Shown: positions 1-64,000 of the stretch, one piece after another
Numbering within the stretch: position 1 is the first letter of the stretch
How the letters are laid out: each line of letters begins with the position of its first letter
Assembly (NCBI GenBank): GCA_900546565.1
Contig: URDC01000001.1
Span: 83,796 to 147,795 of the forward strand
Length of the DNA: 64,000 bases
DNA from: an uncultured Opitutales bacterium
Lineage (GTDB): Bacteria > Verrucomicrobiota > Verrucomicrobiia > Opitutales > Intestinicryptomonadaceae
Reading direction: 5' to 3'
Translations under genes and position numbers: made by a program
Notes under the pieces: model-generated
Told to the model about the DNA's origin: nothing
The model's input: the letters and a program-made list of their open reading frames with translations, nothing else
Database searches by the model: none

Positions 1-3000
1 TATATCGACCGCAGACGCCGTCGCCGTAAGTTCTTGATTACAACTTTGCTCAGGGCTTTCGGGCACAGCTCGAACCAGCAGATTATCGACTTGTTCTACA
101 AGGTCGAAACCTGGAAGGTTGCCGACGCTCTCAAACGCGAAGACTTGTTCCGCTACGTTTTGGCGGAAGCCGTCTACAATGTTCGTTCGGCGAACAGTGT
201 CGTGTTGCAGAAGGAATACGAAACGCTCACAAAACGCGCGGTAAATGAATTTAAAGAAGCGGGTATTGAAGAAATCAAGGTTATCGACACGACTGTCGAC
301 GACGGTGCGATAATCAGAGCCATCAAAAAGGACAAGACGCGCAACGAAGAGGAAGCGTTGAAGTGCATATTTATGCAGATTCGCCCGGGCGAACCCGTCA
401 ATGCGGAAAACTCGAAATCGCTCTTCCGCCGCACGCTCAGAGACGAAAAACGCTACGACTTGGGTCGCGTTGGCCGCTATAAAATCAACCAGCGTTTGGG
501 GCTCAACACGCCGCTTGACAAGCGCATTCTGACGAGCGAGGACATTGTCGAAGCCACGAAGCAGCTCTGCAAATTGAAGAAGGGCGAAGGCGTAATCGAC
601 GATATCGACAATTTGAGCTCGCGCCGCGTGCGCACTGCGGGCGAACTGCTCGCGGGGCAATGCCGCATTGGTTTGGCGAAAACCGAAAAAAATATCCGCG
701 AAAAGCTCAGCGCGACCGAGCAGGAAGACGAAATCAAGATTTCGCACCTGGTCAACGCCAAGACGATGACTTCGCAAATCCGCGACTTCTTTGCGCGCGA
801 CCAGCTTTCGCAATTTATGGACCAAATCAATCCGCTTTCGGAACTCACGCACAAAAGACGTTTGTCGGCGTTGGGCAAGGGCGGTTTGAGCAGGGAGCGC
901 GCGGGCTTCGAAGTCCGAGACGTCCACTCTTCGCACTACGGCAGAATTTGCCCGATTGAAACGCCGGAAGGCCCGAATATCGGTTTGATTAACTCGTTGT
1001 CGTCGTATGCGCGAATCAACGAATTCGGCTTTATTGAAACGCCTTACAGAAAAGTCCAGGACGGCAAGGTTCTCGACAAAATCGAATATCTCGCTGCCGA
1101 CCAGGAAGAGGGCAAGACGATAGCGCAGGCAAATAGCGAAATCGAAAACGGCAGGCTTGTGGGTCGTGTGACGGCACGCCGTCTGGACGAAGTAAGCGAA
1201 GTCGACCCGAAGGAAGTCGATTATATGGACGTTTCGCCGAAGCAGCTTGTTTCGGTTGCGGCGGGGTTGATTCCGTTCTTGGAGCACGACGACGCAAACC
1301 GCGCTTTGATGGGTGCGAACATGCAACGTCAGGGAGTGCCTCTGTTGCAGACTCAGGCTCCGTTCGTGGGAACGGGCATTGAAGGCAGTGTGGCGAAGGA
1401 CTCGAAAACCGTCGTGCTCTCGAAAAGCAAGGGGAAGGTCGCCAGTGTCGACGCAAAGCGCGTTATTGTGACTTCGAACGGCGAAATGCCCTCGAAGAAG
1501 GGTTCGGAAAAAATCAGGACGGACGAATCGAAGGGCGTTTATGTTTACGAGTTGCGCAAGTTTATGCGCTCGAACAATTGCACCTGTTTTACGCAGAAGC
1601 CCGTTGTCAAGAAGGGTCAGTTTGTAAATGTCGGCTCGGTTATAGCCGACGGCGCGGCGACCGAAGACGGCGAATTGGCGTTGGGCAAAAACGTTCTGGT
1701 GGCGTTTATGCCTTGGAACGGATACAACTTCGAAGACGCTATTTTGCTTTCGGAAAAGCTCATTAAAAACGACGTGTTCACTTCGCTCCACATTGAAGAC
1801 TACGAATGCACGGCGCGCGATACGAAACTCGGTATGGAGGAAATTACGCGCGATATTCCGAATGTCGGCGAAGAGGCGTTGAAGAATCTCGACGCCGAAG
1901 GCGTTATTCGCGTGGGCGCGGAAGTCAAGCCGGGCGACATTTTGGTCGGCAAAATCACGCCGAAGAGCGAAACGGAACTCGCGCCCGAAGAAAAGCTTTT
2001 GAGGGCGATTTTCGGCGAGAAGGCCTCGGACGTCAAGGATTCGTCTTTGACTGTTCCCTCGGGCGTCAAGGGTATTGTCATGGACGTTAAAGTGAACCGC
2101 AAGTCGGAACACGAAAACGAAAAGCAGAACCCGAGCGACCGCCGTCGCAGAATCAGAAAAATCAACGAAAAGCACCGCACTGATACAAAGAATTTGCATG
2201 CCGAACTGACGGAGGCGTTGTCGAACATTCTCTTGGGCGAAAAGATTCCGCTCGATGTCCGCAACTCGGAAACCGGCGAAGTAATCATTCCGCAAAACAG
2301 GAAGATTACGAAGACGTTGCTCAGAAGTTTGGCTTCGGTTCCGAACCAGATTTCGATTGAAGCCTCGCCCGTGCGCAACAAGATTATGGCAATTGTCGAG
2401 CAGTTCCAGTCGAAATTCCAGGAAATCGACAACGAGCGCGACAGGCAGCTTTATTCCGCCGAAAGCGGCATTTCGAGCGAAAACAACGTTATCCGCTCGG
2501 TCAAGGTTTACATTGCAATCAAGCGCAAGATTCAGGTCGGCGACAAAATGGCGGGACGCCACGGCAACAAGGGCATTGTCGCCCGCATTGTTCCCGAAGA
2601 AGATATGCCGTATCTGCCCGACGGAACGCCCGTCGAAATCTGTTTGAATCCTATGGGCGTTCCTTCGCGAATGAACGTGGGGCAGGTTTTGGAAACGCAC
2701 TTGGGCTGGGCTTGCAAAAAGCTCGGGATCAAGGTTGCGACGCCGATTTTCGACGGTATCAGCGAAAAGCACATCAGAGAATACCTCGTGCAGTCGGGCA
2801 TGCCCGAAAGCGGCAAGGTTCGCCTTATCGACGGTTTGACGGGCGACTATTTCGACCAGGACGTCGTTGTAGGCTACATCTATATGATGAAGCTCAACCA
2901 CTTGGTTGCCGACAAGATTCACGCCCGCGCGGTCGGTCCATACAGTCTGATTACGCAGCAGCCGTTGGGCGGCAAGGCGCAATACGGCGGCCAGCGTTTC

Positions 3001-3237
3001 GGCGAAATGGAAGTTTGGGCACTCGAAGCCTACGGTGCGGCCTACATCTTGCAGGAATTGTTGACGGTAAAATCCGACGACTTGCAGGGCAGAACGAAGA
3101 TTTACGAACAGCTCGTCAAGGGCGATGGTTCGTTGCAGGCGGGAACGCCGCAGTCGTTCAATGTCCTGATGAAGGAAATTCAGGCGTTGGGCTTGGACGT
3201 CAAATTGCGCAACAAGGACGAAGAACAGGAACAATAA
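1..3237 (+). CDS. rpoB: DNA-directed RNA polymerase beta subunit, 5'-truncated at window edge (C-terminal ~1078 aa)
   Basis: The frame is open from position 1. Translation carries canonical RpoB C-terminal motifs (GEMEVWALEAYGAAY, NPLSELTHKRRLSALG, HYGRICPIETPEG). rpoC follows 24 nt downstream. Confidence 0.95.
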   Translation, partial: YIDRRRRRRKFLITTLLRAFGHSSNQQIIDLFYKVETWKVADALKREDLFRYVLAEAVYNVRSANSVVLQKEYETLTKRAVNEFKEAGIEEIKVIDTTVDDGAIIRAIKKDKTRNEEEALKCIFMQIRPGEPVNAENSKSLFRRTLRDEKRYDLGRVGRYKINQRLGLNTPLDKRILTSEDIVEATKQLCKLKKGEGVIDDIDNLSSRRVRTAGELLAGQCRIGLAKTEKNIREKLSATEQEDEIKISHLVNAKTMTSQIRDFFARDQLSQFMDQINPLSELTHKRRLSALGKGGLSRERAGFEVRDVHSSHYGRICPIETPEGPNIGLINSLSSYARINEFGFIETPYRKVQDGKVLDKIEYLAADQEEGKTIAQANSEIENGRLVGRVTARRLDEVSEVDPKEVDYMDVSPKQLVSVAAGLIPFLEHDDANRALMGANMQRQGVPLLQTQAPFVGTGIEGSVAKDSKTVVLSKSKGKVASVDAKRVIVTSNGEMPSKKGSEKIRTDESKGVYVYELRKFMRSNNCTCFTQKPVVKKGQFVNVGSVIADGAATEDGELALGKNVLVAFMPWNGYNFEDAILLSEKLIKNDVFTSLHIEDYECTARDTKLGMEEITRDIPNVGEEALKNLDAEGVIRVGAEVKPGDILVGKITPKSETELAPEEKLLRAIFGEKASDVKDSSLTVPSGVKGIVMDVKVNRKSEHENEKQNPSDRRRRIRKINEKHRTDTKNLHAELTEALSNILLGEKIPLDVRNSETGEVIIPQNRKITKTLLRSLASVPNQISIEASPVRNKIMAIVEQFQSKFQEIDNERDRQLYSAESGISSENNVIRSVKVYIAIKRKIQVGDKMAGRHGNKGIVARIVPEEDMPYLPDGTPVEICLNPMGVPSRMNVGQVLETHLGWACKKLGIKVATPIFDGISEKHIREYLVQSGMPESGKVRLIDGLTGDYFDQDVVVGYIYMMKLNHLVADKIHARAVGPYSLITQQPLGGKAQYGGQRFGEMEVWALEAYGAAYILQELLTVKSDDLQGRTKIYEQLVKGDGSLQAGTPQSFNVLMKEIQALGLDVKLRNKDEEQEQ

Positions 3238-3261
3238 TCCGAATTTAGGAGCGTTTTTTAT

Positions 3262-6200
3262 ATGGAAGAAAATAACAACACAAATCAGGCGAGAGAAATC
3301 CTTGGTTTCGACAGCGATAAGAGATTTGATTGCGTGTCCATCGGCCTTGCGTCTCCGGAGACCATTAGAGAGTGGTCGCACGGCGAAGTGAAAAACCCCG
3401 AAACAATCAATTACAGAACGTTCAAGCCCGAAGTCGGCGGTCTGTTCTGCCAAAAGATTTTCGGCCCCGTGCGCGACTACGAATGCGCCTGCGGCAAGTA
3501 TAAAAGAATCAGATTTAAGGATCAGGTTTGCGACCGTTGCGGTGTAGAAGTCACGACAAGCCGCGTGCGTCGCGAGCGCATGGGGCATATCGAACTTGCC
3601 GTCCCCGTCGCGCACATCTGGTTTTTGAAGAGCCTGCCGAGCCGTTTGGGCTTGATGCTCGATATGACTTCGAAGCAGCTCGAAGCCGTGATTTACTATG
3701 AACGCTATGTGGTGCTCAACAAGCGCAACACGTCGTTCGAAGACCGCCAATTCCTCACGGAAGAGGAATACCGTAAGGCCCGTGACGAAGGCGACGAATT
3801 CGACGCGAAAATGGGCGCGGAGGCAATCTACGATTTGCTCGCGGCCATCGACCTCGAAAAGCTCGAAACTGAACTTGTCGAGCAGATGAAAGTTACGCGC
3901 TCGAAGCAGATTAAAAACAAGCTTTCGAAGCGTTTGAAGCTGGTGCAGGGCTTTATACAGAGCAATTCGCGCCCCGAATGGATGATTTTGAAGGTTCTGC
4001 CCGTCATTCCGCCGGACTTGCGTCCGCTCGTCCCCCTCGAAGGCGGCAGATTCGCCACGAGCGATTTGAACGACCTTTACCGCCGCGTAATCAACCGCAA
4101 CAACCGTTTGAAGTCGTTGAAGGCGATGAAGACGCCCGACGTTATCTTGCACAACGAAATGCGTATGTTGCAGGAATCGGTCGACGCTCTGTTTGACAAC
4201 GGCCGCCACGGCAGACCCGTCACGGGCGCGGGCAACAGGGAGCTGAAAAGTATTTCCAGTATGCTCAAAGGCAAGCAGGGGCGTTTCCGCCAGAACTTGC
4301 TCGGCAAGCGCGTAGACTATTCCGGGCGTTCGGTTATCGTTATCGGGCCGGATTTAAAGCTCAACCAGTGCGGCTTGCCCAAGAAAATGGCTTTGACGCT
4401 CTTCGAACCGTTCATTATCCGCCGCTTGAAGGAACTCGGCTTTGTGCACACTGTCCGCAGCGCGCGCAAGATGATTGAAAAGAAGTCGCCCGAAGTTTGG
4501 GATATTTTGGAGGAGGTCACGAAAGGCCACCCCGTTATGCTCAACCGTGCGCCGACTTTGCACCGACTTTCAATTCAGGCGTTCGAGCCCGTGCTTATAG
4601 AAGGCGATGCCATCCGCTTGCACCCCCTCGTTTGCGCGGCATACAATGCGGACTTCGACGGCGACCAGATGGCTGTCCACGTTCCGCTTTCAATCGAAGC
4701 GGTTATGGAGGCGAAGCTTTTGATGTTGGCAAGCAACAACATTTTCTCGCCCTCGTCGGGCAAGCCTATTTTGACGCCTTCGCAGGACATTATTTTGGGC
4801 GTTTACTTCCTCACCTACGAGCCGAGCTTGAAGAAGGAAAAAGGTCAGCGTGTTCCCTTGTTGGCGTCTTTGCGCGAAGTTTTGGGTGCACACGCCGAAG
4901 GCATGCTGCACTGGCACGATTGGATTGACTATGTCAACCCCGACTATGGCAAGGAAACGCTCCACGGCGATGCGACAAAGAAGATTATCCGCACGACCCC
5001 AGGCCGCGTTATCTTCAACACCATTTGGCCCGAAAAAATGGGCTTTGTAAACGCGCTCGTCCCCAAGGGCAAGCTCTCGGAATTGATTTTGGACACGTTC
5101 AACATCTGCGGCAGAACGGGCAGTGCGCCCGTGCTCGACAGAATGAAGACTTTGGGCTTCCGCACGGCTACGCTGGCGGGTATTTCAATCGGTATCGGCG
5201 ACATGAACATTCCCGCCGAGAAGAAGGACATTATTGCCGCCGCCCGCGCGAAAATCAAGGCTGTCGAAAACGAATACAGTATGGGCACTATCACCAAGGG
5301 CGAACGTTCCAACAAGGTTATCGATATTTGGAACGTCGCGACCGAGGAAATCGCGAAAAAGGCGTTTGAAAATCTCGAAAGGGTTCCCGAAAAGACGTTC
5401 GGCCGCCAGCACATCAACCCCGTTTACGTTTTGATGAATTCGGGTGCCCGCGGTAACAAGGCTCAGGTTCGCCAGCTCTGCGGAGCACGCGGTTTGATGG
5501 CAAAGCCCAACGGCGAAATTATCGAACGTCCTATTTTGTCTTCGTTCCGCGAAGGGTTGAGCGTTCACGAATACTTTATTTCGACGCACGGCGCGCGCAA
5601 AGGTTTGGCGGATACGGCTCTTAAAACCGCCGACGCCGGTTATATGACCAGAAAACTTTGCGACGTCGCTATGGACGTAATCATTGCAGAGGAAGACGAC
5701 GGCAACCGTGACGGTATCACGAAACGCGCGATATTCGACGGCGACGACGAAATCGTGCCGTTGCGCGACAGAATTATCGGACGCTGTTCGAGCAAGGACA
5801 TCGTCGACCCGACAAATCCGTCGCAGTTCATCGTCCGCGCGGGCGACATCATCACAGAGGAAGACGCCAAGAGAATCGACTTTGTGGGCATAACCGAAGT
5901 CAAGGTTATGAGCCCGATTACGCACCTCAAACGCAACTCGATTTCGGCGAGGGCATACGGTATCGACCCGTCGACGCAGAAGCTTGTGGAGCGCGGCACG
6001 GCTGTCGGTATTATCGCGGCTCAGTCAATCGGCGAGCCGGGCACGCAGCTTACGATGCGCACGTTCCACGTTGGCGGTGTTGCGCAGGCTGTCAAAGCAC
6101 CCGAAATCCGCGTAAAGCACAGCGGTATTATCCGTTATGAGGGGTTGAGAAGCGTTCAGTTGAATTATCAGGACCCCGCAACGGGCAAACCCGCTTCGAC

Positions 6201-7440
6201 AAACGTCGTCCTCAACAAGACTGGCGTTGTCAAGATTCTCGACGACGACAACAAGGAGCTTGAAAACTTCAAGATTGTCCAAGGGGCGATGATTTCGGCA
6301 AACGACGGCGACAGGGTTCAGAAGGGGCAGCTCATTGCGCGTTGGGACCCGCACAGTGTTCCGATTTTGTCGGATAAGGCGGGTGTGGTGAAATACAAGG
6401 ATATGACCGACGGCATCACCTACCGCAGCGATTTCGACGCCGCCACGGGCAGGAGCACTATCGTCATTTCCGAGCACAAGGAAGACCTCGATCCGCGCAT
6501 CGAAATTTGGGATGCAAAGATAAACAAGAGCGAACCTATCGGTATTTTCAAGATTCCCACGGGCGCGCAGGTTGCGGTCGAAGACGGGCAGAAGATTGTC
6601 TCGGGTATGGTTATCGCGAAAACTCCGCGTTCGGCGGCAAAAACGCAGGACATCACGGGCGGCTTGCCGCGCGTGTCCGAATTGTTCGAAGCCCGCCGTC
6701 CGAAGGACGCCGCCGAAATGGCGCGCGTTGCGGGCAAGGTCGCCGAAGGCAAGACGAACCGCAAGAAGAAGTGCATCGAAATCAGGGACGAAAACGACGA
6801 AGTTATCGACAAGTACCAGATCCCGACAAGCAAGCGCATTATCGTTCAGGACGGCGAATATGTCGAAAAGGGACAGCCGCTGACCGACGGCGGTTTCGAC
6901 CCGAAGGAAATTTTGGAAATCAAGGGCAAAGAAGCCGTTCAGGAGCACATTTTGTGCGAAATCCAGAAGGTTTACCGCTCGCAGGGTGTCACAATTAACG
7001 ACAAGCACATCGAAGTTATCATTTCGAGAATGTTGCGCAAGGTCAAGGTTGTCGACACGGGCGACTCGGACTACTTCTGGGGCGAACAGGTCGACGGCTA
7101 CGAATTTGCCGAAACCCAAAAGCGCATCATCGAGGCGGGCGGTAATCCCGCGAAGTGCGAGCCGATTTTGCTCGGCATCACAAAGGCTTCGCTCGAAACC
7201 GAAAGCTTCATCAGCGCGGCGTCGTTCCAGGAAACGACAAAGGTGCTCACCGAAGCCGCAACGCTCGGCAAGGTCGACAACCTCGAAGGTTTCAAGGAAA
7301 ATGTCATTATGGGTAATCTCATTCCTGCGGGGACGGGCTTGGCCGCCTACCGCCGCTTGAAGGTTATTCCGACCGCGCCCGAAATTGAATTGGACGACGA
7401 ACAGGACGTCCAGCCCGTTTCGGAATCGGCGCAGGAATAA
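3262..7440 (+). CDS. rpoC: DNA-directed RNA polymerase beta' subunit
   Basis: 1392-aa ORF with the zinc-finger CxxC pairs near the N-terminus, the catalytic NADFDGD motif and other beta' hallmarks. It lies immediately downstream of rpoB. Confidence 0.96.
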
Positions 7441-7647
7441 GCAAAAGCTTTTGACAGAGCAGATGCGGCGGGGTTGTCGGAAAACCGACCGAAGCCGCCG
7501 TATTTCGCAAAAAATCTCGGAGGATTTTTTTGAAAAAATTTTTCGGAAAGTTTGCTGTCCAGTGCAAAGTAGCTGGCGCGGGGTTCGAAAAAAAAGCGAA
7601 AAATCAGCCGACAGAACAAAAAAAATCGTAAAAATCTATAAAAAAAC

Positions 7648-7676
7648 TTGCCAAAGGAAAAATGTTCAATACATTT
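7648..7676 (+). promoter_or_regulatory. candidate sigma70-type promoter for the rpsL-rpsG-fusA-rpsJ unit
   Basis: TTGCCA, 16 nt, TACATT in the AT-rich rpoC-rpsL spacer, ~35 nt before the rpsL ATG. Confidence 0.3.
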
Positions 7677-7708
7677 CCCCCTTTCATTTTTATCAAAATA
7701 AACAAAAT

Positions 7709-8089
7709 ATGCCTACAATAAATCAATTAGTTCGCAAGCCGAGAACCCTCGTAAAAGCTAAGACGAAGGCTCCCGCGCTCAAATCTAATCCGTTTCGCCG
7801 CGGCGTATGCGTTCAGGTTATGACCAGAACGCCGAAAAAGCCTAATTCGGCTATCCGCAAAGTGGCGAAAGTGCGTCTGACTTCGGGTTTCGAAGTTATT
7901 GCTTACATTCCCGACGAAGGTCACTCGTTGCAGGAGCACAGTGTTGTGCTGGTGCGCGGCGGCCGTGTCAAGGACTTGCCCGGTGTCCGTTACCACATCG
8001 TGCGCGGTTCTCTCGACTGCATGGGTGTTGAAAAACGCCGCAGAAGCCGCTCGAAATACGGCGTAAAGCGTCCCAAGGAAAAGAAATAA
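7709..8089 (+). CDS. rpsL: 30S ribosomal protein S12
   Basis: Starts [12 protein letters not shown]..., the textbook S12 N-terminus. The ATG at 7709 is in frame with the longer tabulated ORF (7385..8089), whose upstream part has no S12 similarity. Confidence 0.93.
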
Positions 8090-8120
8090 ATTTTAACATT
8101 AAAAGATAAGGCGAAATAAT

Positions 8121-8594
8121 ATGTCACGCAGACACAGAGCTGAAAAAAGAGAACGTATACCTGATTCCCGCTACAAGAGTCCGTTGGTTAGCCACCTCAT
8201 CAATATGGTGATGAAGAACGGCAAGAAAACGGTTGCCGAACGCATCGTTTACGGCGCAATCGAACTTGTCAGCGAAAAACTCGAGAAGGGCGACCCGATT
8301 GATTTGTTGTTAGGCGCATTGGAAAATATCCGCCCCAAGCTCGAAGTAAAAAGCCGCCGCGTTGGTGGCGCAACTTATCAGGTCCCCGTCGAAGTCTCGT
8401 TCGATCGCCAGCAGACATTGGCGTTCCGTTGGCTTATCGAAGCCGCGAGTTCCAGAAAGGGCGTTCCCATGGCGAAAGCCTTGGCCAACGAACTTGTCGA
8501 CGCTTACAACAATACGGGCACGGTTGTCAAGAAGCGCGAAGACGTGCACAAGATGGCGCAGTCCAACAGGGCTTTTGCGCACCTGCGCTGGTGA
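8121..8594 (+). CDS. rpsG: 30S ribosomal protein S7
   Basis: 157 aa beginning MSRRHRAEKRE...; standard str-operon order after rpsL. Confidence 0.94.
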   Translation: MSRRHRAEKRERIPDSRYKSPLVSHLINMVMKNGKKTVAERIVYGAIELVSEKLEKGDPIDLLLGALENIRPKLEVKSRRVGGATYQVPVEVSFDRQQTLAFRWLIEAASSRKGVPMAKALANELVDAYNNTGTVVKKREDVHKMAQSNRAFAHLRW

Positions 8595-8641
8595 GTTCGA
8601 CCGTATCGGTTTTACAATTTTACAAAGAAAGCTTACTATAA

Positions 8642-10798
8642 ATGGCAAACTTATCTGAAAAAAATTCGCCGAACAGGGTCAAGCCCTTGGAATACACGAG
8701 AAACATCGGTATTTCGGCGCACATCGACGCGGGCAAAACAACTTGCTCGGAACGTATATTGTTTTATAGCGGCGTAGTCCACAAGATTGGCGAAGTTCAC
8801 GAAGGCACGGCTGTCACAGACTGGATGGAGCAGGAACGCGAACGCGGCATAACCATTACGTCGTCGGCTATCACTTGCAACTGGAAGACCAAAGACGGTC
8901 CGTTCAAGGGTATCGAACACCAGATCAACCTCATCGACACCCCTGGACACGTCGACTTCACCGCCGAAGTTGAACGTTCGCTGCGTGTTCTCGACGGTGC
9001 AATCGCGGTATTCTGCGCGGTCGCGGGCGTCCAGCCCCAGTCCGAAACGGTTTGGCGTCAGATGAACAAGTACCACGTTCCCCGCATTGCGTTCATCAAC
9101 AAGATGGACAGAACGGGCGCGGACTTCTACGGCGCGGTCGAAGACATCAAAACAAAGCTCAGCGGCAATCCCCATCCGTTGTTCCTCCCCATTGGCGCGG
9201 AAGACCAGCTCAAAGGCCTGATAGACCTCATTGCGATGAAGGCCTATGTCTATGACGAAAACGACCCGCAGGGCGTCAAGTACGACACCGTTGAAATTCC
9301 CGCCGAATACAAGGAAAAGGCGGAACAATACAGAGCCGAACTTATCGAAGCCATTGCCGATTTCGACGACGGCATTATGGAAAGATTCCTCGAAGGCGAA
9401 ACAAACTTCACGGAAGACGAACTCCGCTTGGGCGTTCGTAAGGCTACGTTGTCGCTAAACTTCGTTGGTGTTGTTCCCGGTTCGGCGTTCAAGAACAAGG
9501 GCGTTCAGATGTTGCTCGACGCGGTTGTCGACTACCTCCCCAGTCCGCTCGATGTTCCCCCGATTAAGGCTTACGGCGAAGACGACGAAGACACGCCCTC
9601 GCTGGAAATCGTCCCCGACGACTTCGCGCCTCCGACGGCTTTGGCTTTCAAATTGTGGTCCGACCCGTTCGTCGGCAAACTCGTATTTATCCGCGTATAC
9701 AGCGGCTGCATAAAGAAGGGTATGACAATTTACAACCCGCGTTCGCGCAAAACCGAACGTATCTCGCGCTTGCTCGTTATCAAGGCGGACAAGAGGGACG
9801 ATATCGAAGAGGCATACTCGGGCGCAATCTGCGCGATTATCGGCGCGAAGGACATCGTAACGGGCGACACTCTCTGCGACAGAGACCACGAAGTCCGTCT
9901 CGAACCTCCGACATTCCCCGAGCCGGTTATCGCTATGAGCATTGAGCCCAAGAGCAAAGCCGACCAGGAAAAGCTATCGATTGCCTTGCAGCGTTTGGCG
10001 GAAGAAGACCCGACGTTCGTCGTCACGACGAATCAGGAAACGGGGCAGACGCTTATCGCAGGTATGGGTGAGTTGCACCTCGATATCATCAGAGACCGTC
10101 TTTTCAGAGAGTTTAAGGTCGAAGCAGACTCGGGCAAGCCCCAGATTGCTTACAGGGAAACGATTACCAAGAAGGCGCACGGCGTCGGCAAATTCGTCCG
10201 TCAGTCGGGCGGTCGCGGTCAATACGGCCACGCGGAAATCGAACTCGAACCGCTCGAAAAGGGCAAGCACTACGAATTCGTCAACGAAATTGTCGGCGGC
10301 GTAATCCCGAAGGAATACATCAAGCCGACGGAAGACGGTATCAAGGAAGCTATGATAAACGGCGTCGTGGCGGGGTATCCTGTTGTGGACGTCAAGGTTC
10401 GCTTGGTATTCGGTTCGTTCCACGAAGTCGACTCTTCGGAAATGGCGTTCAAAATGGCGGGTATTTTTGCCTTCAAAGACGCTATGAAGAATGCGAACCC
10501 GATTTTGCTTGAACCGATTATGAAGGTTGAAGTTACGACTCCGAACGAGTATCAGGGCGACGTTATGGGCGATATCAACCGCCGTCGCGGACAGGTTCAG
10601 GGTATGGAAACGAAGGGCAACGATACAATCATCAGAGCTTTCGTTCCGCTCGAAACAATGTTCGGCTACGCTACGGACATTCGCTCGCTTTCAAGCGGCC
10701 GCGCTTCGTATTCGATGGAACCGAGCCACTTTGAACAAGTTCCCGCGGCAGTCTTGAAGCAAGTTCAGGAAGGCGCCGCGCGCAAAACACAAAGATAA
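8642..10798 (+). CDS. fusA: elongation factor G
   Basis: 718 aa with the GTPase G-motifs ([21 protein letters not shown]) and an EF-G domain IV/V-like C-terminus. Confidence 0.95.
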
Positions 10799-10821
10799 TC
10801 AAATTTTGAAGAGAAAATAAT

Positions 10822-11130
10822 ATGGCTACTCAGAGAATTAGAATAAAGCTCAAAGGCTATGACTTCCGCACGATAGACCAAAGCGCGGGCGAAATTGTCG
10901 AAACGGCTAAAAGAACAGGAGCGAGAGTCTCGGGCCCCGTTCCGCTTCCGACGAAAATCGAAAAATATTCGGTGAATCGTTCGGTTCACGTCGACAAGAA
11001 GAGTATGGAGCAATTTGAATTGCGCACGCACAAGCGTTTGATTGACATTGTTAATCCTACGCCCAACACGGTTGACGAGCTTAAAAAGCTCAATCTCCCC
11101 AGTGGTGTTGACATTACAATCAATGTATAA
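10822..11130 (+). CDS. rpsJ: 30S ribosomal protein S10
   Basis: 102 aa beginning [14 protein letters not shown]..., a typical S10 (NusE). It follows fusA after 23 nt with no tuf gene between them. Confidence 0.94.
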
Positions 11131-11139
11131 TTGATTGTA

Positions 11140-11440
11140 ATTCCTGAGGTGTGGCGTGGATTGAATTTTCCTGCTACGCCTCTTAGCTCTCCGAGGTGTG
11201 GCGTGGATTGAATTTCCCTGTTATGCCTCTTAGCTTTCCGAAGTGTGGCGGATTTTTTATTTCCCGTCCGGCTTCTGACTCTCTGAGGTGTGGCGAGGAG
11301 TTAAGTTCCCTGTCGCGCTTTGGTGCGGAGGAGAGCGCGGCGATGGTTTAAGTTCCGTGTCGCGCTTCGGTTCTGAGGAGAGTGTGGCGGATTTTATATG
11401 CGCCGAGTTCTCGTTCGGATTGGCGGTGTGGATTTTTTTC
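11140..11440. repeat. degenerate tandem-repeat array of ~46-48-bp units with core GAGGTGTGGCG(T/A)GGATTGAATTT(T/C)CCTG
   Basis: The GTGTGGCG core recurs at ~11149, 11197, 11243, 11288 and 11382, with a degenerate copy at ~11424. Neighbouring units share 35-40 of 48 nt. It sits in the 750-bp rpsJ-rplC spacer. Confidence 0.8.
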
Positions 11441-11879
11441 GCGCAGCTGATTTGGAGAGGCGGAAGTTCTTTTTAGCTGGTGTGCACGAATTGGCTTTGA
11501 TTTTTGCAAAGTCGGAGGCGTGTATGTTTGCTTTTCGGCGTGAGCCTCGGTGGAAATCGGGCTTGTGTCTTATACATTTTTTACAAATTTTGGCGTAAAT
11601 TTTTTGAAGCATCTGTTCGGGATTTTTCCCAAAAAGAGCAGAGAACCGAAAAGTTTACGCGATATTTGTCGAAAAATTTTGCTAAAAACAAAAAAATTTG
11701 TTGACAGGGTTTATGTTTTTATCAACATTGTGCCCTTTACAAATTTTATCAACCAAAACAACTAAAGCAGGTTTAAAGGGGTTTGGCATTGTAGAAACTC
11801 TCCGAAAGGGTGCGGACAAACTGTTGTTCGGCTGAAATCGGGGTTTTGAAGATGTGAAATTCCGCCTGCCGCTTAGAAA

Positions 11880-12521
11880 ATGAGTCAAATACTAATAGGT
11901 AAAAAGCTGGGTATGACCCAGATTTTTGACGGAGACAACAGCCTTGTCGCTGTTACTGTCGTTGAGGCAGGTCCGTGCCCCGTCACACAGGTAAAAACAG
12001 CTCAGAGCGACGGATATGAAGCCGTCCAGATTGGCTTCAATGCGCAGAAAGAACAGCGTATGTCGAAGTCCTCGCTCGGGCACTTAAACAAAGCGGGTGT
12101 GTCTCCCGTAACTGAATTGGTCGAATTCCGCGTCGACAACGCTTCGGAATTTAAGGCTGGGGACGTTATGACTGTCGCGAAATTTGCGGAAGGTCAGATG
12201 GTCGACATTATCGGCACAACAAAAGGTCGCGGTTTTCAGGGCGTAATGAAGCGTCACAACTTCGACGGTCAGCCCGAAACGCACGGCCATATGATGCACC
12301 GTCGTCCCGGTTCGGTCGGCTGCCGCCAGACTCCTGGCCACGTCTACAAGGGTAGAAAGATGCCCGGTCATATGGGCCAAGTTCGTTGCACGACGCAGAA
12401 CCACGCTATCGTAAAAATTTTGGAAGACAAAAACATTCTCCTGATTAAGGGAAGTCTCCCCGGTGCGAAAGGCGATATGGTTATCGTCCGCACGGCTAAG
12501 AAAGTCAAGAAAGCACAATAA
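11880..12521 (+). CDS. rplC: 50S ribosomal protein L3
   Basis: 213 aa beginning MSQILIGKKLGMTQIFDG..., a typical L3. Confidence 0.94.
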   Translation: MSQILIGKKLGMTQIFDGDNSLVAVTVVEAGPCPVTQVKTAQSDGYEAVQIGFNAQKEQRMSKSSLGHLNKAGVSPVTELVEFRVDNASEFKAGDVMTVAKFAEGQMVDIIGTTKGRGFQGVMKRHNFDGQPETHGHMMHRRPGSVGCRQTPGHVYKGRKMPGHMGQVRCTTQNHAIVKILEDKNILLIKGSLPGAKGDMVIVRTAKKVKKAQ

Positions 12522-12535
12522 GGAGAGTCGCCGAT

Positions 12536-13165
12536 ATGAAACTTAAAGTTTACACAAAAGACGGTTCGAGCTTCGCGGAACAGGATTTCGCAAATATCCC
12601 CGAATTTGAAGAAAACAAGGGTTTGTTTGCCTTGAAGGAAACGCTCGTAGCCTATCAGGCGAATGCGCGTCAGGGCAATGCCTCAACTCTCGACTACGGC
12701 CACGTTAGCGGAACTTGCCGCAAGCCGTTTAAACAGAAGGGCGGCGGTCGTTCGCGTCACGGCACGATGAAGAGCCCGATTCACCGCGGCGGTGCTGTCG
12801 TTTTCGGTCCGACTCCCAGAGACTGGTCGAAAAAAATCAACCGCAAGGTCAAGGCTTTGGCTTTTGCAAGGGCGTTCTTCGACAAGTGCGTCGACGGCGG
12901 TCTGTGCGTAATCGAAGCGTTCGAAGCCCCCGAAAGAAAAACAAAGGCTGTCGCGAAAGTTTTGGCTAACATCAAGCCCGAAGGCAAGGTTTTGCTTATC
13001 GACGATGTTTTCGAAGACAATTTCATTTTGGCAAGCCGCAACATCGAAAGAGCCAACTTCTGCGAAAGCGCGGTCACAAGCGCGCTCGAACTCGTTCAGT
13101 TCGACAACGTCATTGTTTCGCGCAAGGGCTTGGACACGATGTTGGCAAGAATCAACAAGGACTAA
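12536..13165 (+). CDS. rplD: 50S ribosomal protein L4
   Basis: 209 aa at the L4 position of the S10 operon; contains the KQKGGGRSRHG-type motif. Confidence 0.93.
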   Translation: MKLKVYTKDGSSFAEQDFANIPEFEENKGLFALKETLVAYQANARQGNASTLDYGHVSGTCRKPFKQKGGGRSRHGTMKSPIHRGGAVVFGPTPRDWSKKINRKVKALAFARAFFDKCVDGGLCVIEAFEAPERKTKAVAKVLANIKPEGKVLLIDDVFEDNFILASRNIERANFCESAVTSALELVQFDNVIVSRKGLDTMLARINKD

Positions 13166-13179
13166 GAAAGAGGTAGGTC

Positions 13180-13467
13180 ATGATTAAGCCTGAAAATATT
13201 ATTAAGGGGGTCCGCGTGACTGAAAAGGCCGCCAACGCCCAGGTTGCAAACAAATACACGTTTGTTGTAGCCGAAGACGCGAACGCTATCGCGATTTCGC
13301 AGGCAGTTGAAAAGCTTTTCAATGTCAAGGTTGAGAAAGTAAACGTCATTAACGCCAAGGGTAAAGTTAAGGTCTCGCGCATGCGCAAAGCCGCTCCCGG
13401 AGTTAAGGGCAAAATGAAGAAGGCAATCGTCACGCTCAAAGCAGGCGATTCTATTCAATTAGCGTAA
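13180..13467 (+). CDS. rplW: 50S ribosomal protein L23
   Basis: 95 aa with L23-like sequence, at the expected position. Confidence 0.92.
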   Translation: MIKPENIIKGVRVTEKAANAQVANKYTFVVAEDANAIAISQAVEKLFNVKVEKVNVINAKGKVKVSRMRKAAPGVKGKMKKAIVTLKAGDSIQLA

Positions 13468-13484
13468 GCAAGGAGATTTGAAAA

Positions 13485-14330
13485 ATGGCAATTATTAAAA
13501 GAAGACCTTTGACTCCTGCCCAGAGATTTATGGAGTTGAGCCGTCCCGAAGTCGACAACAAGCGTCCGGAACGCTCGTTGACCGAAAGCAAGCACCGCGC
13601 GAAGGGTCGCAACTGCTACGGCAGAATCACGTCGCGCCGTCGCGGCGGCGGTCATAAAAGACTGTATCGCGTTGTCGATTTCAAGCGCGACATCGTAAAC
13701 GTTCCCGCAACGGTTATGGCTATCGAATACGACCCGTATCGTTCGGCGTATTTGGCGTTGTTGCAGTATGAAAACGGCGAAAAGCGTTACATCATCGCTT
13801 TGGACGGAATGAAAAAGGGCGACAAGGTTATGACTTTGGACAAACGCCCCGACGAATTCCCCGTCGGAATGTGCATGCCTCTTAAATTTATCCCCGCGGC
13901 GACGAGAATCAGCTCGATTGAAATGCAGCCCGGCAAGGGCGCGCAGATTGCCCGCGGCGCAGGCGCAGGCGCGCAGTTGGTTGCCGTCGAAGGCGGCGTT
14001 GCCACTGTGAAAATGCCCAGCGGCGAAATTCGTCTTATCAATGCGGAATGCCGCGCCGTTATCGGCGTAGTCGGCAACTTGGAATACCGCAACCAGAGCC
14101 TCGGCAAAGCCGGTAGAGTGCGCTGGTTGGGTAGGCGTCCGAGAGTCCGCGGTGTTGTGATGAATCCTGTCGACCACCCGATGGGCGGTGGTGAAGGTCG
14201 CACTTCGGGCGGCGGTCATCCGGTTTCTCCGTGGGGGCAGTTGGCAAAGGGTTATCCGACACGTACCAAGAGCAAGCCTTCAAATTCAATGATTCTGTTG
14301 CGTCGCAACGGGAAAAAGGCCAAGAAATAG
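13485..14330 (+). CDS. rplB: 50S ribosomal protein L2
   Basis: 281 aa with the conserved L2 C-terminus (GGGEGRTSGGGHPVSPWG). Confidence 0.95.
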   Translation: MAIIKRRPLTPAQRFMELSRPEVDNKRPERSLTESKHRAKGRNCYGRITSRRRGGGHKRLYRVVDFKRDIVNVPATVMAIEYDPYRSAYLALLQYENGEKRYIIALDGMKKGDKVMTLDKRPDEFPVGMCMPLKFIPAATRISSIEMQPGKGAQIARGAGAGAQLVAVEGGVATVKMPSGEIRLINAECRAVIGVVGNLEYRNQSLGKAGRVRWLGRRPRVRGVVMNPVDHPMGGGEGRTSGGGHPVSPWGQLAKGYPTRTKSKPSNSMILLRRNGKKAKK

Positions 14331-14351
14331 TTTACAGGAGAATAAATAATT

Positions 14352-14630
14352 ATGGCACGTTCAATTAAAAAAGGCCCGTTTGTCGACCCCAGTCTCCAAG
14401 ACAAAATCGACGAAGCCCAGAAGACGAACTCGCACAAGCCGATTCAGACTTGGTCGAGGCGTTCGATGATTACGCCCGATTTTATCGGTTTGAATTTCAA
14501 CGTCCACAACGGTAAAAAGTTTTTGCCCGTCTATGTTACGGAAAATATGGTAGGGCACAAGCTTGGCGAATTTGCGCCGACCCGTTTCTTCAAAGGACAC
14601 CAACCGCACACCAAAAAGGCAACTATGTAA
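14352..14630 (+). CDS. rpsS: 30S ribosomal protein S19
   Basis: 92 aa beginning [12 protein letters not shown]..., canonical S19. Confidence 0.95.
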
Positions 14631-14631
14631 T

Positions 14632-14967
14632 ATGGCTCGGCTGGGCAAAGTTTTGTTTTGTTTGATTTTTTCAAGCGCGATGGGCTTTGCCGAGTCTCCC
14701 CGTTGGATAACGAAAGACAACTGTTATAATCCCGAAAACGCGGGAAGGGTGGTCGAAGTTATCGCGGGCGAAAACGCCGACTTGGTGGTTATAGATACGG
14801 GCTTTAAGGGCAATATGCGCATAGGCGCGGTTTGCACTGCAAAGAATCCCGACAAGACAACGGCGAAAGTCGTGGTGGTCGAGGCAACCGAAGACGAAAG
14901 TATCGCACTTATAATTACCAACGCAGAAATACAACAGGGAGCTGCCGTTCATATTACAGCAAACTAA
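14632..14967 (+). CDS. hypothetical small secreted protein (~111 aa) inserted between rpsS and rplV
   Basis: The ATG at 14632 lies 1 nt after the rpsS stop and is in frame with the tabulated ORF 14563..14967. The N-terminus MARLGKVLFCLIFSSAMGFA-ESP resembles a signal peptide. I recognise no known family. The ORF exactly fills the ~350-bp gap between rpsS and rplV. Confidence 0.55.
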   Translation: MARLGKVLFCLIFSSAMGFAESPRWITKDNCYNPENAGRVVEVIAGENADLVVIDTGFKGNMRIGAVCTAKNPDKTTAKVVVVEATEDESIALIITNAEIQQGAAVHITAN

Positions 14968-14983
14968 AAACAGAAAGATAACA

Positions 14984-15319
14984 ATGGAAGTTAAAGCTTT
15001 AACAAAGTTTGCGCGCATGTCAGACAAAAAGGTGCGCGAAATAGCACGCGAGATTCAGGGCCGCAACGCTGCGGAAGCGTTGGAAATCTTGAAACTCGTT
15101 CCGCGCAAGAGCGCGAGGTTGTTTGCTAAGACGCTCGCAAGCGCGATAGCTAACGCCGAAAACAACAACGGTCTTGCGGCCGCCAATTTAACAATCAAAA
15201 GCGCGATAGTCAACCAAGGTGTGGCTTTCAGACGTTTCAGACCCGTTGCCAGAGGCAGCGCGCATCCGATTCGCAAGAGAACCAGCCATATTTTGGTAGT
15301 CCTTAGCGACCAAAAATAA
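14984..15319 (+). CDS. rplV: 50S ribosomal protein L22
   Basis: 111 aa with L22-like sequence. Confidence 0.93.
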   Translation: MEVKALTKFARMSDKKVREIAREIQGRNAAEALEILKLVPRKSARLFAKTLASAIANAENNNGLAAANLTIKSAIVNQGVAFRRFRPVARGSAHPIRKRTSHILVVLSDQK

Positions 15320-15337
15320 TTAAAAGAGGCAGATAAT

Positions 15338-15970
15338 ATGGGTCAAAAAGTAAATCCAAAAGGTTTCCGTCTCGCAGTTCGTCGCGACTGGGAGTCGCGT
15401 TGGTTCGCGAATAAAGGGGACTATGCAGCATCAGTAAACGAAGATTATCGCATTCGCGAATTTCTTCGCGGCAAGCTCAAAAACGCGTCTGTTCCCCGCA
15501 TTTTCATCGAAAGAGCGGGCTCGCGCATCAGAGTGAAAATCTTCACGGCGCGTCCGGGTATGGTCATCGGTCAGAAAGGCGCGTTGCTCGACGCGTTGAA
15601 GGCCGACTTGGCGAAATTCATCGGCAAGGAAGTGATTGTCGACATTCAGGAAATCAAGAAGCCCGACCTCGACGCTTTCTTGGTTGCCGAAAGCATTGCT
15701 TTGCAGCTTGAACGCAGAATCTCGTTCCGCAGAGCCGTTAAAAAGGCCATCACGACTTGTATGGCAAGCGGCGCGGACGGTATCAAGGTTCAGGTCTCGG
15801 GTCGTTTGGGCGGCGCGGAAATTGCGCGTTGCGAATGGCAGAGAAAGGGCAGAATTCCCCTGCACACTTTGCGCGAAAACATCGATTACGGCTTCACCGA
15901 AGCTAACACCGTCTACGGTAAAATCGGCGTGAAATGCTGGTTGTGCTTGAAGTCGGAAGACAACATCTAA
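15338..15970 (+). CDS. rpsC: 30S ribosomal protein S3
   Basis: 210 aa beginning MGQKVNPKGFRL..., canonical S3. Confidence 0.95.
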   Translation: MGQKVNPKGFRLAVRRDWESRWFANKGDYAASVNEDYRIREFLRGKLKNASVPRIFIERAGSRIRVKIFTARPGMVIGQKGALLDALKADLAKFIGKEVIVDIQEIKKPDLDAFLVAESIALQLERRISFRRAVKKAITTCMASGADGIKVQVSGRLGGAEIARCEWQRKGRIPLHTLRENIDYGFTEANTVYGKIGVKCWLCLKSEDNI

Positions 15971-15988
15971 TTTTAGGGAGAGAAAAAT

Positions 15989-16417
15989 ATGGCAAATATT
16001 CTTCCAGCAAAAACTAAATACCGCAAGATGCACAAGGGCCGCAACCGCGGCATGGCTAAGGGCGGAGATACAATCGCATTCGGCGATTACGCAATTCAGG
16101 CGATAGAACGCGGCAAGTGTTCGTCTTCGCAGCTCGAAGCCGCTCGTGTTGCAATCAACAGGCACTTCAAGCGCCGCGGTAAGGTTTGGATGCGCGTATT
16201 CCCGCAGAGGTCGGTAACCAAGAAACCCGCCGAAACCCGTCAGGGTAAGGGTAAGGGCTCGGTCGAATTCTGGGCGGCAATCATTAAACCGGGCAGCATT
16301 TTGTTCGAAGTTTCGGGCGTTCCCGCAAGCATGGCAAGAGAAGCTATGAGACTGGCGGACGGAAAACTTCCGTTTAAATGCAAGTTCGTGGTGCGCGAAG
16401 GCGTTGAAATTCTATAA
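15989..16417 (+). CDS. rplP: 50S ribosomal protein L16
   Basis: 142 aa, L16-like (KMHKGRNRG...). Confidence 0.94.
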   Translation: MANILPAKTKYRKMHKGRNRGMAKGGDTIAFGDYAIQAIERGKCSSSQLEAARVAINRHFKRRGKVWMRVFPQRSVTKKPAETRQGKGKGSVEFWAAIIKPGSILFEVSGVPASMAREAMRLADGKLPFKCKFVVREGVEIL

Positions 16418-16430
16418 GGAGATTTGAAAG

Positions 16431-16613
16431 ATGAAATCGAAGGAAATTAGAGAGCTTTCAGCCGAAGAGATGGCGAAAAAATTGCGCGATATGCGCGAGG
16501 AATTGCTCAATCTCAACATTCGCAAAGGCACCGCACAGGTTGAGAATACCGGCCGCATCAGACAGTTGCGCCGCGATATTGCTCGGTTTGAAACCATTAA
16601 AGCTCAGAAATAA
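16431..16613 (+). CDS. rpmC: 50S ribosomal protein L29
   Basis: 60 aa beginning MKSKEIRELS..., L29-like. Confidence 0.9.
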   Translation: MKSKEIRELSAEEMAKKLRDMREELLNLNIRKGTAQVENTGRIRQLRRDIARFETIKAQK

Positions 16614-16622
16614 GGCAAAACA

Positions 16623-16901
16623 ATGTCGGAAAATACAAGAAAGTCACGCAGAAGTCTCGTCGGCGTCGTAACGTCGAAGTCGGGGGACAAAAGCATAAAG
16701 CTTACATATTTCTACAAGGTTCCGCACCCGTTGTACCGCAAGGAAATTCGCCGCAAGACGGTTATTCACGTCCACGACGAAAACAACGAATGCGCGCTTG
16801 GCGACAAGGTCGAAGTTACGGAAACGCGCCCTGTCAGCAAGCTCAAAAGATTCCGCGTAGTTCGCATAATTGAAAAGGCTCCCGTAGTGGCAGCAGAATA
16901 A
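16623..16901 (+). CDS. rpsQ: 30S ribosomal protein S17
   Basis: 92 aa, S17-like (LVGVVTSKSGDKSI). Confidence 0.92.
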   Translation: MSENTRKSRRSLVGVVTSKSGDKSIKLTYFYKVPHPLYRKEIRRKTVIHVHDENNECALGDKVEVTETRPVSKLKRFRVVRIIEKAPVVAAE

Positions 16902-16913
16902 GGAGAGCACGAT

Positions 16914-17279
16914 ATGATACAAATGCAGACAAAGCTCGTTGTTGCCGACAACACGGGTGCGAAAGAAGTCGCTATGATTCGTCGTTTGGGTCAGCGCAGC
17001 AGAACCGCCAAGGTCGGCGACGTCATCGTCGTTGCCGTAAAAAGCTCGACTCCCGATGCGGCAGTCAAGAAGGGCACGGTTGCCAAGGCAGTCATAGTCA
17101 GAACAAAAGCTCCGATTCGCAGAAACGACGGTTCGTATTTGCGTTTCGACACGAATGCGTGCGTTATTCTCGACGGCACGGGCAATCCGAAAGGTACGCG
17201 TATCTTCGGGCCTGTCGCGCGCGAATTGCGTTCGAAGAACTATATGAAAATCGTATCGTTGGCACCGGAGGTCTTGTAA
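16914..17279 (+). CDS. rplN: 50S ribosomal protein L14
   Basis: 121 aa beginning [17 protein letters not shown]..., canonical L14. Confidence 0.95.
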
Positions 17280-17280
17280 T

Positions 17281-17526
17281 ATGAAAAGATTTGTTAAAAA
17301 AGGCGACGAAGTAGTAGTTATCTCCGGTTCTTCCAAGGGCAAGCGCGGCAAAATCATGCAGGTTTTCCCGAAGGACGAACGCGTTTTGGTCGAGGGCGTA
17401 AATGTCCGCAAGCACCACGAACGCAAGAGCGAGAAAAATCCCGAGGGCGCTATCGTTGAACGCGAAGCTCCCATCCACATTTCAAACGTAATGCCGGCTG
17501 GGCGTTTCGATGCCAAGAAAAAATAG
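17281..17526 (+). CDS. rplX: 50S ribosomal protein L24
   Basis: 81 aa with the [14 protein letters not shown] motif. Confidence 0.92.
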
Positions 17527-17562
17527 GCTCGGACGTAATCAGAGGCCAAAAAAGACAAAAAA

Positions 17563-18111
17563 ATGAGCACACCCGTATTAAAGAAAATATATATGGAGAA
17601 AGTCGTTCCCGAATTGAAAAAGAATTTGGGAATCGAAAATCCGCATGTTGTGCCCAACTTGGAGAAGATAGTAATCAGCTCCGGTATCCGCAGCGAAAAC
17701 GCTAAGGGTTGGGCGCAGGAAGTCGCAAAGGAAATAGCCAAGATTACAGGTCAGCAGCCTGTCATCACAAAGGCGCGCAAGAGCATCGCGAATTTCAAAT
17801 TGCGCGAAGGTCAGGAAAACGGCGTGAAGGTAACTTTGCGCGGCGCGACGATGTGGGAATTCCTCTACAAATTCATCGCGGTAGTTCTTCCGTCGATTCG
17901 AGATTTCAGAGGCGTAAGTTTGAGGCTTGACGGCGCGGGCAACTATAACTACGGCATTGCCGACCATACAATCTTCCCCGAAATTACGGTCGACCCGAAC
18001 AGGAAGAACATCGGTATGGACATCACAATCGTAACAACGGCGACCGACGACAAGTCGGGGAGAGAGCTGCTCAAATTGTTGGGTATGCCTTTCAGAAAGT
18101 CGAATTCATAG
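17563..18111 (+). CDS. rplE: 50S ribosomal protein L5
   Basis: 182 aa, L5-like. Confidence 0.94.
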   Translation: MSTPVLKKIYMEKVVPELKKNLGIENPHVVPNLEKIVISSGIRSENAKGWAQEVAKEIAKITGQQPVITKARKSIANFKLREGQENGVKVTLRGATMWEFLYKFIAVVLPSIRDFRGVSLRLDGAGNYNYGIADHTIFPEITVDPNRKNIGMDITIVTTATDDKSGRELLKLLGMPFRKSNS

Positions 18112-18129
18112 TCCTGAAAGAGTTATAAT

Positions 18130-18435
18130 ATGGCAAAAAAATCATCCATACAACGCAATTTGAAACGCCAGAAATTGGTTGCGAAATATGCTGCCAAGAA
18201 GGCGGAACTCAAAAAGATTTTGAGCAACCCCAACACAAGCGACGAAGAATTCTTTGAAGCTCAGCGCAAATTGTGCAAAATTCCGCGCAACGCATCGAAG
18301 ATTCGCATCCGCAATCGCTGCTCGATTACGGGGCGTCCGAGGGCTTATATCCGCAAGTTCGGCTTGTCGCGTATTACTTTCAGAGAATTGGCTCTTGATG
18401 GTAAACTGCCGGGCGTAACAAAATCATCGTGGTAA
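18130..18435 (+). CDS. rpsN: 30S ribosomal protein S14 (long form)
   Basis: 101 aa with the S14 C-terminal [26 protein letters not shown] motif. Confidence 0.93.
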
Positions 18436-18453
18436 TGCGAAAGGATAAATAAT

Positions 18454-18846
18454 ATGGCAACTCACGACAGTATTGGCGACTTTTTGACAATAGTGCGCAA
18501 CGCAAGCAGAGCCGGAAAAGAATCCTGCACCACCCAATGGTCGAGGATTCGCGAAGGCATAGCTTCGATTTTGAAGGACGAAGGTTATATTTCGAACTAC
18601 GAAGTTAGCGGCGACGTTAAAAAGCAACTCACAATCACAATGAAATACATCGACGGCGTGCCCGCCATCACGGGCATCACGAGGGAATCGACACCCGGTT
18701 GCCGTCGTTATTTCGAATACCGCAGCATTCCGCGCGTTCTCAACGGTATGGGTATCTCGATTTTGACGACCTCGCAGGGCGTCTTGAAGGATTCCGACTG
18801 CCGCACGAAGAAAGCTGGCGGGGAAATTCTCTGCAAAGTTTGGTAA
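18454..18846 (+). CDS. rpsH: 30S ribosomal protein S8
   Basis: 130 aa, S8-like (DSIGDFLTIVRNA). Confidence 0.94.
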   Translation: MATHDSIGDFLTIVRNASRAGKESCTTQWSRIREGIASILKDEGYISNYEVSGDVKKQLTITMKYIDGVPAITGITRESTPGCRRYFEYRSIPRVLNGMGISILTTSQGVLKDSDCRTKKAGGEILCKVW

Positions 18847-18858
18847 GGAAGGCAAGAT

Positions 18859-19407
18859 ATGAGTAGAATAGGTAAACTTCCAGTAAAAATTCCCGCAGGC
18901 GTGAAGGCGTCGGTGGTGGACAATGTGGTTTCGGTAGAAGGCGCGAAGGGCAAACTTTCGCAGTCGTTCAACAAGGCGGTTTCGATTGTTCTTGAAGGCG
19001 ACGAAATCAAGGTTTCGACTGCGTCGGCGTCGCGTCTTTCGAATGCGATGCACGGAACTGCCCGCAGCATTATAGCGGCTATGGTCAACGGCGTTGTGAA
19101 CGGTTACCAGAAGGTTTTGGAAATCAAGGGCGTCGGTTTTAAGGCAGACCTCAAAGGCAAGGTTTTGACGTTGTCGTTGGGTTATGCGCACCCCTGCGTA
19201 TACAATCTGCCCGAAGGCATCAATGTCGTAATCGGCGAAACTCCCGACAGAAATCCGTTGGTCACGGTTTCGGGCGCGAGCAAGCACATGGTTGGGCAGG
19301 TCGCTTCCGATTTGAAACACTTCTATCCCGTCGAACCGTATAAGGGCAAGGGTGTCAGAATCCACGGAGAATACGTCCGCCGCAAGGAAGGCAAGAAAAC
19401 TGCGTAA
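18859..19407 (+). CDS. rplF: 50S ribosomal protein L6
   Basis: 182 aa beginning MSRIGKLPVKIPAGV..., L6. Confidence 0.94.
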   Translation: MSRIGKLPVKIPAGVKASVVDNVVSVEGAKGKLSQSFNKAVSIVLEGDEIKVSTASASRLSNAMHGTARSIIAAMVNGVVNGYQKVLEIKGVGFKADLKGKVLTLSLGYAHPCVYNLPEGINVVIGETPDRNPLVTVSGASKHMVGQVASDLKHFYPVEPYKGKGVRIHGEYVRRKEGKKTA

Positions 19408-19415
19408 TTGCGGAT

Positions 19416-19793
19416 TTGAAAGGAAACATTATGAAATTTCTCAAGAAAAAAGAATTGCAACAGAAACGTCATTGGAGAGTTCGCTCGAAGGTGTGTGGTT
19501 CTGCGGAACGTCCGCGTCTTTCGTTGTGCTTGTCGAACAAGCACATTTATGCACAGTGCATAAACGACCACGAAGGCAAGACGATTGTTTCGCTTTGCTC
19601 GACTTCAAAGGAACTCGCGGGCGAAAAGCTTTTGCCCAATATGGCGGGAACTCAGGCTCTGGGTGCGAAGTTCGGCGAAAAGCTCAAAGCCGCGGGCGTT
19701 ACGGCTGTCGTTTTCGACAGAGGTTCGCGCCGCTATCACGGTTGCGTCAAGAGCTTTGCTGACGCGGTTCGCGCAGCCGGTATTAACTTCTAA
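19416..19793 (+). CDS. rplR: 50S ribosomal protein L18
   Basis: 125 aa, L18-like. Confidence 0.92.
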   Translation: MKGNIMKFLKKKELQQKRHWRVRSKVCGSAERPRLSLCLSNKHIYAQCINDHEGKTIVSLCSTSKELAGEKLLPNMAGTQALGAKFGEKLKAAGVTAVVFDRGSRRYHGCVKSFADAVRAAGINF

Positions 19794-19806
19794 CAGGAAT
19801 AGATAA

Positions 19807-20313
19807 ATGAGTAGAGAATTTAAAAACAGACAGGCTGCTGCCGACAAAGACGCGGGGCCGGAACTCATTGAAAAGGTTGTGCACATCAACCGTTGCGCCA
19901 AGGTCGTAAAGGGCGGTCGCCGCTTTACGTTTGCGGCTTTGGTTGTTGTCGGCGACGGCAACGGCAAAATCGGCGTTGGCACGGGTAAAGCTAAGGAAGT
20001 TCCAGACGCCATCAAGAAGGCTTCGGACAGAGCCCGCAAGGTGATGAAGTTCGTCAGCCTCAAAGACGGCTCGATTCCGCACGAAGTAATCGGTTCTTGC
20101 GACGGCGGCGTAGTTTTGTTGCGTCCCGCCAGCCAAGGTACGGGCGTTATCGCGGGCGGCAGCGTTCGCGACGTCTTGGAAGCGGTCGGCGTTAAGGACG
20201 TTCTGAGTAAATCGCTCGGTTCGAACAACCGTATGGCAATGGTAAATGCGACGCTCAAAGCTTTGTATCAGCTCAGAACTGCCGAAGCTATCAGCGCGTT
20301 GAGAAGCAAATAG
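19807..20313 (+). CDS. rpsE: 30S ribosomal protein S5
   Basis: 168 aa, S5-like ([40 protein letters not shown]). rplO follows directly, with no rpmD. Confidence 0.94.
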
Positions 20314-20325
20314 GAGATTTAGAAA

Positions 20326-20775
20326 ATGAAATTGCACACACTTTCCAATCCGAAAGGCGCGAAGCATTCAAGCAAACGTTTGGGTTGCGGCGTAGGCAGC
20401 GGCCACGGCAAAACGTCGGGTCGCGGACACAAGGGCGCGAAGGCTCGCAGCGGCGGGCACGTCCGTCCGGGGTTCGAAGGCGGTCAGATGCCTTTGTACC
20501 GCAAGTTGCCGCACCGCGGTTTCAACAACTACAAGTTCAGAGTCGAATACGCCACGGTAAATGTGGGCGACCTCGACGCGTTGGGCTTGGAGGAAGTTTC
20601 GAGAAACGACTTGGTTATGGCGGGTTTGGTCAGAGCCAAGGACGCTTTGGTCAAGGTGCTCGGTTTCGGCGAAGTTTCGAAGAAAATCGTTGTCCACGCC
20701 GACAAGTTCTCGGCGAGCGCGGTTGCGAAACTCGAAGCGGCAGGCGGCAAAGCGGTCGTCAACGATGCCGAATAA
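20326..20775 (+). CDS. rplO: 50S ribosomal protein L15
   Basis: 149 aa with the Gly/Arg-rich N-terminus typical of L15. Confidence 0.93.
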   Translation: MKLHTLSNPKGAKHSSKRLGCGVGSGHGKTSGRGHKGAKARSGGHVRPGFEGGQMPLYRKLPHRGFNNYKFRVEYATVNVGDLDALGLEEVSRNDLVMAGLVRAKDALVKVLGFGEVSKKIVVHADKFSASAVAKLEAAGGKAVVNDAE

Positions 20776-20798
20776 ATTGAAATAAAGACAGGTAAGAT

Positions 20799-22253
20799 AT
20801 GCTTAGTGCTTTCACAAATTGCTTTAAAATTCCCGAATTGCGTCAGAGAATTCTGCTAACGTTAGGTTTGGTGTTTATTGCGAGAGTGGGCGCGGGCATT
20901 CCTCTGCCGGGGTTAGACCCGACTCCTTTGCAGGCCTATTACGCGTCGGCGGCGTCCGATGCGAGCGGCTTGGCAGGTTTGTATAATATGTTTACTGGCG
21001 GCGCGATGATGAACGGGGCGATTTTCGCCTTGGGCATTATGCCATACATCAGTGCTTCTATTATATTGCAACTTATGGGGGCGGTTATGCCGAGTTTGGC
21101 CAGACTTATGCAGGAAGGCGATTCGGGCAGGCAGAAGATAGCCCAATACACCCGTTATTTGACAATAGCCATCGCCTTGATTCAGGGCGTAATGATTACC
21201 TACGCTTTGGCGTATTCTCCCGAAACGATGTTCTCGGGGTTCGATAAGGCTCAGTTCGGCTCGATAATTGTTTCGAGTAACATGGCGGTATTCTTCATAG
21301 TCAGCGTCATTCTTATGACGACGGGCTGTATGATACTGACGTGGTTGGGCGAGCAAATTACCCAGCGCGGCATAGGCAACGGCGTATCTATCATCATTAC
21401 TGTCGGTATTATCGACACTCTCCCGGGGGCGGTATCTCAGGCGTGGAATATGGTTTTTGCCAGAGCTGTCGGCGCGGAAAGCGCGTCGATGGGCGTTCCG
21501 CAGGCTGTGGTTATGCTCGTGCTTTTGGGGGTTGTAACGGCGGCGATAATCATGATTTTGCAGGCGGTTAGAAAAATCCCCGTGCAATATGCAAAACGCG
21601 TTGTCGGCAGAAGGATTATGGGCGGTCAAAGCTCGTATTTGCCTTTGAAGGTCAACTACGCGGGCGTTATGCCGATCATATTTGCAAGCGCGTTGATGTT
21701 GTTCCCGCAGCAGATATTCGGACAGTTCAACATCTCGACTTACAGCCTGATTTACGGCGCGTTGGTCTTTGTATTCAGCTATTTTTGGGTCTCTATTATG
21801 TTTAAGCCGTTACAGATTTCGGACGAGCTTAAACGCAATAGCGGCTATATCCCGGGGGTTCGCCCCGGCGAAAACACCGCAAAATTCCTCGATTATGTGA
21901 TGACGCGCTTGACAATGGCGGGCGCAATATTCTTGGTTATAATTGCGGTCTTGCCCCAGATTTTGATGTCGTATTGGGGCATTCCCTCGAAAATTGCGCA
22001 TTTCTTCGGCGGCACGGGCGCGCTTATCGCGGTAGGTGTTTCGTTGGACACAATGCGTCAGGTCGAGACTTATCTGTTGCAGCGTCACTACGACGGCTTC
22101 CTGAAAAAGGGAAGAATCCGCGGGCGCAGCGTGGGGCAAACCCGCCAGATGCTCGATACGAGCGAGGTTAAAAACATTTGGTCTTTGTTGTCGGTTATGG
22201 CCGCATTTTATGTGGTCGGACTGGCGGCGTGGGCAATACGTTCGTTCGCCTAA
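20799..22253 (+). CDS. secY: preprotein translocase subunit SecY
   Basis: 484 aa polytopic membrane protein at the canonical position after rplO. Confidence 0.93.
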   Translation: MLSAFTNCFKIPELRQRILLTLGLVFIARVGAGIPLPGLDPTPLQAYYASAASDASGLAGLYNMFTGGAMMNGAIFALGIMPYISASIILQLMGAVMPSLARLMQEGDSGRQKIAQYTRYLTIAIALIQGVMITYALAYSPETMFSGFDKAQFGSIIVSSNMAVFFIVSVILMTTGCMILTWLGEQITQRGIGNGVSIIITVGIIDTLPGAVSQAWNMVFARAVGAESASMGVPQAVVMLVLLGVVTAAIIMILQAVRKIPVQYAKRVVGRRIMGGQSSYLPLKVNYAGVMPIIFASALMLFPQQIFGQFNISTYSLIYGALVFVFSYFWVSIMFKPLQISDELKRNSGYIPGVRPGENTAKFLDYVMTRLTMAGAIFLVIIAVLPQILMSYWGIPSKIAHFFGGTGALIAVGVSLDTMRQVETYLLQRHYDGFLKKGRIRGRSVGQTRQMLDTSEVKNIWSLLSVMAAFYVVGLAAWAIRSFA

Positions 22254-22305
22254 TCCGAAAGGGTCGGGACGGAAGGAACAATTCGTTCTTTATATTAGAT
22301 AAATA

Positions 22306-23088
22306 TTGATAGATTGTATGATACCGATAAAATCCGAAAGAGATTTGCGTATTATGCGTAGGGCTTGCGCCGTTGCGGCAAAGATCTTGGACAGACTTTG
22401 CCAAATGGCGGAAGAGGGAATCTCGACTTGGGAGCTTGATCAGGCTGCCAAGTCTTTTATGTCCGAATACGGCGCGAGGAGTGCTTGTTATAAATACAAG
22501 TGCGACACGTTGCGGTATCCCGGTTATGTCTGCATTTCGGTAAACGACGAAGTTATACACGGAATCGGCCGAAAAGACGTGATTCTGAAATCGGGCGACA
22601 TTGTCAGCTTCGACGTGAGCGTAATCTATCAGGGCTTTGTGGGCGACAATACGCGAACTGTCTGCATCGGCGAGGTTTCGCAAGACGTCAAAAATCTTGT
22701 GGAGGCAACCGACAAGGCACTCCGTTTGGGAATCGCACAAGCAAGACAGGGCAACAGGGTCGGGGACATCTCGGCCGCCATTCAAAAATATGTAGAGTCT
22801 TGCGGATACGGTATTGTCGAGGAATTTACGGGGCACGGCGTTGGCAAGCATATGCACGAAGAACCCCAAATTCCGAACTACGGCAAAGCTGGCACTGGGC
22901 CGCTTCTGAAAGCGGGTATGACTTTGGCGATTGAGCCGATGATTACTATGGGAAGTGCCGAAATATTTATCGGAGATGACGGCTGGACGGTCTACACGTC
23001 AGACGGCAAACCGAGTTGCCATATGGAACATACGGTGCTCGTTACAGACGGAGAGCCGGAAATTCTGACGCTTCCGACAAATTTCTAA
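22306..23088 (+). CDS. map: type I methionine aminopeptidase
   Basis: 260 aa with the MetAP metal-ligand motifs ([21 protein letters not shown]...H, EPMIT). The true start may be the internal Met a few codons in (MIPIKSE). Confidence 0.9.
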
Positions 23089-23210
23089 GCGAAATTGTCG
23101 TGCGAAAGGTTTTCGGAGAAAATGAAAAATTTATAAAAAGGCAAAAAAAGTCTTTTCAAAACAAAAAAAAATTGTCATATTGGACAGTCTTTTTTAACAG
23201 AAATATAAAT

Positions 23211-23585
23211 ATGCCAAGATTACTCGGAGTAGATATTCCCAATGACAAGCGTGTAGAATACGCTTTAAGATACATCTATGGTATCGGTCCGGCCCGCGCA
23301 AAGATTATTTGCAAGGACTGCGGCATACCTGAACAAATGCGCGCCAACGAGCTGACGGAAGAACTAATCAACAAGATTATGAATGTCGTCGCCGAACGCC
23401 AATACAAGATTGAAGGCGACCTTCGTCGCGAAATCGTGGGCAACCTCAAACGCCTTACGGCAATCAAATCATACCGCGGCTTGCGCCACGCAAAGGGCTT
23501 GCCCGTCCGCGGCCAGCGCACGAGCACAAATGCCAGAACGCGCAAGGGCGCACGCAAGACTGTCGGCGTCGTAACAAAGAAGTAA
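23211..23585 (+). CDS. rpsM: 30S ribosomal protein S13
   Basis: Begins [26 protein letters not shown]..., canonical S13. The ATG at 23211 is in frame with the tabulated ORF 23016..23585, which overlaps the map 3' end. Confidence 0.93.
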
Positions 23586-23595
23586 AGGTTCACAG

Positions 23596-24102
23596 ATGAG
23601 CGAAGAAGAAAAGAAACAACAAGAAGTTGCCGCAGCAGCCGCGCAGGCTCCCGAAGCGGCCACCGAAGAAACAAAGCCTTCACAGCCCAGCGCGAGCGAT
23701 TTGCTTTCGGCCGATGTCGGCGAAATCAAGGTTCGCAAGGCCAAGGGCAGCAAGAATGTCCACTCGGGCGTATGCCACATAAACGCGACTTTCAACAACA
23801 CGAAGGTGTCGTTCACGGACGCGCAGGGCAATGTTATTAGCTGGTCGAGCGCAGGCAAGATGAGCTTCCGCGGCTCGCGTAAGAGCACGGCTTATGCCGC
23901 TCAGGTCGTTACGCAGGACGCAGGCAAAGTCGCAATGAGCCACGGTATGAAGGAAGTTGCCGTCGACGTCAAAGGCCCCGGTATGGGTCGCGATTCGGCT
24001 ATCCGCTCGTTGCAGGCTTTGGGCTTTATAGTAACATCCATCACGGACGTAACGCCGGTTCCGCACAACGGTTGCCGCGCGCCGAAACGTCGTCGCGTAT
24101 AA
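23596..24102 (+). CDS. rpsK: 30S ribosomal protein S11 with a ~40-aa acidic/Ala-rich N-terminal extension
   Basis: The C-terminal 128 aa are canonical S11 (...[18 protein letters not shown]). The N-terminal [25 protein letters not shown]... has no S11 counterpart. An internal non-ATG start cannot be excluded. Confidence 0.88.
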
Positions 24103-24126
24103 TAAGCAGATAGGAGAATTTTAGTT

Positions 24127-24735
24127 ATGTCTCGTTATACAGGACCTACAACAAAAATCAACCGCCGCTTCGGTATGGCGTTGTTCCCCGCGAACAAGGC
24201 GATGACGAAGAAACCGTATATCCCCGGTCAGCACGGCCCGCGTTTGCGCCGCCGCGTAACAAACTACTCGACTGGTTTGAACGAAAAGCAGAAGCTCCGC
24301 TTTATGTACGGTTTGAGCGAAAAGCAATTCCGCCTCACGTTCGAAAGGGCAAAGCGTCAGCGCGGTATCACGGGCGAAATTTTTATGCAGTTGCTCGAAG
24401 TCCGTTTGGACAACATCATCTACCTTTTGGGTTTTGCGTCTACGCGTAAGGCTGCCCGCCAGTTCGTAACGCACGGACACGTTCAGGTTAATGGCAAAAA
24501 GGTCGATATCCCGAGCTACTCGTGCAAACCCGGAGACGTTGTCGAAGTTCGCGACAGAGCGTCCTCGCGCCAGTTGGCGCAGAAAGCTTTGGACGAATCG
24601 CAGCTCAAAGCAGCTCCCGCATGGATTGACAGAGTTGACGAAGCCTACCGTGGCACAATCAGCCGTTTGCCGATTCGCGACGAAATGGATAAATCCATCA
24701 ACGACCAGCTTATCGTTGAATTCTACTCGCGATAG
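24127..24735 (+). CDS. rpsD: 30S ribosomal protein S4
   Basis: 202 aa beginning MSRYTGPTTKINRRFG..., canonical S4. Confidence 0.94.
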   Translation: MSRYTGPTTKINRRFGMALFPANKAMTKKPYIPGQHGPRLRRRVTNYSTGLNEKQKLRFMYGLSEKQFRLTFERAKRQRGITGEIFMQLLEVRLDNIIYLLGFASTRKAARQFVTHGHVQVNGKKVDIPSYSCKPGDVVEVRDRASSRQLAQKALDESQLKAAPAWIDRVDEAYRGTISRLPIRDEMDKSINDQLIVEFYSR

Positions 24736-24766
24736 TAATTAACCAATAATAGAAACGGAGAAGACA

Positions 24767-25765
24767 ATGGCAAAACGCCTCGGTAAATTTGAACTCCCCA
24801 AGCGTCTCGTAAAAGACGAAGCAAGTGCCACAAGCACATATGCGAAGTATGTAGCGGACCCCTTCGAAACAGGTTTCGGCCACACGATAGGCAATGCGCT
24901 ACGCCGCGTTCTTCTTAGTTCGATTGAAGGTGCAGCTATCAGCTCGATAAAAATCGACGGTGTCGACCACGAATTCCAAAGCGTGGACGGCATAGTCGAA
25001 GACGTAACGGACATTGTGCTCAACTTGAAGAAAATCAAGTTAATCAGCCATTCGCGTGAAAACAAGCGTTTGATGATTGACACCGACAAGGAGGGTGCAA
25101 TTACCGCTGCCGATATTCAACAAGACGCCGACATCACGGTTGTGAATCCCGAACAGGTGATTTGCACTCTGGATTCGAAGCGCAAATTCCACGCCGAAGT
25201 CGAGATTTCGTGCGGCAGGGGATGGCGCCCGGCGGAGGAAAACAAGCTTGAAGACCAGGCAATCGGTGTTATTCCGATTGACTCGCTTTTCAGCCCGATT
25301 GAGCTCGTCAAGTACACGGTCGATGCAACGCGCGTCGGTCAAATGACGGATTTCGACAAGCTCACGCTTGAAATCTGGACTGACGGTAGAATCACTCCCG
25401 ACGAAGCTTTGAAAGAAGCCGCCGTCATCTTGAAGCATCATATCGACGTCTTCGATAGCGTAAATCAGGAAAATATCGAGTTCGAAACGGCGGGCAAGGA
25501 AGTCAGCGAAGAACAGAACAGACTCAGAAAGCTCCTCAATATGAGCGTCAACGAAATCGAGTTGTCTGTCCGCGCGGCGAACTGCCTGAACAACGCCAAT
25601 ATTACAACCGTCGGCGAACTGGCGATGAAATCCGAACAGGAAATGCTCAAATACCGCAATTTCGGCAAGAAATCTTTGAACGAAATCAAGAGCAAATTGG
25701 AACAGTTGGGATTGTCGCTTGGCATGAAAATCGACGGAAGCTTGATAGATTCAACAACACTCTAA
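24767..25765 (+). CDS. rpoA: DNA-directed RNA polymerase alpha subunit
   Basis: 332 aa with the alpha NTD and CTD (NEIELSVRAANCL). Confidence 0.94.
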   Translation: MAKRLGKFELPKRLVKDEASATSTYAKYVADPFETGFGHTIGNALRRVLLSSIEGAAISSIKIDGVDHEFQSVDGIVEDVTDIVLNLKKIKLISHSRENKRLMIDTDKEGAITAADIQQDADITVVNPEQVICTLDSKRKFHAEVEISCGRGWRPAEENKLEDQAIGVIPIDSLFSPIELVKYTVDATRVGQMTDFDKLTLEIWTDGRITPDEALKEAAVILKHHIDVFDSVNQENIEFETAGKEVSEEQNRLRKLLNMSVNEIELSVRAANCLNNANITTVGELAMKSEQEMLKYRNFGKKSLNEIKSKLEQLGLSLGMKIDGSLIDSTTL

Positions 25766-25782
25766 TTTAGAAATTAAACAAA

Positions 25783-26364
25783 ATGCGTCATCAAAAACAC
25801 AGACATCAGTTGGGCGTAAAAAAAGAACACCGCCAAGCCATTATGGCTTCGTTGGCGTCGGCTCTTTTCCGCCACGATAAAATTCAGACAACTCTCGGAT
25901 ACGCAAAGGCACTTCGTCCTTTTGCGGAAAAAATGATTACTTTGGCAAAGAAGGCTGCCGCCACCGACGACACCGCCAAGAAACTTCACCTGCGCCGTCA
26001 GGCGTTGTCGAAGATTCGCGACGTCAGCGCGGTTCACTTCCTCTTTGCCGAAAAGGTTTCGAAGTTCCTCAAACGCGAAGGCGGTTACACCCGCATTTAC
26101 AAGCTTGTAAAGCGCACGGGCGACGCCGCGGATATGGCGATTATCGAGCTTATCGAAGCCGACGACAAAGGCTACAAGGCTGCCCCCACGAAGGCTGAAA
26201 AGCCCGCCGCAGAAGCCGCCAAAGCTCCCGTAGCGGAGGAAACCCCCGCGGCGGAAGAAGCCAAGAAACCCGCCAAGAAAACCGCTACAAAGAAAGCGGC
26301 TGCCAAAAAGACGGCTACTAAAAAGGCCGCCAAGAAGGCTGCGGGCGCGGAAACAAAGGAATAA
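25783..26364 (+). CDS. rplQ: 50S ribosomal protein L17 with a ~70-aa Lys/Ala/Glu-rich, histone H1-like C-terminal tail
   Basis: The N-terminal ~120 aa are L17-like (MRHQKHRHQLGVKKEHR...). The C-terminus is built of AAKK/PAAE repeats. Confidence 0.9.
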   Translation: MRHQKHRHQLGVKKEHRQAIMASLASALFRHDKIQTTLGYAKALRPFAEKMITLAKKAAATDDTAKKLHLRRQALSKIRDVSAVHFLFAEKVSKFLKREGGYTRIYKLVKRTGDAADMAIIELIEADDKGYKAAPTKAEKPAAEAAKAPVAEETPAAEEAKKPAKKTATKKAAAKKTATKKAAKKAAGAETKE

Positions 26365-26382
26365 TCGATCTTTTATCGAATT

Positions 26383-26422
26383 GTCAAACGCACTCGCCAA
26401 TAACGGGTGCGTTTGTGTTTTT
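26383..26422 (+). terminator. intrinsic terminator after rplQ
   Basis: AAACGCACtcgccaataacgGGTGCGTTT hairpin followed by TGTTTTTT. Confidence 0.6.
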
Positions 26423-26427
26423 TCACA

Positions 26428-26652
26428 ATGAGTCTTTCGGTTTATTTCGCGTGGATATTGGTTTCGGCAATTTTGATTGTCGCGGCGTGGTCGCTTTGGG
26501 CGGCGGCAAAACACAGGAAAGTTTACGAAAAGATTTCGAAAACCTCCACATTCTACTGCCTGAAATGCGATTCGGTCTACGTTTCGCGAGAGGGCGAAAA
26601 GGCGAAGGCGTGTCCGAAATGCGGATACAAAAACGCCGAAATGAAATTTTAA
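26428..26652 (+). CDS. hypothetical small membrane protein with a C-terminal zinc-ribbon (CxxC...CxxC)
   Basis: ~74 aa with one hydrophobic helix ([21 protein letters not shown]) followed by CLKCDS...CPKCG. The tabulated ORF starts at 26407 inside the rplQ terminator, so the Met at 26428 is the more likely start. I see no obvious Shine-Dalgarno (SD). Confidence 0.4.
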
Positions 26653-26674
26653 CATACAATCCGTAAATATCATT

Positions 26675-28216
26675 ATGAATCAAAAGATAGCTGTTTTAGA
26701 TTTCGGTTCGCAATATACGCAGGTCATAGCGCGCAGAATCCGCGAGTTGAACGTGTATTCGGAGATTATGCCGTTCAACACAAAGGCGTCGGTGCTCAAA
26801 AAGCAGGGCGTTTGCGGCGTAATTCTTTCGGGCGGTCCCGCCAGCGTTTTGGCGAAAGGTTCGCCGCGTCCCGACCCGAAGGTTTTCGAGCTCGGAGTGC
26901 CCGTGCTCGGCATTTGCTACGGATTGCAGCTGATGGGTAAAATGCTCGGCGGCGCGGTGGTTTCGAGCAAGCAGCGCGAATACGGGTTGGGAAAATTGTC
27001 GTTTACGGAGTCGGATAGCGATTTGCTCAAAGGGATAAAGTCGCCGATTCAGGTTTGGAATTCGCACGGCGACAGAATGGACAAGCTCCCGACGGGGTTC
27101 AAGGCGATTGGCACGACCGAAAATTCTTCGTGCGCGCTTATCGAAAACAAGGCGAAGCGTTTTTACGGAATGCAGTTCCACCCCGAAGTCGCGCACACGC
27201 CGCGCGGCATTGAAATCATCAAGAATTTCCTCTACAACATTTGCGGTTGCACGGGCGACTGGAAAATGTCGGACTATGTCGAAACGTCGATTAAGCGCAT
27301 TCGCGAAACTGTCGGCGACAAGAAGGTTATTTTGGGTCTTAGCGGCGGCGTGGACTCGTCGGTGGCGGCGGCTCTTATCCACAAGGCTATCGGCGAGCAG
27401 CTCACCTGCGTGTTTGTCGACAACGGTTTGTTGCGCAAGGACGAACGCAAGAAGGTTGAAGCACTTTTCAAGAACAATTTCAAAATCAAGATGAAGACCG
27501 TTCGAGCCGAAAAGCTTTTCCTCGGGCGTCTCAAAGGCGTGAAAGACCCCGAGCGCAAGCGCAAGATTATCGGAAAGACGTTTATCGAGGTCTTTGACAA
27601 GGCGGTTAAATCAATTGGTCAGGTCGATTTCTTGGCGCAGGGGACACTGTATCCCGACGTTATTGAGAGTGTGCCGATTGCGGGGAATCCCGCCTCGCTC
27701 ATCAAGAGCCACCACAATGTCGGCGGGTTGCCGAAGAAAATGAAGCTCAAATTGCTCGAACCCCTCCGTGAGCTCTTCAAGGACGAAGTTCGCGCGCTCG
27801 GCAAAGAGCTTGGGCTTTCGAAGGAGGTTTTGTGGCGTCATCCGTTCCCTGGGCCGGGTCTTGGTGTTCGTGTTGTCGGCGAGGTCAAAAAGTCTTACTG
27901 CGACGTTCTGCGCGAAGCCGATGCCATTCTTATGGAGGAAATGTATGCAAGCGGTCTTTATTATGGTTTATGGCAGGCGTTTGCGGTATTTGTTCCCGTC
28001 AAGACTGTCGGTGTAATGGGTGATGAGCGCACGTATGACAATGTTATTGCCTTGCGCATTGTCGAAAGTCAGGACGCTATGACTGCCGACTGGGCGCACG
28101 TTCCCCACGACATTTTAGGCAAGATTTCCAATCGAATTATCAATGAGGTCAAAGGTGTCAATCGTGTGGTTCTCGACATTTCTTCGAAGCCTCCTGCGAC
28201 AATCGAATGGGAATAA
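26675..28216 (+). CDS. guaA: GMP synthase (glutamine-hydrolysing)
   Basis: 513 aa with the class-I GATase domain (GICYGLQ, HPE) and the ATP-PPase SGGVDSS motif. Confidence 0.95.
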
Positions 28217-28575
28217 TTTTATAGTTTCGAAAGGGGCGGCGGTTGCCAACGGCAATCCCGCCTTTGACTATTTATTAAAGTAAAGCAGTTATTGCGAAGC
28301 AATCTGCGCCACTTCACAACATTTAAAATACCCTCGACGGAGAGCGGGGTGCTTTGCCCCCGAGGTTGAATTGGCGAAGCCAAGAGCTGAGCGACGATAA
28401 GAGCGAGTTAACTCCTACCCGCGAAGTATTTCCGTCCTTCCCCCGTTTGGTAAAGCAGTTATTGCGAAGCAATCTGCGCCACTTCACAACATTTAAAATT
28501 TTTCGAAAGAGGCGGCGATTGCCAAAGGCAATCCCTCCTTTGTTTATTTATTGAAGTCGTATCTATAAATAAATC
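28217..28575. repeat. mosaic intergenic repeat region: two 54-bp direct repeats (28277-28330 and 28446-28499) plus a shared 42-bp module and small GC hairpins
   Basis: TAAAGCAGTTATTGCGAAGCAATCTGCGCCACTTCACAACATTTAAAAT occurs twice. TTGAATTGGCGAAGCCAAGAGCTGAGCGACGATAAGAGCG (28366-28407) recurs at 37657-37696 and, reverse-complemented, at 42447-42488. The 54-bp repeat recurs reverse-complemented and diverged at ~34120-34165. Confidence 0.85.
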
Positions 28576-28580
28576 CACTC

Positions 28581-28616
28581 AAAACTCCTCACGGTTTTCA
28601 CGCGAGGAGTTTTTTA
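28581..28616 (+). terminator. intrinsic terminator for guaA, overlapping the 3' end of the convergent yggU-like gene
   Basis: AAAACTCCTCacggttttcacgCGAGGAGTTTTTT. Confidence 0.6.
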
Positions 28617-28852
28617 AGAACGTTTTCGGCGTCGATTTCGACAAGTTTATCGCGGGCGGTTTCGCCTGTGCGGATTATTATGGCATTTTTTTGCACGCCC
28701 AATGTTTTTGACAGAAATTTTATGAGTTCCGCGTTTGCTTTGCCGTCGACTGCCTGTGCTGCGATTTTGATTTTTACGGCGTCGCCATACATTCCGACGC
28801 ACTGGCTTTTGGGCGCGTTCGGAACGACTCGAATTTTGATTATTTCCGACAT
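28598..28852 (-). CDS. DUF167/YggU-family protein
   Basis: 84 aa with the characteristic VKPNAKK-like motif (RVVPNAPKS...VDGKANAELIKFLSKTLGV). Confidence 0.8.
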   Translation of the reverse strand: MSEIIKIRVVPNAPKSQCVGMYGDAVKIKIAAQAVDGKANAELIKFLSKTLGVQKNAIIIRTGETARDKLVEIDAENVLKKLLA

Positions 28853-28896
28853 TTTATATCAGGCGCTGTGGCGCGTTTTTGCGGTGTCGCGGCAGC

Positions 28897-29952
28897 TTAC
28901 ATCGGGTAGCTGCCGAGCCACTTAACCATAGGCAGGGAATATTTGAGGTATGATGCGACATCGCGCACCTTTTCGTCTTCCCAATGGCCCTCGAAGTCGA
29001 TGAAAAAGAAGTAGTCCCACGCCTTTTTATGGGTCGGGCGCGATTCGATTCTCAGAAGGTTGATGTCGGCCTTTTCGAACGGCGAGATGACTTCTCCGAG
29101 CGCGCCAGGGCGGTCGTTAATCGAAACGACAATGCTTGTGCGGTAACGCACGCCCCGCGCGGGTTTGTCTGATTTTTTGCCGATTACGAGGAAGCGCGTT
29201 TGGTTGTCCTTTTTGTCCTGAATGGAATGTTCGAGAATCGGAACGTCGTAGCAGGGAGACGCGACCTCGCTTGCGATTGCTGCGATTTCGGGGTTTTCCA
29301 CCGCCATACGGACTGCGGTTGTGGTGCTGTCGACCGACTCCAACTGGACATTCGGCAGGTTGCGGTGCAGCCAGCCGCGGCACTGTCCGATTGCCTGGTC
29401 TTTGGAGCAGACTTTGCGGATAGTTTCCAAGCTGCCGCGCGAAAGCAGGCAATGCTCGATGGGCAAATAGATTTGTCCGACAATCATCAGCGAAGTTTCG
29501 GCGAGCATATCAATCGAGTGCAGAACCGCGCCCTCGGTTGAATTTTCAATCGGGATAACGCCGTAATCGGCATCGTTTGCCTGAACGGCTATGAACACGT
29601 CGGGGATTGACGGCATCGGTGAATACGCGACGCTCGAACCGAAATTTTTTATCGCCGCCTGATTCGTGAAAGTGGCTTTCGGCCCGAGGTAGGCGACGCG
29701 CAAACGCTTTTCCGCCGAAATCGACGCCGAGATTATTTCGCGGAAGATTGACTTCAACGCTTGTTCGTCGATTTTCCCTGCGTTCTTTTTGATCAGGTTT
29801 TCGAAGACGGTTTTTTCGCGGCTGGGCACGTAGATATCGTCGCCCGCGGCGGATTTTATCTTGCCGATTTCTCTGGCGCACGAAATGCGTTTTACCAGAA
29901 GTTCCAAAATTTGCGTGTCGATAGAATCGATTTCTTTTCTGAATGAATCCAC
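28897..29952 (-). CDS. pheA: bifunctional chorismate mutase / prephenate dehydratase (P-protein)
   Basis: CM domain (VDSFRKEIDSIDTQILELLVKR), PDT domain (AYLGPKATFTNQAA...) and C-terminal ACT domain. The tabulated ORF extends to 30132 and would overlap scpB by ~160 nt. I prefer the GTG at 29952 (QT-V-DSF), preceded by an AAGG, but the start is uncertain. Confidence 0.85.
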   Translation of the reverse strand: MDSFRKEIDSIDTQILELLVKRISCAREIGKIKSAAGDDIYVPSREKTVFENLIKKNAGKIDEQALKSIFREIISASISAEKRLRVAYLGPKATFTNQAAIKNFGSSVAYSPMPSIPDVFIAVQANDADYGVIPIENSTEGAVLHSIDMLAETSLMIVGQIYLPIEHCLLSRGSLETIRKVCSKDQAIGQCRGWLHRNLPNVQLESVDSTTTAVRMAVENPEIAAIASEVASPCYDVPILEHSIQDKKDNQTRFLVIGKKSDKPARGVRYRTSIVVSINDRPGALGEVISPFEKADINLLRIESRPTHKKAWDYFFFIDFEGHWEDEKVRDVASYLKYSLPMVKWLGSYPM

Positions 29953-29968
29953 GGTTTGCCTTTTGTTT

Positions 29969-30871
29969 TTAGGGTTGGTCTGGTTGTGCTGTGGGGGTGT
30001 TGTTCGCGCTTGTGTTCGAGCTGTCCCGCGCGGGCTCGGCGGCGACATTAGTGCCGTCAGTGCCGTTTGTGTCAGTTGTATCAGTTGTGTCTGCGGAAGT
30101 CTGTTCGTCTTCGTCCTCCGAGGGCAACCCAACGTCTTCGTCTTTGGGGGCGGGCGCGCTTGCGCGTTTAATCCACTCCGAGATTTGGTTGGGGCTTAGA
30201 ACGTCCGACGACGGCAATTCTTCGAGGCTGTTGACTCCCACGAAGTCCAAAAAAATCTGCGTTGTCGAATACTGTATCGGACGCCCCGGCAAGTCGGCGC
30301 GGCCGCTTATGAAAATCAGGTCTTTTTCGGACAGGCGCGAAATTGCGCTGTCTGCGCTCACTCCGCGGATTGCCTCGATTTCGGCGCGGGTGACGGGCTG
30401 TCGGTAGGCGACAATCGCAAGCGTTTCGAGCGCGGCGCGCGAAAGCCGCTGCGGACGCGGGTCGTTGCGCAAAAGGCGCACCCAGTTGGAGTATTCCTTC
30501 GAGATTACGAGTTTGAAGCCCGACGCGCTTTGCACGAGGCGGAAAACCTCTCTTGCCTCGTCGAGTTCGGCGGCGATTTCCTCCATAGCCTCGCGGATTT
30601 GCGTTGCCGTCAGCAGTGTGGGGACTTGGGCGATGATGTCTTCGATGATGCCCTGTTCGTCGTCGGCGACAACCTCCGAGATTTCGTTTTCGTCGCGCGG
30701 TTGCGACTTGTCGGCGTTGTCGTTTTCGGCGTGGTAGCGGGCTATTACGGACTGGATATCCTTAATTGTAAGCGGCTCGTTCGTCGAAAACATCAGCGAC
30801 TTTAAAATCTTTTTCAGGTTGAAGCTCATAATAAAAATTTTGCTCCATAATGAACCAATCGCGCAAAACAC
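29969..30871 (-). CDS. scpB: segregation and condensation protein B with a ~60-aa acidic/Thr-rich C-terminal tail
   Basis: The N-terminal ~200 aa show tandem winged-helix ScpB signatures ([11 protein letters not shown]..., [30 protein letters not shown]). The tail is [22 protein letters not shown]... Confidence 0.85.
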
Positions 30872-30947
30872 TCAACACAATTTTATTAAAGCTGTTGACG
30901 TTTCGGCGTGGCCGTGTTTGAATGCTCGGGTTAATTCAAAAAATTTT

Positions 30948-32783
30948 ATGCCCGAATATCGTTCAAAAAAAAGTTTTACAGGTAGAAATATGGCCGGCGC
31001 GCGCGCTTTGTGGCGCGCAACGGGAGTGAAGGAGGAGGACTTCGGAAAGCCCGTAATCGCGGTCGTGAACTCGTTTACGCAGTTTGTCCCCGGACACGTG
31101 CACCTCGACAAAGTCGGCGCGTATGTGCGCGAGCAGGTCGAAAAGGCCGGCGCGATTGCCCGCGAATTCAATACTATTGCAATCGACGACGGCATTGCAA
31201 TGGGGCACGAAGGCATGCTCTACTCGCTGCCCTCGCGCGAGCTGATTGCCGACAGTGTCGAATATATGTGCAACGCCCACTGCGCCGACGCCATGATTTG
31301 CATTTCAAACTGCGACAAAATCACCCCCGGAATGATGATGGCTGCTATGCGCATGAACATTCCCGCAATTTTCGTTTCGGGCGGGCCTATGGAAGCGGGC
31401 GTGGGCAAGCTCAGCACGGGCGAGCGCAAGCTCGACCTAATCGACGCAATGATTGCGGGCGCGAACCCCAATGTTTCGGACGCCGACAGCGAGATTATGG
31501 AGCGCAACGCGTGCCCGACTTGCGGTTCGTGCTCGGGTATGTTCACGGCTAATTCGATGAACTGTTTGGCGGAGGCAATCGGTTTGGCTCTCCCCGGCAA
31601 CGGGACGATTGTCGCGACCCACGCGGCGCGTAAAAACCTCTTCGCGCAGGCGTCGAAGCGCATTGTCGAAATGGCGAAAGCCTACTACGAAAACGGCGAC
31701 GAAAGCGTTCTGCCGCGCTCGATTGCCACGCGCGAAAGTTTCCTCAACGCCATGCGTTTGGACATCGCAATGGGCGGCAGCACGAACACCGTCTTGCACC
31801 TGCTCGCGATTGCCCGCGAAGGCGAAGTCGACTTCTCGATGAAGGACATCGACGCGCTCTCGCGCAAGACGCCCTGCATTTGCAAAGTCGCCCCCAGCAC
31901 GCAGAAAGTCCACGTTCAGGACGTCCACCGCGCGGGCGGCATTTTCGCGATTTTGGGCGAATTGGCGCGCGCCGACCTGCTCGACCTCGGCGCGAAAACC
32001 GTCCACGAAAAGACGATTGCCGACGCCATCAAAAAATACGACATTTTATCGCCCGAATGCTCGGAGGAAACAAAGCATATGTTCCGCGCCGCGCCCGCCA
32101 ACAAATATTCGGTTCAGGCGTGGACTCAGGAAACATACTACGACTCCAACGACACCGACCGCGCGGGCGGCGCGATTAGGTCGGTCGGGCACGCGTTCAG
32201 CAAAGACGGCGGGTTGGCGGTTCTCTTCGGCAACATCGCCCGCGACGGCTCGATTGTAAAGACTGCGGGCGTAGACGAATCGATTTTGAAATTCCGCGGC
32301 ACGGCAAAGGTCTACCACTCCGAGCAAGCCGCAAGTTTGGCGATTCGCGGCGGAGAGATTGCCCCTGGCGACGTTGTCGTGATTGTCTACGAAGGCCCGC
32401 GCGGCGGCCCCGGCATGCAGGAAATGCTTTATCCGACAAGCCACCTGAAAAGTATGGGCTTGGGCAAGGTTTGCGCCCTGCTTACCGACGGGCGTTTTTC
32501 GGGCGGCACAAGCGGGCTTTCAATCGGGCACGCTTCGCCGGAGGCCGCTGACGGCGGCGACATTGCGCTTGTCGAGAACGGCGATATGATTGACATCGAC
32601 ATTCCCGCGCGCAAAATTTCGCTCGAAATTTCCGACGCCGAAATGCAGGCGCGGCGCGAAAAAATGCTCGCCAAGGGCAGGGACGCCTACAAGCCCGTGC
32701 GCGACCGCAAGGTTTCGAAGGCGTTGCAATTCTACGCGCAATCGGTCTCCTCGGCGGCGGACGGCGCGGTTCGAAAAATGTAG
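30948..32783 (+). CDS. ilvD: dihydroxy-acid dehydratase
   Basis: Begins [26 protein letters not shown]..., canonical IlvD, with CDKITPG and CPTCGSCSG Fe-S motifs. The start at 30948 is chosen by homology; the tabulated ORF begins at 30819. Confidence 0.93.
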
Positions 32784-32870
32784 CGTTTTTGCAACGGACG
32801 ATTGCCCCGCGCGGGGCGTCGTCCTTTTTTATTTCCGAAAAACCTCCAAATTAGAAACTATCCAAAAATA

Positions 32871-33749
32871 ATGAAAAGTATGACGGGCTTTGGGCGCGAA
32901 TGCGCCGACTTCGAAGATTTTTCGGTGTCGGTCGACATCTCGTCGGTCAACAAAAAGGGTCTCGAAATTTCGGTGTCGCTGCCGCGCGAATGGGGCGCGA
33001 TGGAGCGTCTTATCGGCGCGGAGCTCAAAAGGCGTTTTTCGCGCGGAAAGTTCAATGTCGCGCTCAATGTCGAGTTTAAGCTTGCCGAAAGCGGCGTGTT
33101 TGCCGACGCCGATATGCTTGCGGCGTCGCTTGCAAAGCTGCGCGATTTTTGCGGGGCAAACGGCATTGACCCGCGTTTGACTTCCGCCGATGTGCTCGAA
33201 CTCAACCGCCAGCTTTCCGAAAAATCCGTGCGGCGCGTTGTCGATGTCGAAGCCCAATGGGGTAAGCTTTTGCCCGTTTTTGCCGCCGCCTGCGAAAAGC
33301 TTGACGAAATGCGTGGCGTCGAAGGCGCGGCGTTGAAGCTCGACCTCGCCGAGCGCGTCGGCAGAATAAAAGCCCTCGTCGCGCGCGCGCGTGTGTTTGC
33401 CGCGGAATCGCCCGCCAAGTATCGCGAATCGCTTATGCAGAAGTTGGCGGCAATCGGGCTTAATCTCGACTTCAATGACGAGCGCGTTTTGAAGGAGGTT
33501 TGCATTTTTGCCGACAAGTGCGATGTCGCCGAAGAATTGACGCGGCTCGAAAGCCACGTTGCCCAATTTTATTCGATTATTGAGCTTGACGAAGCCGTCG
33601 GGCGCAAGCTCGATTTTCTTTGTCAGGAGATGGGGCGCGAAATCAACACGACGGCGAGCAAAGCCAACAATCTCGACCTCACCAAAATCGCGATAGACTT
33701 GAAGAACGAGCTTGAAAGGGTACGCGAGCAAGTCCAAAACCTCGAATAA
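32871..33749 (+). CDS. yicC: YicC-family stress-induced protein
   Basis: Begins MKSMTGFGR..., as E. coli YicC begins MIRSMTAYAR. The C-terminus DVAEELTRLESHV...AVGRKLDFLCQEMGREINT matches the YicC C-terminal domain. Confidence 0.85.
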   Translation: MKSMTGFGRECADFEDFSVSVDISSVNKKGLEISVSLPREWGAMERLIGAELKRRFSRGKFNVALNVEFKLAESGVFADADMLAASLAKLRDFCGANGIDPRLTSADVLELNRQLSEKSVRRVVDVEAQWGKLLPVFAAACEKLDEMRGVEGAALKLDLAERVGRIKALVARARVFAAESPAKYRESLMQKLAAIGLNLDFNDERVLKEVCIFADKCDVAEELTRLESHVAQFYSIIELDEAVGRKLDFLCQEMGREINTTASKANNLDLTKIAIDLKNELERVREQVQNLE

Positions 33750-33865
33750 AAAAACGGGCGAGGACGTACGCCTCCGAGGCAAATTATTTCATTATTTACC
33801 TGAAAATGTTTCCCAGTCGGGAAACATTTTTTGTATTTAAATTTGCCCCAGAGGCGCACTCGCAG
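33750..33865 (+). repeat. MITE-like palindromic element (copy B) abutting the yicC stop codon, containing an intrinsic terminator
   Basis: AAAAAACGGGCGAGGACGTACGCCTCCGAGG-caaat...atttg-CCCCAGAGGCGCACTCGC with an inner hairpin AATGTTTCCCagtcGGGAAACATT + TTTTGTATTT (33803-33838). Confidence 0.8.
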
Positions 33866-34315
33866 CCAAAAATGACTCGCGTTTGCTACGCAAACCGTTT
33901 GACACGCTACTGCGTGCCCTTCGGGTGCGTTTTGCAAACGCATCTATACGCGCCTTCGGCTTGTATTCGCCCCTACGGGGTCGTTGCTTGGCAACGCTCA
34001 AACGCGCTACGCTTGTTTTCGGTTTCGCTTCGCCTCACATACCTAAGTATGCTTCGGCTCGAATGGACATTCGGAGAGTTTCGGGGTATGCGGTATTGCC
34101 GAAGGCAATCGCATAGGGGTATTTTATAAGTTGGGAAGTGGCGCGGATTGCTACGCAATATCGCTTTGCTTTAATAGATAGACTAAGGCACATCGGCAAC
34201 GTCGATTGCCGTCTCTTACAAAAAATAGACAAAAAGTGTTGACATAATCTGCGTTTTTTCGGACAGTCGTCGCGCCTTATAAAGAATAAGGCTTTCTCAT
34301 AATCCCATAAATATG

Positions 34316-34356
34316 GGGCGTTTGCACTAACCTGCAAACGCCCTCATTGTTTTTTG
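34316..34356 (+). terminator. intrinsic terminator in the ORF-free region upstream of the lipoprotein gene
   Basis: GGGCGTTTGCActaaccTGCAAACGCCC + tcaTTGTTTTTTGT. A TTGACA hexamer lies ~85 nt upstream (34228). Confidence 0.5.
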
Positions 34357-34438
34357 TGTTTCGGACGCGGCGATATGCGGCTAAATATGCGTCCAAAAAA
34401 GTGTTGAAGCCTCGGGCTTTTTTTGCTCATATAGCGCA

Positions 34439-35692
34439 ATGGAAAAATTTAGAAATCTGTGGCTGCTGCCGGCAGTCGCTCTGCTGGGTGCGGGTTGTGG
34501 TGTAGTCAAGGAAAACGCGTTTTCTACCGACGAGTCCAAACTCTGGACAATCGGTCAGGAACTCTCATTCTTTTCGAAATATTCGGTCGATGCGCAAGTG
34601 CTCAAAAACGACGAATCGGTTTTGATTTTCTCGCCCACCTACCACGGGCGCATTTTCACTTCCGCATTCGGCGACGAATCCTCGCCCAGCCTCGGCTGGT
34701 TTAACCGCGAACTTGTCGCGCTTAAAAACCGCAACCTGCGCACAGCCTTTATCGGCGGCGAAGACGCGCTCTTCGTCGGGCCCGAGGGCGGCGACGCCTC
34801 CGTATACTTCGACCGCGGCGCGCTCTGGACGGAGGAAAACCGCAAACTTCCCGAAATCGTCTCCACCAACGCTTGGAAAATGGTTTCGCGCTCCGACACC
34901 CGCGCGCGCTTCGAAGCTCGCGGCGAGCTCACCAACGCCCTCGGCACGAAATTCCCGATTTCCGTCGAACGCGAAATCTCGCTGCTCTCGCGCGACGACG
35001 TCTCGAAAATTCTCGGCGTCGAAATCCCGCAGGGCTTAAAACTCGTCGCATTCCAGTCGATGAATAAGCTCACCAACACCTCCGACAAAAAGTGGACCGA
35101 AAAAACCGGAATGCTTAATATGAGCGTCAAAAGCTGCTTCAACGCCAACAAGACCGTCTACGCCTTCGTGCCCTACCGCGCGGGCGACGCCTCCGAATAC
35201 GGCGATGTCGTGCGCGACAACGTTTTCGATTCCGCCACTTCCGCCTCCCCTCTCGGCGACCGCATTTCGATTTTCGACGACTATATCCGCTTCAAATGCG
35301 ACGGCCGCCACATTTCGGGCATCGGTGTAAACTCGCGCCGCAGCGAGGGCATAGCCTTTTCCTACGACGACAAAAACGCAATACTGACAATCGTCCTCTA
35401 TATAAAACCGTCGGGACGCCGCGCCTATTACCCCGCCTCTTGGCGCAACGCCCAAACGGGCTTCGACGGCGAGGCAATCTCCGTCTACAACAACGGGCCA
35501 GCTTCGCGCAACATATACTTCTCCAACCTCTTCTACGAAATCGCAACATACTCGCCCGCGCTCGACTTGGACGCAGGCCGCAGCCAGTTCCACTTGCAGC
35601 GCACCTTCCACTTTCACGGTTCGGAATACGACTTGGACTTGCTCGCCTATAAACTAACGGGCGTCTCCTTAAAACAAATGCGCGTAAAATAA
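34439..35692 (+). CDS. hypothetical lipoprotein
   Basis: 417 aa beginning MEKFRNLWLLPAVALLGAGCG..., a lipobox-type signal peptide. I recognise no family. Confidence 0.7.
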   Translation: MEKFRNLWLLPAVALLGAGCGVVKENAFSTDESKLWTIGQELSFFSKYSVDAQVLKNDESVLIFSPTYHGRIFTSAFGDESSPSLGWFNRELVALKNRNLRTAFIGGEDALFVGPEGGDASVYFDRGALWTEENRKLPEIVSTNAWKMVSRSDTRARFEARGELTNALGTKFPISVEREISLLSRDDVSKILGVEIPQGLKLVAFQSMNKLTNTSDKKWTEKTGMLNMSVKSCFNANKTVYAFVPYRAGDASEYGDVVRDNVFDSATSASPLGDRISIFDDYIRFKCDGRHISGIGVNSRRSEGIAFSYDDKNAILTIVLYIKPSGRRAYYPASWRNAQTGFDGEAISVYNNGPASRNIYFSNLFYEIATYSPALDLDAGRSQFHLQRTFHFHGSEYDLDLLAYKLTGVSLKQMRVK

Positions 35693-35736
35693 ATTCCGCC
35701 GATTTCCAATAACACAGCTCTTCTTTCATAAAAAAT

Positions 35737-36786
35737 ATGGACAAATTTCTCAGCGAATTATTGCAAACCCGCTCGCCCACGGGCGCCGAAACTGAGGCTG
35801 CCGCGGTAGTCGAAAAATACATCAAACCAGTCGCCGACACCTTCGAGCGCGACGTTCTCGGCAACCGCATAGCCACCCTCGGCGGCGGCGCAAAAAAGCT
35901 TATGCTCGCAGGCCACATCGACGAAATCGGCTTGCAGGTTTCCTACATCGATTCCGACGGCTTCATATTCTTCCAGCAGCTCGGCGGGCACGACAACGTT
36001 ATGATATCGGGCAGGGGGGTTCTGATTTTGACCGACCGCGGCGCAGTCGCGGGCGTCACGGGCAAACGTGCAATCCATCTTATGGACGCCAAAGAGCGCA
36101 AGGAAGTGCCCGAAACCCACCAAATCTGGATTGACATCGGTGCGGCAAACAAGGCGGAGGCGGAAAAACTCGTCAGCGTTGGCGACCCCATCGTCTACCA
36201 AACTTCGCTTGTTGAAATGTCCAACGGCCGCTACGCTTCCCGCGCCTTCGACGACAAAGCGGGCGCGTTCGCAATTTTCGAAACATTGCGCCGACTCTCC
36301 GCCGAAAGGGCATCTCTTGAATACAAACTTGTCAGCGTCGGCACCACGCAGGAGGAAATCGGCACGCGCGGCGCGACAACTTCCGCCTACGCCGTCGACG
36401 CCGACATTGCCATAGCAGTCGACGTAACCCACGCCACGGATTTTCCCACTTGCGACTGTCGCAAATTCGGCGATGTCAAACTCGGCAAGGGCGTCGTCAT
36501 CGCACGCGGGCCCAACCTCAATCCGAAAGTCTCCGCCCGCCTCATAGAGCTTGCCAAGGCAAACAACATTCCCTACCAGCTCGAAGCCGAGGCTCGCCCC
36601 ACTGGCACCGACGCACGCGTAATCCAGATGACGCGCGGCGGCATAGCCACTGGGCTTCTTAGCGTTCCCCTGCGCTATATGCACACACCCAACGAAGTCG
36701 CCGACCTCGCCGACATCGAATCCTGCGTGCGCCTGCTTTGCGCGTTCGCAAAATCCCTCAAAAATTCCGACGATTTCACATTCTAA
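35737..36786 (+). CDS. M42-family metallo-aminopeptidase (FrvX/YpdE/CelM-like)
   Basis: 349 aa with the M42 signature (MLAGHIDEIGLQV..., AFDDKAGAFAI..., EEIGTRGA...). Confidence 0.85.
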   Translation: MDKFLSELLQTRSPTGAETEAAAVVEKYIKPVADTFERDVLGNRIATLGGGAKKLMLAGHIDEIGLQVSYIDSDGFIFFQQLGGHDNVMISGRGVLILTDRGAVAGVTGKRAIHLMDAKERKEVPETHQIWIDIGAANKAEAEKLVSVGDPIVYQTSLVEMSNGRYASRAFDDKAGAFAIFETLRRLSAERASLEYKLVSVGTTQEEIGTRGATTSAYAVDADIAIAVDVTHATDFPTCDCRKFGDVKLGKGVVIARGPNLNPKVSARLIELAKANNIPYQLEAEARPTGTDARVIQMTRGGIATGLLSVPLRYMHTPNEVADLADIESCVRLLCAFAKSLKNSDDFTF

Positions 36787-36787
36787 A

Positions 36788-37543
36788 ATGAGACGCATTC
36801 TACTCACAAGGCAGGACAATTCAGCGGTTGCCGAACATTTCAAAGGCGGAGACTTCGAGATTTTGGAACTTCCCCTAATCGAGTGCATCCACAACGTCGA
36901 CGAGTCCGAAGCCTCCGACGTTTTCGGCGAACTCGGCGGCTACGATTGGCTCGTATTTTCAAGCCCGAACGCCGTCCGCGGCTTTTTCAAGGCGTTCTTC
37001 CGCGAATTTAACGACATTCGCGCCCTCGGAATCGCCCGCATTGCCTGCATAGGCGATGCCACCGTCCGCGAGCTTTCCAAATTCTACCTCCGCGCCGACG
37101 TCGTTCCCGAAGTCCAGACCGCGGCGGCTCTCGCCGAGGCAATGGGCGAATACGAAACCCTCGAAAATCTCAAAATTCTCTCCGTCCGCGGAAATCTCGC
37201 CTTGCCCGATTTAATCAAGGCTCTCGAAGCCCAGCGCGCCATAGTCGACGTTTTCGAAGTCTACAAAACAAACCTCGTCGCACTCAAATCCGACGATGCC
37301 GTAGTTGTAGATTTCCGCAAGAAGGGCGCGGACGCCGTTGTTTTTGCCAGTCCCTCGGCGGTCGAAAGTTTTGTCCGCAATCTCGACGCCATTGTTTTGG
37401 AGAAGGACGCTCTGCGCCCAAAAGTTGTCGCAATCGGTTCGACGACTGCCGACGCCGCAAAGAAGAAGGGAATGAAAGTCTCCGCCGTTTCGGAATCCCC
37501 GCGCCCCGAGGATATCGCAGCCGCCGTAAAATCCCTCTTCTAA
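36788..37543 (+). CDS. hemD: uroporphyrinogen-III synthase
   Basis: 251 aa HemD-like (ILLTRQD...WLVFSSPNAVRGFF...VVFASPSAVESF). Its start overlaps the upstream stop. Confidence 0.8.
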   Translation: MRRILLTRQDNSAVAEHFKGGDFEILELPLIECIHNVDESEASDVFGELGGYDWLVFSSPNAVRGFFKAFFREFNDIRALGIARIACIGDATVRELSKFYLRADVVPEVQTAAALAEAMGEYETLENLKILSVRGNLALPDLIKALEAQRAIVDVFEVYKTNLVALKSDDAVVVDFRKKGADAVVFASPSAVESFVRNLDAIVLEKDALRPKVVAIGSTTADAAKKKGMKVSAVSESPRPEDIAAAVKSLF

Positions 37544-37745
37544 AAACGGGCGAGGGCGTGCGCCTCCGAGTCGAATTTATTTTCTATAATCTAGAAAAGT
37601 TTTCCTTTCGGAAAACTTTTTTTGTTTTTTAGATTCGACTCGGAGGCGCACTCACGTTGAATTGGCGAAGCCAAGAGCTGAGCGACGATAGGAGCGTGTT
37701 AAAATCTGACGCGTCTTTTTAGCACGCGCCTCGCCCGTTTTTTTC
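37544..37745 (+). repeat. MITE-like palindromic element (copy C, ~200 bp) with terminal inverted repeats, abutting the hemD stop
   Basis: Left end AAAAACGGGCGAGGGCGTGCGCCTCCGAG-tcgaat. Inner terminator AAAAGTTTTCCtttcGGAAAACTTTT + TTTGTTTTTT (37595-37630). Then attcga-CTCGGAGGCGCACTCACG, the TTGAATTGGCGAAGCC... module, and right end GCACGCGCCTCGCCCGTTTTTTT (reverse complement of the left end). Confidence 0.85.
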
Positions 37746-37858
37746 GCACCCACGTTTGTCCTAATTTTTTTATATGACGGGCACAGGCAGAGGATTCGCC
37801 TTTGGCAAATATTCCTCCTTTGTCAAACGCCTACACGAAAAATTATTTTATAAAACAG

Positions 37859-37888
37859 AAAGAAGTTCCATACGAAACTTCTTTCTTT
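37859..37888 (-). terminator. hairpin module AAAGAAGTTCCATACGAAACTTCTTT downstream of the RND permease gene (likely its terminator)
   Basis: Perfect stem with a U-rich tail on the minus-strand RNA. A near-identical hairpin recurs at 42719-42746. Confidence 0.5.
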
Positions 37889-37896
37889 ATCAATTT

Positions 37897-40800
37897 TTAA
37901 ACCTGTTGTCTTTTCTTGTTTCCGAACAGTTTGCGGATAACGAAGTAGAACACTGGGGTCATAAAGCAACCCAGAATCGTGACCCCAAGCATACCGTAGA
38001 GCACGCACGTTCCCAGAGGTTGGCGCAATTCGCACCCCGGCCCCGATCCGAACGCGAGCGGCACCACGCCCAAGATGAACGCCATAGATGTCATCGCAAT
38101 CGGGCGCAGACGTTGTTTTGAAGCCACTTCAATAGCGTCGTAAATGTTCTCTCCCGAGTCCTCGCGCTGCTTCGAAAACTCCACAATCAGAATCGCGTTT
38201 TTGCACGCCAGCCCGATAAGCACGATAAACCCAATCTGCGTCATCAAGTTGTTGCTCAGCCCTCGGTAATTTATCCCCAACAGCGCGAACAGCAACACCA
38301 ACGGCACAATCAGGATAATCGAAAACGGCAGCGTCCAGCTTTCATAAAGAGCCGCCAGAATCAGGAACACAAACAGCACGCAAGTAAAGAAAATATAGAT
38401 AGCCGTGTTGCCCGCCTTTTTCTCCTGATACGCAAGGTCGGTCCATTCAATGTCCATTCCCGCGGGCAAAACACGCGCGGCAAGCTCCTCAATGGCCTTG
38501 ATAGCCACGCCCGTGCTCACGCCGTGCGCCAAATTGCCCTGCGCTGCGGCGGTCTGATACAGGTTGTAGCGGTAAATTGCGTCGGGGCCCACAATGCGCC
38601 TAATCGACAACACCGAGCCAAGCGGCACATTTTCGCCCTTCGAATTTTGCACGCGCAACTTGTAGATGTCCGAAATGTTCGTTCGGCTCGTGCTTTCGGC
38701 TTGCGCCATAACGCGGTAGACGCGCCCGAGAATGTTGAAGTCGTTGACATACACCGAGCCCAAATTGTATTGCAACGTCTGGAAAATCGACGTTATCGGC
38801 ACATTGAGCTTCTGCGCGCGCTCTCGGTCTATGTCCAAAAACAGCTGCGGATTGCGCGCCTTGTAGTGGGCATACGCGCTCGTTACAATCGGCATTTTGT
38901 CGATTTCGTCGGCGAGCAGACTGATGTATTTTTCCACGGCGTCCGTTCCCAGCCCGACCTTGTCTTGCAGATAAAACTTGAAGTCCGATCCCGAGCCAAT
39001 CCCCGGCACCGACGCGGGAGTTACCACGTTCGTGCGCGCTTCGAGCACGTTTTCGAGCAGCTTCACGCGCACTTCCTCCATAATTTTCTCCATATCCAGA
39101 CCCTCGCGGTCGCGCTTTTTGCGGTCTTCAAGACGCAGCGTGACGTCGCCCGTCTTGTCGGATTTCGTCGTCGAAACTACGTGCTTTATGCCCTTTATTC
39201 CGCCCAGAATCTTGTCGATTTTTTCCATAACCTTGTCGGTTCTTTCAAACGACGAGCTTTCGGGCATCATAATTGCGGCCTTGATAATGCCTCTGTCCTG
39301 CTTGGGGATAAACCCCTTCGGCGTCTGCATAAACGCCTCATACGTGCAAAACAAAATTCCGCCGTAAAGCAGCAACATCAAAACTGAGAACCGCAACACG
39401 TGCCTGATTGCAATCCCATAGGCGTCCGACATCTTTTCGAAGCCGAAGTTAAATCCTCTGAAAAGCAGTCCCAGCGTATAGTGATACACCAAGTGCGCCA
39501 AATTCTTCTTTGCGGCGTGGTCGTGGTGGCGCATAAACAACGCGCACAGCGCGGGCGTAAGCGTAAGCGACACAACACCCGAAATTATGGTCGACGCCGC
39601 AATCGTAATCGCGAACTGCCTGTAAAACTGTCCAGAAATGCCCGTCAAAAACGCTGTCGGAACAAACGCTGCACTCAGCACTAACACAATCGCAACAAGC
39701 GCGCCCTGAATCTGCGTCATCGAAATTTCCGTCGCCTTGACTGCGTCCAACCCCTTTTGCATATTGCGTTCGACATTCTCCACCACCACGATTGCGTCGT
39801 CGACGACAATACCGATGGCAAGCACAAGCCCGAACAACGTCAAATTGTTAATCGTGAATCCGAACGCATACATGACCGCGAACGTTCCAATCAGCGAAAC
39901 GGGAATCGCGAACAGCGGAATCAACGCCGCCCGCAGGTTCTGCATAAAAAGCAGCACAACCAAAATCACCAAAATCACGGCTTCGAAAATCGTCCTGTAA
40001 ACCGCATTGATTGATTCGAGCGTGTATTCCGTCGTGTCATAGCCCACAACACAGTCAATCCCGGGCGGGAACGACTTTTTCATTTCCGCGACAGTCGCCT
40101 TAATCTGCTTTGCTGATTCAATCGCATTCGTCCCCGGCAACTGGTATGCCGCAAGCGAAACCGACTTCATACCGTTAAGCCGCGCTTCCGTGTCGTAGTT
40201 ATAGGAACCAAGTTCGACCCGCGCAACGTCTTTGAGCTTTATAATGCGTCCGTCGGGCATAAATTTTACAATGACGTTTTCGAATTCCGACTTAGTTTGC
40301 AGACGCCCGCGCGCATTGATTAGCAGCTCGAACGCCGCACCCGTGCGCAGCGGCGGCGCATTCAGACGCCCCGCTGCAACCTGCTTATTCTGCTCCTTAA
40401 TCGCCGACACCACTTGCGACGGCGACAAATCCAATGCCTCCAACCTGTCGGGTTGCAGCCAAATTCGCATACTGTATTCGCGCACGCCCGAGACCGTAAA
40501 TTCGCTCACGCCATACACGCGCGAAAGCTTGTCCTGCATCTGCGTTATCGCATAGTTCGACAAATACACCTTGTCGCGCGAGCCGTCCGGAGAAATCAAG
40601 TTAAGCGACATAATGAAGTCCGTCGACCTCTTCTTCACCGTCACGCCCAAGTCGCGTATTTCCTGCGGCAACCGCGACGTCGCCTGATTGACGCGGTTCT
40701 GAACCAAAACCTGCGCCATATTGATGTCTGTTCCCGTCTCGAAATACACAGATATCGCCCAACTGCCGTTTGCCTGCGCCGAGCTGAACATATAAAGCAT

Positions 40801-41028
40801 ATTCTCGATGCCGTTAAGCTGCTGTTCGAGTGGAGAAATCGCCGTGTTTATAATAACCTGCGGCGACGCTCCCGAATACGTTCCGTATACAACCACCGAC
40901 GGCGGCGCGATGTTCGGATACTGCGTAATCGACAAATTCCAGAACGACACCAGCCCGACCAGCGTGATGACAATCGAAATTACCGTCGCAAAAATCGGCC
41001 TGTGTATGAAAAAATGCGAAAAAGTCAT
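37897..41028 (-). CDS. RND-family multidrug efflux permease (AcrB/MexB-like)
   Basis: 1043 aa with 12 TM segments and two large periplasmic loops. The N-terminus MTFSHFFIHRPIFATVISIVITLVG is typical of the HAE1 (hydrophobe/amphiphile efflux-1) RND family. Confidence 0.92.
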   Translation of the reverse strand: MTFSHFFIHRPIFATVISIVITLVGLVSFWNLSITQYPNIAPPSVVVYGTYSGASPQVIINTAISPLEQQLNGIENMLYMFSSAQANGSWAISVYFETGTDINMAQVLVQNRVNQATSRLPQEIRDLGVTVKKRSTDFIMSLNLISPDGSRDKVYLSNYAITQMQDKLSRVYGVSEFTVSGVREYSMRIWLQPDRLEALDLSPSQVVSAIKEQNKQVAAGRLNAPPLRTGAAFELLINARGRLQTKSEFENVIVKFMPDGRIIKLKDVARVELGSYNYDTEARLNGMKSVSLAAYQLPGTNAIESAKQIKATVAEMKKSFPPGIDCVVGYDTTEYTLESINAVYRTIFEAVILVILVVLLFMQNLRAALIPLFAIPVSLIGTFAVMYAFGFTINNLTLFGLVLAIGIVVDDAIVVVENVERNMQKGLDAVKATEISMTQIQGALVAIVLVLSAAFVPTAFLTGISGQFYRQFAITIAASTIISGVVSLTLTPALCALFMRHHDHAAKKNLAHLVYHYTLGLLFRGFNFGFEKMSDAYGIAIRHVLRFSVLMLLLYGGILFCTYEAFMQTPKGFIPKQDRGIIKAAIMMPESSSFERTDKVMEKIDKILGGIKGIKHVVSTTKSDKTGDVTLRLEDRKKRDREGLDMEKIMEEVRVKLLENVLEARTNVVTPASVPGIGSGSDFKFYLQDKVGLGTDAVEKYISLLADEIDKMPIVTSAYAHYKARNPQLFLDIDRERAQKLNVPITSIFQTLQYNLGSVYVNDFNILGRVYRVMAQAESTSRTNISDIYKLRVQNSKGENVPLGSVLSIRRIVGPDAIYRYNLYQTAAAQGNLAHGVSTGVAIKAIEELAARVLPAGMDIEWTDLAYQEKKAGNTAIYIFFTCVLFVFLILAALYESWTLPFSIILIVPLVLLFALLGINYRGLSNNLMTQIGFIVLIGLACKNAILIVEFSKQREDSGENIYDAIEVASKQRLRPIAMTSMAFILGVVPLAFGSGPGCELRQPLGTCVLYGMLGVTILGCFMTPVFYFVIRKLFGNKKRQQV

Positions 41029-41029
41029 A

Positions 41030-42189
41030 TTATTTGCCAGCCTCCTTTATCCCCTTCATCACGGGCGATACTTCCTTTCCAGCAACGGCGCGTTGCAAAC
41101 CGTTAACAATAACCCTGTCGTCCGCCGTCAGGCCCTCTTCGATAATCTGCATATTGCCCACGCATTCGCCCACGCGCACAATGCGGTATTCAGCCCTATT
41201 GTTCTTGTCCACAACATACACAAAGCGGTTTACGAGGTCGGTTCCCACCGCGAGCTCGGGCACAAGCAGACATTCACGCGGCGCGCCGCCGAGCATTTGA
41301 ATATTCGCAAACATACCCGGAAACAGCCTGCCGTCCTTGTTGTCGATTTCCGCCCTGAGCTCGATACTCGACGACGTAAGCGCATTGTCTACATACGTTA
41401 TCTTGCCGAAGTGCGACGGTTCTTTCTCGTCCATCAGAGTGATTTTCACGGGCGGGCCCTCGCGCTTTTCCGAACTTATCCGCCCCAAAACGCCGTTTGC
41501 CGTATATCTTATAACATCGCGTTCGCTGATTTCAAAATACGCATAAATCGTGTCCTTCGAGACCACCGTCGACATCAGCGTCGAAGCCCCGTCAATGAGG
41601 TTTCCCTCGTCCACAAGCCTGCGGCTTACATATCCCGAAATCGGCGACGTGATTTTCGTGAATTCCAAGTTCAGCTCCGCTTCGCGCAACTTCGCTTTCG
41701 CACTCATCAAAATTGCCTCCTGCGACATCACTTCGCTTTTTCGCGTTTCCAAAACTTCTTTTGAAACCGCATTAGACACATACAATTCCTCAGCGCGTTT
41801 CAGATTGCTCTTTGCAAGCTCTATCTTCGATTCCACTTCGCGCACCGTCGCCTTGTTCGCGTCTACAATCGCCTGAAACGGACGCGCGTCGATTTCAAAC
41901 AGCACGCTTCCGGCTTTCACATAGTCGCCGTCTTTGAACAGAATCTTTTCCAAATAGCCCGACACGCGCGAGCGAATCTCGACCGATTTCTCGCCTTCCA
42001 AGCGCGCCGTATATGCGTCCCAGACTTCAATCATACGCTTTTCGGGCAGCATAACTTCGACTTTGTTGAAGACTTTCTTCTGCACCGCTTCCTGCTTTGC
42101 AGGGCACCCGCATAACAACATCGCAGCTGCCGCGACAGCCGCCATAACCCCGACCGATTTATTCGATTTTCTAAACATTTCCATCATAT
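41030..42189 (-). CDS. RND efflux membrane-fusion (periplasmic adaptor) protein, AcrA-like lipoprotein
   Basis: Coiled-coil/biotinyl-like adaptor architecture with an N-terminal lipobox (AAAAMLLCGC). The start is set at MMEMFRK (42189); the tabulated ORF extends to 42301 into the repeat element. A 1-nt gap separates it from the permease gene. Confidence 0.85.
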
Positions 42190-42439
42190 AAAAAAAATTC
42201 CGAAAAATTGTTTCATAAAAACTCGGTTCATTCCCGCTACGCGACAAAACGCGCCGCAATCCGACAACTTCCCCGACATTGCCTATACAAAATACACGCA
42301 ACCTTTAATCAAAATATTCTTCCAACCCCTCAAAAAAAATCAACACTTTTCTGAGCCGCTGGGCGGGTCGTCCCATTGCGATATATTCGAAAGCGCGCGA
42401 TAGTGCTAATGCATAGACCACCCGAACAACAAAATTAGA

Positions 42440-42800
42440 TTTTAACACGCTCCTACCGTCGCTGAGCTCTTGGCTTCGCCAATTCAACGTGAGTGCGCCT
42501 CTGGGGCAAACACAAAAGTTGCGAAGCAAGCTTTTGGGAAGAATAAAACACGAAGTGTTTTACCCGAAGGGCGACCACGTTTTACGTGGGAAGCTTTGCC
42601 GATAGGCAAAGAGCCGAGCGAAGCGAGTGCCGAGACATTTGTGAAACAAATGCGAGTTCAAAACAGCGCGGATTTTGCGTAGCAAAACCAAGCGAGCGAG
42701 TTCAATTTAATAATCAAAAAAAAGAAGTTCCGAATGGAACTTCTTTCAGCATTATAAAAATAAATTTTGCCCCAGAGGGACGTCCTCGCCCGTTTTTTAT
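42440..42800 (-). repeat. MITE-like element (copy D, reverse orientation) with a ~200-bp internal insert of serial short hairpins, abutting the stop of the upstream minus-strand gene
   Basis: Read on the minus strand: stop-AAAACGGGCGAGGACGTCCCTCTGGGGCAAA, then terminator hairpin GAAGTTCCattcGGAACTTC + T8 (42711-42746), then a string of hairpins, then GCCCCAGAGGCGCACTCACG and the TTGAATTGGCGAAGCC... module. Confidence 0.8.
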
Positions 42801-43560
42801 TTGAGAGAGGCGGAACGCCACCAATCATAGTGCTCATTTTCAAGCTCCTTGACTGAGGGCATCGGATAAAACAACATTTCGCCGCCGCCGCCGATAAAGA
42901 AGCCAGAGCGAATCATTCTATACGGAAATTCGCTTGTCGTGCGCAATAAAACCTTGCTGTTCTTGCCGCCTTTTTGCGAAACCTGAATCAGGCAGTCGCG
43001 CATATGGTATTGATTCGCATAGGGCAAAACAGTGATGTCTCCATTGTAAACATCGTCTTCAAGTTCGCCAAGCTTCATATCGCAAAAGGCAATCTTGTCA
43101 AAACGCACCAAACGGTCTGACGCAGTAATTTCGCATGCGTATTGTGCGGGATTTAAAATGCTCACAACCCGCGTGCGCGACGGGGCGAGCGTCTGATACA
43201 TATACGGGTGGATTTTCCGGTCGGGGACAAATTCGCCGCGCGAAAGTTTCAGAGCCTTGCCATCACTCGTGACGACATATAAATTGCCGACGGCCGAAAA
43301 CGGGACGTGTTCGAGTACCCTGTAAACCGATAAATACACCGACTTGTGCGGCGAGCCGTCCGCGTGCGGCTTGCAAAGTTCTTCGAGCCTGCCTACGGGC
43401 AAATAGTCGCTTTTAAATTTCTTGTCCAGCTCGAAAAAAATCGCTTGCGAATAATTGCGCCTCAACGAACCCGTCGCAAAATACGCGCCGAATTCCTTCG
43501 GCGATAAATTCGAGGCAATCAACGCTTCGGGCGAGAGCGATAAATACAGATGAGTTTGCA
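42797..43560 (-). CDS. hypothetical protein
   Basis: The start is set at MQTHLYLSL (43560); the tabulated ORF extends to 43828 with an implausible Cys/Trp-rich leader. No recognisable family. Divergent from the holA-like gene. Confidence 0.55.
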
Positions 43561-43864
43561 TATAGACCTTTCGTCTTTCGTTGTTCTGACGCTTTTTGGC
43601 GATTTTTCCACAGGAAGCCCAGCCCCATATCCCGACTCTTCCAACCCAGTCCCCGCAACGCGCGCGCCATGTTGAATAACATGCCACAAACAGAGTCGGA
43701 AGAACCGAAAAAAAAGAGCGGAACCACCGCGGAAGGAATCCTCCGTTAACGAGTAGATTATTTTCTTCCTCTCCCGATAAGTCAACCATAAAATACGTTC
43801 CAGCCCAACCTCCACAACATAAATACACTTGAAATCGGCGCGCAAAAATCCATTTTAAAAAACT

Positions 43865-44974
43865 ATGGCAGCAAAAGTGTTGAAGTTGATAGTTTCCGAC
43901 GACGATTTTATAGCCGCAAACCGCGCGCGCGAACTCTTCGAGGAAGAGTCTAAAACCGTCTCCGACGAAATGTCTCTCGAAATCATCGACGCCGCAGCCG
44001 GCAAAACCGACGAGGCCGTCGACGCCTGCAAACGCATAGTTTCCGGGGCTGCTACAATGCCGCTTTTCGGCGGCAAAAAAGTCGTATGGGCGCGCAACGT
44101 CAATTTTTTGGGCGATTCGCCCGTCTCGAAAAGCGACGCCGTCAAAGAGGCGGTCGCCGATATGGCACAGGCACTCGAAGAAATGTCGGGCGACAACGCC
44201 GTTGTCGTAATGAACGCCTCGCCCGTAAACCGCGTCAGTAAAACCCTCAAAACACTCGCCGCAATCGCGGATTTCGAAGACTACAAAACGAAGGATTCCG
44301 AAAACGCCTGCACCGACCTGCTAAAAATGGAGGCAAAAAAACTCGGCGTCAGCTTCGAGGGGGCTTCGGCGGAAACCCTTTCGGGAATAGTCGCCAACAA
44401 TACCCGAATGGCATTGCAGGAACTCAAAAAACTCGCCGTCTACGTCAATTTCGAACGCCCGATTTCCGAGCGCGACGTTATCGAAATGGTTCCGATTTTC
44501 GGCGAGGGGGATTTCTTCGGAATGGCAAACGCCTTCTATTCGGGCGACGTAGAAAAGGCATTGGGCGCATTGCGCCGGTATTTTTTCACAAATAAAACCG
44601 CATCGGCGCGCCCCATAATAACGGTTTTGCAAAAACAGAATTCCATACTCATACAAATCCGCGCACTCATGGATTCCAAAATTCTGCCGCGCACAACCTC
44701 GCCCCAGCCCAAGGGCGCAGTCGCAAACGCGGCTGAAATGTTCGGCGAATTCTACGAGGGCTCGAAACCAAAAACGCCCTACAATCTGTTCACGCAAAAC
44801 GAGTGGTACGCAGGCTCGAAACTCGCACCAGTCGCCGCCCGTTTCACACTCAAACGGCTAATCGACATTCAGATGAACTTAGTCCGCGCGTTCGAAGACC
44901 TCATTTCGCGCCCGGGCAACGACGAACCCATTATGCGCGAGTTTTTCATTCGCTCGCTCTCCGTCAGCCAGTAG
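43865..44974 (+). CDS. holA: DNA polymerase III delta subunit-like protein
   Basis: 369 aa with overall HolA-like architecture (N-terminal Rossmann-like LIVSDDDF...ARELFEE region and a helical C-terminus). The call rests on gestalt only. Confidence 0.5.
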   Translation: MAAKVLKLIVSDDDFIAANRARELFEEESKTVSDEMSLEIIDAAAGKTDEAVDACKRIVSGAATMPLFGGKKVVWARNVNFLGDSPVSKSDAVKEAVADMAQALEEMSGDNAVVVMNASPVNRVSKTLKTLAAIADFEDYKTKDSENACTDLLKMEAKKLGVSFEGASAETLSGIVANNTRMALQELKKLAVYVNFERPISERDVIEMVPIFGEGDFFGMANAFYSGDVEKALGALRRYFFTNKTASARPIITVLQKQNSILIQIRALMDSKILPRTTSPQPKGAVANAAEMFGEFYEGSKPKTPYNLFTQNEWYAGSKLAPVAARFTLKRLIDIQMNLVRAFEDLISRPGNDEPIMREFFIRSLSVSQ

Positions 44975-45031
44975 CCAGCCTTACTCCAATTTCTCCGCGT
45001 CCGCGGGTTGTCCACAACCCACACTCCGGAC

Positions 45032-45946
45032 TTAATAAACCATTTTTTCGGCAAGCTCAAACGCCCTCGAAAAACTGCCGTCATTGGCAATGCCTTTGCC
45101 CGCAATTCCGAACGCCGTTCCGTGGTCGGGGCTCACCCTCAAATGCGGCAAATTCATCGACACATTTACAGCATTGTCGAATTCCACCGCTTTAAGCGGT
45201 GCGAGAGCCTGGTCGTGATACATCGAAACAATGCAGTCGAATTCGCCCTTCAACACGCGCTCGAAAACCGTGTCCGGCGGCAGCGATACCGACAAATTCG
45301 GAAAATCCCCCCGCAGCTTTTCAAGCGCAGGATTTATCAAATCGATCTCCTCCCGCCCGATAAGCCCGTTTTCACCCGCGTGCGGGTTCAGCCCGCAGAC
45401 GGCAATCCTCGGATTCTCCACACCGCGCAGTTTTTTCGCAAGCTCAGCCGACGCCCCGACGGCCCGCGCAATCTTCGCAAAGTCGAGCAGCTTCGGCACA
45501 TCTTTTAGCGGGTCGTGCCACGTGACCAAGCTCACAATGAATTTCGTTCCCGCAAAACTCATCACTGGCGTTCCGCCCCAACTGTCGGCGAAAAATTCCG
45601 TCTGCCCCTGATATTCGAAGCCGACTTCGCGCATACATTCCTTCGAAATCGGCGCGGTAACGACCGCCGCAAACTTTCCCTCCGTGCAGCCGCGCGCGGC
45701 AACCTTCAACGCTTCGAACGCCACCCGCGCCCCTTCCGGACACGGACGCCCCGCAACCGCTTCAAACCCAGCATCGCCGATTGTCAACTTTCCGACCGAG
45801 TCGGGCAGGGCACTCAAAAATTTTTCGTGCCCAATCACCACGGCCGAAGACGCCTTCGCCGCGTTCTTGGATACCCACGACGCAATTATCTCCGGCCCGA
45901 CCCCCGACGGGTCGCCGACCGTTATCGCAATGGGTTTTCTGTCCAT
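45032..45946 (-). CDS. pdxA: 4-hydroxythreonine-4-phosphate dehydrogenase
   Basis: 304 aa with PdxA motifs (PIAITVGDPSGVGPEI, GLNPHAGENG, DCIVSMYHDQ). Confidence 0.88.
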   Translation of the reverse strand: MDRKPIAITVGDPSGVGPEIIASWVSKNAAKASSAVVIGHEKFLSALPDSVGKLTIGDAGFEAVAGRPCPEGARVAFEALKVAARGCTEGKFAAVVTAPISKECMREVGFEYQGQTEFFADSWGGTPVMSFAGTKFIVSLVTWHDPLKDVPKLLDFAKIARAVGASAELAKKLRGVENPRIAVCGLNPHAGENGLIGREEIDLINPALEKLRGDFPNLSVSLPPDTVFERVLKGEFDCIVSMYHDQALAPLKAVEFDNAVNVSMNLPHLRVSPDHGTAFGIAGKGIANDGSFSRAFELAEKMVY

Positions 45947-45982
45947 ACCAAAACTCCGAAAAACAAAAACCGCCCACGAAAA

Positions 45983-46792
45983 TCAGTCGAGGTGGTTGTT
46001 GCCGCGCGGGACAATGTAGTGTCGGTTTTCGACAGTGAAAAATTCGAGAAACTTTCTGCCCGCCGCAGTCCGCACATTTCCCGACTCCAAAATTGCGAGC
46101 GCATTTTTGCGCGCGGCGGGTGTTGCATAAACCTCGCTGTAAAGCCGCTTTACTTCCGCAATGTCCTCGCGGGGCATCCTGCGGCGGTTCATACCGATGA
46201 GATTAAGCCCCCCGACATTGTTGCGGGCATACGCAATCACGAAGGGCGGCACATCCAGACTCGTCGCGGAGTTGCCGCTTATAATCACACCTTCGCCTAT
46301 TCTCACGCGCTGGTGCACCATAACGCCGCCGCTGATAAACGCGTCGTTGGCCACTTTGACATGACCCGCGCACGCCGAGAAATTCGCCAAAATCACATTG
46401 TCTGCCAACACGCAGTCATGGCCGATGTGCGCGCTGGCCATAATCAGACAGTTGCGCCCGACAATCGTCGCCTTGCCTTCAAACGTCGCGCGGTGGATAG
46501 TCGCCGATTCGCGCACAACCGAACCGTCTCCGATTTCCGCAAAAGTTTCCAGCGACGCGTCGAAATGCAGATCCTGAGGGTCTCCCGCAACCACAGCGAA
46601 AGAGCAAATCCTGCATCCCGTGCCGATACGCGCCCCGCCGCACACCCGCGCGTGGGGTTCTATAACCGAGCCGTCGCCAATGCGTGCCCGCCCCTCGACG
46701 AGCGCATACGCGCCGACTTTCACACCGTCGCCCAAGACGGCGTCGGGCGAAACAATCGCAGTGGAATCAATGTTGTTCATTTGCCGCTTCAA
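45983..46792 (-). CDS. lpxA: acyl-ACP--UDP-N-acetylglucosamine O-acyltransferase
   Basis: Left-handed beta-helix hexapeptide repeats and the LpxA C-terminal helical domain. An alternative start is MNNIDSTAIV at 46780. Confidence 0.88.
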   Translation of the reverse strand: MKRQMNNIDSTAIVSPDAVLGDGVKVGAYALVEGRARIGDGSVIEPHARVCGGARIGTGCRICSFAVVAGDPQDLHFDASLETFAEIGDGSVVRESATIHRATFEGKATIVGRNCLIMASAHIGHDCVLADNVILANFSACAGHVKVANDAFISGGVMVHQRVRIGEGVIISGNSATSLDVPPFVIAYARNNVGGLNLIGMNRRRMPREDIAEVKRLYSEVYATPAARKNALAILESGNVRTAAGRKFLEFFTVENRHYIVPRGNNHLD

Positions 46793-48407
46793 TCAGGAGT
46801 TTGCGTTTAAGTTTTCTGAGGTGGACAATCTTCACGAGCGCGGTGAAAAGAATCCCGAAAAGCGTCGAGGTATATCCCGCCATAAGACTCGCCGTAATTA
46901 CGCCGAACGTCAGCAGAATAAGACTCGCAACCGTTCCCGCCAGCCCGATGTAAAGCCCAAGGTCGAAAAGGTTGTCTTCGTTTTCCAAAAGTTTCAGTTT
47001 AAGCGATGCGCTCGCGCGGGTTCGCCTGATAATGCCGATGCGAATCAGACAGACAACATACACTGTCGATTGCATCACGAAAAACAACGCTATCGCCGCG
47101 AGCGTTGCCGAGTCTGTATCTAATGAAAACATATCTTTTTCTCCCACTATATTTGATTTTATTTTGTCGAATGCAATTCTAAATTCAGCGGCGTCCGCAT
47201 TTTCGATTTTGACTTCAAACGCCGCAGGCTCGAACGCCGCCGAGGCAAACGCCGTGCAAATAAGAGCCGCCAGAACGCAGCGCACCCCCAGAAACGTCGA
47301 CGCGCGCCCCAAGCGCAAAATCCGCAACGCGCCCGAAACCGCCACTGCAAATCCGAGAACCGTCAGCAGCAGCTTCAACGCCAGAAAGACCTTCGGATTT
47401 TCCGCGCATGCAAGCGAAAACGCACTTTTTACCGGCGCGAAAATCTCGTCGAAGAGTTCCGCCGCGGGCGAGTTCTCATAAAGCGGCTTTCCGTTTTCGA
47501 GCAGAAACTCCACCGAGCCTTCGCCGTATTCGAGCGCGAACGAAACCGCCCCCGCGCCGCCGCGAGCCGCATTTTCGCGCAAATACCGCGCGCATTTGGG
47601 TGCGTCTCCGACCGCAAGCGCGGCGGCAACCACACAGTCTTTCGCGTGCGCGTCGACTTGCCCCGCATACACTTTCGCGAATTCGAAAACATCGTCGGGC
47701 GACTTGAACAACTTCAATACCGCCCCGACCGCCGACGCGTCCAAATTCCGCGCCAATGCCAAAACGCCCACCGCACAAAGCTCGTATTCCTGTTGAACCT
47801 TAATGTCCTCCAACGCATCTATCTTCGACGAAAGCTCAAACAGAAATTCCTCGCCCAAGTCGCCCGATTGAGCCGCCAGCGAAAGCGTCAAAACCGCCGC
47901 GTCAAACGACGCTCCCGCGCTCGACATTGCCGGCGGCAAATTTACCGTCGACAGACCGCGCGTCGAAAGAATTTTTTTCACAATCCTGTTGTTGCTTTGC
48001 GAAAGAAATTCCGCCAGCCTGTCGCGCGCCGACCTCGATGCAAGATAGCTAAAAAGCGGCGCACCCGTATTCTTTTTTATTCCCGCCGCCGCGCAAAACG
48101 CCGCAAAAAACGGTGAGTCGCCACCGCCGTAACGCCACGACGGATTTTCCGAAAACGCCTTTTGCGCCTCTTTTTCGACTTCTTCCATTCCCGTCGCACA
48201 CCGTGCCAAAATGAGCGCAGTCGAAACCTGGGCAGAGTCGAGCCTGAATGCTGCCAAATCGGCAAGCGATTTCCCGCCTGCGCCCGCCGCCGCAACAACA
48301 CACTTGTCCACCGCAACCCAATAAACGGGAATCGCGCACGCGAACAGCGCAACCGCAACCCCCACTACAACAGCCAGCAAATCAAATGCAATTCTAACAC
48401 CCCTCAT
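46767..48407 (-). CDS. membrane protein with a C-terminal MotA/TolQ/ExbB-like proton-channel domain and a ~400-aa Ala-rich N-terminal region
   Basis: 546 aa. The C-terminus LYIGLAGTVASLILLTFGVITASLMAGYTSTLFGILFTAL matches the MotA/TolQ/ExbB signature (LGLLGTVxG). There are several TM segments and an N-terminal signal-anchor. The gene overlaps the lpxA start by ~26 nt. Confidence 0.55.
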   Translation of the reverse strand: MRGVRIAFDLLAVVVGVAVALFACAIPVYWVAVDKCVVAAAGAGGKSLADLAAFRLDSAQVSTALILARCATGMEEVEKEAQKAFSENPSWRYGGGDSPFFAAFCAAAGIKKNTGAPLFSYLASRSARDRLAEFLSQSNNRIVKKILSTRGLSTVNLPPAMSSAGASFDAAVLTLSLAAQSGDLGEEFLFELSSKIDALEDIKVQQEYELCAVGVLALARNLDASAVGAVLKLFKSPDDVFEFAKVYAGQVDAHAKDCVVAAALAVGDAPKCARYLRENAARGGAGAVSFALEYGEGSVEFLLENGKPLYENSPAAELFDEIFAPVKSAFSLACAENPKVFLALKLLLTVLGFAVAVSGALRILRLGRASTFLGVRCVLAALICTAFASAAFEPAAFEVKIENADAAEFRIAFDKIKSNIVGEKDMFSLDTDSATLAAIALFFVMQSTVYVVCLIRIGIIRRTRASASLKLKLLENEDNLFDLGLYIGLAGTVASLILLTFGVITASLMAGYTSTLFGILFTALVKIVHLRKLKRKLLIEAANEQH

Positions 48408-48651
48408 TTTTTTATACCCCGACTTTTTATTTTATCCCCGCGCTTCCGTCAATAACAATGTGGCCTTTGTTTATAAAACCGCACACCGCCACAACCACTC
48501 AGCACACGCCGCACTCAGCTCACGCACTAATATCAGCTCACCCATTCCGTTTGCACCACACCATTCTTAAAATCCTTATACTTACCCGCTCGCCGCCAAT
48601 GAAAAAATAAACATTGTTTTATATGAAAAACAAAAAAACGGTTATTTTCAG

Positions 48652-48667
48652 TCTCAAACGTTTGAGA
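48652..48667. promoter_or_regulatory. perfect 16-bp palindrome TCTCAAACGTTTGAGA upstream of sucC (candidate operator)
   Basis: Exact dyad symmetry ~160 bp upstream of the sucC start, in the divergent promoter region shared with the MotA-like gene. Confidence 0.35.
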
Positions 48668-48825
48668 TTGCAATTTTTTTGAAAAAAAATCTTGCTATAC
48701 TTAAAAACAGGGCGTAACTTGCTAAACGTATAATAAAATTAAACACAGCCAATTCGGACAAACGCTTTTCGTGCTGTGCTTGATGTTATTTTTCGTATTT
48801 AATTACAAATCACAGATAAAAAGAT

Positions 48826-50022
48826 ATGAATATCCACGAATATCAGGCAAAACAACTGTTTAAGGAATACGGCGTTCCCGTTCAGGACGGCGTCGCCGTT
48901 AAGTCCGAGGCAGAATTCGACAACGCTATCGCGCAAATTCAGGGCGACCACGTTGTTGTAAAATCGCAAATCCACGCAGGCGGACGCGGCAAAGGCACGT
49001 TTAAGGACGGCTTTCAGGGCGGCGTAAAATTCGTCAAGCGCGAAGACGCGCACGAAACCGCCAAGAAAATGCTCGGCAACACGCTCATCACAAAACAGAC
49101 GGGCGCGGCGGGCAAAGTAGTCGGCACGGTTTTCTTCGCACAGCCGCAGGACATCAAAAAGGAATACTACCTTTCGATTTTGATGGACAGAGCTTCCAGC
49201 AAAATCGCAATCGTCGCTTCGACAGCGGGCGGTATGGATATCGAAAAAGTCGCGGCTGAAACACCCGACCAGATTTTGAAAATGCTCGTCGATCCCGATA
49301 TCGGCTTGCAGAGCTTTCAGGCGAGCCGCTTGGCATTCTTCTTCGGCTTCGGAATGGATAAGGCACTCAAAAAACAGTTCATAGGCATCATCAAGGGCTT
49401 GTATAAACTGTTCGTAGATAAGGATTGCTCGTTGGTCGAAATCAACCCGCTTATCCTCACCGAACAGGGCAACATCGTAGCCTTGGACGCCAAAGTTTCC
49501 TTCGACGACAACGGCTTGTTCCGCCACCCCGAAATCGAAGCCTTGCGCGACCCGCACGAAGAAGATCCCAAAGAAATCGAAGCCCACAAATACGGCCTCA
49601 ATTACATCGCTTTGGACGGCAATATCGCATGTATGGTTAACGGCGCGGGTTTGGCGATGTCGACAATGGACATCATCAAATACTTCGGCGGCAACCCCGC
49701 AAACTTCCTCGACGTAGGCGGCAGCGCAAACGAAGAGGCAATCACACAGGCATTCAACATTCTCCTGAAAGACCCGAACGTAAAAGGCATTTTGGTCAAT
49801 ATCTTCGGCGGAATTATGAAGTGCGACGTCATCGCCGCGGGCGTTATCGCCGCAGTCAAAAACGTCGGCTTGAAACTCCCGTTGGTAGTCCGCTTGGAGG
49901 GCACAAACGTCGAAACGGGCAGAAAGATGCTCGCCGATAGCGGAATCAAACTCACGACTGCGGATTCTTTGGCGGACGCCGCCGAAAAAATCGTCAAAAT
50001 CGTCGCGGAAGAAAACAAATAA
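48826..50022 (+). CDS. sucC: succinate--CoA ligase (ADP-forming) beta subunit
   Basis: Begins [19 protein letters not shown]..., canonical SucC. Confidence 0.95.
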
Positions 50023-50043
50023 CATTTAACAATATTTGTAAAA

Positions 50044-50928
50044 ATGAGCGTACTTATAAACAAAGACACAAGAGTAGTCGTCAGCGGTATCACGGGTAAG
50101 ACGGGCGCATTCCACGCCCAGCAGTGCTTGGCATACGGCACAAACATCGTCGCGGGCGTCACCCCGGGCAAGGGCGGAATGATGTTCGAAGACAAAGTTC
50201 CCGTATTCAACACAATCGCCGATTCCGTCAGCAAGGAAGGCGCAAACGCGTGCGTGATTTTCGTTCCGCCCGCATTCGCGGCGGACTCGATTTTGGAGTC
50301 AATCGACGCCGAAATTCCCCTGATTATCTGCATCACCGAAGGCATTCCCGTCAAGGATATGGCAATCGTAAAGTCGCGCCTTATGCAGAATGGCTGCAAG
50401 TCGCGCCTCATCGGGCCGAATTGCCCGGGCGTCATCACCCCCGAAGAATGTAAAATCGGCATTATGCCGGGCTACATTCATAAGAAGGGCAACGTCGGCG
50501 TAGTCAGCCGTTCGGGCACTTTGACATACGAAGCCGTGTGGCAGCTCACCCAGCTCGGCTACGGACAGAGCACCGTCATCGGTATCGGCGGCGACCCCAT
50601 CAACGGCACGAGCCACCTCGACGCCGTCAAGATGTTCAACGACGACCCCGAAACCGAAGCAATCGTTATGATTGGCGAAATCGGCGGCAACGGCGAACAG
50701 CTCGCCGCCGAGTGGTTGAAGGCTAATTGCAAAAAGCCCTGCGCCGCATTCATCGCGGGTCGCACAGCCCCCAAAGGCCGCAGAATGGGACACGCCGGCG
50801 CAATCGTCTCGGGCAATTCGGGCTCGGCGGAAGACAAAATCAAGGCTCTGCGCGACGCCAATATCGCCGTCGCAGACACTCCTTCCGTCATCGGCGAAAC
50901 ATTGCTCAAACACTGGGGCAAAATGTAA
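50044..50928 (+). CDS. sucD: succinate--CoA ligase alpha subunit
   Basis: 294 aa with the CoA-binding and catalytic-His region ([16 protein letters not shown]). Confidence 0.95.
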
Positions 50929-51137
50929 AAGAAAAATTTCTTCTAACTGAAAATATTGGCGGCGTCCTTCGGGACGCCGTTTTTTTGCCACCCACACCAC
51001 CACACAATACCCTGCAATTCTGCCACACAACGAACAATTGGAACGCTTTGTGACAACAACGCGGAAAAACGCCCCCCCCAAAAAAAAGGTGTTTTTCGTT
51101 GATTTTTGCCGAAAAATATTAAAATTTTTCACACAAA

Positions 51138-51944
51138 ATGGAAACTTCCGCAACATACCGCATAGAGCAAAATTTCGGAGACTTTAAAATGCCCGTCGTT
51201 ATTTTCGACGAGTGCCAAAGCACAAATTCCGAGGCTGCCGACTTGTTGCGTAAAAATGTCCTGCCCGCGCCGTTTGTGGTCGTCGCAAAACGCCAGACAA
51301 GGGGCAGGGGCAGATTGGGGCGCAACTGGTTTTCGCGCGAGGGCGCATCGATATGTATGTCGGTCTGCGCCGATTTCGAGGGACTTGCGGCGGACATCAT
51401 AGAGTCCGCAACGGTTCGTGCGGGTATCGCAGTTTGCGCGGCATTGTCGGAACTTTGCGGAAATAAACTGCTTTTAAAGTGGCCCAACGATATTTATTCA
51501 CCGCGCGGCGAAAAAATTTCGGGTATGCTCGCCGAACTCGTCCAAGTCGAAAAATCCTATAAAATCGTATTCGGTATCGGCATAAATTATGATTTATCCG
51601 ATTGTTGCGCCGAAGCGCAAACGGGCTTGACCGTTCCAGCCTCCGACTTGCGCACCCAATTTAACCCACTTAAAAACGGACATTTTCCGACAATAACAAC
51701 CGCTGCTGCAACTGTCGCAAATTCCGCCTTTAAAGAACTTTGTTCTCGCAATTTAAGCAGCATTGCCGATTTCGAAAAATACGACTTTTTGCGCAATAAA
51801 ACCGTAAACATTTCAATCGGAAATTCGCAGTTTTCGGGCGTCGCTTGCGGCGTCAACCCAAAGGGAAACCTGCTCGTCCGCCTTGGCAACGGCACAATAA
51901 AAACCGTCAATAGCGGCGAGGCGACTTTGCATAACATTGGGTGA
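51138..51944 (+). CDS. birA: biotin--[acetyl-CoA-carboxylase] ligase (group I, no HTH domain)
   Basis: 268 aa with the GRGRLGRNW and KWPND motifs. Confidence 0.85.
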   Translation: METSATYRIEQNFGDFKMPVVIFDECQSTNSEAADLLRKNVLPAPFVVVAKRQTRGRGRLGRNWFSREGASICMSVCADFEGLAADIIESATVRAGIAVCAALSELCGNKLLLKWPNDIYSPRGEKISGMLAELVQVEKSYKIVFGIGINYDLSDCCAEAQTGLTVPASDLRTQFNPLKNGHFPTITTAAATVANSAFKELCSRNLSSIADFEKYDFLRNKTVNISIGNSQFSGVACGVNPKGNLLVRLGNGTIKTVNSGEATLHNIG

Positions 51945-52071
51945 CTTCATAAAAAACAGGGCGATTTTTTGCTGCCTTTTGACGTAAAAATTAAGTGTTT
52001 TTTTACACTTATTTAGAGACTGAAATCTTTTTTATTGACAAAATTTGCAAGAATTTTAAGCTGAAAACTCT

Positions 52072-53592
52072 ATGAAACCGTTTATATATGTATGGACAAT
52101 ATTGGGATTGTTGGCGTCGGTTGCCGTTGCCAACGCCGAAACAAAACTCATAACATATCCCGCGCCTCAGTCGGAAAAAGTCTTTGCCAGCACTTACGAA
52201 GTGAGTGTTAACGGCAAAAAGCTGGATATTTATAAAGCGTTGTCGCCCAAGTTTATGGGTGGAGAATATTACTTCTGCTACTTCGATTTCGAGGGCGAAG
52301 TAAACGTGAAAGTCAAATCGACAGTCAAGTTTACAAAGCGCATTGGCTACACTTGCACACCCGCGCAACAGGCAGCCGCCGACAAGATTTATGTAGGCGA
52401 GCTTTTCCCCGACATCTTTAAAAATGTCAAAAAGGAAAAGCACCAGATGTCGTTTACCGCCGATAAGCCATTCAAAGCCATAGTCATACGCACTGAGCGC
52501 GAAATGCCTCTCGTGATTTTCGGCAATCCGATTGAAAAGGACGTTCCCAAAGCCGACGACAAAAATGTTGTCTACTTCGGCCCCGGGGTTCATTATTTGG
52601 ACAGAGGCGTATCGTTGAAGCCGAATCAGACGCTTTATATTGCTGGTGGTGCGGTTGTTAAGGGTAGCGTTTCCACAAGCGGCGACAACATTACCGTTCG
52701 CGGGCGCGGTATAATTTCAATCGATAACAGAGCGCGTTATTCGAGCGGTTGTGTCAATTTCAACAACGGCAAAAACCTTAAAATTGAGGGAGTTATAATT
52801 AAAGACCCCACAAGCTGGACGCTCGTTTTCCGCAACTGCGAAAATGTTGTCATTGACAATGTTAAAATCTGCGCGGGCAGAATGATTAACGACGACGCCA
52901 TTGACATTTGCAACACTTCGAATGTAACAATCACCGACACTTTTGCGCGCGCCGAAGACGATATTATTGCAATTAAGGGGATTTACAAAAGCGGAAAGCG
53001 TCTTGGGCTCAAACTTAACGCGGATTTGGAAAGCCGTAACAACAACTTGCCCTGCAATAACATAGTAATTGATAACTGCATTTTCTGGACTGATTCCGCG
53101 AACACGTTCCGCATTGGTTACGAATGTTACGCGCCCGAATTCAAGGGCTTGAAATGCACGAATTTGTATGTGCCGTTTTACTCCGACCGCCCGTCGAAGT
53201 TTGAAGACTACTGGGTTAGAGCGGTTTTCCTCTTGCAGCCTGTCGAGGGTATGACGATTTCGGATATGCATTTTGAAAATGTAGTTGTGCGTTCCAACGG
53301 CTCGGACAAGCACCTGATTTTCGCCGAACCCCGCATTCTCGCTTATGGCGCGGTTCGCGAAAAGGGCGCGGCAGGCGAATACGGTAAAATCGAAAACTGC
53401 TCTTTCAAGAACATCAAAGTTGTCGGCAAAAAAGGCTCTTTCAAGGGCGCGATTTTCGCCCGCGGCAGGGATGCCGACCACAAAGTCAAGAACATCAAGA
53501 TTGAGAACATTGAGTATTTCGGCAATCCCATTACCGAAAAATCGCCCAATGTCCACATCGGCGAATTCACCGACTCAATTTCCATCAAATAA
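52072..53592 (+). CDS. secreted right-handed beta-helix glycoside hydrolase (GH28/polygalacturonase-like)
   Basis: Signal peptide MKPFIYVWTILGLLASVAVANA. NDDAIDICNTSNVTITDTFARAEDDIIAIKG matches the GH28 NTDG-ID ... DDCIAIKSG catalytic motif pattern. Confidence 0.7.
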   Translation: MKPFIYVWTILGLLASVAVANAETKLITYPAPQSEKVFASTYEVSVNGKKLDIYKALSPKFMGGEYYFCYFDFEGEVNVKVKSTVKFTKRIGYTCTPAQQAAADKIYVGELFPDIFKNVKKEKHQMSFTADKPFKAIVIRTEREMPLVIFGNPIEKDVPKADDKNVVYFGPGVHYLDRGVSLKPNQTLYIAGGAVVKGSVSTSGDNITVRGRGIISIDNRARYSSGCVNFNNGKNLKIEGVIIKDPTSWTLVFRNCENVVIDNVKICAGRMINDDAIDICNTSNVTITDTFARAEDDIIAIKGIYKSGKRLGLKLNADLESRNNNLPCNNIVIDNCIFWTDSANTFRIGYECYAPEFKGLKCTNLYVPFYSDRPSKFEDYWVRAVFLLQPVEGMTISDMHFENVVVRSNGSDKHLIFAEPRILAYGAVREKGAAGEYGKIENCSFKNIKVVGKKGSFKGAIFARGRDADHKVKNIKIENIEYFGNPITEKSPNVHIGEFTDSISIK

Positions 53593-53599
53593 CGAAGGA

Positions 53600-54000
53600 A
53601 ACCCCTCGACGGAATACGGGGGTTTTTTATATGTTCCGAAAGAGGCGCGGGATTAGCTTTCAGCTAATTCCCCGCTTTACTTTTTTTTTGTTAAAGTTGT
53701 GTAAAAAGCTGCCATTACGGATTACGCGTTCGCAAATTGAATTGTGGCGTATATCGCAATAGCCACAAGAGAATCCATTATAAACCGCGTTTCCTCCGCT
53801 GGCGGGTTTTCGTAGCTTGGTAAGCGGCGCGGGATTAGCTTTCAGCTAATCCCCCGCTTTATTTTTTTGTTAAAGTTGTGTAAATAGCTTACCCTACGGA
53901 TTACGCGGACTCGTAATAATTTCGTGCTTCCCCTGCTGGTGGGCTTCCATAGTTTGGAAAGCGGCGGCGAATTGCCTATTGCAATCCGCCGCCGCTTTCA
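53600..54000 (+). repeat. tandemly duplicated ~185-bp units, each containing an intrinsic terminator hairpin
   Basis: GCGCGGGATTAGCtttcAGCTAATCCCCCGC + T-run occurs at 53645-53688 and 53823-53868. It is followed in both units by GTTAAAGTTGTGTAAA(A/T)AGCT...ACGGATTACGCG and a third related hairpin (53958-54000). Confidence 0.8.
53645..53688 (+). terminator. intrinsic terminator after the GH28-like gene
   Basis: Hairpin GCGGGATTAGCtttcAGCTAATTCCCCGC followed by T9. Confidence 0.65.
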
Positions 54001-54060
54001 AATTTATAAAAACCCCGCTATTGGCAGCCCGCCCGGCGGGACGGCCTTGCCCGTTTTTTT

Positions 54061-54795
54061 TTAGAAGTTTTCGTTTTCTTCGTCGTCAATGGGGCTATCG
54101 AAGTCGTCGAGGTCGTCGTCATCGATATCGTCGTCTTCTTCGTCCCACTTCATTGTATCGTCTTCGGCGAGCTCTTCTTCGGCAATATCCTCGATTTCGT
54201 CGTAATTTTCCTCTTCCTGTTTTTTCTTGGGGTCGTCTTCGTCGAGGTCGTCGAGCGAGTAGCCAGCGGGGACATATTCGAGAATGTCGAGGATTTCAAG
54301 GAAGACGTGTATTGCGCGTCCGTCCATGTAGTCGTTCGAATATTTTTCGCGGATTTGCTCTTCGAGATCCTCAATTTCGACGTCCTGCTCGAAATGGAAG
54401 GTATCGTTTAACATTTTGACCTGCATTTTTGTGATGTGGTCGAGAAATTCGGCGTAGGGGGAACGTTCTTCGTCGAGTGTATCCGGGAGTAGGAAAAGCT
54501 GCTGTTCTTCGGCTTCGAAGACACTTTCGTTGCTGCGGACGAGTTTTATGCCGTCTTTGCCGATGCGCGAATCTATGGAAAATGTGATGAAAGCTTTTTC
54601 GACGATTGAGTCGTCGAGACCGTAGGGGCGCAGGGATTCGAGCGTATCGAGAATGTATGTGGCTTGGCGGGGATCGATGACGCTGAGTCCGTCGATGTCC
54701 CAATTAACGTTGTCGCTGGTTTCTGTTACCCACCAATTCAGGTCTTTGCCGAGTCTTACTTTGCACCAGTTGAGTTTGATTGAAGTTTTTGCCAT
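54061..54795 (-). CDS. hypothetical protein with a ~90-aa poly-Asp/Glu C-terminal tail
   Basis: 244 aa. The N-terminal ~150 aa form a globular-looking domain (NWWVTETSDNVNWDIDGLSVIDP...). The tail is DDLDEDDPKKKQEEENYDEIEDIAEEELAEDD...DDDIDDDDLDDFD. No known family. Confidence 0.6.
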   Translation of the reverse strand: MAKTSIKLNWCKVRLGKDLNWWVTETSDNVNWDIDGLSVIDPRQATYILDTLESLRPYGLDDSIVEKAFITFSIDSRIGKDGIKLVRSNESVFEAEEQQLFLLPDTLDEERSPYAEFLDHITKMQVKMLNDTFHFEQDVEIEDLEEQIREKYSNDYMDGRAIHVFLEILDILEYVPAGYSLDDLDEDDPKKKQEEENYDEIEDIAEEELAEDDTMKWDEEDDDIDDDDLDDFDSPIDDEENENF

Positions 54796-54836
54796 AAATT
54801 TTTAGGAGTGTTTGTATATAAATAGCGCGGGGTTCT

Positions 54837-56777
54837 TCAAGCTTTTTTTATGCGTTGTTTTTTGCGCGAAGAGAGCAAAATTTTTACCGCGCCGGCGAGT
54901 GTGAAGGCGGCGCAAACCCACACAAACCAATCGCCGTAACGGACATAGAAGGAGGAGTCGGAGTCGAAATTTTTGTATGTGATTACGTCGACAAAGCCGC
55001 AGCCGCGGAAGTATATGGAGTTGTCGGAATCGAGCATCGGGGCGGGGCGGCGCGGAGCGAGTGTGCGGGAATCGAGCGTTTTGCCGAACTCGTTCTTTAT
55101 GACCATTGCGCGTTCGGGCCTGCCGTTTTCGGCGTTCCAAGTTTTGCCGTCGGCGGTTGAAATTGTGGTGCAGGGCAGCATTCTGCCGTATTGGTCGAAG
55201 ACGGTGCTGAGCCCGTTGTTTGAGGAGCGCAACAGGACTTTGCGTGTTGCCGCCGCCTGCAATGCCGAATGCGAGGCGTGCTGCCACGCGCCCGCCTCGC
55301 GTCCATACCAGGAATCGTTTGTGCAGACAAAGAGCATATCCGCGCCGTTTTTTGCCATTGAGCGTCCGAGTTCGGGGAAGACGTCTTCGTAGCAAATCAT
55401 CGTGCCGATTTTATAGGTTTTGCCGTTGATTTCGGCGGGGAACGGGGTGTCGGTGTCGCCGCGTTTCATATTACCGACGGGGACAACTTTGCCGAGGAAC
55501 GAGAACGGGGCTGGGACGTATTCTCCGAAGGGGACGAGGTGTTTTTTTGCGTAGCCGTGCGGCGCGAAACCCGATTTTTCGGATACGAAGAATGCGCCGT
55601 TTTGGGCGGTGTCGGTTTGGGTATCGTATGTTAGTGCGCCGATTAGAAGCGGGGTGTTGGCGCGGCGGGCGGCGTCTTCAATCCACGCCTTCATTTGCGG
55701 GAAATTGACGGGGTAGCGCGGCGGTGTAGCCGCCTCGGGCCACAGGATTACGTCGGTGTCGTTTTTGGAGAGTTCTTGTGTGAGGGCGGAGATTGTTTGG
55801 AGATTTTGGGTGGCGAGGGCGTCGTTCCACTTCAATATTCCCGCAAAGTCGGTTTGCACCAGCCCCGCGCGGAACTCGGTGCGTTCGTTTTCGGCGCGAG
55901 GGAGATTGGCGATGTATGTCCAGACACCCGAAAGTATCAGCAGAAGCGCGACGTAAAACTCGGGCGTGAAGCGGTTCTGCTTTGCGGCGTTTTGCGCGGC
56001 AAACTTGGCGCGTTGGAGTTTGTAGAGGCGGCAGACATATTCGGCGGTCGCCAGATTGAAAAATATCAGCGAGAATGAAACAAACCATACCCCGCCCCAG
56101 CTCGCGCTCTGGATTACGGCTGTGCGCGTCCACTGCGAATTCGCCAGCAAAAGCCATGGGAAGCCCGTCATTATCCAGCTTCTGAGCCACTCTAAAAGCG
56201 TCCACACGCTCGCGATTGCAAGGTAGTTGACGAGGCGCGAAAGGGCGTCTTCGTCGGAGCGCGGCAGCATTTTCGGCAGTAGCGCGAACCACGGGAATAT
56301 GAACCCCGCGCTGATTATCAGCGGCAGAACCGCAACCGCCGCGTAGCCTGCCGGCGGGTAGACGTGGCGCAGCCAAGCCAGAATCCAGACCCACGCCGCG
56401 TATGTGCCGACGAATGCCGAAATCAGGTAAACGCGTTTGATAGGCGATTTTTTGCGGGGCTGTGCGGAATGGGCGGGTGCATGCTGAAAAGTTGTCGCGC
56501 AGGGGGTGGAAGCGGTGTCTATATTTGCGCAAGGAGCTTTGAGCGTTGCGGCGGAAAGTGGCGTTTTGGCGAAGTCGGGGCGCGGTCGGCGCGCGGGATC
56601 GGGCTGTTTTCGTGTTTCGACAAACAAAAGTTTACACGCGACGACTGCGGGAATTGCGAAGACGTATGCGAACTCGGCGACGCCGTAAGGCTCGAATGCC
56701 GCGGCGTAGAGCGCACACGAAACGGCGACGGACACCGCCGCCGCCGCGCATTTAAGCTTTGTGGAGTCTATCGCCAT
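54837..56777 (-). CDS. lnt: apolipoprotein N-acyltransferase
   Basis: 646 aa with an N-terminal polytopic membrane domain plus a C-terminal CN-hydrolase domain (WPEAA..., TMICYEDVFPE). Confidence 0.85.
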   Translation of the reverse strand: MAIDSTKLKCAAAAVSVAVSCALYAAAFEPYGVAEFAYVFAIPAVVACKLLFVETRKQPDPARRPRPDFAKTPLSAATLKAPCANIDTASTPCATTFQHAPAHSAQPRKKSPIKRVYLISAFVGTYAAWVWILAWLRHVYPPAGYAAVAVLPLIISAGFIFPWFALLPKMLPRSDEDALSRLVNYLAIASVWTLLEWLRSWIMTGFPWLLLANSQWTRTAVIQSASWGGVWFVSFSLIFFNLATAEYVCRLYKLQRAKFAAQNAAKQNRFTPEFYVALLLILSGVWTYIANLPRAENERTEFRAGLVQTDFAGILKWNDALATQNLQTISALTQELSKNDTDVILWPEAATPPRYPVNFPQMKAWIEDAARRANTPLLIGALTYDTQTDTAQNGAFFVSEKSGFAPHGYAKKHLVPFGEYVPAPFSFLGKVVPVGNMKRGDTDTPFPAEINGKTYKIGTMICYEDVFPELGRSMAKNGADMLFVCTNDSWYGREAGAWQHASHSALQAAATRKVLLRSSNNGLSTVFDQYGRMLPCTTISTADGKTWNAENGRPERAMVIKNEFGKTLDSRTLAPRRPAPMLDSDNSIYFRGCGFVDVITYKNFDSDSSFYVRYGDWFVWVCAAFTLAGAVKILLSSRKKQRIKKA

Positions 56778-56797
56778 TTACCGAGTCCGAGCGGGGT

Positions 56798-59776
56798 TTA
56801 CCATTTTTCGAGCTTCCAGCCTTCGTCCCTGATGAGGGATTCCGCCTTCTTGAATTTGAGCTCGCGGGTTTCGCCGTTTTTGGAGATTACGACGGTGTCG
56901 TTGCGCCCGATTTTGGGAAGCTCGATTTCGGGAATTTTAAGCTCGATTTCCTTTTCGGGCTTGGCGTCCTTGCCCGCGACGAGCGTTTTTTCGGTCTCGG
57001 GAGTGTGGGAGATCAGGCGCGTTTCCTTTGCCTGCATTTTTTCAATCATAGCCTGCAAGACCTCCAAGCTCGACGCGCTGCGGAACAATCCGATGAGAAC
57101 GTCGTTGCGGATTTTGCCGATGAGGGACTCGAAGAATTTGAACGCCTCGCTCTTGTATTCGTTGAGGGGGTCTTTTTGTCCGTAGCCGCGCAGGCCGATA
57201 CTGCGGCGGAGATCCTCCATTTCGGTGAGGTGGTCCTGCCAGTTTTTGTCGATTGAATGAAGCACGACGAACCGCTCTATTGCAACGAGCGCGTTGGGGT
57301 CTTCGACCTCTTCGCGGATTTTGTAGACCTCGCCGAGTTCGGACATAATGATATCGCGGATTTCCTCGGGCTTTTTGCCTTCGAGCTGCTCGGGGATTAT
57401 CGCCATGGGAATGCGGCTTGTAATCCAGCTGCAAAGCTGCTGCAAGTCGCCCTTTTCGGGGAAGCCCGAAGCGGGAGTGATGTTGGCTATACGCTCGTCA
57501 AGTTCGTCCATAATGAAGTCGAAGACGAGTTTGCGGGGGGTATCGGAGTAAATTGCCTCGTTGCGCAAGCCGTAGATGATTTCGCGCTGTTTATTGAGGA
57601 CGTCGTCGAACTGCAAGAGGCGTTTGCGCATCGAGTAGTTCTGGCTTTCGACGGTCTTTTGCGCACGCTCTATTGAGCGGTTGAGCAGCGGGTGGTCGAG
57701 CGGCGCGCCCTCCTGAAATGTGTTATTGAGGATTCGCGCGAGAGGCCCGCTGCCGAAGATTCGCAGGAGGTCGTCTTCGAGCGAGACGAGGAATTTGGAA
57801 AGTCCGTTATCGCCCTGACGCGCGCAGCGGCCGCGCAGCTGGCGGTCTATACGGCGCGACTCGTGGCGTTCCGTTCCCAGAACGTAGAGCCCGCCGAGTT
57901 CGTTGACGCCCTCGCCGAGTTTGATGTCGGTTCCGCGCCCCGCCATATTCGTGGCGATTGTAACCGCGCCCATTTGTCCAGCCTGCGCGACTATTTCCGC
58001 CTCCTGTTGGTGGTGTTTTGCGTTCAAAACCGTATGCGGAATGTTTTTGCGTTTGAGCATTCGGCTGAGGACTTCCGAAGCCTCGACCGACGCTGTGCCC
58101 ACAAGCACGGGCTGTCCGCGCAAATGCGCCGCCTCGATTTCGGCGATTGCGGCGTTGTATTTTTCGCGCCGCGTTTTATAGATGACGTCGTTTTTGTCGA
58201 TTCGGCGGCAGGGCTTGTTTGTGGGAATCGCCATTACGTTGAGCCCGTAGATATCGTGGAACTCCTGCGCTTCGGTTTCCGCCGTGCCCGTCATACCCGC
58301 GAGTTTTTCGTAGAGGCGGAAATAGTTTTGGATTGTGATTGTAGCGTAGGTCTTGGTTTCCTTCTCGATTTTTACGCCCTCTTTCGCCTCGACCGCCTGA
58401 TGGAGCCCTTCGCTCCAACGGCGTCCGTACATTATGCGCCCCGTGTTGGGGTCGACGATGTGCACTTTGCCGTCCTGAACGACGTATTCGATGTCCTTTT
58501 CGTAAATCGAGTAGGCGCGCAGGAGTTGGCTGAGGCAATGGATATGCTCCGAAAGCGCGATGAATTTGTCCTCCGCCGCCATTTTCTTCTGCTGCTTTTG
58601 TTGCGGCGTAAGGGCGGCATCGGCGTCGATTTCCATAAAGATTGTTGGCAGGTCGGGCAGGACGAACGCGTCGGGATTTTCGGGGTGGACGGCGTTGCGT
58701 CCGCGCTCGGTGAGGTCGCTTGTGTGCTGTTTTTCGTCGATGACGTAATAGAGCTGCTCGGTGAACTTGAAGCGGTCGACTTTGCGGAAGTCCGCAGCCA
58801 TTTCCATATCGATTTTATCGAGCTTTTTGCGCAGGTCGGCGTCTTCCATAAGCTGGCGCAGAATGCGGTTTTTGGGCGAGCCGAGTTTTACCTGCCACAT
58901 CTTGATTATTGTGGACTCGTCGACGGAGTGTGCTTCGTGCGCCTGTTTGACCTCGTTGATGAGTTTGTTGCAGAACTGGTTTTGCAGCTTGACGACTTTT
59001 TCGACGAGCGGTTTGAGCTCGTTGAAAGGCTCTTCGCGCTCTTCCTGAACGGGGCCCGAGATGATTAGCGGGGTGCGGGCTTCGTCGATGAGGATTGAGT
59101 CGACTTCGTCGACTATGCAATAGTAATGGGGGCGTTGGACTTGCGCCTCCGCGCTCGACGCCATACCGTTGTCGCGCAGGTAGTCGAAGCCGAATTCGCT
59201 CGCCGTGCCGTAGGTGATGTCGGCTTTGTATGCCTCGGCTTTTTCCGCCATATCCTGCATATTGTAAATCCACGAAACGGATATGCCAAGGAAGTTGTAG
59301 AGGTAGCCCATCCACTCGGAGTCGCGGCGGGCGAGGTATTCGTTGACTGTGACCAAGTGGCAGCCCTTGCCCGTGAGTGCGTTGAGGTAGAGGGGCAGGG
59401 TTGCGACGAGTGTTTTACCCTCGCCCGTTGCCATTTCGGCAATCATATTTTGGTGGAGTGCCATACCGCCGATTAGCTGGACATCGTAATGCACCATTTG
59501 CCACTCGATTTCGTGTCCGCAGACGGTGACCTTTTTGCCGCACAGGCGGCGGGCGGCGTTTTTGACGGTGGCGAACGCCTCGGGCAGGAGCTGGTCGAGC
59601 GTTTCGCCCTTTGCAAGGCGCGCTTTGAATTCGTCGGTCTTCGCCCGAAGCTGCTCGTCGGTCAGCGACTGGTATTGCTGTTCGAGTTCGTTGATTTTTG
59701 CGATTATCGGGCGAGCCTTTTTATAGAATTTTTTGTAATGGCTGCCTGCGAAGAGTTTTATTATTTGTGCTAACAT
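56798..59776 (-). CDS. secA: preprotein translocase ATPase SecA
   Basis: 992 aa with canonical SecA N-terminal and DEAD-motor motifs ([12 protein letters not shown]...; [10 protein letters not shown]; [10 protein letters not shown]). Confidence 0.95.
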
Positions 59777-59913
59777 TTTTTGCTTTCTTTAAATTTTTTG
59801 TTTTCGGTTTGTTGCGGCGTTTTTTTTTGTTTTTTATTATTTTATGCCGCGTTTATTGTATGGTTGGAGTCGGGGGCGGTTTGGTGTGTTTTACACTGCC
59901 TTAGACCGCGTTT

Positions 59914-61188
59914 TTATTTTGTGGGTCCCCAACGAGCCGAAAACGGGTAGAAAATTATCAGCGATTTCCCCACGACCGCGCGTTCGGGGACGCTGCCCCA
60001 ATAGCGGCTGTCGAGGCTGTTGGCGGAATTGTCGCCCATTGCCCAATACGATTTTTCGGGGACTGTGATTTTTGCGCCGCCCGACATCGAGCCGTCCGCG
60101 ACGTATCCGCAATATCCGCCCTCCTTTTTTGCGTTCTTTTCGAATGCGGGCGAACCCGCTGCGGGCTTGCCGTTTCTTAGAAGTGTGGTGTTTTCGACTT
60201 GCAGGGTATCGCCGCCTTCGCCCGCGATACGCTTTATGTAATAGCGGTCGTCGGGTATGCCGCCGTTTAGGCGGGTGAGGCCGTCGCAATATTTTGTCAG
60301 GAATACGAACGGCTCGCCCACTTTCGGCTTTCGGAAATTGTATGTGAAGCGGTCGACGAATAGCATATCGCCGCCGAGCAAATCGAAGTTCAGCATTGTC
60401 TGGTTTTTGCCGAACTTGCCGAGGCGCAGGTAGAATTTATCGGCGTTGCGCACGATGTCGCCCGAATTGTATTTCGCCTTGAAATACTCGGGGAGGGTGG
60501 AGGCGTTCGGCACGGGGAACGCCTTCAAAATTACGTCGTCTATCGGAAACTCCTGAGGGAGGGTGATGTTTTGGATTTTTCCGCCCTGCAATAATGAATA
60601 TTTATGCGCCTTGGTGGGGATTATGAAAAAGTCGCGCGCGCCGACCTCCTCGAACGCGAAAAGTCCGCCGCGCGGCGTTGCGTATTCGGGGTTGTTTATT
60701 TCTATGAACAAGTCGCCGTCCGACTCGGCTTTGAGCGAATAGTTTGTTGCGGCGTTGAATATGCGCCGCAGGATTTTTTTGTAGGGCTTGGGGGCGTTTT
60801 CTTCGTCGGTGTATACCTCCGAAGTCATTCCGTAGAAGCTCGGATACATCGAGTTTGTCGGAATTTTAAACGGCTGCAAAAAGAAGCTGCGTATGCCCAA
60901 TGCCACGATTCCTGCGACTACTACCATATCGACGTAATCCGCCCACGCCGTCAGCGGGTATATTTTACCGCCGCAACGGCGCATCAGCGGTTCGAGGTTA
61001 CGCTCCAACTCGTCGTATGTCTTAGAATCGGACTTACCGTCGGCAATGAGCTCTTCTAGCTTGTCGATATAGGCGAGCATTTCGCGCCCGTCGACGTCTG
61101 CGAGGAGGTCTTTGCGGTAGTTGTAGACCTTGTAGGCTGTCGAAAGCAGGTCTTTTGCCTTCTTTTTCTGTCCCTTGAAAAATAGCAT
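59914..61188 (-). CDS. lepB: signal peptidase I (long form)
   Basis: S26 boxes: IPTNSMYPSF (Ser), YIKRIAGEGGDTL, GDNSANSLDSRYWG. Separated by 1 nt from lepA, as in the classic lepA-lepB operon. Confidence 0.85.
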   Translation of the reverse strand: MLFFKGQKKKAKDLLSTAYKVYNYRKDLLADVDGREMLAYIDKLEELIADGKSDSKTYDELERNLEPLMRRCGGKIYPLTAWADYVDMVVVAGIVALGIRSFFLQPFKIPTNSMYPSFYGMTSEVYTDEENAPKPYKKILRRIFNAATNYSLKAESDGDLFIEINNPEYATPRGGLFAFEEVGARDFFIIPTKAHKYSLLQGGKIQNITLPQEFPIDDVILKAFPVPNASTLPEYFKAKYNSGDIVRNADKFYLRLGKFGKNQTMLNFDLLGGDMLFVDRFTYNFRKPKVGEPFVFLTKYCDGLTRLNGGIPDDRYYIKRIAGEGGDTLQVENTTLLRNGKPAAGSPAFEKNAKKEGGYCGYVADGSMSGGAKITVPEKSYWAMGDNSANSLDSRYWGSVPERAVVGKSLIIFYPFSARWGPTK

Positions 61189-61189
61189 T

Positions 61190-62989
61190 TTACGTGTTCG
61201 ATTTTAGGACGTTGACGAATGCCTCTTGGGGAATCGAAACTTTGCCGATTTGTTTCATTCGCTTTTTGCCCTCTTTTTGTTTTTCGAGAAGTTTTTTCTT
61301 GCGGGTGATGTCGCCGCCGTAGCACTTTGCGGTGACGTCCTTGCGGAACGAGCCGATTGTCTCCCTCGCGATGATTTTGCCGCCGACTGCCGCCTGTATT
61401 GCAATCTTGAACATTTGTCTCGGCAGAATGTCTTTGAGTTTGGCGCACAGGGCGCGCCCCTTGCTTTCGCATTTGTCGGCGTGGACGATTGACGCGAACG
61501 CGTCGATATGCTCGCCGTTTACCAAGATGTCCAAGCGCACGAGTTTCGACTCGGCGTAGCCGTTCATTTCGTAGTCCAGACTGCCGTAGCCGCGCGTTAT
61601 GCTTTTGAGTCTGTCGTTGAAATCGATGAGGATTTCGTTTAGCGGCAGCGAGCATACGAGCATTACACGGGTGTCGTCGATTGAATCGGTGCGCTCGCAG
61701 AAGCCGCGTTTTTCGGCGACGAGCGCGAGCATATCGCCGATTGAATCCGTCGGAATCAAAATGCTTGCCGTTATCATCGGCTCGTAGATTGCCTTGATTA
61801 GCGACGGGTCGGGCAATTTGCAGGGGTTGTCGACTTCGATATGTGTGCCGTCGGTTAGGTCGAGTTTATAGACGACGCTCGGGTAGGTCGAGATTATGTC
61901 GAGGTCGTATTCCCTGCGCAGGCGTTCCTGCACGATTTCCATATGCAGCAAGCCCAAAAAGCCGCAGCGGAAGCCGAAGCCGAGCGCGACTGACGTTTCC
62001 GCCTGATATGTCAATGCGGCGTCGTTTAAGTGCAGTTTTGCTATGGAAACTTTGAGTTTTTCGTAATCCGACGTGTCGACGGGGTAGATGCCCGAGAACA
62101 CCATTGGCTTTACCTCCTTATATCCCGGAAGCATATCTTTTGCGGGGGCGGACGAGTGTGTGATGGTGTCGCCGATTGTGATGTCGGAGATTTCCTTCAC
62201 GTTGGAGACTATATAGCCCGTGCAGCCCGCGTCGAGCGTGGTTTCCACCGTCATTGTCGGGGTGAAGCGGCCGACCTCCTTGATTGTGGTCTTGCGCCCC
62301 GTGCCCATAAACTCGATTTCGTCGCCCGCGCGCAATGTGCCCGAAAAATTTCTGACATAGCAGATTACGCCCTTGTAGCTGTCGAAGACGCAATCGAATA
62401 TCAATGCGCGTGTGGCTGGATAATCGGAATGTTTGGGCTGCGGAATGCGTTTTATGACTGCCGCAAGAATTTCGTCTATGCCTATGCCGCTTTTGCCGCT
62501 TGCCAAGATTGCGTCCTCGGCGGGGATTGCGAGCAAGTCTTCGATTTGTTTTTTGCAGACGTCGGGTTGTGCGCTGGGCAAATCCACTTTATTTATGACG
62601 GGGATTATTTCCAGACCCTGAGCTACTGCAAGATGGGCGTTTGCAACCGTCTGAGCCTCTACGCCCTGCGCTGCATCTATCAGCAGCAATGCGCCCTCGC
62701 ACGCGGCCAGCGAGCGCGAAACTTCGTAGGAAAAGTCGACGTGTCCGGGGGTGTCGATGAGGTTTAGCAGGTATTTTTCGCCCTCGAACTCGTAATTCAT
62801 CGACACCGGGTGGGACTTGATTGTTATGCCGCGTTCGCGCTCCAAGTCCATTGAATCCAAGAGTTGGTCTTGCATATCGCGTTTTTGGATTGTGTGTGTG
62901 CGTTCGAGCAATCTGTCCGACAATGTTGTTTTGCCGTGGTCGACGTGGGCGATTATGCAGAAATTTCTGATGTTTTTGATTTCTTCCAT
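61190..62989 (-). CDS. lepA: elongation factor 4
   Basis: 599 aa with GTPase motifs ([21 protein letters not shown]) and the LepA-specific C-terminal domain. Confidence 0.94.
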   Translation of the reverse strand: MEEIKNIRNFCIIAHVDHGKTTLSDRLLERTHTIQKRDMQDQLLDSMDLERERGITIKSHPVSMNYEFEGEKYLLNLIDTPGHVDFSYEVSRSLAACEGALLLIDAAQGVEAQTVANAHLAVAQGLEIIPVINKVDLPSAQPDVCKKQIEDLLAIPAEDAILASGKSGIGIDEILAAVIKRIPQPKHSDYPATRALIFDCVFDSYKGVICYVRNFSGTLRAGDEIEFMGTGRKTTIKEVGRFTPTMTVETTLDAGCTGYIVSNVKEISDITIGDTITHSSAPAKDMLPGYKEVKPMVFSGIYPVDTSDYEKLKVSIAKLHLNDAALTYQAETSVALGFGFRCGFLGLLHMEIVQERLRREYDLDIISTYPSVVYKLDLTDGTHIEVDNPCKLPDPSLIKAIYEPMITASILIPTDSIGDMLALVAEKRGFCERTDSIDDTRVMLVCSLPLNEILIDFNDRLKSITRGYGSLDYEMNGYAESKLVRLDILVNGEHIDAFASIVHADKCESKGRALCAKLKDILPRQMFKIAIQAAVGGKIIARETIGSFRKDVTAKCYGGDITRKKKLLEKQKEGKKRMKQIGKVSIPQEAFVNVLKSNT

Positions 62990-63059
62990 TAACTAACTCT
63001 CATTATATATACGTTCAATCCCTCTCATTATTCAGAGGTGTTGACTCCACGCAAGCCTT

Positions 63060-63277
63060 TTCTTTGCTAAAACGGGCGAGGGCGTGCGCCTTCGTTGCGA
63101 ATAATTTTATTTTTTACGGAAACATTCCACATTCGTGGAATGTTTTTTGTATTTAGATTCGCAACGGAGGCGCACTCACGGCTAAAAGACGGTTTTATTT
63201 CGGACTTGCGACCAATCGGTCGCCGACGCCTCATAAAACGCGAATCCTGCCTCGAGCCTCGCCCGTTTTAGCCAGCA
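63060..63277 (+). repeat. MITE-like palindromic element (copy E) with terminal inverted repeats, upstream of lepA
   Basis: AAAACGGGCGAGGGCGTGCGCCTtcg-ttgcgaat. Inner hairpin GGAAACATTCCACattcGTGGAATGTTTT + TTGTATTT. Then attcgcaa-CGGAGGCGCACTCACG ... right end CGAGCCTCGCCCGTTTTA. Confidence 0.8.
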
Positions 63278-63539
63278 CCCACGGTTATTCTAATCCGAAG
63301 AAATAATGCAAACGAAAGAGAGTAAAAAAAAGATTTTCCGAATGGGAAGATTTTATAGTTTCGAAAGAGACGCGGATTACTTCGTAATATCTGCTTTATC
63401 TCTCATTAAAGAAAAGCGGAACGAAGTTAAGCTTTTCCATTATTTTTCGGATTAGGGTAAACGTGTGAGCCGAAAAAACGCGCGAGGCGCGTGCCATAAA
63501 ATCGCGGCTTTGCGAGCCGTAGCGTACTAAACGTACGTG

Positions 63540-63680
63540 AGGCGAAGCGAAACCGATTTTTGGCCGTGAGAGCGCCTCTTAATCGAATCTAAAAAATCAA
63601 AAAGCGTTCTTCGAATGAAGAACGCTCTGGTATAAATTAAATAAATTCGATTAAGAGGCGCACGCCATCGCGCGTTTTTT
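63540..63680 (-). repeat. MITE-like element core (copy F, reverse orientation) between lepA and sod
   Basis: Read on the minus strand: GGCGTGCGCCTCttaa-tcgaat, then hairpin AGAGCGTTCTTCattcGAAGAACGCT + TTTTGATTTTTT, then attcga-ttaaGAGGCGCTCTCACGG. This is near-identical in architecture to copy C. Confidence 0.8.
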
Positions 63681-63803
63681 TAATTGCGTGAAAATTTTGT
63701 CGATACACAGCATATGAAAAGGTTCGTATGTTTCTTGGTAGCGTTTGCCGTTTGCGGTATGCCGCTATTTTCGCAAAACAAAAATTTTAACAAAGGAAAT
63801 ATT

Positions 63804-64000
63804 ATGAAATTCGAGCTAAAACCCCTCCCGTATGCGCACACTGCGCTTGAACCGTGGATTGACGCAACGACCGTCGCGCTTCACCACGATAAGCATCAGG
63901 CCACGTATGTCAACAATCTCAACAATGCTCTTGCGAAAGTGCCCGACTTCGAATTCGACGGAGGGCTTATCGGGCTTATCCGCAATCTTTCGAAAGTTCC
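63804..64000 (+). CDS. sod: Fe/Mn superoxide dismutase, 3'-truncated at window edge
   Basis: [40 protein letters not shown] matches the Fe/Mn-SOD N-terminus. A strong SD (AAAGGAAAT) precedes the ATG at 63804. An in-frame upstream ATG at 63714 would add a signal-peptide-like extension. Confidence 0.85.

Follow-up and report, generated by a model that had tools for sequence, protein, structure and literature searches.

Organization of the rpsJ–rplC spacer

The window, by which we mean the whole 64-kb stretch of uncultured Opitutales DNA analyzed here, carries the gene order rpoB, rpoC, rpsL, rpsG, fusA, rpsJ, a 749-bp gap, rplC, rplD, rplW and rplB, and the features that we recognized in and around this gap are collected in Table 1. 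An earlier note, made from the sequence of the window, had placed rpsJ 23 nt 3′ of fusA, in agreement with the ORF coordinates, and had put the spacer at 750 bp; it measures 749 bp (11131–11879). This gap is exceptional for the phylum: the two genes are separated by 16–30 bp in most loci of other Verrucomicrobia, by ~136–223 bp in most other Opitutae, and by 288–506 bp in the closest clade. By its L3 protein, the source of the window belongs with uncultured gut Opitutales (Verrucomicrobiota); Candidatus Merdousia and the cultured Puniceicoccaceae Marseille-Q1082 (L018) are among its named relatives. Contigs from ENA ERZ653849 and Logan SRR6028210 contain an identical spacer, and because it recurs in independent assemblies, the repeat array described below is no assembly artefact. 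Variant spacer alleles are present in GCA_902462905.1 and ENA ERZ15609977. Three alleles were compared in this work, those of the window, L083, and L084; the identical S10 protein appears in 133 indexed blocks of the assembly collection.

The perfect palindrome that spans the end of rpsJ folds at −12.2 kcal/mol (z −2.9); it is intact in L083, and 11 of its 12 positions are kept in L084. Toward rplC the spacer is AT-rich, with a G+C fraction of 0.33–0.37 over 11500–11800 and a TTGACA hexamer at 11701, both as first described.

Table 1. Features of the fusA–rplC region, in window coordinates.
Feature	Coordinates	Strand	Remarks
fusA	8642–10798	+	Ends 23 nt before rpsJ
rpsJ (S10)	10822–11130	+	ORF and Pfam PF00338; last gene of the rpoBC-rpsL-rpsG-fusA-rpsJ block
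Perfect 12-bp palindrome	11113–11141	+	Arms ATTACAATCAAT / ATTGATTGTAAT; loop holds the rpsJ stop codon
Five tandem hairpin units	11146–11374	+	Starts 11146, 11193, 11240, 11285, 11328/11332; 43–47 nt each, aligned in register
Two further degenerate hairpin units	11375–11413, 11414–11454	+	Related G/U-rich GAGAGTGTGGCG-type 5′ arms
Two extra G/U-rich hairpins	11455–11536	+	Unrelated to the units; nearly identical across all three alleles
Terminator-like element	11537–11582	+	14-bp hairpin (11537–11569), then UUAUACAUUUUUU; putative rpsJ transcript 3′ end
Conserved long hairpin (element c)	11593–11660	+	68 nt; 14-bp outer stem GCGYAAAUUUUUUG / CCGAAAAGUUURCGC
A/T-rich tract with A-runs	11661–11700	+	Directly 5′ of the −35 box; UP-element-like, putative role
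Sigma-70-type promoter	11701–11728	+	TTGACA (11701–11706), 16-nt spacer, CAACAT (11723–11728); identified by conservation
Conserved CTTTACAAATTTT	11735–11747	+	Preceded by a G+C-rich stretch that separates the −10 box from the predicted transcription start; in all close relatives
rplC 5′ leader	11762–11876	+	P1 CUAA/UUAG, P2 GCAGGU/GCCUGC, 5′ bulge ending AAA, P3, variable apical domain
rplC (L3)	11880–12521	+	First gene of the rplC-rplD-rplW-rplB-rpsS... operon

A tandem array of G·U-rich hairpins follows rpsJ

The region immediately downstream of rpsJ is G+T-rich and consists of five clear and two more degenerate tandem units of 39–47 nt (11146–11454), with lengths of 47, 47, 45, 43, 47, 39, and 41 nt. 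The earlier note had described five to six degenerate tandem units. The units are real, but the array is more degenerate than was claimed: the 28-nt core proposed for it occurs just twice at ≤3 mismatches (0 expected), and Tandem Repeats Finder, the check that had been suggested, detects the repeat but reports only 2.2 copies of a 47-nt unit (11146–11250, 91% matches). A repeat search returned three copies (at 11146, 11193, and 11285) plus a second pair at 11292/11339 (81%). The 5′ arm of the unit, GAGGTGTGGCG (longer form GAGGUGUGGCG), is nearly invariant, whereas the 3′ arms vary (TGCTACGCCTC, UGCUACGCCUC, UGUUAUGCCUC, CGUCCGGCUUC, UGUCGCGCUUU, and others) through differences that largely keep G-C, G·U, or A-U pairs. 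The start-to-start spacing (47, 47, 45, and 43 nt) equals the unit length, and the contiguous array is thus not CRISPR-like, a point on which we concur with the first description. No cluster of DnaA boxes or iterons was found in the array. We also considered and rejected the possibility that the array is coding sequence, because the unit lengths are not multiples of 3; eight ORFs in the spacer had no Pfam match.

Each unit is predicted to form a G·U-rich hairpin on the + strand, with folding energies of −12 to −23 kcal/mol compared to −2.5 to −11 kcal/mol on the − strand. For the two degenerate units at 11375–11413 and 11414–11454, the respective values are −14.3 and −16.5 kcal/mol on the + strand and −8.8 and −2.5 kcal/mol on the − strand. 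Over the larger segment from 11100 to 11600, the predicted fold has an energy of −202.8 kcal/mol (z −7.7) on the + strand and −107.4 kcal/mol (z −2.0) on the − strand. When the units were aligned, 89% of cells paired in register, compared to 42–63% with the partner slid, and 13 of the 14 pairs were variable; column shuffles of the same alignment, however, already gave 86% pairing because the G/U-rich arms pair promiscuously. A terminator scan found no U-tracts after the repeated units, which are thus not canonical terminators. The + strand is the transcribed strand of rpsJ, and the structure is therefore best read as RNA of the rpsJ 3′ UTR; the predicted strand asymmetry argues against the array acting as double-stranded DNA.

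The array is restricted to one species and varies between strains

We searched the 64-kb window, L083, L084, and the corresponding loci of 21 relatives with a covariance model of the unit. The model matched only the array in the window, L083, and L084, the remainder of the 64 kb and the 21 relatives' loci being free of further copies, and L084 units that had been left out of model building were still matched, at E values of 8e-7 to 5e-4. Even the nearest sister species, with representatives 96% identical in L3 and 98% identical in EF-G, lacks the array, and sister species have quite different G+C-rich hairpins at its position. The earlier note had listed a lack of unit conservation in any relative among the findings that would refute its proposal; by that measure, the failure to find the units in the nearest sister or in the other relatives searched with the model speaks against a conserved function. 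By eye, six relatives (L007, L008, L010, L012, L014, and L016) carry terminator-type hairpins, several with a U-run, 15–20 nt after the rpsJ stop codon, and the best non-self match of the unit model was the terminator hairpin of L008 (GGCGCGGATTG...), at a non-significant E value of 2. Because the units occupy the position of the relatives' rpsJ terminator hairpin, which points to duplication in place, we infer that an ancestral rpsJ terminator hairpin gave rise to the unit by duplicating in tandem.

L083 has the same number of units as the window and differs from it at 16 of 416 array positions (3.8%), compared to 3.4% divergence at fourfold-degenerate sites of fusA and a single difference in the 219 nt that comprise the hairpin and promoter further downstream. 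The array thus accumulates point substitutions at about the neutral rate, and the downstream segment is under constraint. In L084 there is an additional unit, and units one to five have diverged by ~35%, with 8.3% divergence at the fourfold-degenerate sites of fusA; the 3′ half of its array and everything downstream are nearly identical to the window. Because this divergence is confined to the 5′ half, that half turns over by unit-level events in the manner of a minisatellite, and the array has both the tandem units of ~40–100 bp and the strain polymorphism in copy number or sequence by which minisatellites are recognized.

All of the L084 units fold, and the diverged half does so preferentially on the + strand (z −3.5, compared to −1.1 on the − strand). 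These diverged units are more structured than window units carrying 30–35% random mutation (p ~0.01–0.04). Of the 10 substitutions that fall in stems when the window is compared with L083, 7 preserve the base pair, and stems and loops have accumulated substitutions at equal density. In unit U1, a U-A pair of one allele is replaced by C-G in the comparison of the window with L084, a double change, and substitutions in L083 and L084 turn the stems of the 11375–11454 units perfect. The loops and tails of the units are not conserved between strains. Thus, these comparisons provide moderate evidence for selection on hairpin formation and none for selection on loop or tail sequence.

A terminator-like end and a conserved hairpin downstream of the array

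A terminator scan flagged positions 11546–11571, within the terminator-like element at the end of the hairpin zone, whose hairpin (11537–11569) folds at −16 kcal/mol. In relatives, inspection by eye revealed a hairpin followed by TTTTT(T)nACAG at the corresponding place, just 5′ of a conserved 68-nt hairpin that we call element c. Across 14 species, 8 of the 20 predicted pairs of element c have changes on both sides, and its outer stem contains no broken pair; it also has a conserved internal loop (AAGCAUC / GAGAAC), a covarying inner stem, and a variable tip. The window sequence of element c folds at −30.2 kcal/mol (z −6.2) on the + strand and −20.3 kcal/mol (z −3.5) on the − strand, and it contains U·G pairs that are workable on the + strand only. 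Element c had no Rfam match. We rejected it as a canonical terminator, as its tail (GAUAUUUGU) is too U-poor; it could be a processing, termination, or protein-binding element.

The rplC operon has a conserved promoter and leader

All relatives, those with rearranged loci among them, have an A/T-rich tract at the position that it occupies in the window. Directly downstream, the arrangement TTGACA/T-16-CAnTAT is kept in ~25 genomes, among them every close relative, and the sequence of the spacer between the hexamers varies; hexamers 16–18 nt apart that are conserved over a variable spacer are the mark of a sigma-70 promoter. The promoter is also kept in L011 and L021–L026, which have no rpsJ within 4 kb upstream of rplC (in L011, folD and transporter genes are found there instead). 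Compared to the E. coli consensus, the −35 box of the window, TTGACA, matches at 6/6 positions and the −10 box, CAACAT, at 3/6. A promoter scan called the L016 version, TTGACT-16-CATTAT, and did not call the window promoter, because its −10 box matches just 3/6 consensus positions. Transcription is predicted from the sequence to start at ~11735–11740 (equivalent CTTTACAAA).

The 3′ arm of the rplC leader, CCUGCCGCUUAG (11865–11876), ends 3 nt before the AUG. A clamp of the form CUAAnGCAGGU / CCUGCCnCUUAG, followed by 3–6 nt and then the AUG, is present in all Opitutae loci with complete upstream sequence (L001–L040 were examined, and the sequence of L039 ends at a contig edge), including loci with a 147-nt spacer and without the promoter. 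The proposal that rplC is expressed from its own promoter and leader is therefore supported by hexamers and spacing that are conserved even without rpsJ upstream and by a leader motif that abuts the start codon in every Opitutae locus with complete upstream sequence. The motif is absent from 40 loci of other Verrucomicrobia (L041–L080), and on these grounds we rejected the idea that it was relocated from upstream of rpsJ.

Unconstrained folding yielded the same architecture in ~30 of 34 distinct leaders, which range from 44 to 186 nt: P1 of 4 bp, a 1/3 internal loop, P2 of 6 bp, a bulge on the 5′ side that ends in AAA(C), and, topped by a variable apical domain, a P3 helix that stacks on the leader 3′ arm. 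Neither P1 nor P2 ever varies, and covariation is found only in P3 and the apical stems. The leader of the window folds at −43.6 kcal/mol (z −3.8). Like ribosomal-protein leaders, it is thus a structured RNA that is conserved and occupies the 5′ UTR immediately before a ribosomal-protein operon. Rfam searches, run on the window with both permissive and gathering thresholds, gave no relevant match for the window at E values up to 10 or for eight relatives at E values up to 0.5, the STnc150 and DapZ matches that did appear being far under their gathering scores. A scan of E. coli 16S and 23S rRNA established no mimicry by the leader; the sole near match, an 11-mer with one mismatch at 23S position 2374 (CGAAAGCAGGU; ~0.09 expected by our own estimate), falls in a region not known to be an L3 or L4 site, and we regard it as chance. 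Complementarity of 11458–11469 to the leader 3′ arm is not consistently present in relatives (by eye) and was likewise taken as chance. To our knowledge, no ribosomal-protein feedback leader of this kind has been described in the phylum. A survey of ribosomal-protein leaders contains no Verrucomicrobial rplC leader, the nearest analogue being an archaeal L4 candidate before rplC-rplD-rplW-rplB (PMC7247131).

The 12 nt just before the AUG, where the ribosome-binding site would lie, fall within the clamp. By analogy with known leaders, this RNA most likely permits feedback repression of translation by a protein encoded in the operon, and precedent makes L4 a candidate ligand.

Interpretation of the spacer and of the array

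We favor, with moderate confidence, the view that two transcription units meet at the 749-bp spacer, a composite boundary made up of a 3′ UTR hairpin zone, a conserved hairpin, a promoter, and a leader. Under this model, positions 11146–11582 (~440 nt) would form the 3′ UTR of the rpoBC-str-rpsJ unit. A hairpin unit of ~47 nt at the site of the rpsJ intrinsic terminator would have been duplicated in tandem, and the copies would then have diverged, mostly by changes that preserve pairing on the + strand (G-C, G·U, A-U), to give a strain-variable string of 7–9 stem-loops ending in a terminator-like hairpin and U-run. The stem-loops may act as generic RNA barriers that block 3′-to-5′ exonucleases, thereby stabilizing the end of the rpsJ mRNA, and that slow or stop read-through into the downstream rplC promoter; the array would have no sequence-specific binding role. 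The A/T tract and TTGACA-16-CAACAT would start the rplC operon independently, producing a ~140-nt 5′ leader closed by the Opitutae-conserved clamp, which would bury the 12 nt before the AUG. The array itself is, by analogy, best read as a termination, insulation, or RNA-stability element; there is precedent in REP, BIME, and SMAG stem-loops, which change how stable the transcripts upstream of them are (PMC3184786).

The strongest competing explanation makes the array a functionless, neutral variable-number tandem repeat, amplified by replication slippage and unequal crossing-over, in which hairpins persist merely through common descent and the tolerance of G/U-rich arms for transitions. Much of the variation fits this account: the array is limited to one species and missing from the nearest sister, its unit number and sequence differ between strains, its point divergence (3.8%) is close to that at fourfold-degenerate sites (3.4%) and fits weak or no selection, stems and loops are equal in substitution density, and, with shuffled columns already 86% paired, G/U-rich arms would keep pairing for a while without selection. 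Under pure neutrality, however, units that have diverged by ~35% in L084 would not be expected to keep more structure than randomly mutated ones (p 0.01–0.04), and the strong + strand folding bias, the contrast between a nearly invariant 5′ arm and a 3′ arm that varies by pair-preserving changes, the 7 of 10 stem substitutions that keep pairing, and at least one double compensatory change between strains also tell against it. We consider it possible but unlikely that the array is a neutral repeat.

We think it very improbable that the units form a sequence-specific binding array, whether as a relocated L4-type element or as a decoy for a leader repressor or for NusB-S10. Units U1 and U2 do carry GCCUCUUAG, a 9-mer identical to the 3′-arm consensus of rplC leaders in the clade and found nowhere else in the 64 kb (0.13 expected). 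S10 is NusE, the array follows the S10 gene, and the unit tail may loosely resemble boxA (CGCUCUUA). The motif is nevertheless present in just two of the seven units and is lost in L084 (CCUCUCGG, CUUCUGGG), loop and tail sequences change from strain to strain, none of the other species examined has the array, and no leader in Rfam matches it. The earlier note had suggested an L4-type autoregulatory leader or a protein-binding array; the position of the array upstream of the conserved promoter speaks against this, as do its absence from relatives and its variable loops. More improbable still is a specific version in which the array is a tunable decoy module whose leader- or boxA-like tails (GCCUCUUAG) titrate the rplC-leader repressor or NusB-S10. 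If this were true, the number and sequence of the units would determine how much S10 is made relative to L3, L4, and the remaining downstream proteins, and the array would represent copy-number-tuned ribosomal-protein feedback.

Lower again in our estimation, and extremely unlikely, is descent of the array from a MITE-, REP-, or BIME-type repeat, mobile or dispersed, that had inserted here, an account that would correspond to the decayed insertion envisaged in the earlier note. Like REP and BIME elements, the units form imperfect palindromes within transcribed sequence outside genes (PMC3184786), and a perfect 12-bp palindrome marks the 5′ edge of the array. Arrayed against an insertion are the lack of any other copy of the unit in the 64-kb window or the 21 relatives' loci, the lack of terminal inverted repeats or a target-site duplication flanking the array, and the presence of a hairpin at the same site in relatives. 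Database scans point the same way: a pattern scan for the unit in JGI metagenome contigs found only one unrelated palindrome, a chance match in a 562-kb contig, the same scan of viral contigs found no match, and blastn of 11131–11600 against phages and plasmids found none. Least credible of all is a CsrB/RsmZ-like sponge RNA or 3′-UTR-derived small RNA presenting GGA to a CsrA-type protein. The array is indeed a series of stem-loops in which GGA occurs 14 times in 430 nt (8.3 expected, p ~0.01), but this enrichment is weak and inflated by the repeats themselves, the GGA motifs lie mostly inside predicted stems rather than loops, and the array is not conserved in the other species examined.

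Returning to the composite boundary, we regard the array itself as fairly ordinary and the Opitutae rplC leader and element c as candidate new RNA motifs. The array shows how a terminator-region hairpin may expand into a strain-variable, G·U-rich stem-loop minisatellite within an essential gene cluster, and it is a possible strain-typing marker for this uncultured gut Opitutales species. More broadly, in the Opitutae rpsJ has passed to the str operon and the rplC operon has gained a lineage-specific leader RNA, with the gut clade also gaining a promoter of its own and the conserved hairpin upstream of it. The leader and element c, both outside Rfam, are testable candidates for ribosomal-protein feedback control.

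Comparison with known systems

REP/BIME and SMAG clusters work as RNA, affecting both how stable the upstream transcript is and how far read-through occurs (PMC3184786). Like the array, these elements of E. coli, Salmonella, and Stenotrophomonas are clusters of imperfect stem-loops that lie downstream of a gene in extragenic, transcribed sequence. Their families number hundreds of dispersed copies and have associated transposases, whereas the array unit is found at one locus in one species (as judged from the 64-kb window and the loci of 21 relatives), and its stems are G·U-rich and specific to one strand. The MIRU minisatellites of mycobacteria consist of tandem units of ~40–100 bp that lie between operon genes in the direction of transcription and whose copy number differs from strain to strain; they occupy ~40 loci and often contain short ORFs that overlap the flanking genes. 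The array resembles them in its variable copy number, with one extra unit in L084, but it is a single locus with unit lengths that are not multiples of 3 and with no conserved ORF. It shares with intrinsic (Rho-independent) terminators its location at the relatives' terminator-hairpin site and a last element (11537–11582) consisting of a hairpin and a U-rich tail, and differs from them in that the repeated units have no U-tract.

For the leader, the closest parallels are ribosomal-protein leaders. The E. coli S10-operon leader mediates attenuation and translational repression by L4. The Archaeoglobi L4 leader candidate, like the leader described here, precedes rplC (PMC7247131). Our leader differs from both in having no sequence or covariance-model match to them and in that rpsJ lies outside the regulated operon, but all three are structured 5′ leaders placed before an operon encoding L3, L4, L23, and L2.

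The rplC promoter and leader in rearranged loci

Among the Opitutae loci fetched around rplC (L001-L040), L011 and L021-L026 have no rpsJ within 4 kb upstream of rplC, and L011 carries folD and a transporter gene there instead. The promoter and the leader travel with rplC in all of these loci. We also observed that the contigs of two relatives, L004 and L013 (both at position 1), end inside or beside the rpsJ-rplC spacer, the first nucleotide of the L004 contig coinciding with the 5' edge of hairpin c, the clade-conserved hairpin upstream of the promoter. These contig ends suggest that the variable spacer region breaks assemblies in other genomes too.

Positions of the features described, in the window or in the locus named
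Feature	Locus	Positions	Strand	Setting
Perfect 12-bp palindrome	window	11113-11141		rpsJ stop codon in loop
GCCTCTTAG, array unit 1	window	11178-11186
GCCTCTTAG, array unit 2	window	11225-11233
TTTACAAATTTT, first copy	window	11580-11591		directly 5' of hairpin c
TTTACAAATTTT, second copy	window	11736-11747		directly 3' of -10 box, at predicted start region
111-aa ORF	window	14632-14967	+	between rpsS and rplV, within S10 operon
Promoter-region inverted repeats	L004	128-165
Promoter-region inverted repeats	L001	3831-3865
Promoter-region inverted repeats	L016-L019	~3842-3875

Sequences resembling the leader arms

In the window, each of the first two tandem hairpin units after rpsJ contains GCCTCTTAG, a sequence identical to the consensus that the rplC leader of the clade has for its 3' arm (TGCCTCTTAG). 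This sequence has no further occurrence in the 64 kb, where 0.13 would be expected, and it is not retained in L084, another strain allele of the spacer. The palindrome at the rpsJ stop codon is retained in a second strain allele, L083, and at 11/12 in L084; it is absent from the nearest sister species, TAATTG being all that is common to both.

In L027-L040, where the rpsJ-rplC spacer is ~147 nt, there is a second (A)CGCAGGTC motif ~100-120 nt before rplC, with ~60 nt separating it from the 5' arm of the leader downstream. This second motif could pair with the ACCUGCC arm as an alternative partner, in which case the leader would have two states. The 5' arm also matches CGAAAGCAGGU, at position 2374 of E. 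coli 23S rRNA, with one mismatch (~0.09 expected by chance, by our own estimate); because this position is not known to be an L3 or L4 contact region, we treated the near-match as chance.

A small ORF between rpsS and rplV

The N-terminus of the 111-aa ORF (MARLGKVLFCLIFSSAMGFA) resembles a signal peptide, and Pfam has no family on record for the protein. By tblastn, 32 loci among L001-L040 carry the ORF at the corresponding position, with identity falling from 67% in L001 to ~30% in the most distant loci; the ORF thus diverges far more quickly than the ribosomal-protein genes beside it.

Repeats around the promoter

The 12-mer TTTACAAATTTT occurs twice in the window; the start region may have been duplicated, or the two copies may share a signal. 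Several relatives have covarying inverted repeats made up of the promoter spacer and the sequence that follows the -10 box, such as GGCTTCG...CGAAGCC around the -10 box in L004 and, in L016-L018, TGYCC-TTTC-GGGCA between the -35 box and the -10 box. Covarying inverted repeats are unusual for a plain promoter, and this region could also act as RNA in read-through transcripts.

Follow-up and report, generated by a model that had tools for sequence, protein, structure and literature searches.

ERIC/IRU elements are imperfect palindromes of about 127 bp that reside in transcribed intergenic regions and have orientation-dependent effects on mRNA, and MIRUs are co-oriented with their neighbouring genes and overlap the stop and start codons of these genes. 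The BOX elements of Streptococcus pneumoniae have a modular boxA-boxB(n)-boxC organisation with a variable number of modules and a predicted RNA structure. The BIMEs, clusters of REP sequences in Escherichia coli and its relatives, are extragenic GC-rich imperfect palindromes mosaicked with short motifs; they are often found after genes or between convergent genes, the number of their units varies between strains, and they have been associated with recombination and with mRNA 3'-end stability (PMC3184786). The neisserial NIMEs are arrays of 50-150-bp intergenic cassettes thought to promote recombination (PMC3184786), and the Correia elements, a type of MITE, have long inverted repeats and are co-transcribed (in part PMC3184786).

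In an uncultured Opitutales bacterium (Verrucomicrobiota) of the human gut, guaA and yggU are convergent, and the spacer between them is filled by a block of the same kind, i.e. modular intergenic hairpin repeats, without sequence membership in the BIME, BOX, SPRITE, NIME, Correia, ERIC or MIRU families. Like the BIMEs, the hairpins of this locus are GC-rich and clustered in alternating orientation with linkers; unlike the BIMEs, to which they bear no sequence relationship, the units are longer and nested hairpin-in-hairpin, and the main scaffold is anchored on stop codons and contains an intrinsic terminator. As for the GTAG/CTAC tetranucleotide of the BIMEs, AATGTAGTGAAG precedes only a sub-family of A-like units here, and the two A units of the block are preceded by TTTCGAAAG instead. 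With BOX and SPRITE elements the locus shares a modular make-up, a varying number of units in a convergent spacer and embedded terminator hairpins, but the phylum and the sequences differ, there is no Rfam-level homology, and where BOX repeats its middle module, cargo cassettes are exchanged here inside conserved stems. No single short junction repeat comparable to dRS3 of the NIMEs delimits the cassettes, and there is no TA target duplication of the Correia type. ERIC and MIRU elements are not known to resemble the block in sequence or to be organised around an embedded terminator with exchangeable cargo. The anchoring on stop codons of a main scaffold that itself holds a terminator is somewhat unusual, as is the exchange of cassettes within conserved stems. 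We consider it probable that the block is a strain-variable mosaic of non-coding hairpin repeat modules of the BIME/BOX/SPRITE type, with a terminator and 3'-UTR role, that is shuffled by recombination between copies.

Organisation of the guaA-yggU spacer

Unit A1 lies 8 nt after the guaA stop codon, and the modules of the block are arranged in the order A1–B1–H–C–T–B2–A2, followed by a small AT-rich hairpin and a shared bidirectional terminator. Coordinates refer to the window, the whole 64,000-nucleotide stretch of DNA that was analysed.

26675-28216, plus strand: guaA, encoding GMP synthase (Pfam GATase and GMP_synt_C)
28225-28281, plus strand: unit A1, consisting of TTTCGAAAG, a GC-rich hairpin (GGCGGCGGTTGCC AAC GGCAATCCCGCC) and a T-rich tail
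28280-28329, plus strand: unit B1, a 50-nt repeat with an ATTGC-GAA-GCAAT minihairpin, 100% identical to B2
28330-28365, plus strand: H, the 5' half of the H..T scaffold (CCCTCGACGGAGAGCGGGG-loop-CCCCCGAGG), recognised by strain comparison
28366-28411, plus strand: the C module, TTGAATTGGCGAAGCCAAGAGCTGAGCGACGATAAGAGCGAGTTAA, with the hairpin TTGGC-GAA-GCCAA; cargo of the H..T scaffold
28412-28449, plus strand: T, the 3' half of the H..T scaffold (CTCCTACCCGCGAAGTATTTCCGTCCTTCCCCCGTTTG)
28450-28499, plus strand: unit B2, the second perfect B copy
28501-28557, plus strand: unit A2, a terminator-like hairpin followed by TTTGTTTATTTATT
28581-28613, either strand: bidirectional terminator hairpin, an inverted repeat (AAAACTCCTCACG / CGCGAGGAGTTTT) that overlaps the last yggU codons
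28598-28852, minus strand: yggU (DUF167; Pfam PF02594), convergent with guaA

The A unit consists of TTTCGAAAG, a GC hairpin and TATTTATTAAAG, and its two copies are 88% identical over 57 nt. A1 is terminator-like, co-oriented with guaA, and occupies the position at which sister species carry the guaA terminator in the form of a plain hairpin. A terminator scan called A2 as terminator-like (28517-28542) and did not call A1, the T tract of which is weak. Read on the minus strand, B is likewise a terminator-like unit, placed tail-to-tail with A1; the plus-sense A hairpins and minus-sense B hairpins are arranged tail-to-tail and head-to-head with AT-rich linkers between them. All the repeats described in the original prediction are present and none of them is expected by chance, the direct repeat of B having no match in 100 shuffles. 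This repeat had been described as 54 bp long; it is real and 100% identical, but its length is 50 nt and its starts lie 3-4 nt away from those first proposed. Similarly, the GC-hairpin units do exist, as A1, A2, a unit near 53635 and one at 63339-63417, but those assigned to 28237 and 28503 span 28225-28281 and 28501-28557, respectively.

The modules also have features in common. Both B and C contain the GCGAAGC minihairpin, with a 5-bp stem and a GAA loop (28294-28300, 28376-28382 and copies of these), a motif that is exceptionally stable in DNA. The hairpins of C, AATTGGCGAAGCCAAT, and of an A-like variant, ATTGGCTTCGCCAAT, are reverse complements of each other, which suggests derivation of modules from one another in either orientation. 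The only open reading frame across the block, of 66 amino acids (28354-28554), has no Pfam match, and it is lost in the five of 12 strains whose spacer is without the H-C-T segment; a coding function was rejected. The tRNA and tmRNA models found nothing in the window.

Just upstream of guaA, a 27-nt tandem repeat of 2.7 copies with 74% matches (26263-26337) lies around the place where the L17 gene ends, in a region rich in lysine and alanine; this gene is called at 173, 184 and 193 amino acids in three strains.

Dispersed copies of the modules

Dispersed copies exist for all segments of the block. A census of 308 kb, comprising conspecific metagenome contigs and the window, counted 38 copies of C and between two and 23 copies of each of the other modules, including 12-13 for the A family and eight for B. 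Within the window, C, taken over 40 nt (28366-28405), recurs on the plus strand at 37657-37696 with 39 of 40 positions identical and on the minus strand at 42448-42487 with 37 of 40; extended to 47 nt, these copies are 96% and 91% identical, and 100 shuffles gave no match of this kind. The anticipated recurrence of a 42-bp module at 37657 and, reverse-complemented, at 42447 is thereby confirmed, as is its MITE-like context, since both copies lie within long quasi-palindromic elements. A and B together form a recurrent composite, which is found reverse-complemented at 34117-34223 with 75% identity over 109 nt, in agreement with the diverged inverted unit foreseen at about 34120-34210. A-like units are found near 53635 and 53822 and at 63339-63417 (73%). 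The larger repeat blocks of the window are as follows.

33748-34223, plus strand: canonical element after yicC, with Arm 1 at 33748-33859, a hairpin array and the reverse-complemented A+B composite at 34117-34223
37542-37744, plus strand: canonical stop-codon-anchored nested-hairpin element after hemD, with C at 37657-37702 and an inner terminator at 37593-37622
42437-42798, minus strand: canonical element downstream of the minus-strand gene 42797-43828; contains an inserted array of hairpins, C at 42442-42488 and an inner terminator at 42747-42720
53618-54071, plus strand: further repeat block; A-like units span 53640-53689 and 53822-53871, and a 35-nt palindrome spans 53941-54015
63068-63679, both strands: two canonical elements in inverted orientation forming a quasi-palindrome of ~610 nt, with the A-like unit 63339-63417 between them

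The window thus holds five canonical elements, starting at 33748 (+), 37542 (+), 42798 (-), 63068 (+) and 63679 (-), of which all except that at 63068 follow a co-oriented gene. The element at 63068 (+) has no plus-strand gene upstream and is the sole exception in the window to the stop-codon rule described below; the quasi-palindrome of which it forms part is 64% self-complementary. A record look-up of the protein encoded at 42800-43828 returned no entry, probably because of a different start codon. The two A-like units of the 53618-54071 block, which lies between a GH28-like gene and a minus-strand ORF, are 182 nt apart and 92% identical. Elsewhere in the window, rpsJ (S10) and rplC (L3), normally adjacent in the S10 operon, are parted by a 749-nt spacer (11131-11879) that contains 47-nt repeats (GAGGTGTGGCGTGGATTGAATTTCCCTGCTACGCCTCTTAGCTCTCC) at 11146-11250 and diverged copies of these as far as about 11400; a TTGACA-like sequence precedes rplC.

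A perfect 50-nt repeat such as B could in principle reflect a mere local tandem duplication or an assembly artefact, unrelated to the rest of the genome, and one strain locus (L002) indeed shows further tandem expansion of the B-repeat unit. This reading deserves next to no credence: it is refuted by the dispersed copies, every module being present at unlinked loci. The modules are accordingly not confined to the window. The same arrangement is moreover found in an independent assembly, ERZ653849, which reproduces the block base for base (L001, 381/381), and it is therefore not an assembly artefact; different assemblies form a graded series of related arrangements. A CRISPR array was considered and rejected: the spacing of B is irregular (170 nt in the window; 170, 106 and 251 nt in L002), the would-be spacers are themselves dispersed repeats, and the neighbours are ribosomal and housekeeping genes.

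The canonical nested-hairpin element

A scan of metagenome contigs with a 20-nt core of C yielded 31 loci, all of them from human gut and many located at contig ends. The assembly ERZ1026944 contains at least 12 C loci, and it represents the same species because its YicC is identical to that of the window. For the most part C is cargo inside a nested-hairpin element of ~250 nt and constant architecture, here called canonical, which is the most frequent of the scaffolds. The outer stem P1 is formed by GGGCGAGG+CGTGC pairing with GCACG+CCTCGCCC; Arm 1 is a long stem, variable and covarying in its middle part, around an intrinsic terminator hairpin and a T run, and Arm 2 carries cassettes such as X1 (GGGAGGTCTGTGCATTAGCACTATCCCTCC) and C. 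The elements are devoid of ORFs and range from about 110 to 330 nt, with 19 copies of the 5' terminus in the 308-kb sample.

Canonical elements are anchored on stop codons: 13 of 15 distinct elements have such a codon, ending a same-strand ORF of 133 codons or more, between -11 and +23 nt from the first base of P1, and usually this stop is the TAA contained in the conserved 5' end of the element itself, CTAAAAACGGGCGAGG. Three other canonical copies use a TGA inside a P1 variant (CGACTGAGG). A miaA-like ORF reads 23 nt into the element at two loci (L088:1550 and L105:507), so that the repeat supplies the last residues of the protein as well as its stop codon.

The inner hairpins of canonical elements are called as terminators on the sense strand. 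A full element (L098:1780-2027) is predicted to fold with -118.6 kcal/mol (z = -9.9), and 15 of 31 pairs of Arm 1 display compensatory double changes. G.T wobbles outnumber A.C mismatches by 47:2 in the whole of Arm 1 and by 18:4 in the outer stem, and the sense strand folds better than the antisense strand in 17 of 18 Arm 1 copies. This bias, to which the T tract and the kinship of the copies contribute, is suggestive of selection on the single-stranded sense form, for which the transcript is the simplest candidate. Compensatory changes were also seen by eye in the X1 hairpin (GGGAGG/CCCTCC vs GGGTGG/CCCACC; GTGC/GCAC vs GTAC/GTAC), and none were seen in C, where the alignment of the C-bearing arm comprised five distinct full-length copies.

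At its ends the element bears terminal inverted repeats, the 5' CTAAAACGGGCGAGGGCGTGCGCCTC being mirrored by the 3' GAGGCGCAC or GCACGCGCCTCGCCCGTTTTAG, and conserved tail sequence runs on beyond the 3' inverted repeat. A search for target-site duplications at the ends, including TA and CTAG, found none that was consistent. At least five loci share a C-bearing deletion variant, recognisable by the junction TCACG|TTGAATTGG, and variants therefore propagate.

Variation between strains

The guaA spacer was compared in 12 strain assemblies encoding an identical YggU protein, in which its length is 340, 340, 343, 343, 344, 381, 381, 464, 606, 736, 738 and 778 bp. Depending on the strain, the spacer holds between none and two H-C-T units and between one and four B units, and in the five strains from which C is absent the arrangement is A1-K-B-A2. 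The H loops are either empty or filled with a nested insert of ~85 nt (83-91 nt) that bears an A-like unit; in some strains an H..T unit is in turn nested in the apex of an A hairpin. In one H..T copy of L132, C has given way to GCGGATTTCGCGT, and this version forms a perfect hairpin. Amid these changes the hairpin at 28581-28613 is invariant in 11 closely related spacers; it is diverged in L133. A second, diverged H-C-T-B composite lies at another locus (L102), antisense to the neighbouring genes, from which it follows that a strict dependence on gene orientation is a property of the canonical scaffold only, and not of C, A+B or H..T.

Exchange is equally apparent at other loci. In eight strains with an identical HemD, Arm 1 and P1 of the element downstream of hemD are almost identical, and the cargo between GAGGCGCACTCACG and TTTTTAGCACGCGCC is C in four of them and an unrelated 69-nt cassette in the other four, with the downstream tail being swapped independently of the cargo. 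At the yicC locus two strains have a wholly different canonical element at the same stop codon, and in one strain Arm 1 is precisely deleted. These strain comparisons are the decisive evidence. The idea of a limited stock of recombining modules common to the intergenic regions is upheld, given that strains differ in the combinations present at the same loci and every segment has dispersed copies. C is dispensable at both the guaA and the hemD locus. The families share one principle, namely hairpin scaffolds with exchangeable cargo in their loops or arms, and C is one of several such cargo cassettes. The polymorphisms are replacements that are bounded by conserved scaffold and lack target duplications, a pattern that fits recombination or gene conversion better than it fits simple transposition.

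The last point bears on the reading of the elements as classical DNA-level MITEs, with terminal inverted repeats as binding sites of a transposase whose gene lies elsewhere in the genome, a mosaic generated by nested transposition into hairpins, and C as a passenger or a fragment of a transposon end. Much in their appearance agrees with it: they are small, multi-copy and without ORF, quasi-palindromic with 30-nt inverted termini (CTAAAACGGGCGAGG...CCTCGCCCGTTTTAG), their nested hairpin loops are filled or empty depending on the strain, modules are found in either orientation, copies coincide with contig breaks, and the TCACG|TTGAATTGG junction is the same at no fewer than five distinct loci. 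We nevertheless regard it as unlikely. No consistent target-site duplication is found either at the ends or between filled and empty sites, where replacements rather than simple insertions are seen; the stems covary, so that no fixed transposase-binding sequence is kept; the canonical elements strictly follow the orientation of the gene upstream, at whose stop codon they are anchored; and no transposase is found among the genes called at annotated conspecific loci or in the Pfam-scanned subset of window ORFs.

The flanks of the repeat block at 33750-34200 differ by assembly. In the window, yicC (32871-33749) is followed by a DUF6786 gene (34439), yicC is followed by ppk in ERZ1026944 and by tatA in ERZ15609977, and rpmI-rplT together with another C copy precede the DUF6786 gene at L134 and L135. 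The window corresponds here to the left side of L144 and the right side of L135, joined in a shared repeat of ~130 nt (34069-34200), which is either a repeat-mediated rearrangement or a chimeric assembly join.

Restriction to one species

Proteins identical to those of the window come exclusively from assemblies of human-gut metagenomes and from three NCBI MAGs; MAGs of the species include GCA_037303825.1, GCA_964327955.1 and GCA_902462905.1. Among the GTDB matches listed, the closest GuaA proteins are 82-91% identical, and the MAG labels listed for these relatives are uncultured Opitutales, Coraliomargarita sp. CAG:312 and Candidatus Merdousia. An exact-match search for the C core in 185,579 GTDB representative genomes found no copy, and modules of the block have no match in 80 listed guaA loci of other genomes, including the species with 82-91% GuaA identity, or in viral contigs, phages and plasmids; the listed guaA loci may lack the representative of the species itself. 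A search of Rfam 15 at the gathering threshold returned nothing for the window and only tRNAs for nine related loci, so that no family matched the modules; with E values of up to 10, the block and the full element gave only hairpin or miRNA-like matches at chance level, the best in the block having E = 0.96 and 22.5 bits against a cut-off of 54 bits. The module families A, B, H..T and C, as well as K of other strains, are thus dispersed and restricted to this species.

Four loci of sister Opitutales (L004, L005, L011 and L013) have their own unrelated, species-specific repeat blocks directly after guaA, and other sister Opitutales have only a simple terminator there. Repeat accretion after guaA seems to be recurrent in the clade. 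Such rapid turnover between species is typical of selfish or neutral repeat families and not of conserved regulatory RNAs.

Function and mechanism of exchange

C has been proposed to be conserved strongly enough to suggest a function in its own right, as a small RNA segment or as a site for an RNA- or DNA-binding protein that is selected in many 3' UTRs. Its roughly 38 copies are 91-100% identical in at least six sequence contexts, its orientation within canonical scaffolds is constant and sense to the host gene, and it contains the very stable GCGAAGC minihairpin and, as read from the sequence, an AGGAG motif. Its 5' boundary is sharp and constant in all of these contexts, for which homologous recombination alone is not obviously an explanation. 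The strain data speak against this proposal, and we hold it to be distinctly improbable: C can be dispensed with at each locus examined, being absent from five of 12 guaA spacers and replaced in four of eight hemD loci, its 3' end is ragged with truncated copies, and the upstream sequence differs between contexts without any conserved promoter-like element. It is furthermore antisense to neighbouring genes in L102, matches no Rfam family, is absent from the sister species and every other genome searched, and varies among copies without a compensatory pattern. The identity of the C copies is better explained by recent copying between loci than by function.

The block is a mosaic of dispersed, species-restricted and non-coding hairpin modules that differ between conspecific strains. 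In the mechanism that we favour for this mosaic, recombination or gene conversion, acting across the short scaffold stretches that are conserved, would copy modules from one locus to another and exchange them, and unequal crossing-over would take place between perfect repeats such as B. At the RNA level the modules would have a generic role, providing or reinforcing termination and 3'-end hairpins for the flanking convergent transcripts, with A1 as the guaA-proximal terminator-like hairpin and the invariant hairpin at 28581-28613 as the shared final terminator. It is from sequence features that we infer this putative terminator and 3'-UTR role. C would be a passenger hairpin that can be lost, with no locus-specific function here, and may have a generic RNA-hairpin role in 3' UTRs. 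The copies that are antisense to neighbouring genes, A+B at 34117-34223 and H-C-T-B in L102, fit a repeat acting at the DNA level as well as one acting at the RNA level.

A bolder interpretation sees in the stop-codon-anchored hairpins a dedicated 3'-UTR cassette system, in which a conserved RNA scaffold, comprising the host gene's stop codon and terminator, would display exchangeable hairpin cassettes (C, X1, X2 and others), and these cassettes would be actively swapped between genes by a specific mechanism, e.g. a hairpin-targeting recombinase or template switching. This is a long shot; if true, the mechanism would be one that has not been described for BIME, BOX or MITE repeats, and the swaps would re-wire post-transcriptional control or create strain-level diversity in a gut bacterium.

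Implications

The element class itself is ordinary, and our understanding of it is unchanged by the finding; what is new is a family of modular intergenic repeats, previously undescribed and limited to one species, from an uncultured Verrucomicrobiota lineage of the human gut in which, to our knowledge, such elements have hitherto not been catalogued. Metagenome assembly suffers from the repeats, which cause breaks or mis-joins: contig ends fall in them in many cases, and the join at 33.75-34.2 kb of the window conflicts with other assemblies. The hypervariable spacers that the repeats create could serve as strain markers. Lastly, the repeats supply stop codons and terminators to housekeeping genes, and they may influence the expression of these genes.

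Follow-up and report, generated by a model that had tools for sequence, protein, structure and literature searches.

The hemD gene of this bacterium runs directly into a copy of an interspersed repeat of about 225 nt. The family is new but belongs to a familiar type of bacterial intergenic repeat; it is not a classical transposon, and it matches no Rfam family. On balance, it probably belongs with the lineage-specific, modular, nested-palindrome repeats of the REP, BIME, BOX and TRIT type, its copies serving as gene-end terminators and diversifying by recombination with one another. The lineage hosting the family is composed of uncultured, Opitutales-like human-gut Verrucomicrobiota. Within the window, by which the whole analysed stretch of 64 kb is meant, a profile built from 36 copies located three full copies and two that are broken or expanded (Table 1), and about 47 distinct full copies with one common architecture were recovered from human-gut assemblies.

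The unit consists of three hairpins that, whichever strand is folded, make up an almost gap-free three-way junction. P1 is a 13-bp clamp (AAAACGNGCGAGG / CCTCGCNCGTTTT) with an A-run and a T-run as its outer pairs, P2 is a hairpin of about 105 nt with an A-tract / GC-hairpin / T-tract terminator at its tip, and P3 is a hairpin of about 80 nt with interchangeable interiors. Past the right inverted repeat, the unit continues for about 23 nt into a conserved tail (..TGGTTCTAA / ..CAYNNNGYTGGTTCTAA, from an alignment of 33 copies) that ends in TTCTAA. Because this tail lies outside P1 on one side only, the element is asymmetric. P2 is on the gene side and P3 on the tail side in all of the roughly 47 distinct copies. 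The outer inverted repeats, reported previously as lying about 200 nt apart, are real (Table 1, copies B and C). They had, however, been taken as the ends of the element, and the right end is instead the tail, which has no inverted partner.

Several details of the unit are fixed. One C.T mismatch is conserved at the base of P2, beside the junction, and a U.G wobble is retained at a single P2 position despite the diversified arms, while in P3 the layout and the internal loops are conserved. The tail and the C.T mismatch look like recognition features for a candidate protein, and no such protein was found. The P2 arm types are a few related variants of each other. In subfamily 1, the module boundary GAGG(N)CGTRCGCCTC forms a near-perfect 14-bp palindrome, which is absent from subfamily 2. 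The base of P3 contains GTAG in some copies (..TTTGTAGCACGCG) and TTTTTAGC or CCTGCCTCGAG in others. The copies are mosaics: P2 arm types, tip hairpins, P3 types, a free-standing 47-nt module, strings of mini-hairpins and a second 'TTTCGAAAGRGGCG' family occur in combinations that change from locus to locus and from strain to strain. The family thus consists, as BIMEs do, of intergenic clusters of distinct repeated motifs in variable combinations.

Table 1. Positions of the hemD gene end and of the five repeat copies in the window.
Feature	Position	Strand	Details
hemD ORF	36788-37543	+	Pfam HEM4 on the identical protein
hemD stop codon TAA	37541-37543	+	last A is the first base of the P1 stem; stop offset -2
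Copy B, whole	37543-37764	+	
Copy B, P1 5' strand AAAACGGGCGAGG	37543-37555	+	pairs with 37729-37741
Copy B, P2 long hairpin	37558-37651	+	arms 37558-37575 and 37634-37651
Copy B, P2 tip	37593-37629	+	A-tract, GTTTTCC-TTTC-GGAAAAC, T-tract; terminator scan and folds
Copy B, free-standing 47-nt module	37656-37702	+	substitutes for the 5' half of P3 in this strain
Copy B, residual 3' base of P3 GACGCGTCTTTTTAGCACGCG	37708-37728	+	alignment and P3 folds
Copy B, P1 3' strand CCTCGCCCGTTTT, then more T	37729-37741	+	
Copy B, 3' tail TTTCGCACCCACGTTTGTCCTAA	37742-37764	+	right end of the unit; tail alignment of 33 copies
Copy C, full	63069-63298	+	P1 63069-63081 / 63257-63269; tip 63118-63147; tail to CTAATCCGA
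Copy D, full	63447-63678	-	P1 63666-63678 / 63476-63488; tip 63601-63628; tail 63447-63475
Copy A	33751-33887	+	P1 5' strand and complete P2 (tip 33802-33831); no P1 3' strand
Copy E	42442-42796	-	P1 5' strand 42784-42796; tip 42720-42747; no P1 3' strand

In copy B, AT-rich internal pairing connects the P2 arms with the tip, and other strains have a normal P3 at the place of the 47-nt module. The 5' end of copy C points at the lepA promoter region and that of copy D at the sodA side, and together, tail to tail, these two copies form an imperfect palindrome of 620 nt. Copy A is fused to the stop codon of a yicC-like ORF (32802-33749), and is followed by strings of mini-hairpins and a P3 remnant at 34019-34061. 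Copy E abuts an ORF on the minus strand (42797-43828), whose stop codon is fused to the P1 5' strand; an insertion of mini-hairpins occupies about 190 nt (42511-42703), and the P2 3' arm (42489-42510) is followed by the 47-nt module (42442-42488). This census differs somewhat from that of the earlier note, which counted at least six copies. The reverse-complement copy that it placed at 63540-63680 exists and is larger than was thought, extending over 63447-63678, whereas the region 28217-28575, listed as containing modules of the family, is a different repeat with only the 47-nt module in common (GTTGAATTGGCGAAGCC..., also at 37656-37702 and 42442-42488).

That this is a multi-copy family, as had been proposed, is borne out by the five copies in the window, by the distinct full copies elsewhere, and by a species that carries it although its HemD is just 63% identical; the architecture is kept there as well. 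Among related species, some have the family and others lack it. The conservation of the outer sequences holds too, with the left motif (CGGGCGAGGRCGTRCGCCTYC) occurring four times against 0.01 expected by chance and the right motif (RGAGGCGCACTCRC) five times against 0.08. Pairs of P1 strands spaced 160-190 nt apart occur at 34 metagenome loci, where only a few are expected by our own estimate. A scan of genome contigs for the left motif returned merely single chance matches in high-GC genomes, and the viral contigs scanned contained no copies. Rfam gave zero matches at the gathering threshold, and at permissive thresholds only weak, generic matches to long hairpins resembling miRNA precursors, far under threshold and nothing specific. 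Because the tail motif GGTTCTAAKCC looks like a T-loop, the element was also scanned for tRNA and tmRNA, and none was found.

Copy alignments confirm that the arms vary and yet stay complementary. Pairing is retained in 94.3% of 1602 cells, compared with 71.9% in shuffles and about 40% with partners slid, and changes on both sides are seen in 33 of 45 pairs; the compensatory variation, whose statistical support the earlier note had set as a refutation test, is thus supported. The covariation score is 0.569 versus 0.173, and none of 500 shuffles reached 0.569. The three P1 positions that the search pattern left free are complementary in 32, 36 and 36 of the 36 copies, and either strand folds with an energy of about -105 kcal/mol (z about -9). 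Selection on secondary structure, which had been concluded from such variation, is plausible, but templated correction of quasipalindromes could also maintain the complementarity of the arms. Mismatches over the whole structure are about equally G.U (26) and A.C (20), a balance as compatible with neutral or DNA-level maintenance as with selection on the RNA. Transition mismatches in P2, read on one strand, include 15 G.T and one A.C, a bias that stems mostly from two recurrent positions.

Per-copy folds place an A-tract, a GC hairpin and a T-tract at the tip of every copy, in agreement with the perfect central hairpin and T-run described previously. A simple terminator scan of the window called all five tips on the element's own strand (33802-33831 +, 37593-37622 +, 42747-42720 -, 63118-63147 + and 63628-63601 -). 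The copy B tip is shaped like an intrinsic terminator of hemD, downstream of which no other terminator was found before the convergent RND gene's own hairpin; judged by this shape, transcription would end at the tip. Three copies begin on a stop codon (33749, 37543 and 42797), as had been noticed, and the same abutment is general beyond the window. For 24 of 35 copies, the end of a co-oriented ORF of 200 codons or more lies 1-6 nt ahead of AAAACG, usually with the A's in common; the others face divergent promoters with their 5' ends and form tail-to-tail dimers. Copies C and D are located between divergent genes, and no gene there is an obvious beneficiary of a terminator. The "mobile cassette" for delivering terminators envisaged in the earlier note survives in part: a terminator-shaped hairpin co-oriented with the upstream gene is present, and mobility of the MITE type is not supported. 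Enrichment of TAA stops at the copies was dropped as a signal because TAA already accounts for 25 of the 34 stops in the window. A promoter in the tail (reverse strand TTAGAA-N17-TAAAAC) was also rejected, as the final conserved T of the -10 hexamer is missing and a promoter scan was silent.

Between strains, the observed change is cassette replacement, with interior modules exchanged at a fixed site. In the hemD spacer, P3 and the neighboring terminator are swapped between strains that are 98.7% identical. At the gene whose stop codon is at 42797, the same site is held by a different, 5'-truncated subfamily copy. Upstream of lepA, where the 599-aa LepA is identical, the P2 arms, tip and P3 are unrelated, whereas P1 and the flanks are identical and the tail is kept. 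A search for filled and empty sites, using flank pairs and three spacers compared across strains, found replacements and partial deletions only, and no clean empty site. Replacement of the interior at a fixed site points to recombination among copies and not to cut-and-paste insertion.

On the terminator reading, the tip hairpin would end transcription of the upstream gene. Any read-through transcript would fold the long, perfect P2 duplex, a likely substrate for RNase III, and would then meet P1 and its U-run, which may work as a second, clamp-type terminator; in this way, the unit would insulate neighboring genes. Spread and diversification would proceed mainly through homologous recombination or template switching between dispersed copies, with the conserved P1, junction and tail sequences as anchors for exchange, and without classical cut-and-paste movement. 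Recombination among copies accounts for diversification, and not for first arrival at a new stop codon. Moreover, efficient termination at the tip would leave the 3' halves of P2, P3 and P1 seldom transcribed, which makes it difficult to account for RNA-level selection acting on the entire fold.

The MITE model put forward earlier is, as it stands, not supported on several counts. The flanks of 36 copies contain no direct repeat that could be a target-site duplication, and the A-tract and T-tract that had been read as flanks pair with each other, in inverted orientation, at the outer end of the P1 stem. In the 630 kb of sequence searched, no P1 pair encloses an ORF-sized segment, and the asymmetry of the unit and the lack of a clean filled-versus-empty comparison likewise disagree with the model. 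A 3-4-bp target duplication (TAA/CTAA), as in IS5 or PIF-like elements, was rejected, since it fits copies B and C but not many others and no inverted repeats lie just inside the TAA/CTAA ends. TAA stands at both ends of many copies because the left end meets a stop codon and the right end is formed by the tail motif, an arrangement that itself fails in several copies. Insertion of the element into the loop of an older terminator was rejected as P1 is too alike between loci to be host sequence, and the variable arms are not acquired foreign "spacers", the arm types being few and related to one another.

A true non-autonomous transposon of the MITE or REPIN kind, mobilized in trans by, for example, an HUH/Y1 RAYT or TIRYT enzyme that recognizes the hairpins and tail, is nonetheless the alternative to be taken most seriously, though unlikely; the terminator would then be a passenger, or a means of tolerance at gene ends. 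The repeats are multi-copy, dispersed, and present or absent among related species, and P1 is similar to terminal inverted repeats. Precedents exist in the RAYT/TIRYT-associated repeat families and the GTAG REPs, with Opitutus terrae among the hosts (PMC3733652). The one-sided tail, the C.T mismatch and the missing target-site duplication would suit HUH-type single-strand elements, and the P2 mismatch bias suggests a strand-specific hairpin, although two recurrent positions produce most of it. A tblastn search of 630 kb with approximate IS200/RAYT queries gave a best E of 0.48, although a partner could lie elsewhere in the genome, and no transposase or recombinase partner was seen in the annotated loci. 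The strain comparisons, the missing ORF-sized segment, the unconserved GTAG tag and the absence from P2 of the doublet of self-palindromic REPs also count against such an element. A mobile element that overwrites instead of inserting is a more speculative and distinctly unlikely version, in which the scaffold of P1 clamp, C.T mismatch and tail marks gene ends, and a dedicated structure-specific enzyme (HUH or recombinase) copies the interior cassette between loci far faster than point mutation; in a related reading, the element could directly target stop codons. Near-identical strains would then acquire different 3' ends for the same gene. Highly improbable is a DNA-level site, with P1 and the tail recognized by a recombinase or DNA-binding protein and the interior exchanged site-specifically, or else a cruciform for chromosome organization. 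The replacement breakpoints do fall on conserved module boundaries, the boundary in subfamily 1 is the 14-bp palindrome, and synteny breaks do fall in spacers bearing the element. However, subfamily 2 lacks the palindrome, the annotated loci contain no linked recombinase gene, ordinary homologous recombination at conserved boundaries gives the same pattern, and mis-assembly of metagenomes at repeats may account for some of the synteny breaks. Across the roughly 47 distinct copies, interior and tail always keep one relative orientation, and the element is therefore not an inverton or other invertible segment.

The strong covariation in all three helices, the conserved layout and internal loops of P3, the wobble held at one P2 position across diversified arms and the fusion to the stop codon would all suit a structured cis-acting 3' UTR RNA domain or sRNA whose main role is not termination, with the three-way junction as the functional object. 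Possible roles are mRNA stabilization, a platform for RNA-binding proteins or regulation of translation termination. This is quite unlikely, given that the two strands fold equally well, that the internal terminator would normally block synthesis of the full fold, that Rfam offers only weak generic matches, and that broken copies without half the fold persist at gene ends. The interiors are unrelated between strains with identical flanking proteins, and swapping of the interior for unrelated sequence argues against a sequence-specific RNA function. Neutral junk, in which template-switch correction of quasipalindromes keeps the arms identical and the repeat persists harmlessly just after stop codons, would account for the absence of an overall G.U versus A.C asymmetry, the equal folding of both strands, the decayed copies, and stems that are perfect across 20-25 bp, beyond the needs of a terminator. 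This too is very unlikely. The P1 strands covary even though they are about 175 nt apart with two stable hairpins between them, the architecture is kept between species with divergent HemD, mismatches and wobble pairs are conserved at fixed positions, and there is a strong bias in orientation and position towards stop codons.

Viewed as gene-end terminators that recombine, the repeats share features with several known systems. REPs are found near or overlapping stop codons, and GTAG REPs are abundant in Opitutus terrae (PMC3733652). Like REPs, REPINs and BIMEs, which are high-copy intergenic palindromes, mostly 3' of genes and sometimes touching the stop codon, the family forms dimers (head-head or tail-tail) and mosaics with other motifs, and shows compensatory stem variation and strain-dependent locus composition; termination and mRNA stabilization are among the roles proposed for them. 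In contrast to the REP palindrome of 20-40 nt, the unit has three helices in about 225 nt, a built-in A-tract/hairpin/T-tract terminator, no conserved GTAG or CGTC tag, and no RAYT in the 630 kb searched. The P2 arms are not palindromic themselves, and P2 is therefore not a REP doublet. TRIT palindromes, restricted to Mycobacterium, occur on stop codons in about 150 copies per genome with a tightly distributed position, partly overlapping the coding end, and consist of a single short hairpin of conserved sequence interpreted as a lineage-specific terminator type (PMC3152330). The conserved palindrome, the tight stop-codon position and the terminator reading are shared, whereas in this family the hairpins are hypervariable, a three-way junction encloses the U-tract terminator, and the tail is one-sided.

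BOX elements of Streptococcus pneumoniae are modular, in the form boxA-boxB(n)-boxC (PMC3049150). They too are composites in which the internal modules vary, with predicted folds of very high stability and no transposase of their own, co-transcribed with neighboring genes and slow to make new insertions, but they are unrelated in sequence and architecture, have no oriented terminator and are not fused to stop codons. The attC sites of integrons are also imperfect palindromes right after cassette stop codons, with structure conserved more than sequence and a strand-specific function. Assignment to attC was rejected because there are no R''/L''...L'/R' core sites (RYYYAAC / GTTRRRY) and no cassette arrays; the ends of the element are AAAACG.. 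and ..TTCTAA, the copies are scattered over housekeeping loci (after hemD, after the yicC-like gene and in the lepA region), and the gene tables contain no integrase. MITEs of the Correia (Neisseria) and ERIC types are intergenic, 100-150 nt or more in length, with inverted ends, and their transcripts form long hairpins that RNase III or RNase E cleaves and that can influence termination and mRNA stability. In Correia elements, the terminal inverted repeats measure 26 bp and the target duplication is TA. This family differs in its lack of a duplication, its asymmetry, and an interior that is replaced rather than conserved.

No general principle is altered, because precedents for every single feature exist among the REP/BIME, TRIT, BOX or Correia elements. 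If the terminator and insulator reading holds, a gut Verrucomicrobia lineage has adopted one recombining three-helix module as the standard for many gene ends. The family would then be a natural terminator library, with one scaffold and dozens of hairpins, usable for the study of terminator function and 3'-end evolution, and the cassette replacement is a clear case of non-coding regions evolving via exchange and not mutation. Interiors that differ beside an identical flanking protein make a sensitive strain marker for metagenomes. At two spacers, the repeats coincide with synteny breaks and contig ends, and they therefore probably fragment the MAGs of this lineage or cause mis-joins.

The repeats form a genuine, well-supported family, whose structure covaries and whose copies contain terminators. 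In the orientation of copy B, the P1 clamp joins a 5' strand, AAAACGNGCGAGG, to its partner CCTCGCNCGTTTT, which lies about 175 nt further on in the 3' direction. P2 starts two bases 3' of P1; between its arms, 18-25 nt long, lie an AT-rich paired stretch and, at the tip, an A-tract, a GC hairpin and a T-tract. P3 is a hairpin of about 80 nt beginning 1-3 bases after P2. Its layout is conserved, from a base stem through a 2x2 loop, a second stem and an internal loop to a short apical stem, and its interior comes in several interchangeable types. The P1 3' strand is followed by a tail conserved across species, ..CAYNNNGYTGGTTCTAA(G/T)CCGA, with TTCTAA 19-24 nt from P1; given this one-sided conservation, the unit is asymmetric and about 225 nt long. 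The whole unit folds equally well on either strand, at about -105 kcal/mol (z about -9). There are at least three P2 arm subfamilies of unrelated sequence and identical shape (GCGTGCGCCTC.., GCGCGTAATGGTTGGCGTGG.. and GCGCGTTTCTTTGGTGGTGG..), and both main subfamilies keep a C.T mismatch located two pairs away from the junction.

A motif search of the window located the left motif CGGGCGAGGRCGTRCGCCTYC at 33755, 37547 and 63073 (+) and, with three mismatches, at 63654 (-), where 0.01 occurrences are expected by chance, and the right motif RGAGGCGCACTCRC at 33850, 37642 and 63166 (+) and 42489 and 63566 (-), where 0.08 are expected. The same copies were retrieved by repeat finding and self-BLAST, by which 63069-63678 is a 620-nt imperfect palindrome, and thus two copies tail to tail. 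The earlier note had claimed at least six copies; the family is indeed multi-copy, but a profile made from 36 element copies counts three full and two partial ones. The modules at 28217-28575, which had been assigned to the family, are different, as repeat finding and self-BLAST show a free-standing 47-nt module to be the sole part in common with copies B and E. Strings of mini-hairpins (15-20 nt with 3-4-nt loops, such as GTTGC-NNNN-GCAAC and CCCC-TTCG-GGGG) lie inside copies A and E at 33870-34010 and 42511-42703, and one occupies the place of P3 in metagenome locus L090 (6336-6537).

Element copies in the window
Copy	Type	Position	Strand	Source
A	partial	33751-33887	+	36-copy profile
B	full	37543-37741	+	36-copy profile
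C	full	63069-63269	+	36-copy profile
D	full	63678-63475	-	36-copy profile
E	partial	42796-42704, 3' arm at 42537-42487	-	36-copy profile

The compensatory stem variation proposed in the earlier note is supported on 36 related copies. Standard pairs fill 94.3% of 1602 cells, compared with 71.9% in column shuffles and 37-50% when partners are slid, and double-sided changes occur in 33 of 45 pairs. The covariation score is 0.569, a value reached by none of 500 shuffles, versus 0.173, although these figures are not probabilities, as the copies are related. However, the slid-partner controls retain that relatedness, yet pairing collapses. The three P1 positions left free by the search pattern are complementary in 32, 36 and 36 of the 36 copies, so P1 pairing is no artefact of that pattern. 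Across all helices G.U and A.C mismatches are about equally frequent (26 versus 20), whereas the 34 variants of the P2 arms hold 15 G.U to one A.C on the element's own strand, an excess found mostly at two recurrent positions.

In every copy the tip is shaped like an intrinsic terminator, as had been claimed, and a simple terminator scan called each of the five tips in the window, always on the strand of the element itself. The element is also fused to gene ends. The start at a stop codon noted for hemD, the yicC-like gene and ORF 42797-43828 holds, and extends to 24 of 35 copies, in which AAAACG is preceded, at a distance of 1-6 nt, by the end of a co-oriented ORF (200 codons or longer); most commonly one or two A's of the ORF's TAA are also part of P1. 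The stop-codon type is uninformative, since TAA already ends 25 of 34 window genes. The other copies form tail-to-tail dimers between divergent genes, with each 5' end towards a promoter region (lepA/sodA in the window, rpmI/DUF6786 in a related species).

Strain differences in the element consist of replacements within a fixed site; they do not arise by insertion or excision. Among strains about 98.7% identical in the genes flanking the hemD spacer, P1, P2 and the tail are kept, and the 5' part of P3 is of the normal type in some and replaced by the free-standing 47-nt module in others. The stop codon of gene 42797 is the site of copy E in the window strain and, in other strains, of a 5'-truncated copy from another subfamily; what remains of the latter matches the L090 copy. 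Upstream of lepA, loci with an identical 599-aa LepA have P1, tail and flanks in common, but their P2 arms, their tips and their variants of P3 are unrelated. A flank-pair search yielded no clean empty site. Plain terminators outside the element are exchanged too, as 98.7%-identical strains have, in place of the terminator hairpin of the neighbouring RND transporter gene (37857-37886, -), one that is unrelated but has the same form.

Synteny also breaks at element spacers, at 34069 between the window and metagenome locus L065 and upstream of lepA in loci L119 and L122, which may reflect recombination or rearrangement at the repeats, or metagenome assembly errors and mis-joins there. Left of 34069, the window has the yicC-like gene and the otherwise identical L065 has rpmI/rplT/pheST; in L119 and L122 the neighbours upstream of lepA differ (locus positions about 1830-2500). 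The sign of the GC skew, taken over the whole window, changes near 33-34 kb and again near 52-54 kb, the first change coinciding with the repeat-rich 33.7-34.4 kb spacer and the point of divergence from L065.

Numerous contigs and MAGs from human-gut metagenomes (Hadza, Nepal and other cohorts) encode a HemD that equals the window's at every residue, and MAGs with HemD homologues carry the label Verrucomicrobiaceae, Opitutales or Puniceicoccales. Across 34069-47543, three loci match the window at 100% identity, and the remaining hemD loci are from strains about 98.7% identical to it. A metagenome scan with the self-complementary P1 pattern AAAACGNGYGWGG-N{160,190}-CCWCRCNCGTTTT matched 34 loci, 32 of them real copies and nearly all from human-gut assemblies; together with the strain loci, about 47 distinct full copies are known. 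Scanning genome contigs with the left motif gave chance matches only, and a scan of viral contigs gave zero copies. The related species, with a HemD only 63% identical, has just a plain bidirectional terminator and no element 3' of hemD, and its two full copies form a tail-to-tail pair with rpmI on one side and the DUF6786 gene on the other.

The element belongs to a known class, the bacterial interspersed palindromic repeats, in which both its family and its architectural variant are new. In its workings it resembles REP/BIME mosaics, which are known for touching stop codons and occur in high numbers in Opitutus terrae (PMC3733652), the TRIT palindromes located at stop codons in Mycobacterium (PMC3152330) and the modular BOX repeats (PMC3049150). 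No Rfam family matched. The GTAG tag of REP/REPIN sequences is not conserved and the P2 arms are not palindromic in themselves; tblastn over 630 kb gave no RAYT match, a weak test. Identification as attC or as an inverton was rejected, as the defining features are missing.

The MITE label of the earlier note is not supported: no target-site duplication, inverted repeat at the right end or P1 pair enclosing an ORF-sized segment was found, nor was an autonomous partner in 630 kb. For the mobile cassette proposed there, support extends to dispersal and exchange only. The conserved P1, junction and tail would supply the homology through which dispersed copies undergo gene conversion or template switching, with cassette swaps as the outcome. 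Alternatively, a trans-acting enzyme may mobilise the element, as for a transposon. Recombination between copies leaves unaccounted for the first arrival of a copy at a new stop codon, the conservation of the tail and the C.T mismatch, and the role of copies between divergent genes, and these keep the enzyme alive as an explanation.

As for function, the P2 tip would terminate transcription of the upstream gene. In read-through RNA, P2 would zip into a perfect 20-25-bp duplex, a likely substrate of RNase III, as Correia hairpins are reported to be, and continuing transcription would next meet P1 and its U-run as a second stop. With two stops and a duplex, the unit would insulate neighbouring genes.

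Other repeats are present in the window. The rpsJ-rplC gap in the ribosomal protein operon is unusually long (749 nt, 11131-11879) and contains, at 11146-11400, tandem units of about 47 nt (GAGGTGTGGCGTGGATTGAATTTYCCTG..CGCCTC..) and more degenerate copies; the GTGTGGCG motif there is reminiscent of P2 arms from subfamily 2. A second interspersed family, consisting of TTTCGAAAG(R)GGCG, a long hairpin (e.g. GGCGGTTGCCAACGGCAATCCCGCC) and CTTTG, is found at 28216-28275, 28500-28560, 34121-34175, 53630-53680, 53822-53870, 53944-54015 and 63350-63400, often adjoining the main element or gene ends. Long intergenic mosaics 3' of ORFs 26675-28216 and 52072-53592 contain an exact 50-nt direct repeat (28280-28329 and 28450-28499, 170 nt apart) and one of about 89 nt, about 89% identical (53640-53728 and 53822-53907, 182 nt apart). 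Finally, another composite has the same head (AAAACGGGCAAGG / AAAACTGCGAGG) followed by CCGTCCCGCYGGGCGGGC, at 54030-54065 (-), 42360-42385 and about 6900-6950 of L065, so that a head resembling the P1 5' strand is common to more than one repeat type; at 54061 this composite is likewise fused to a TAA stop codon.
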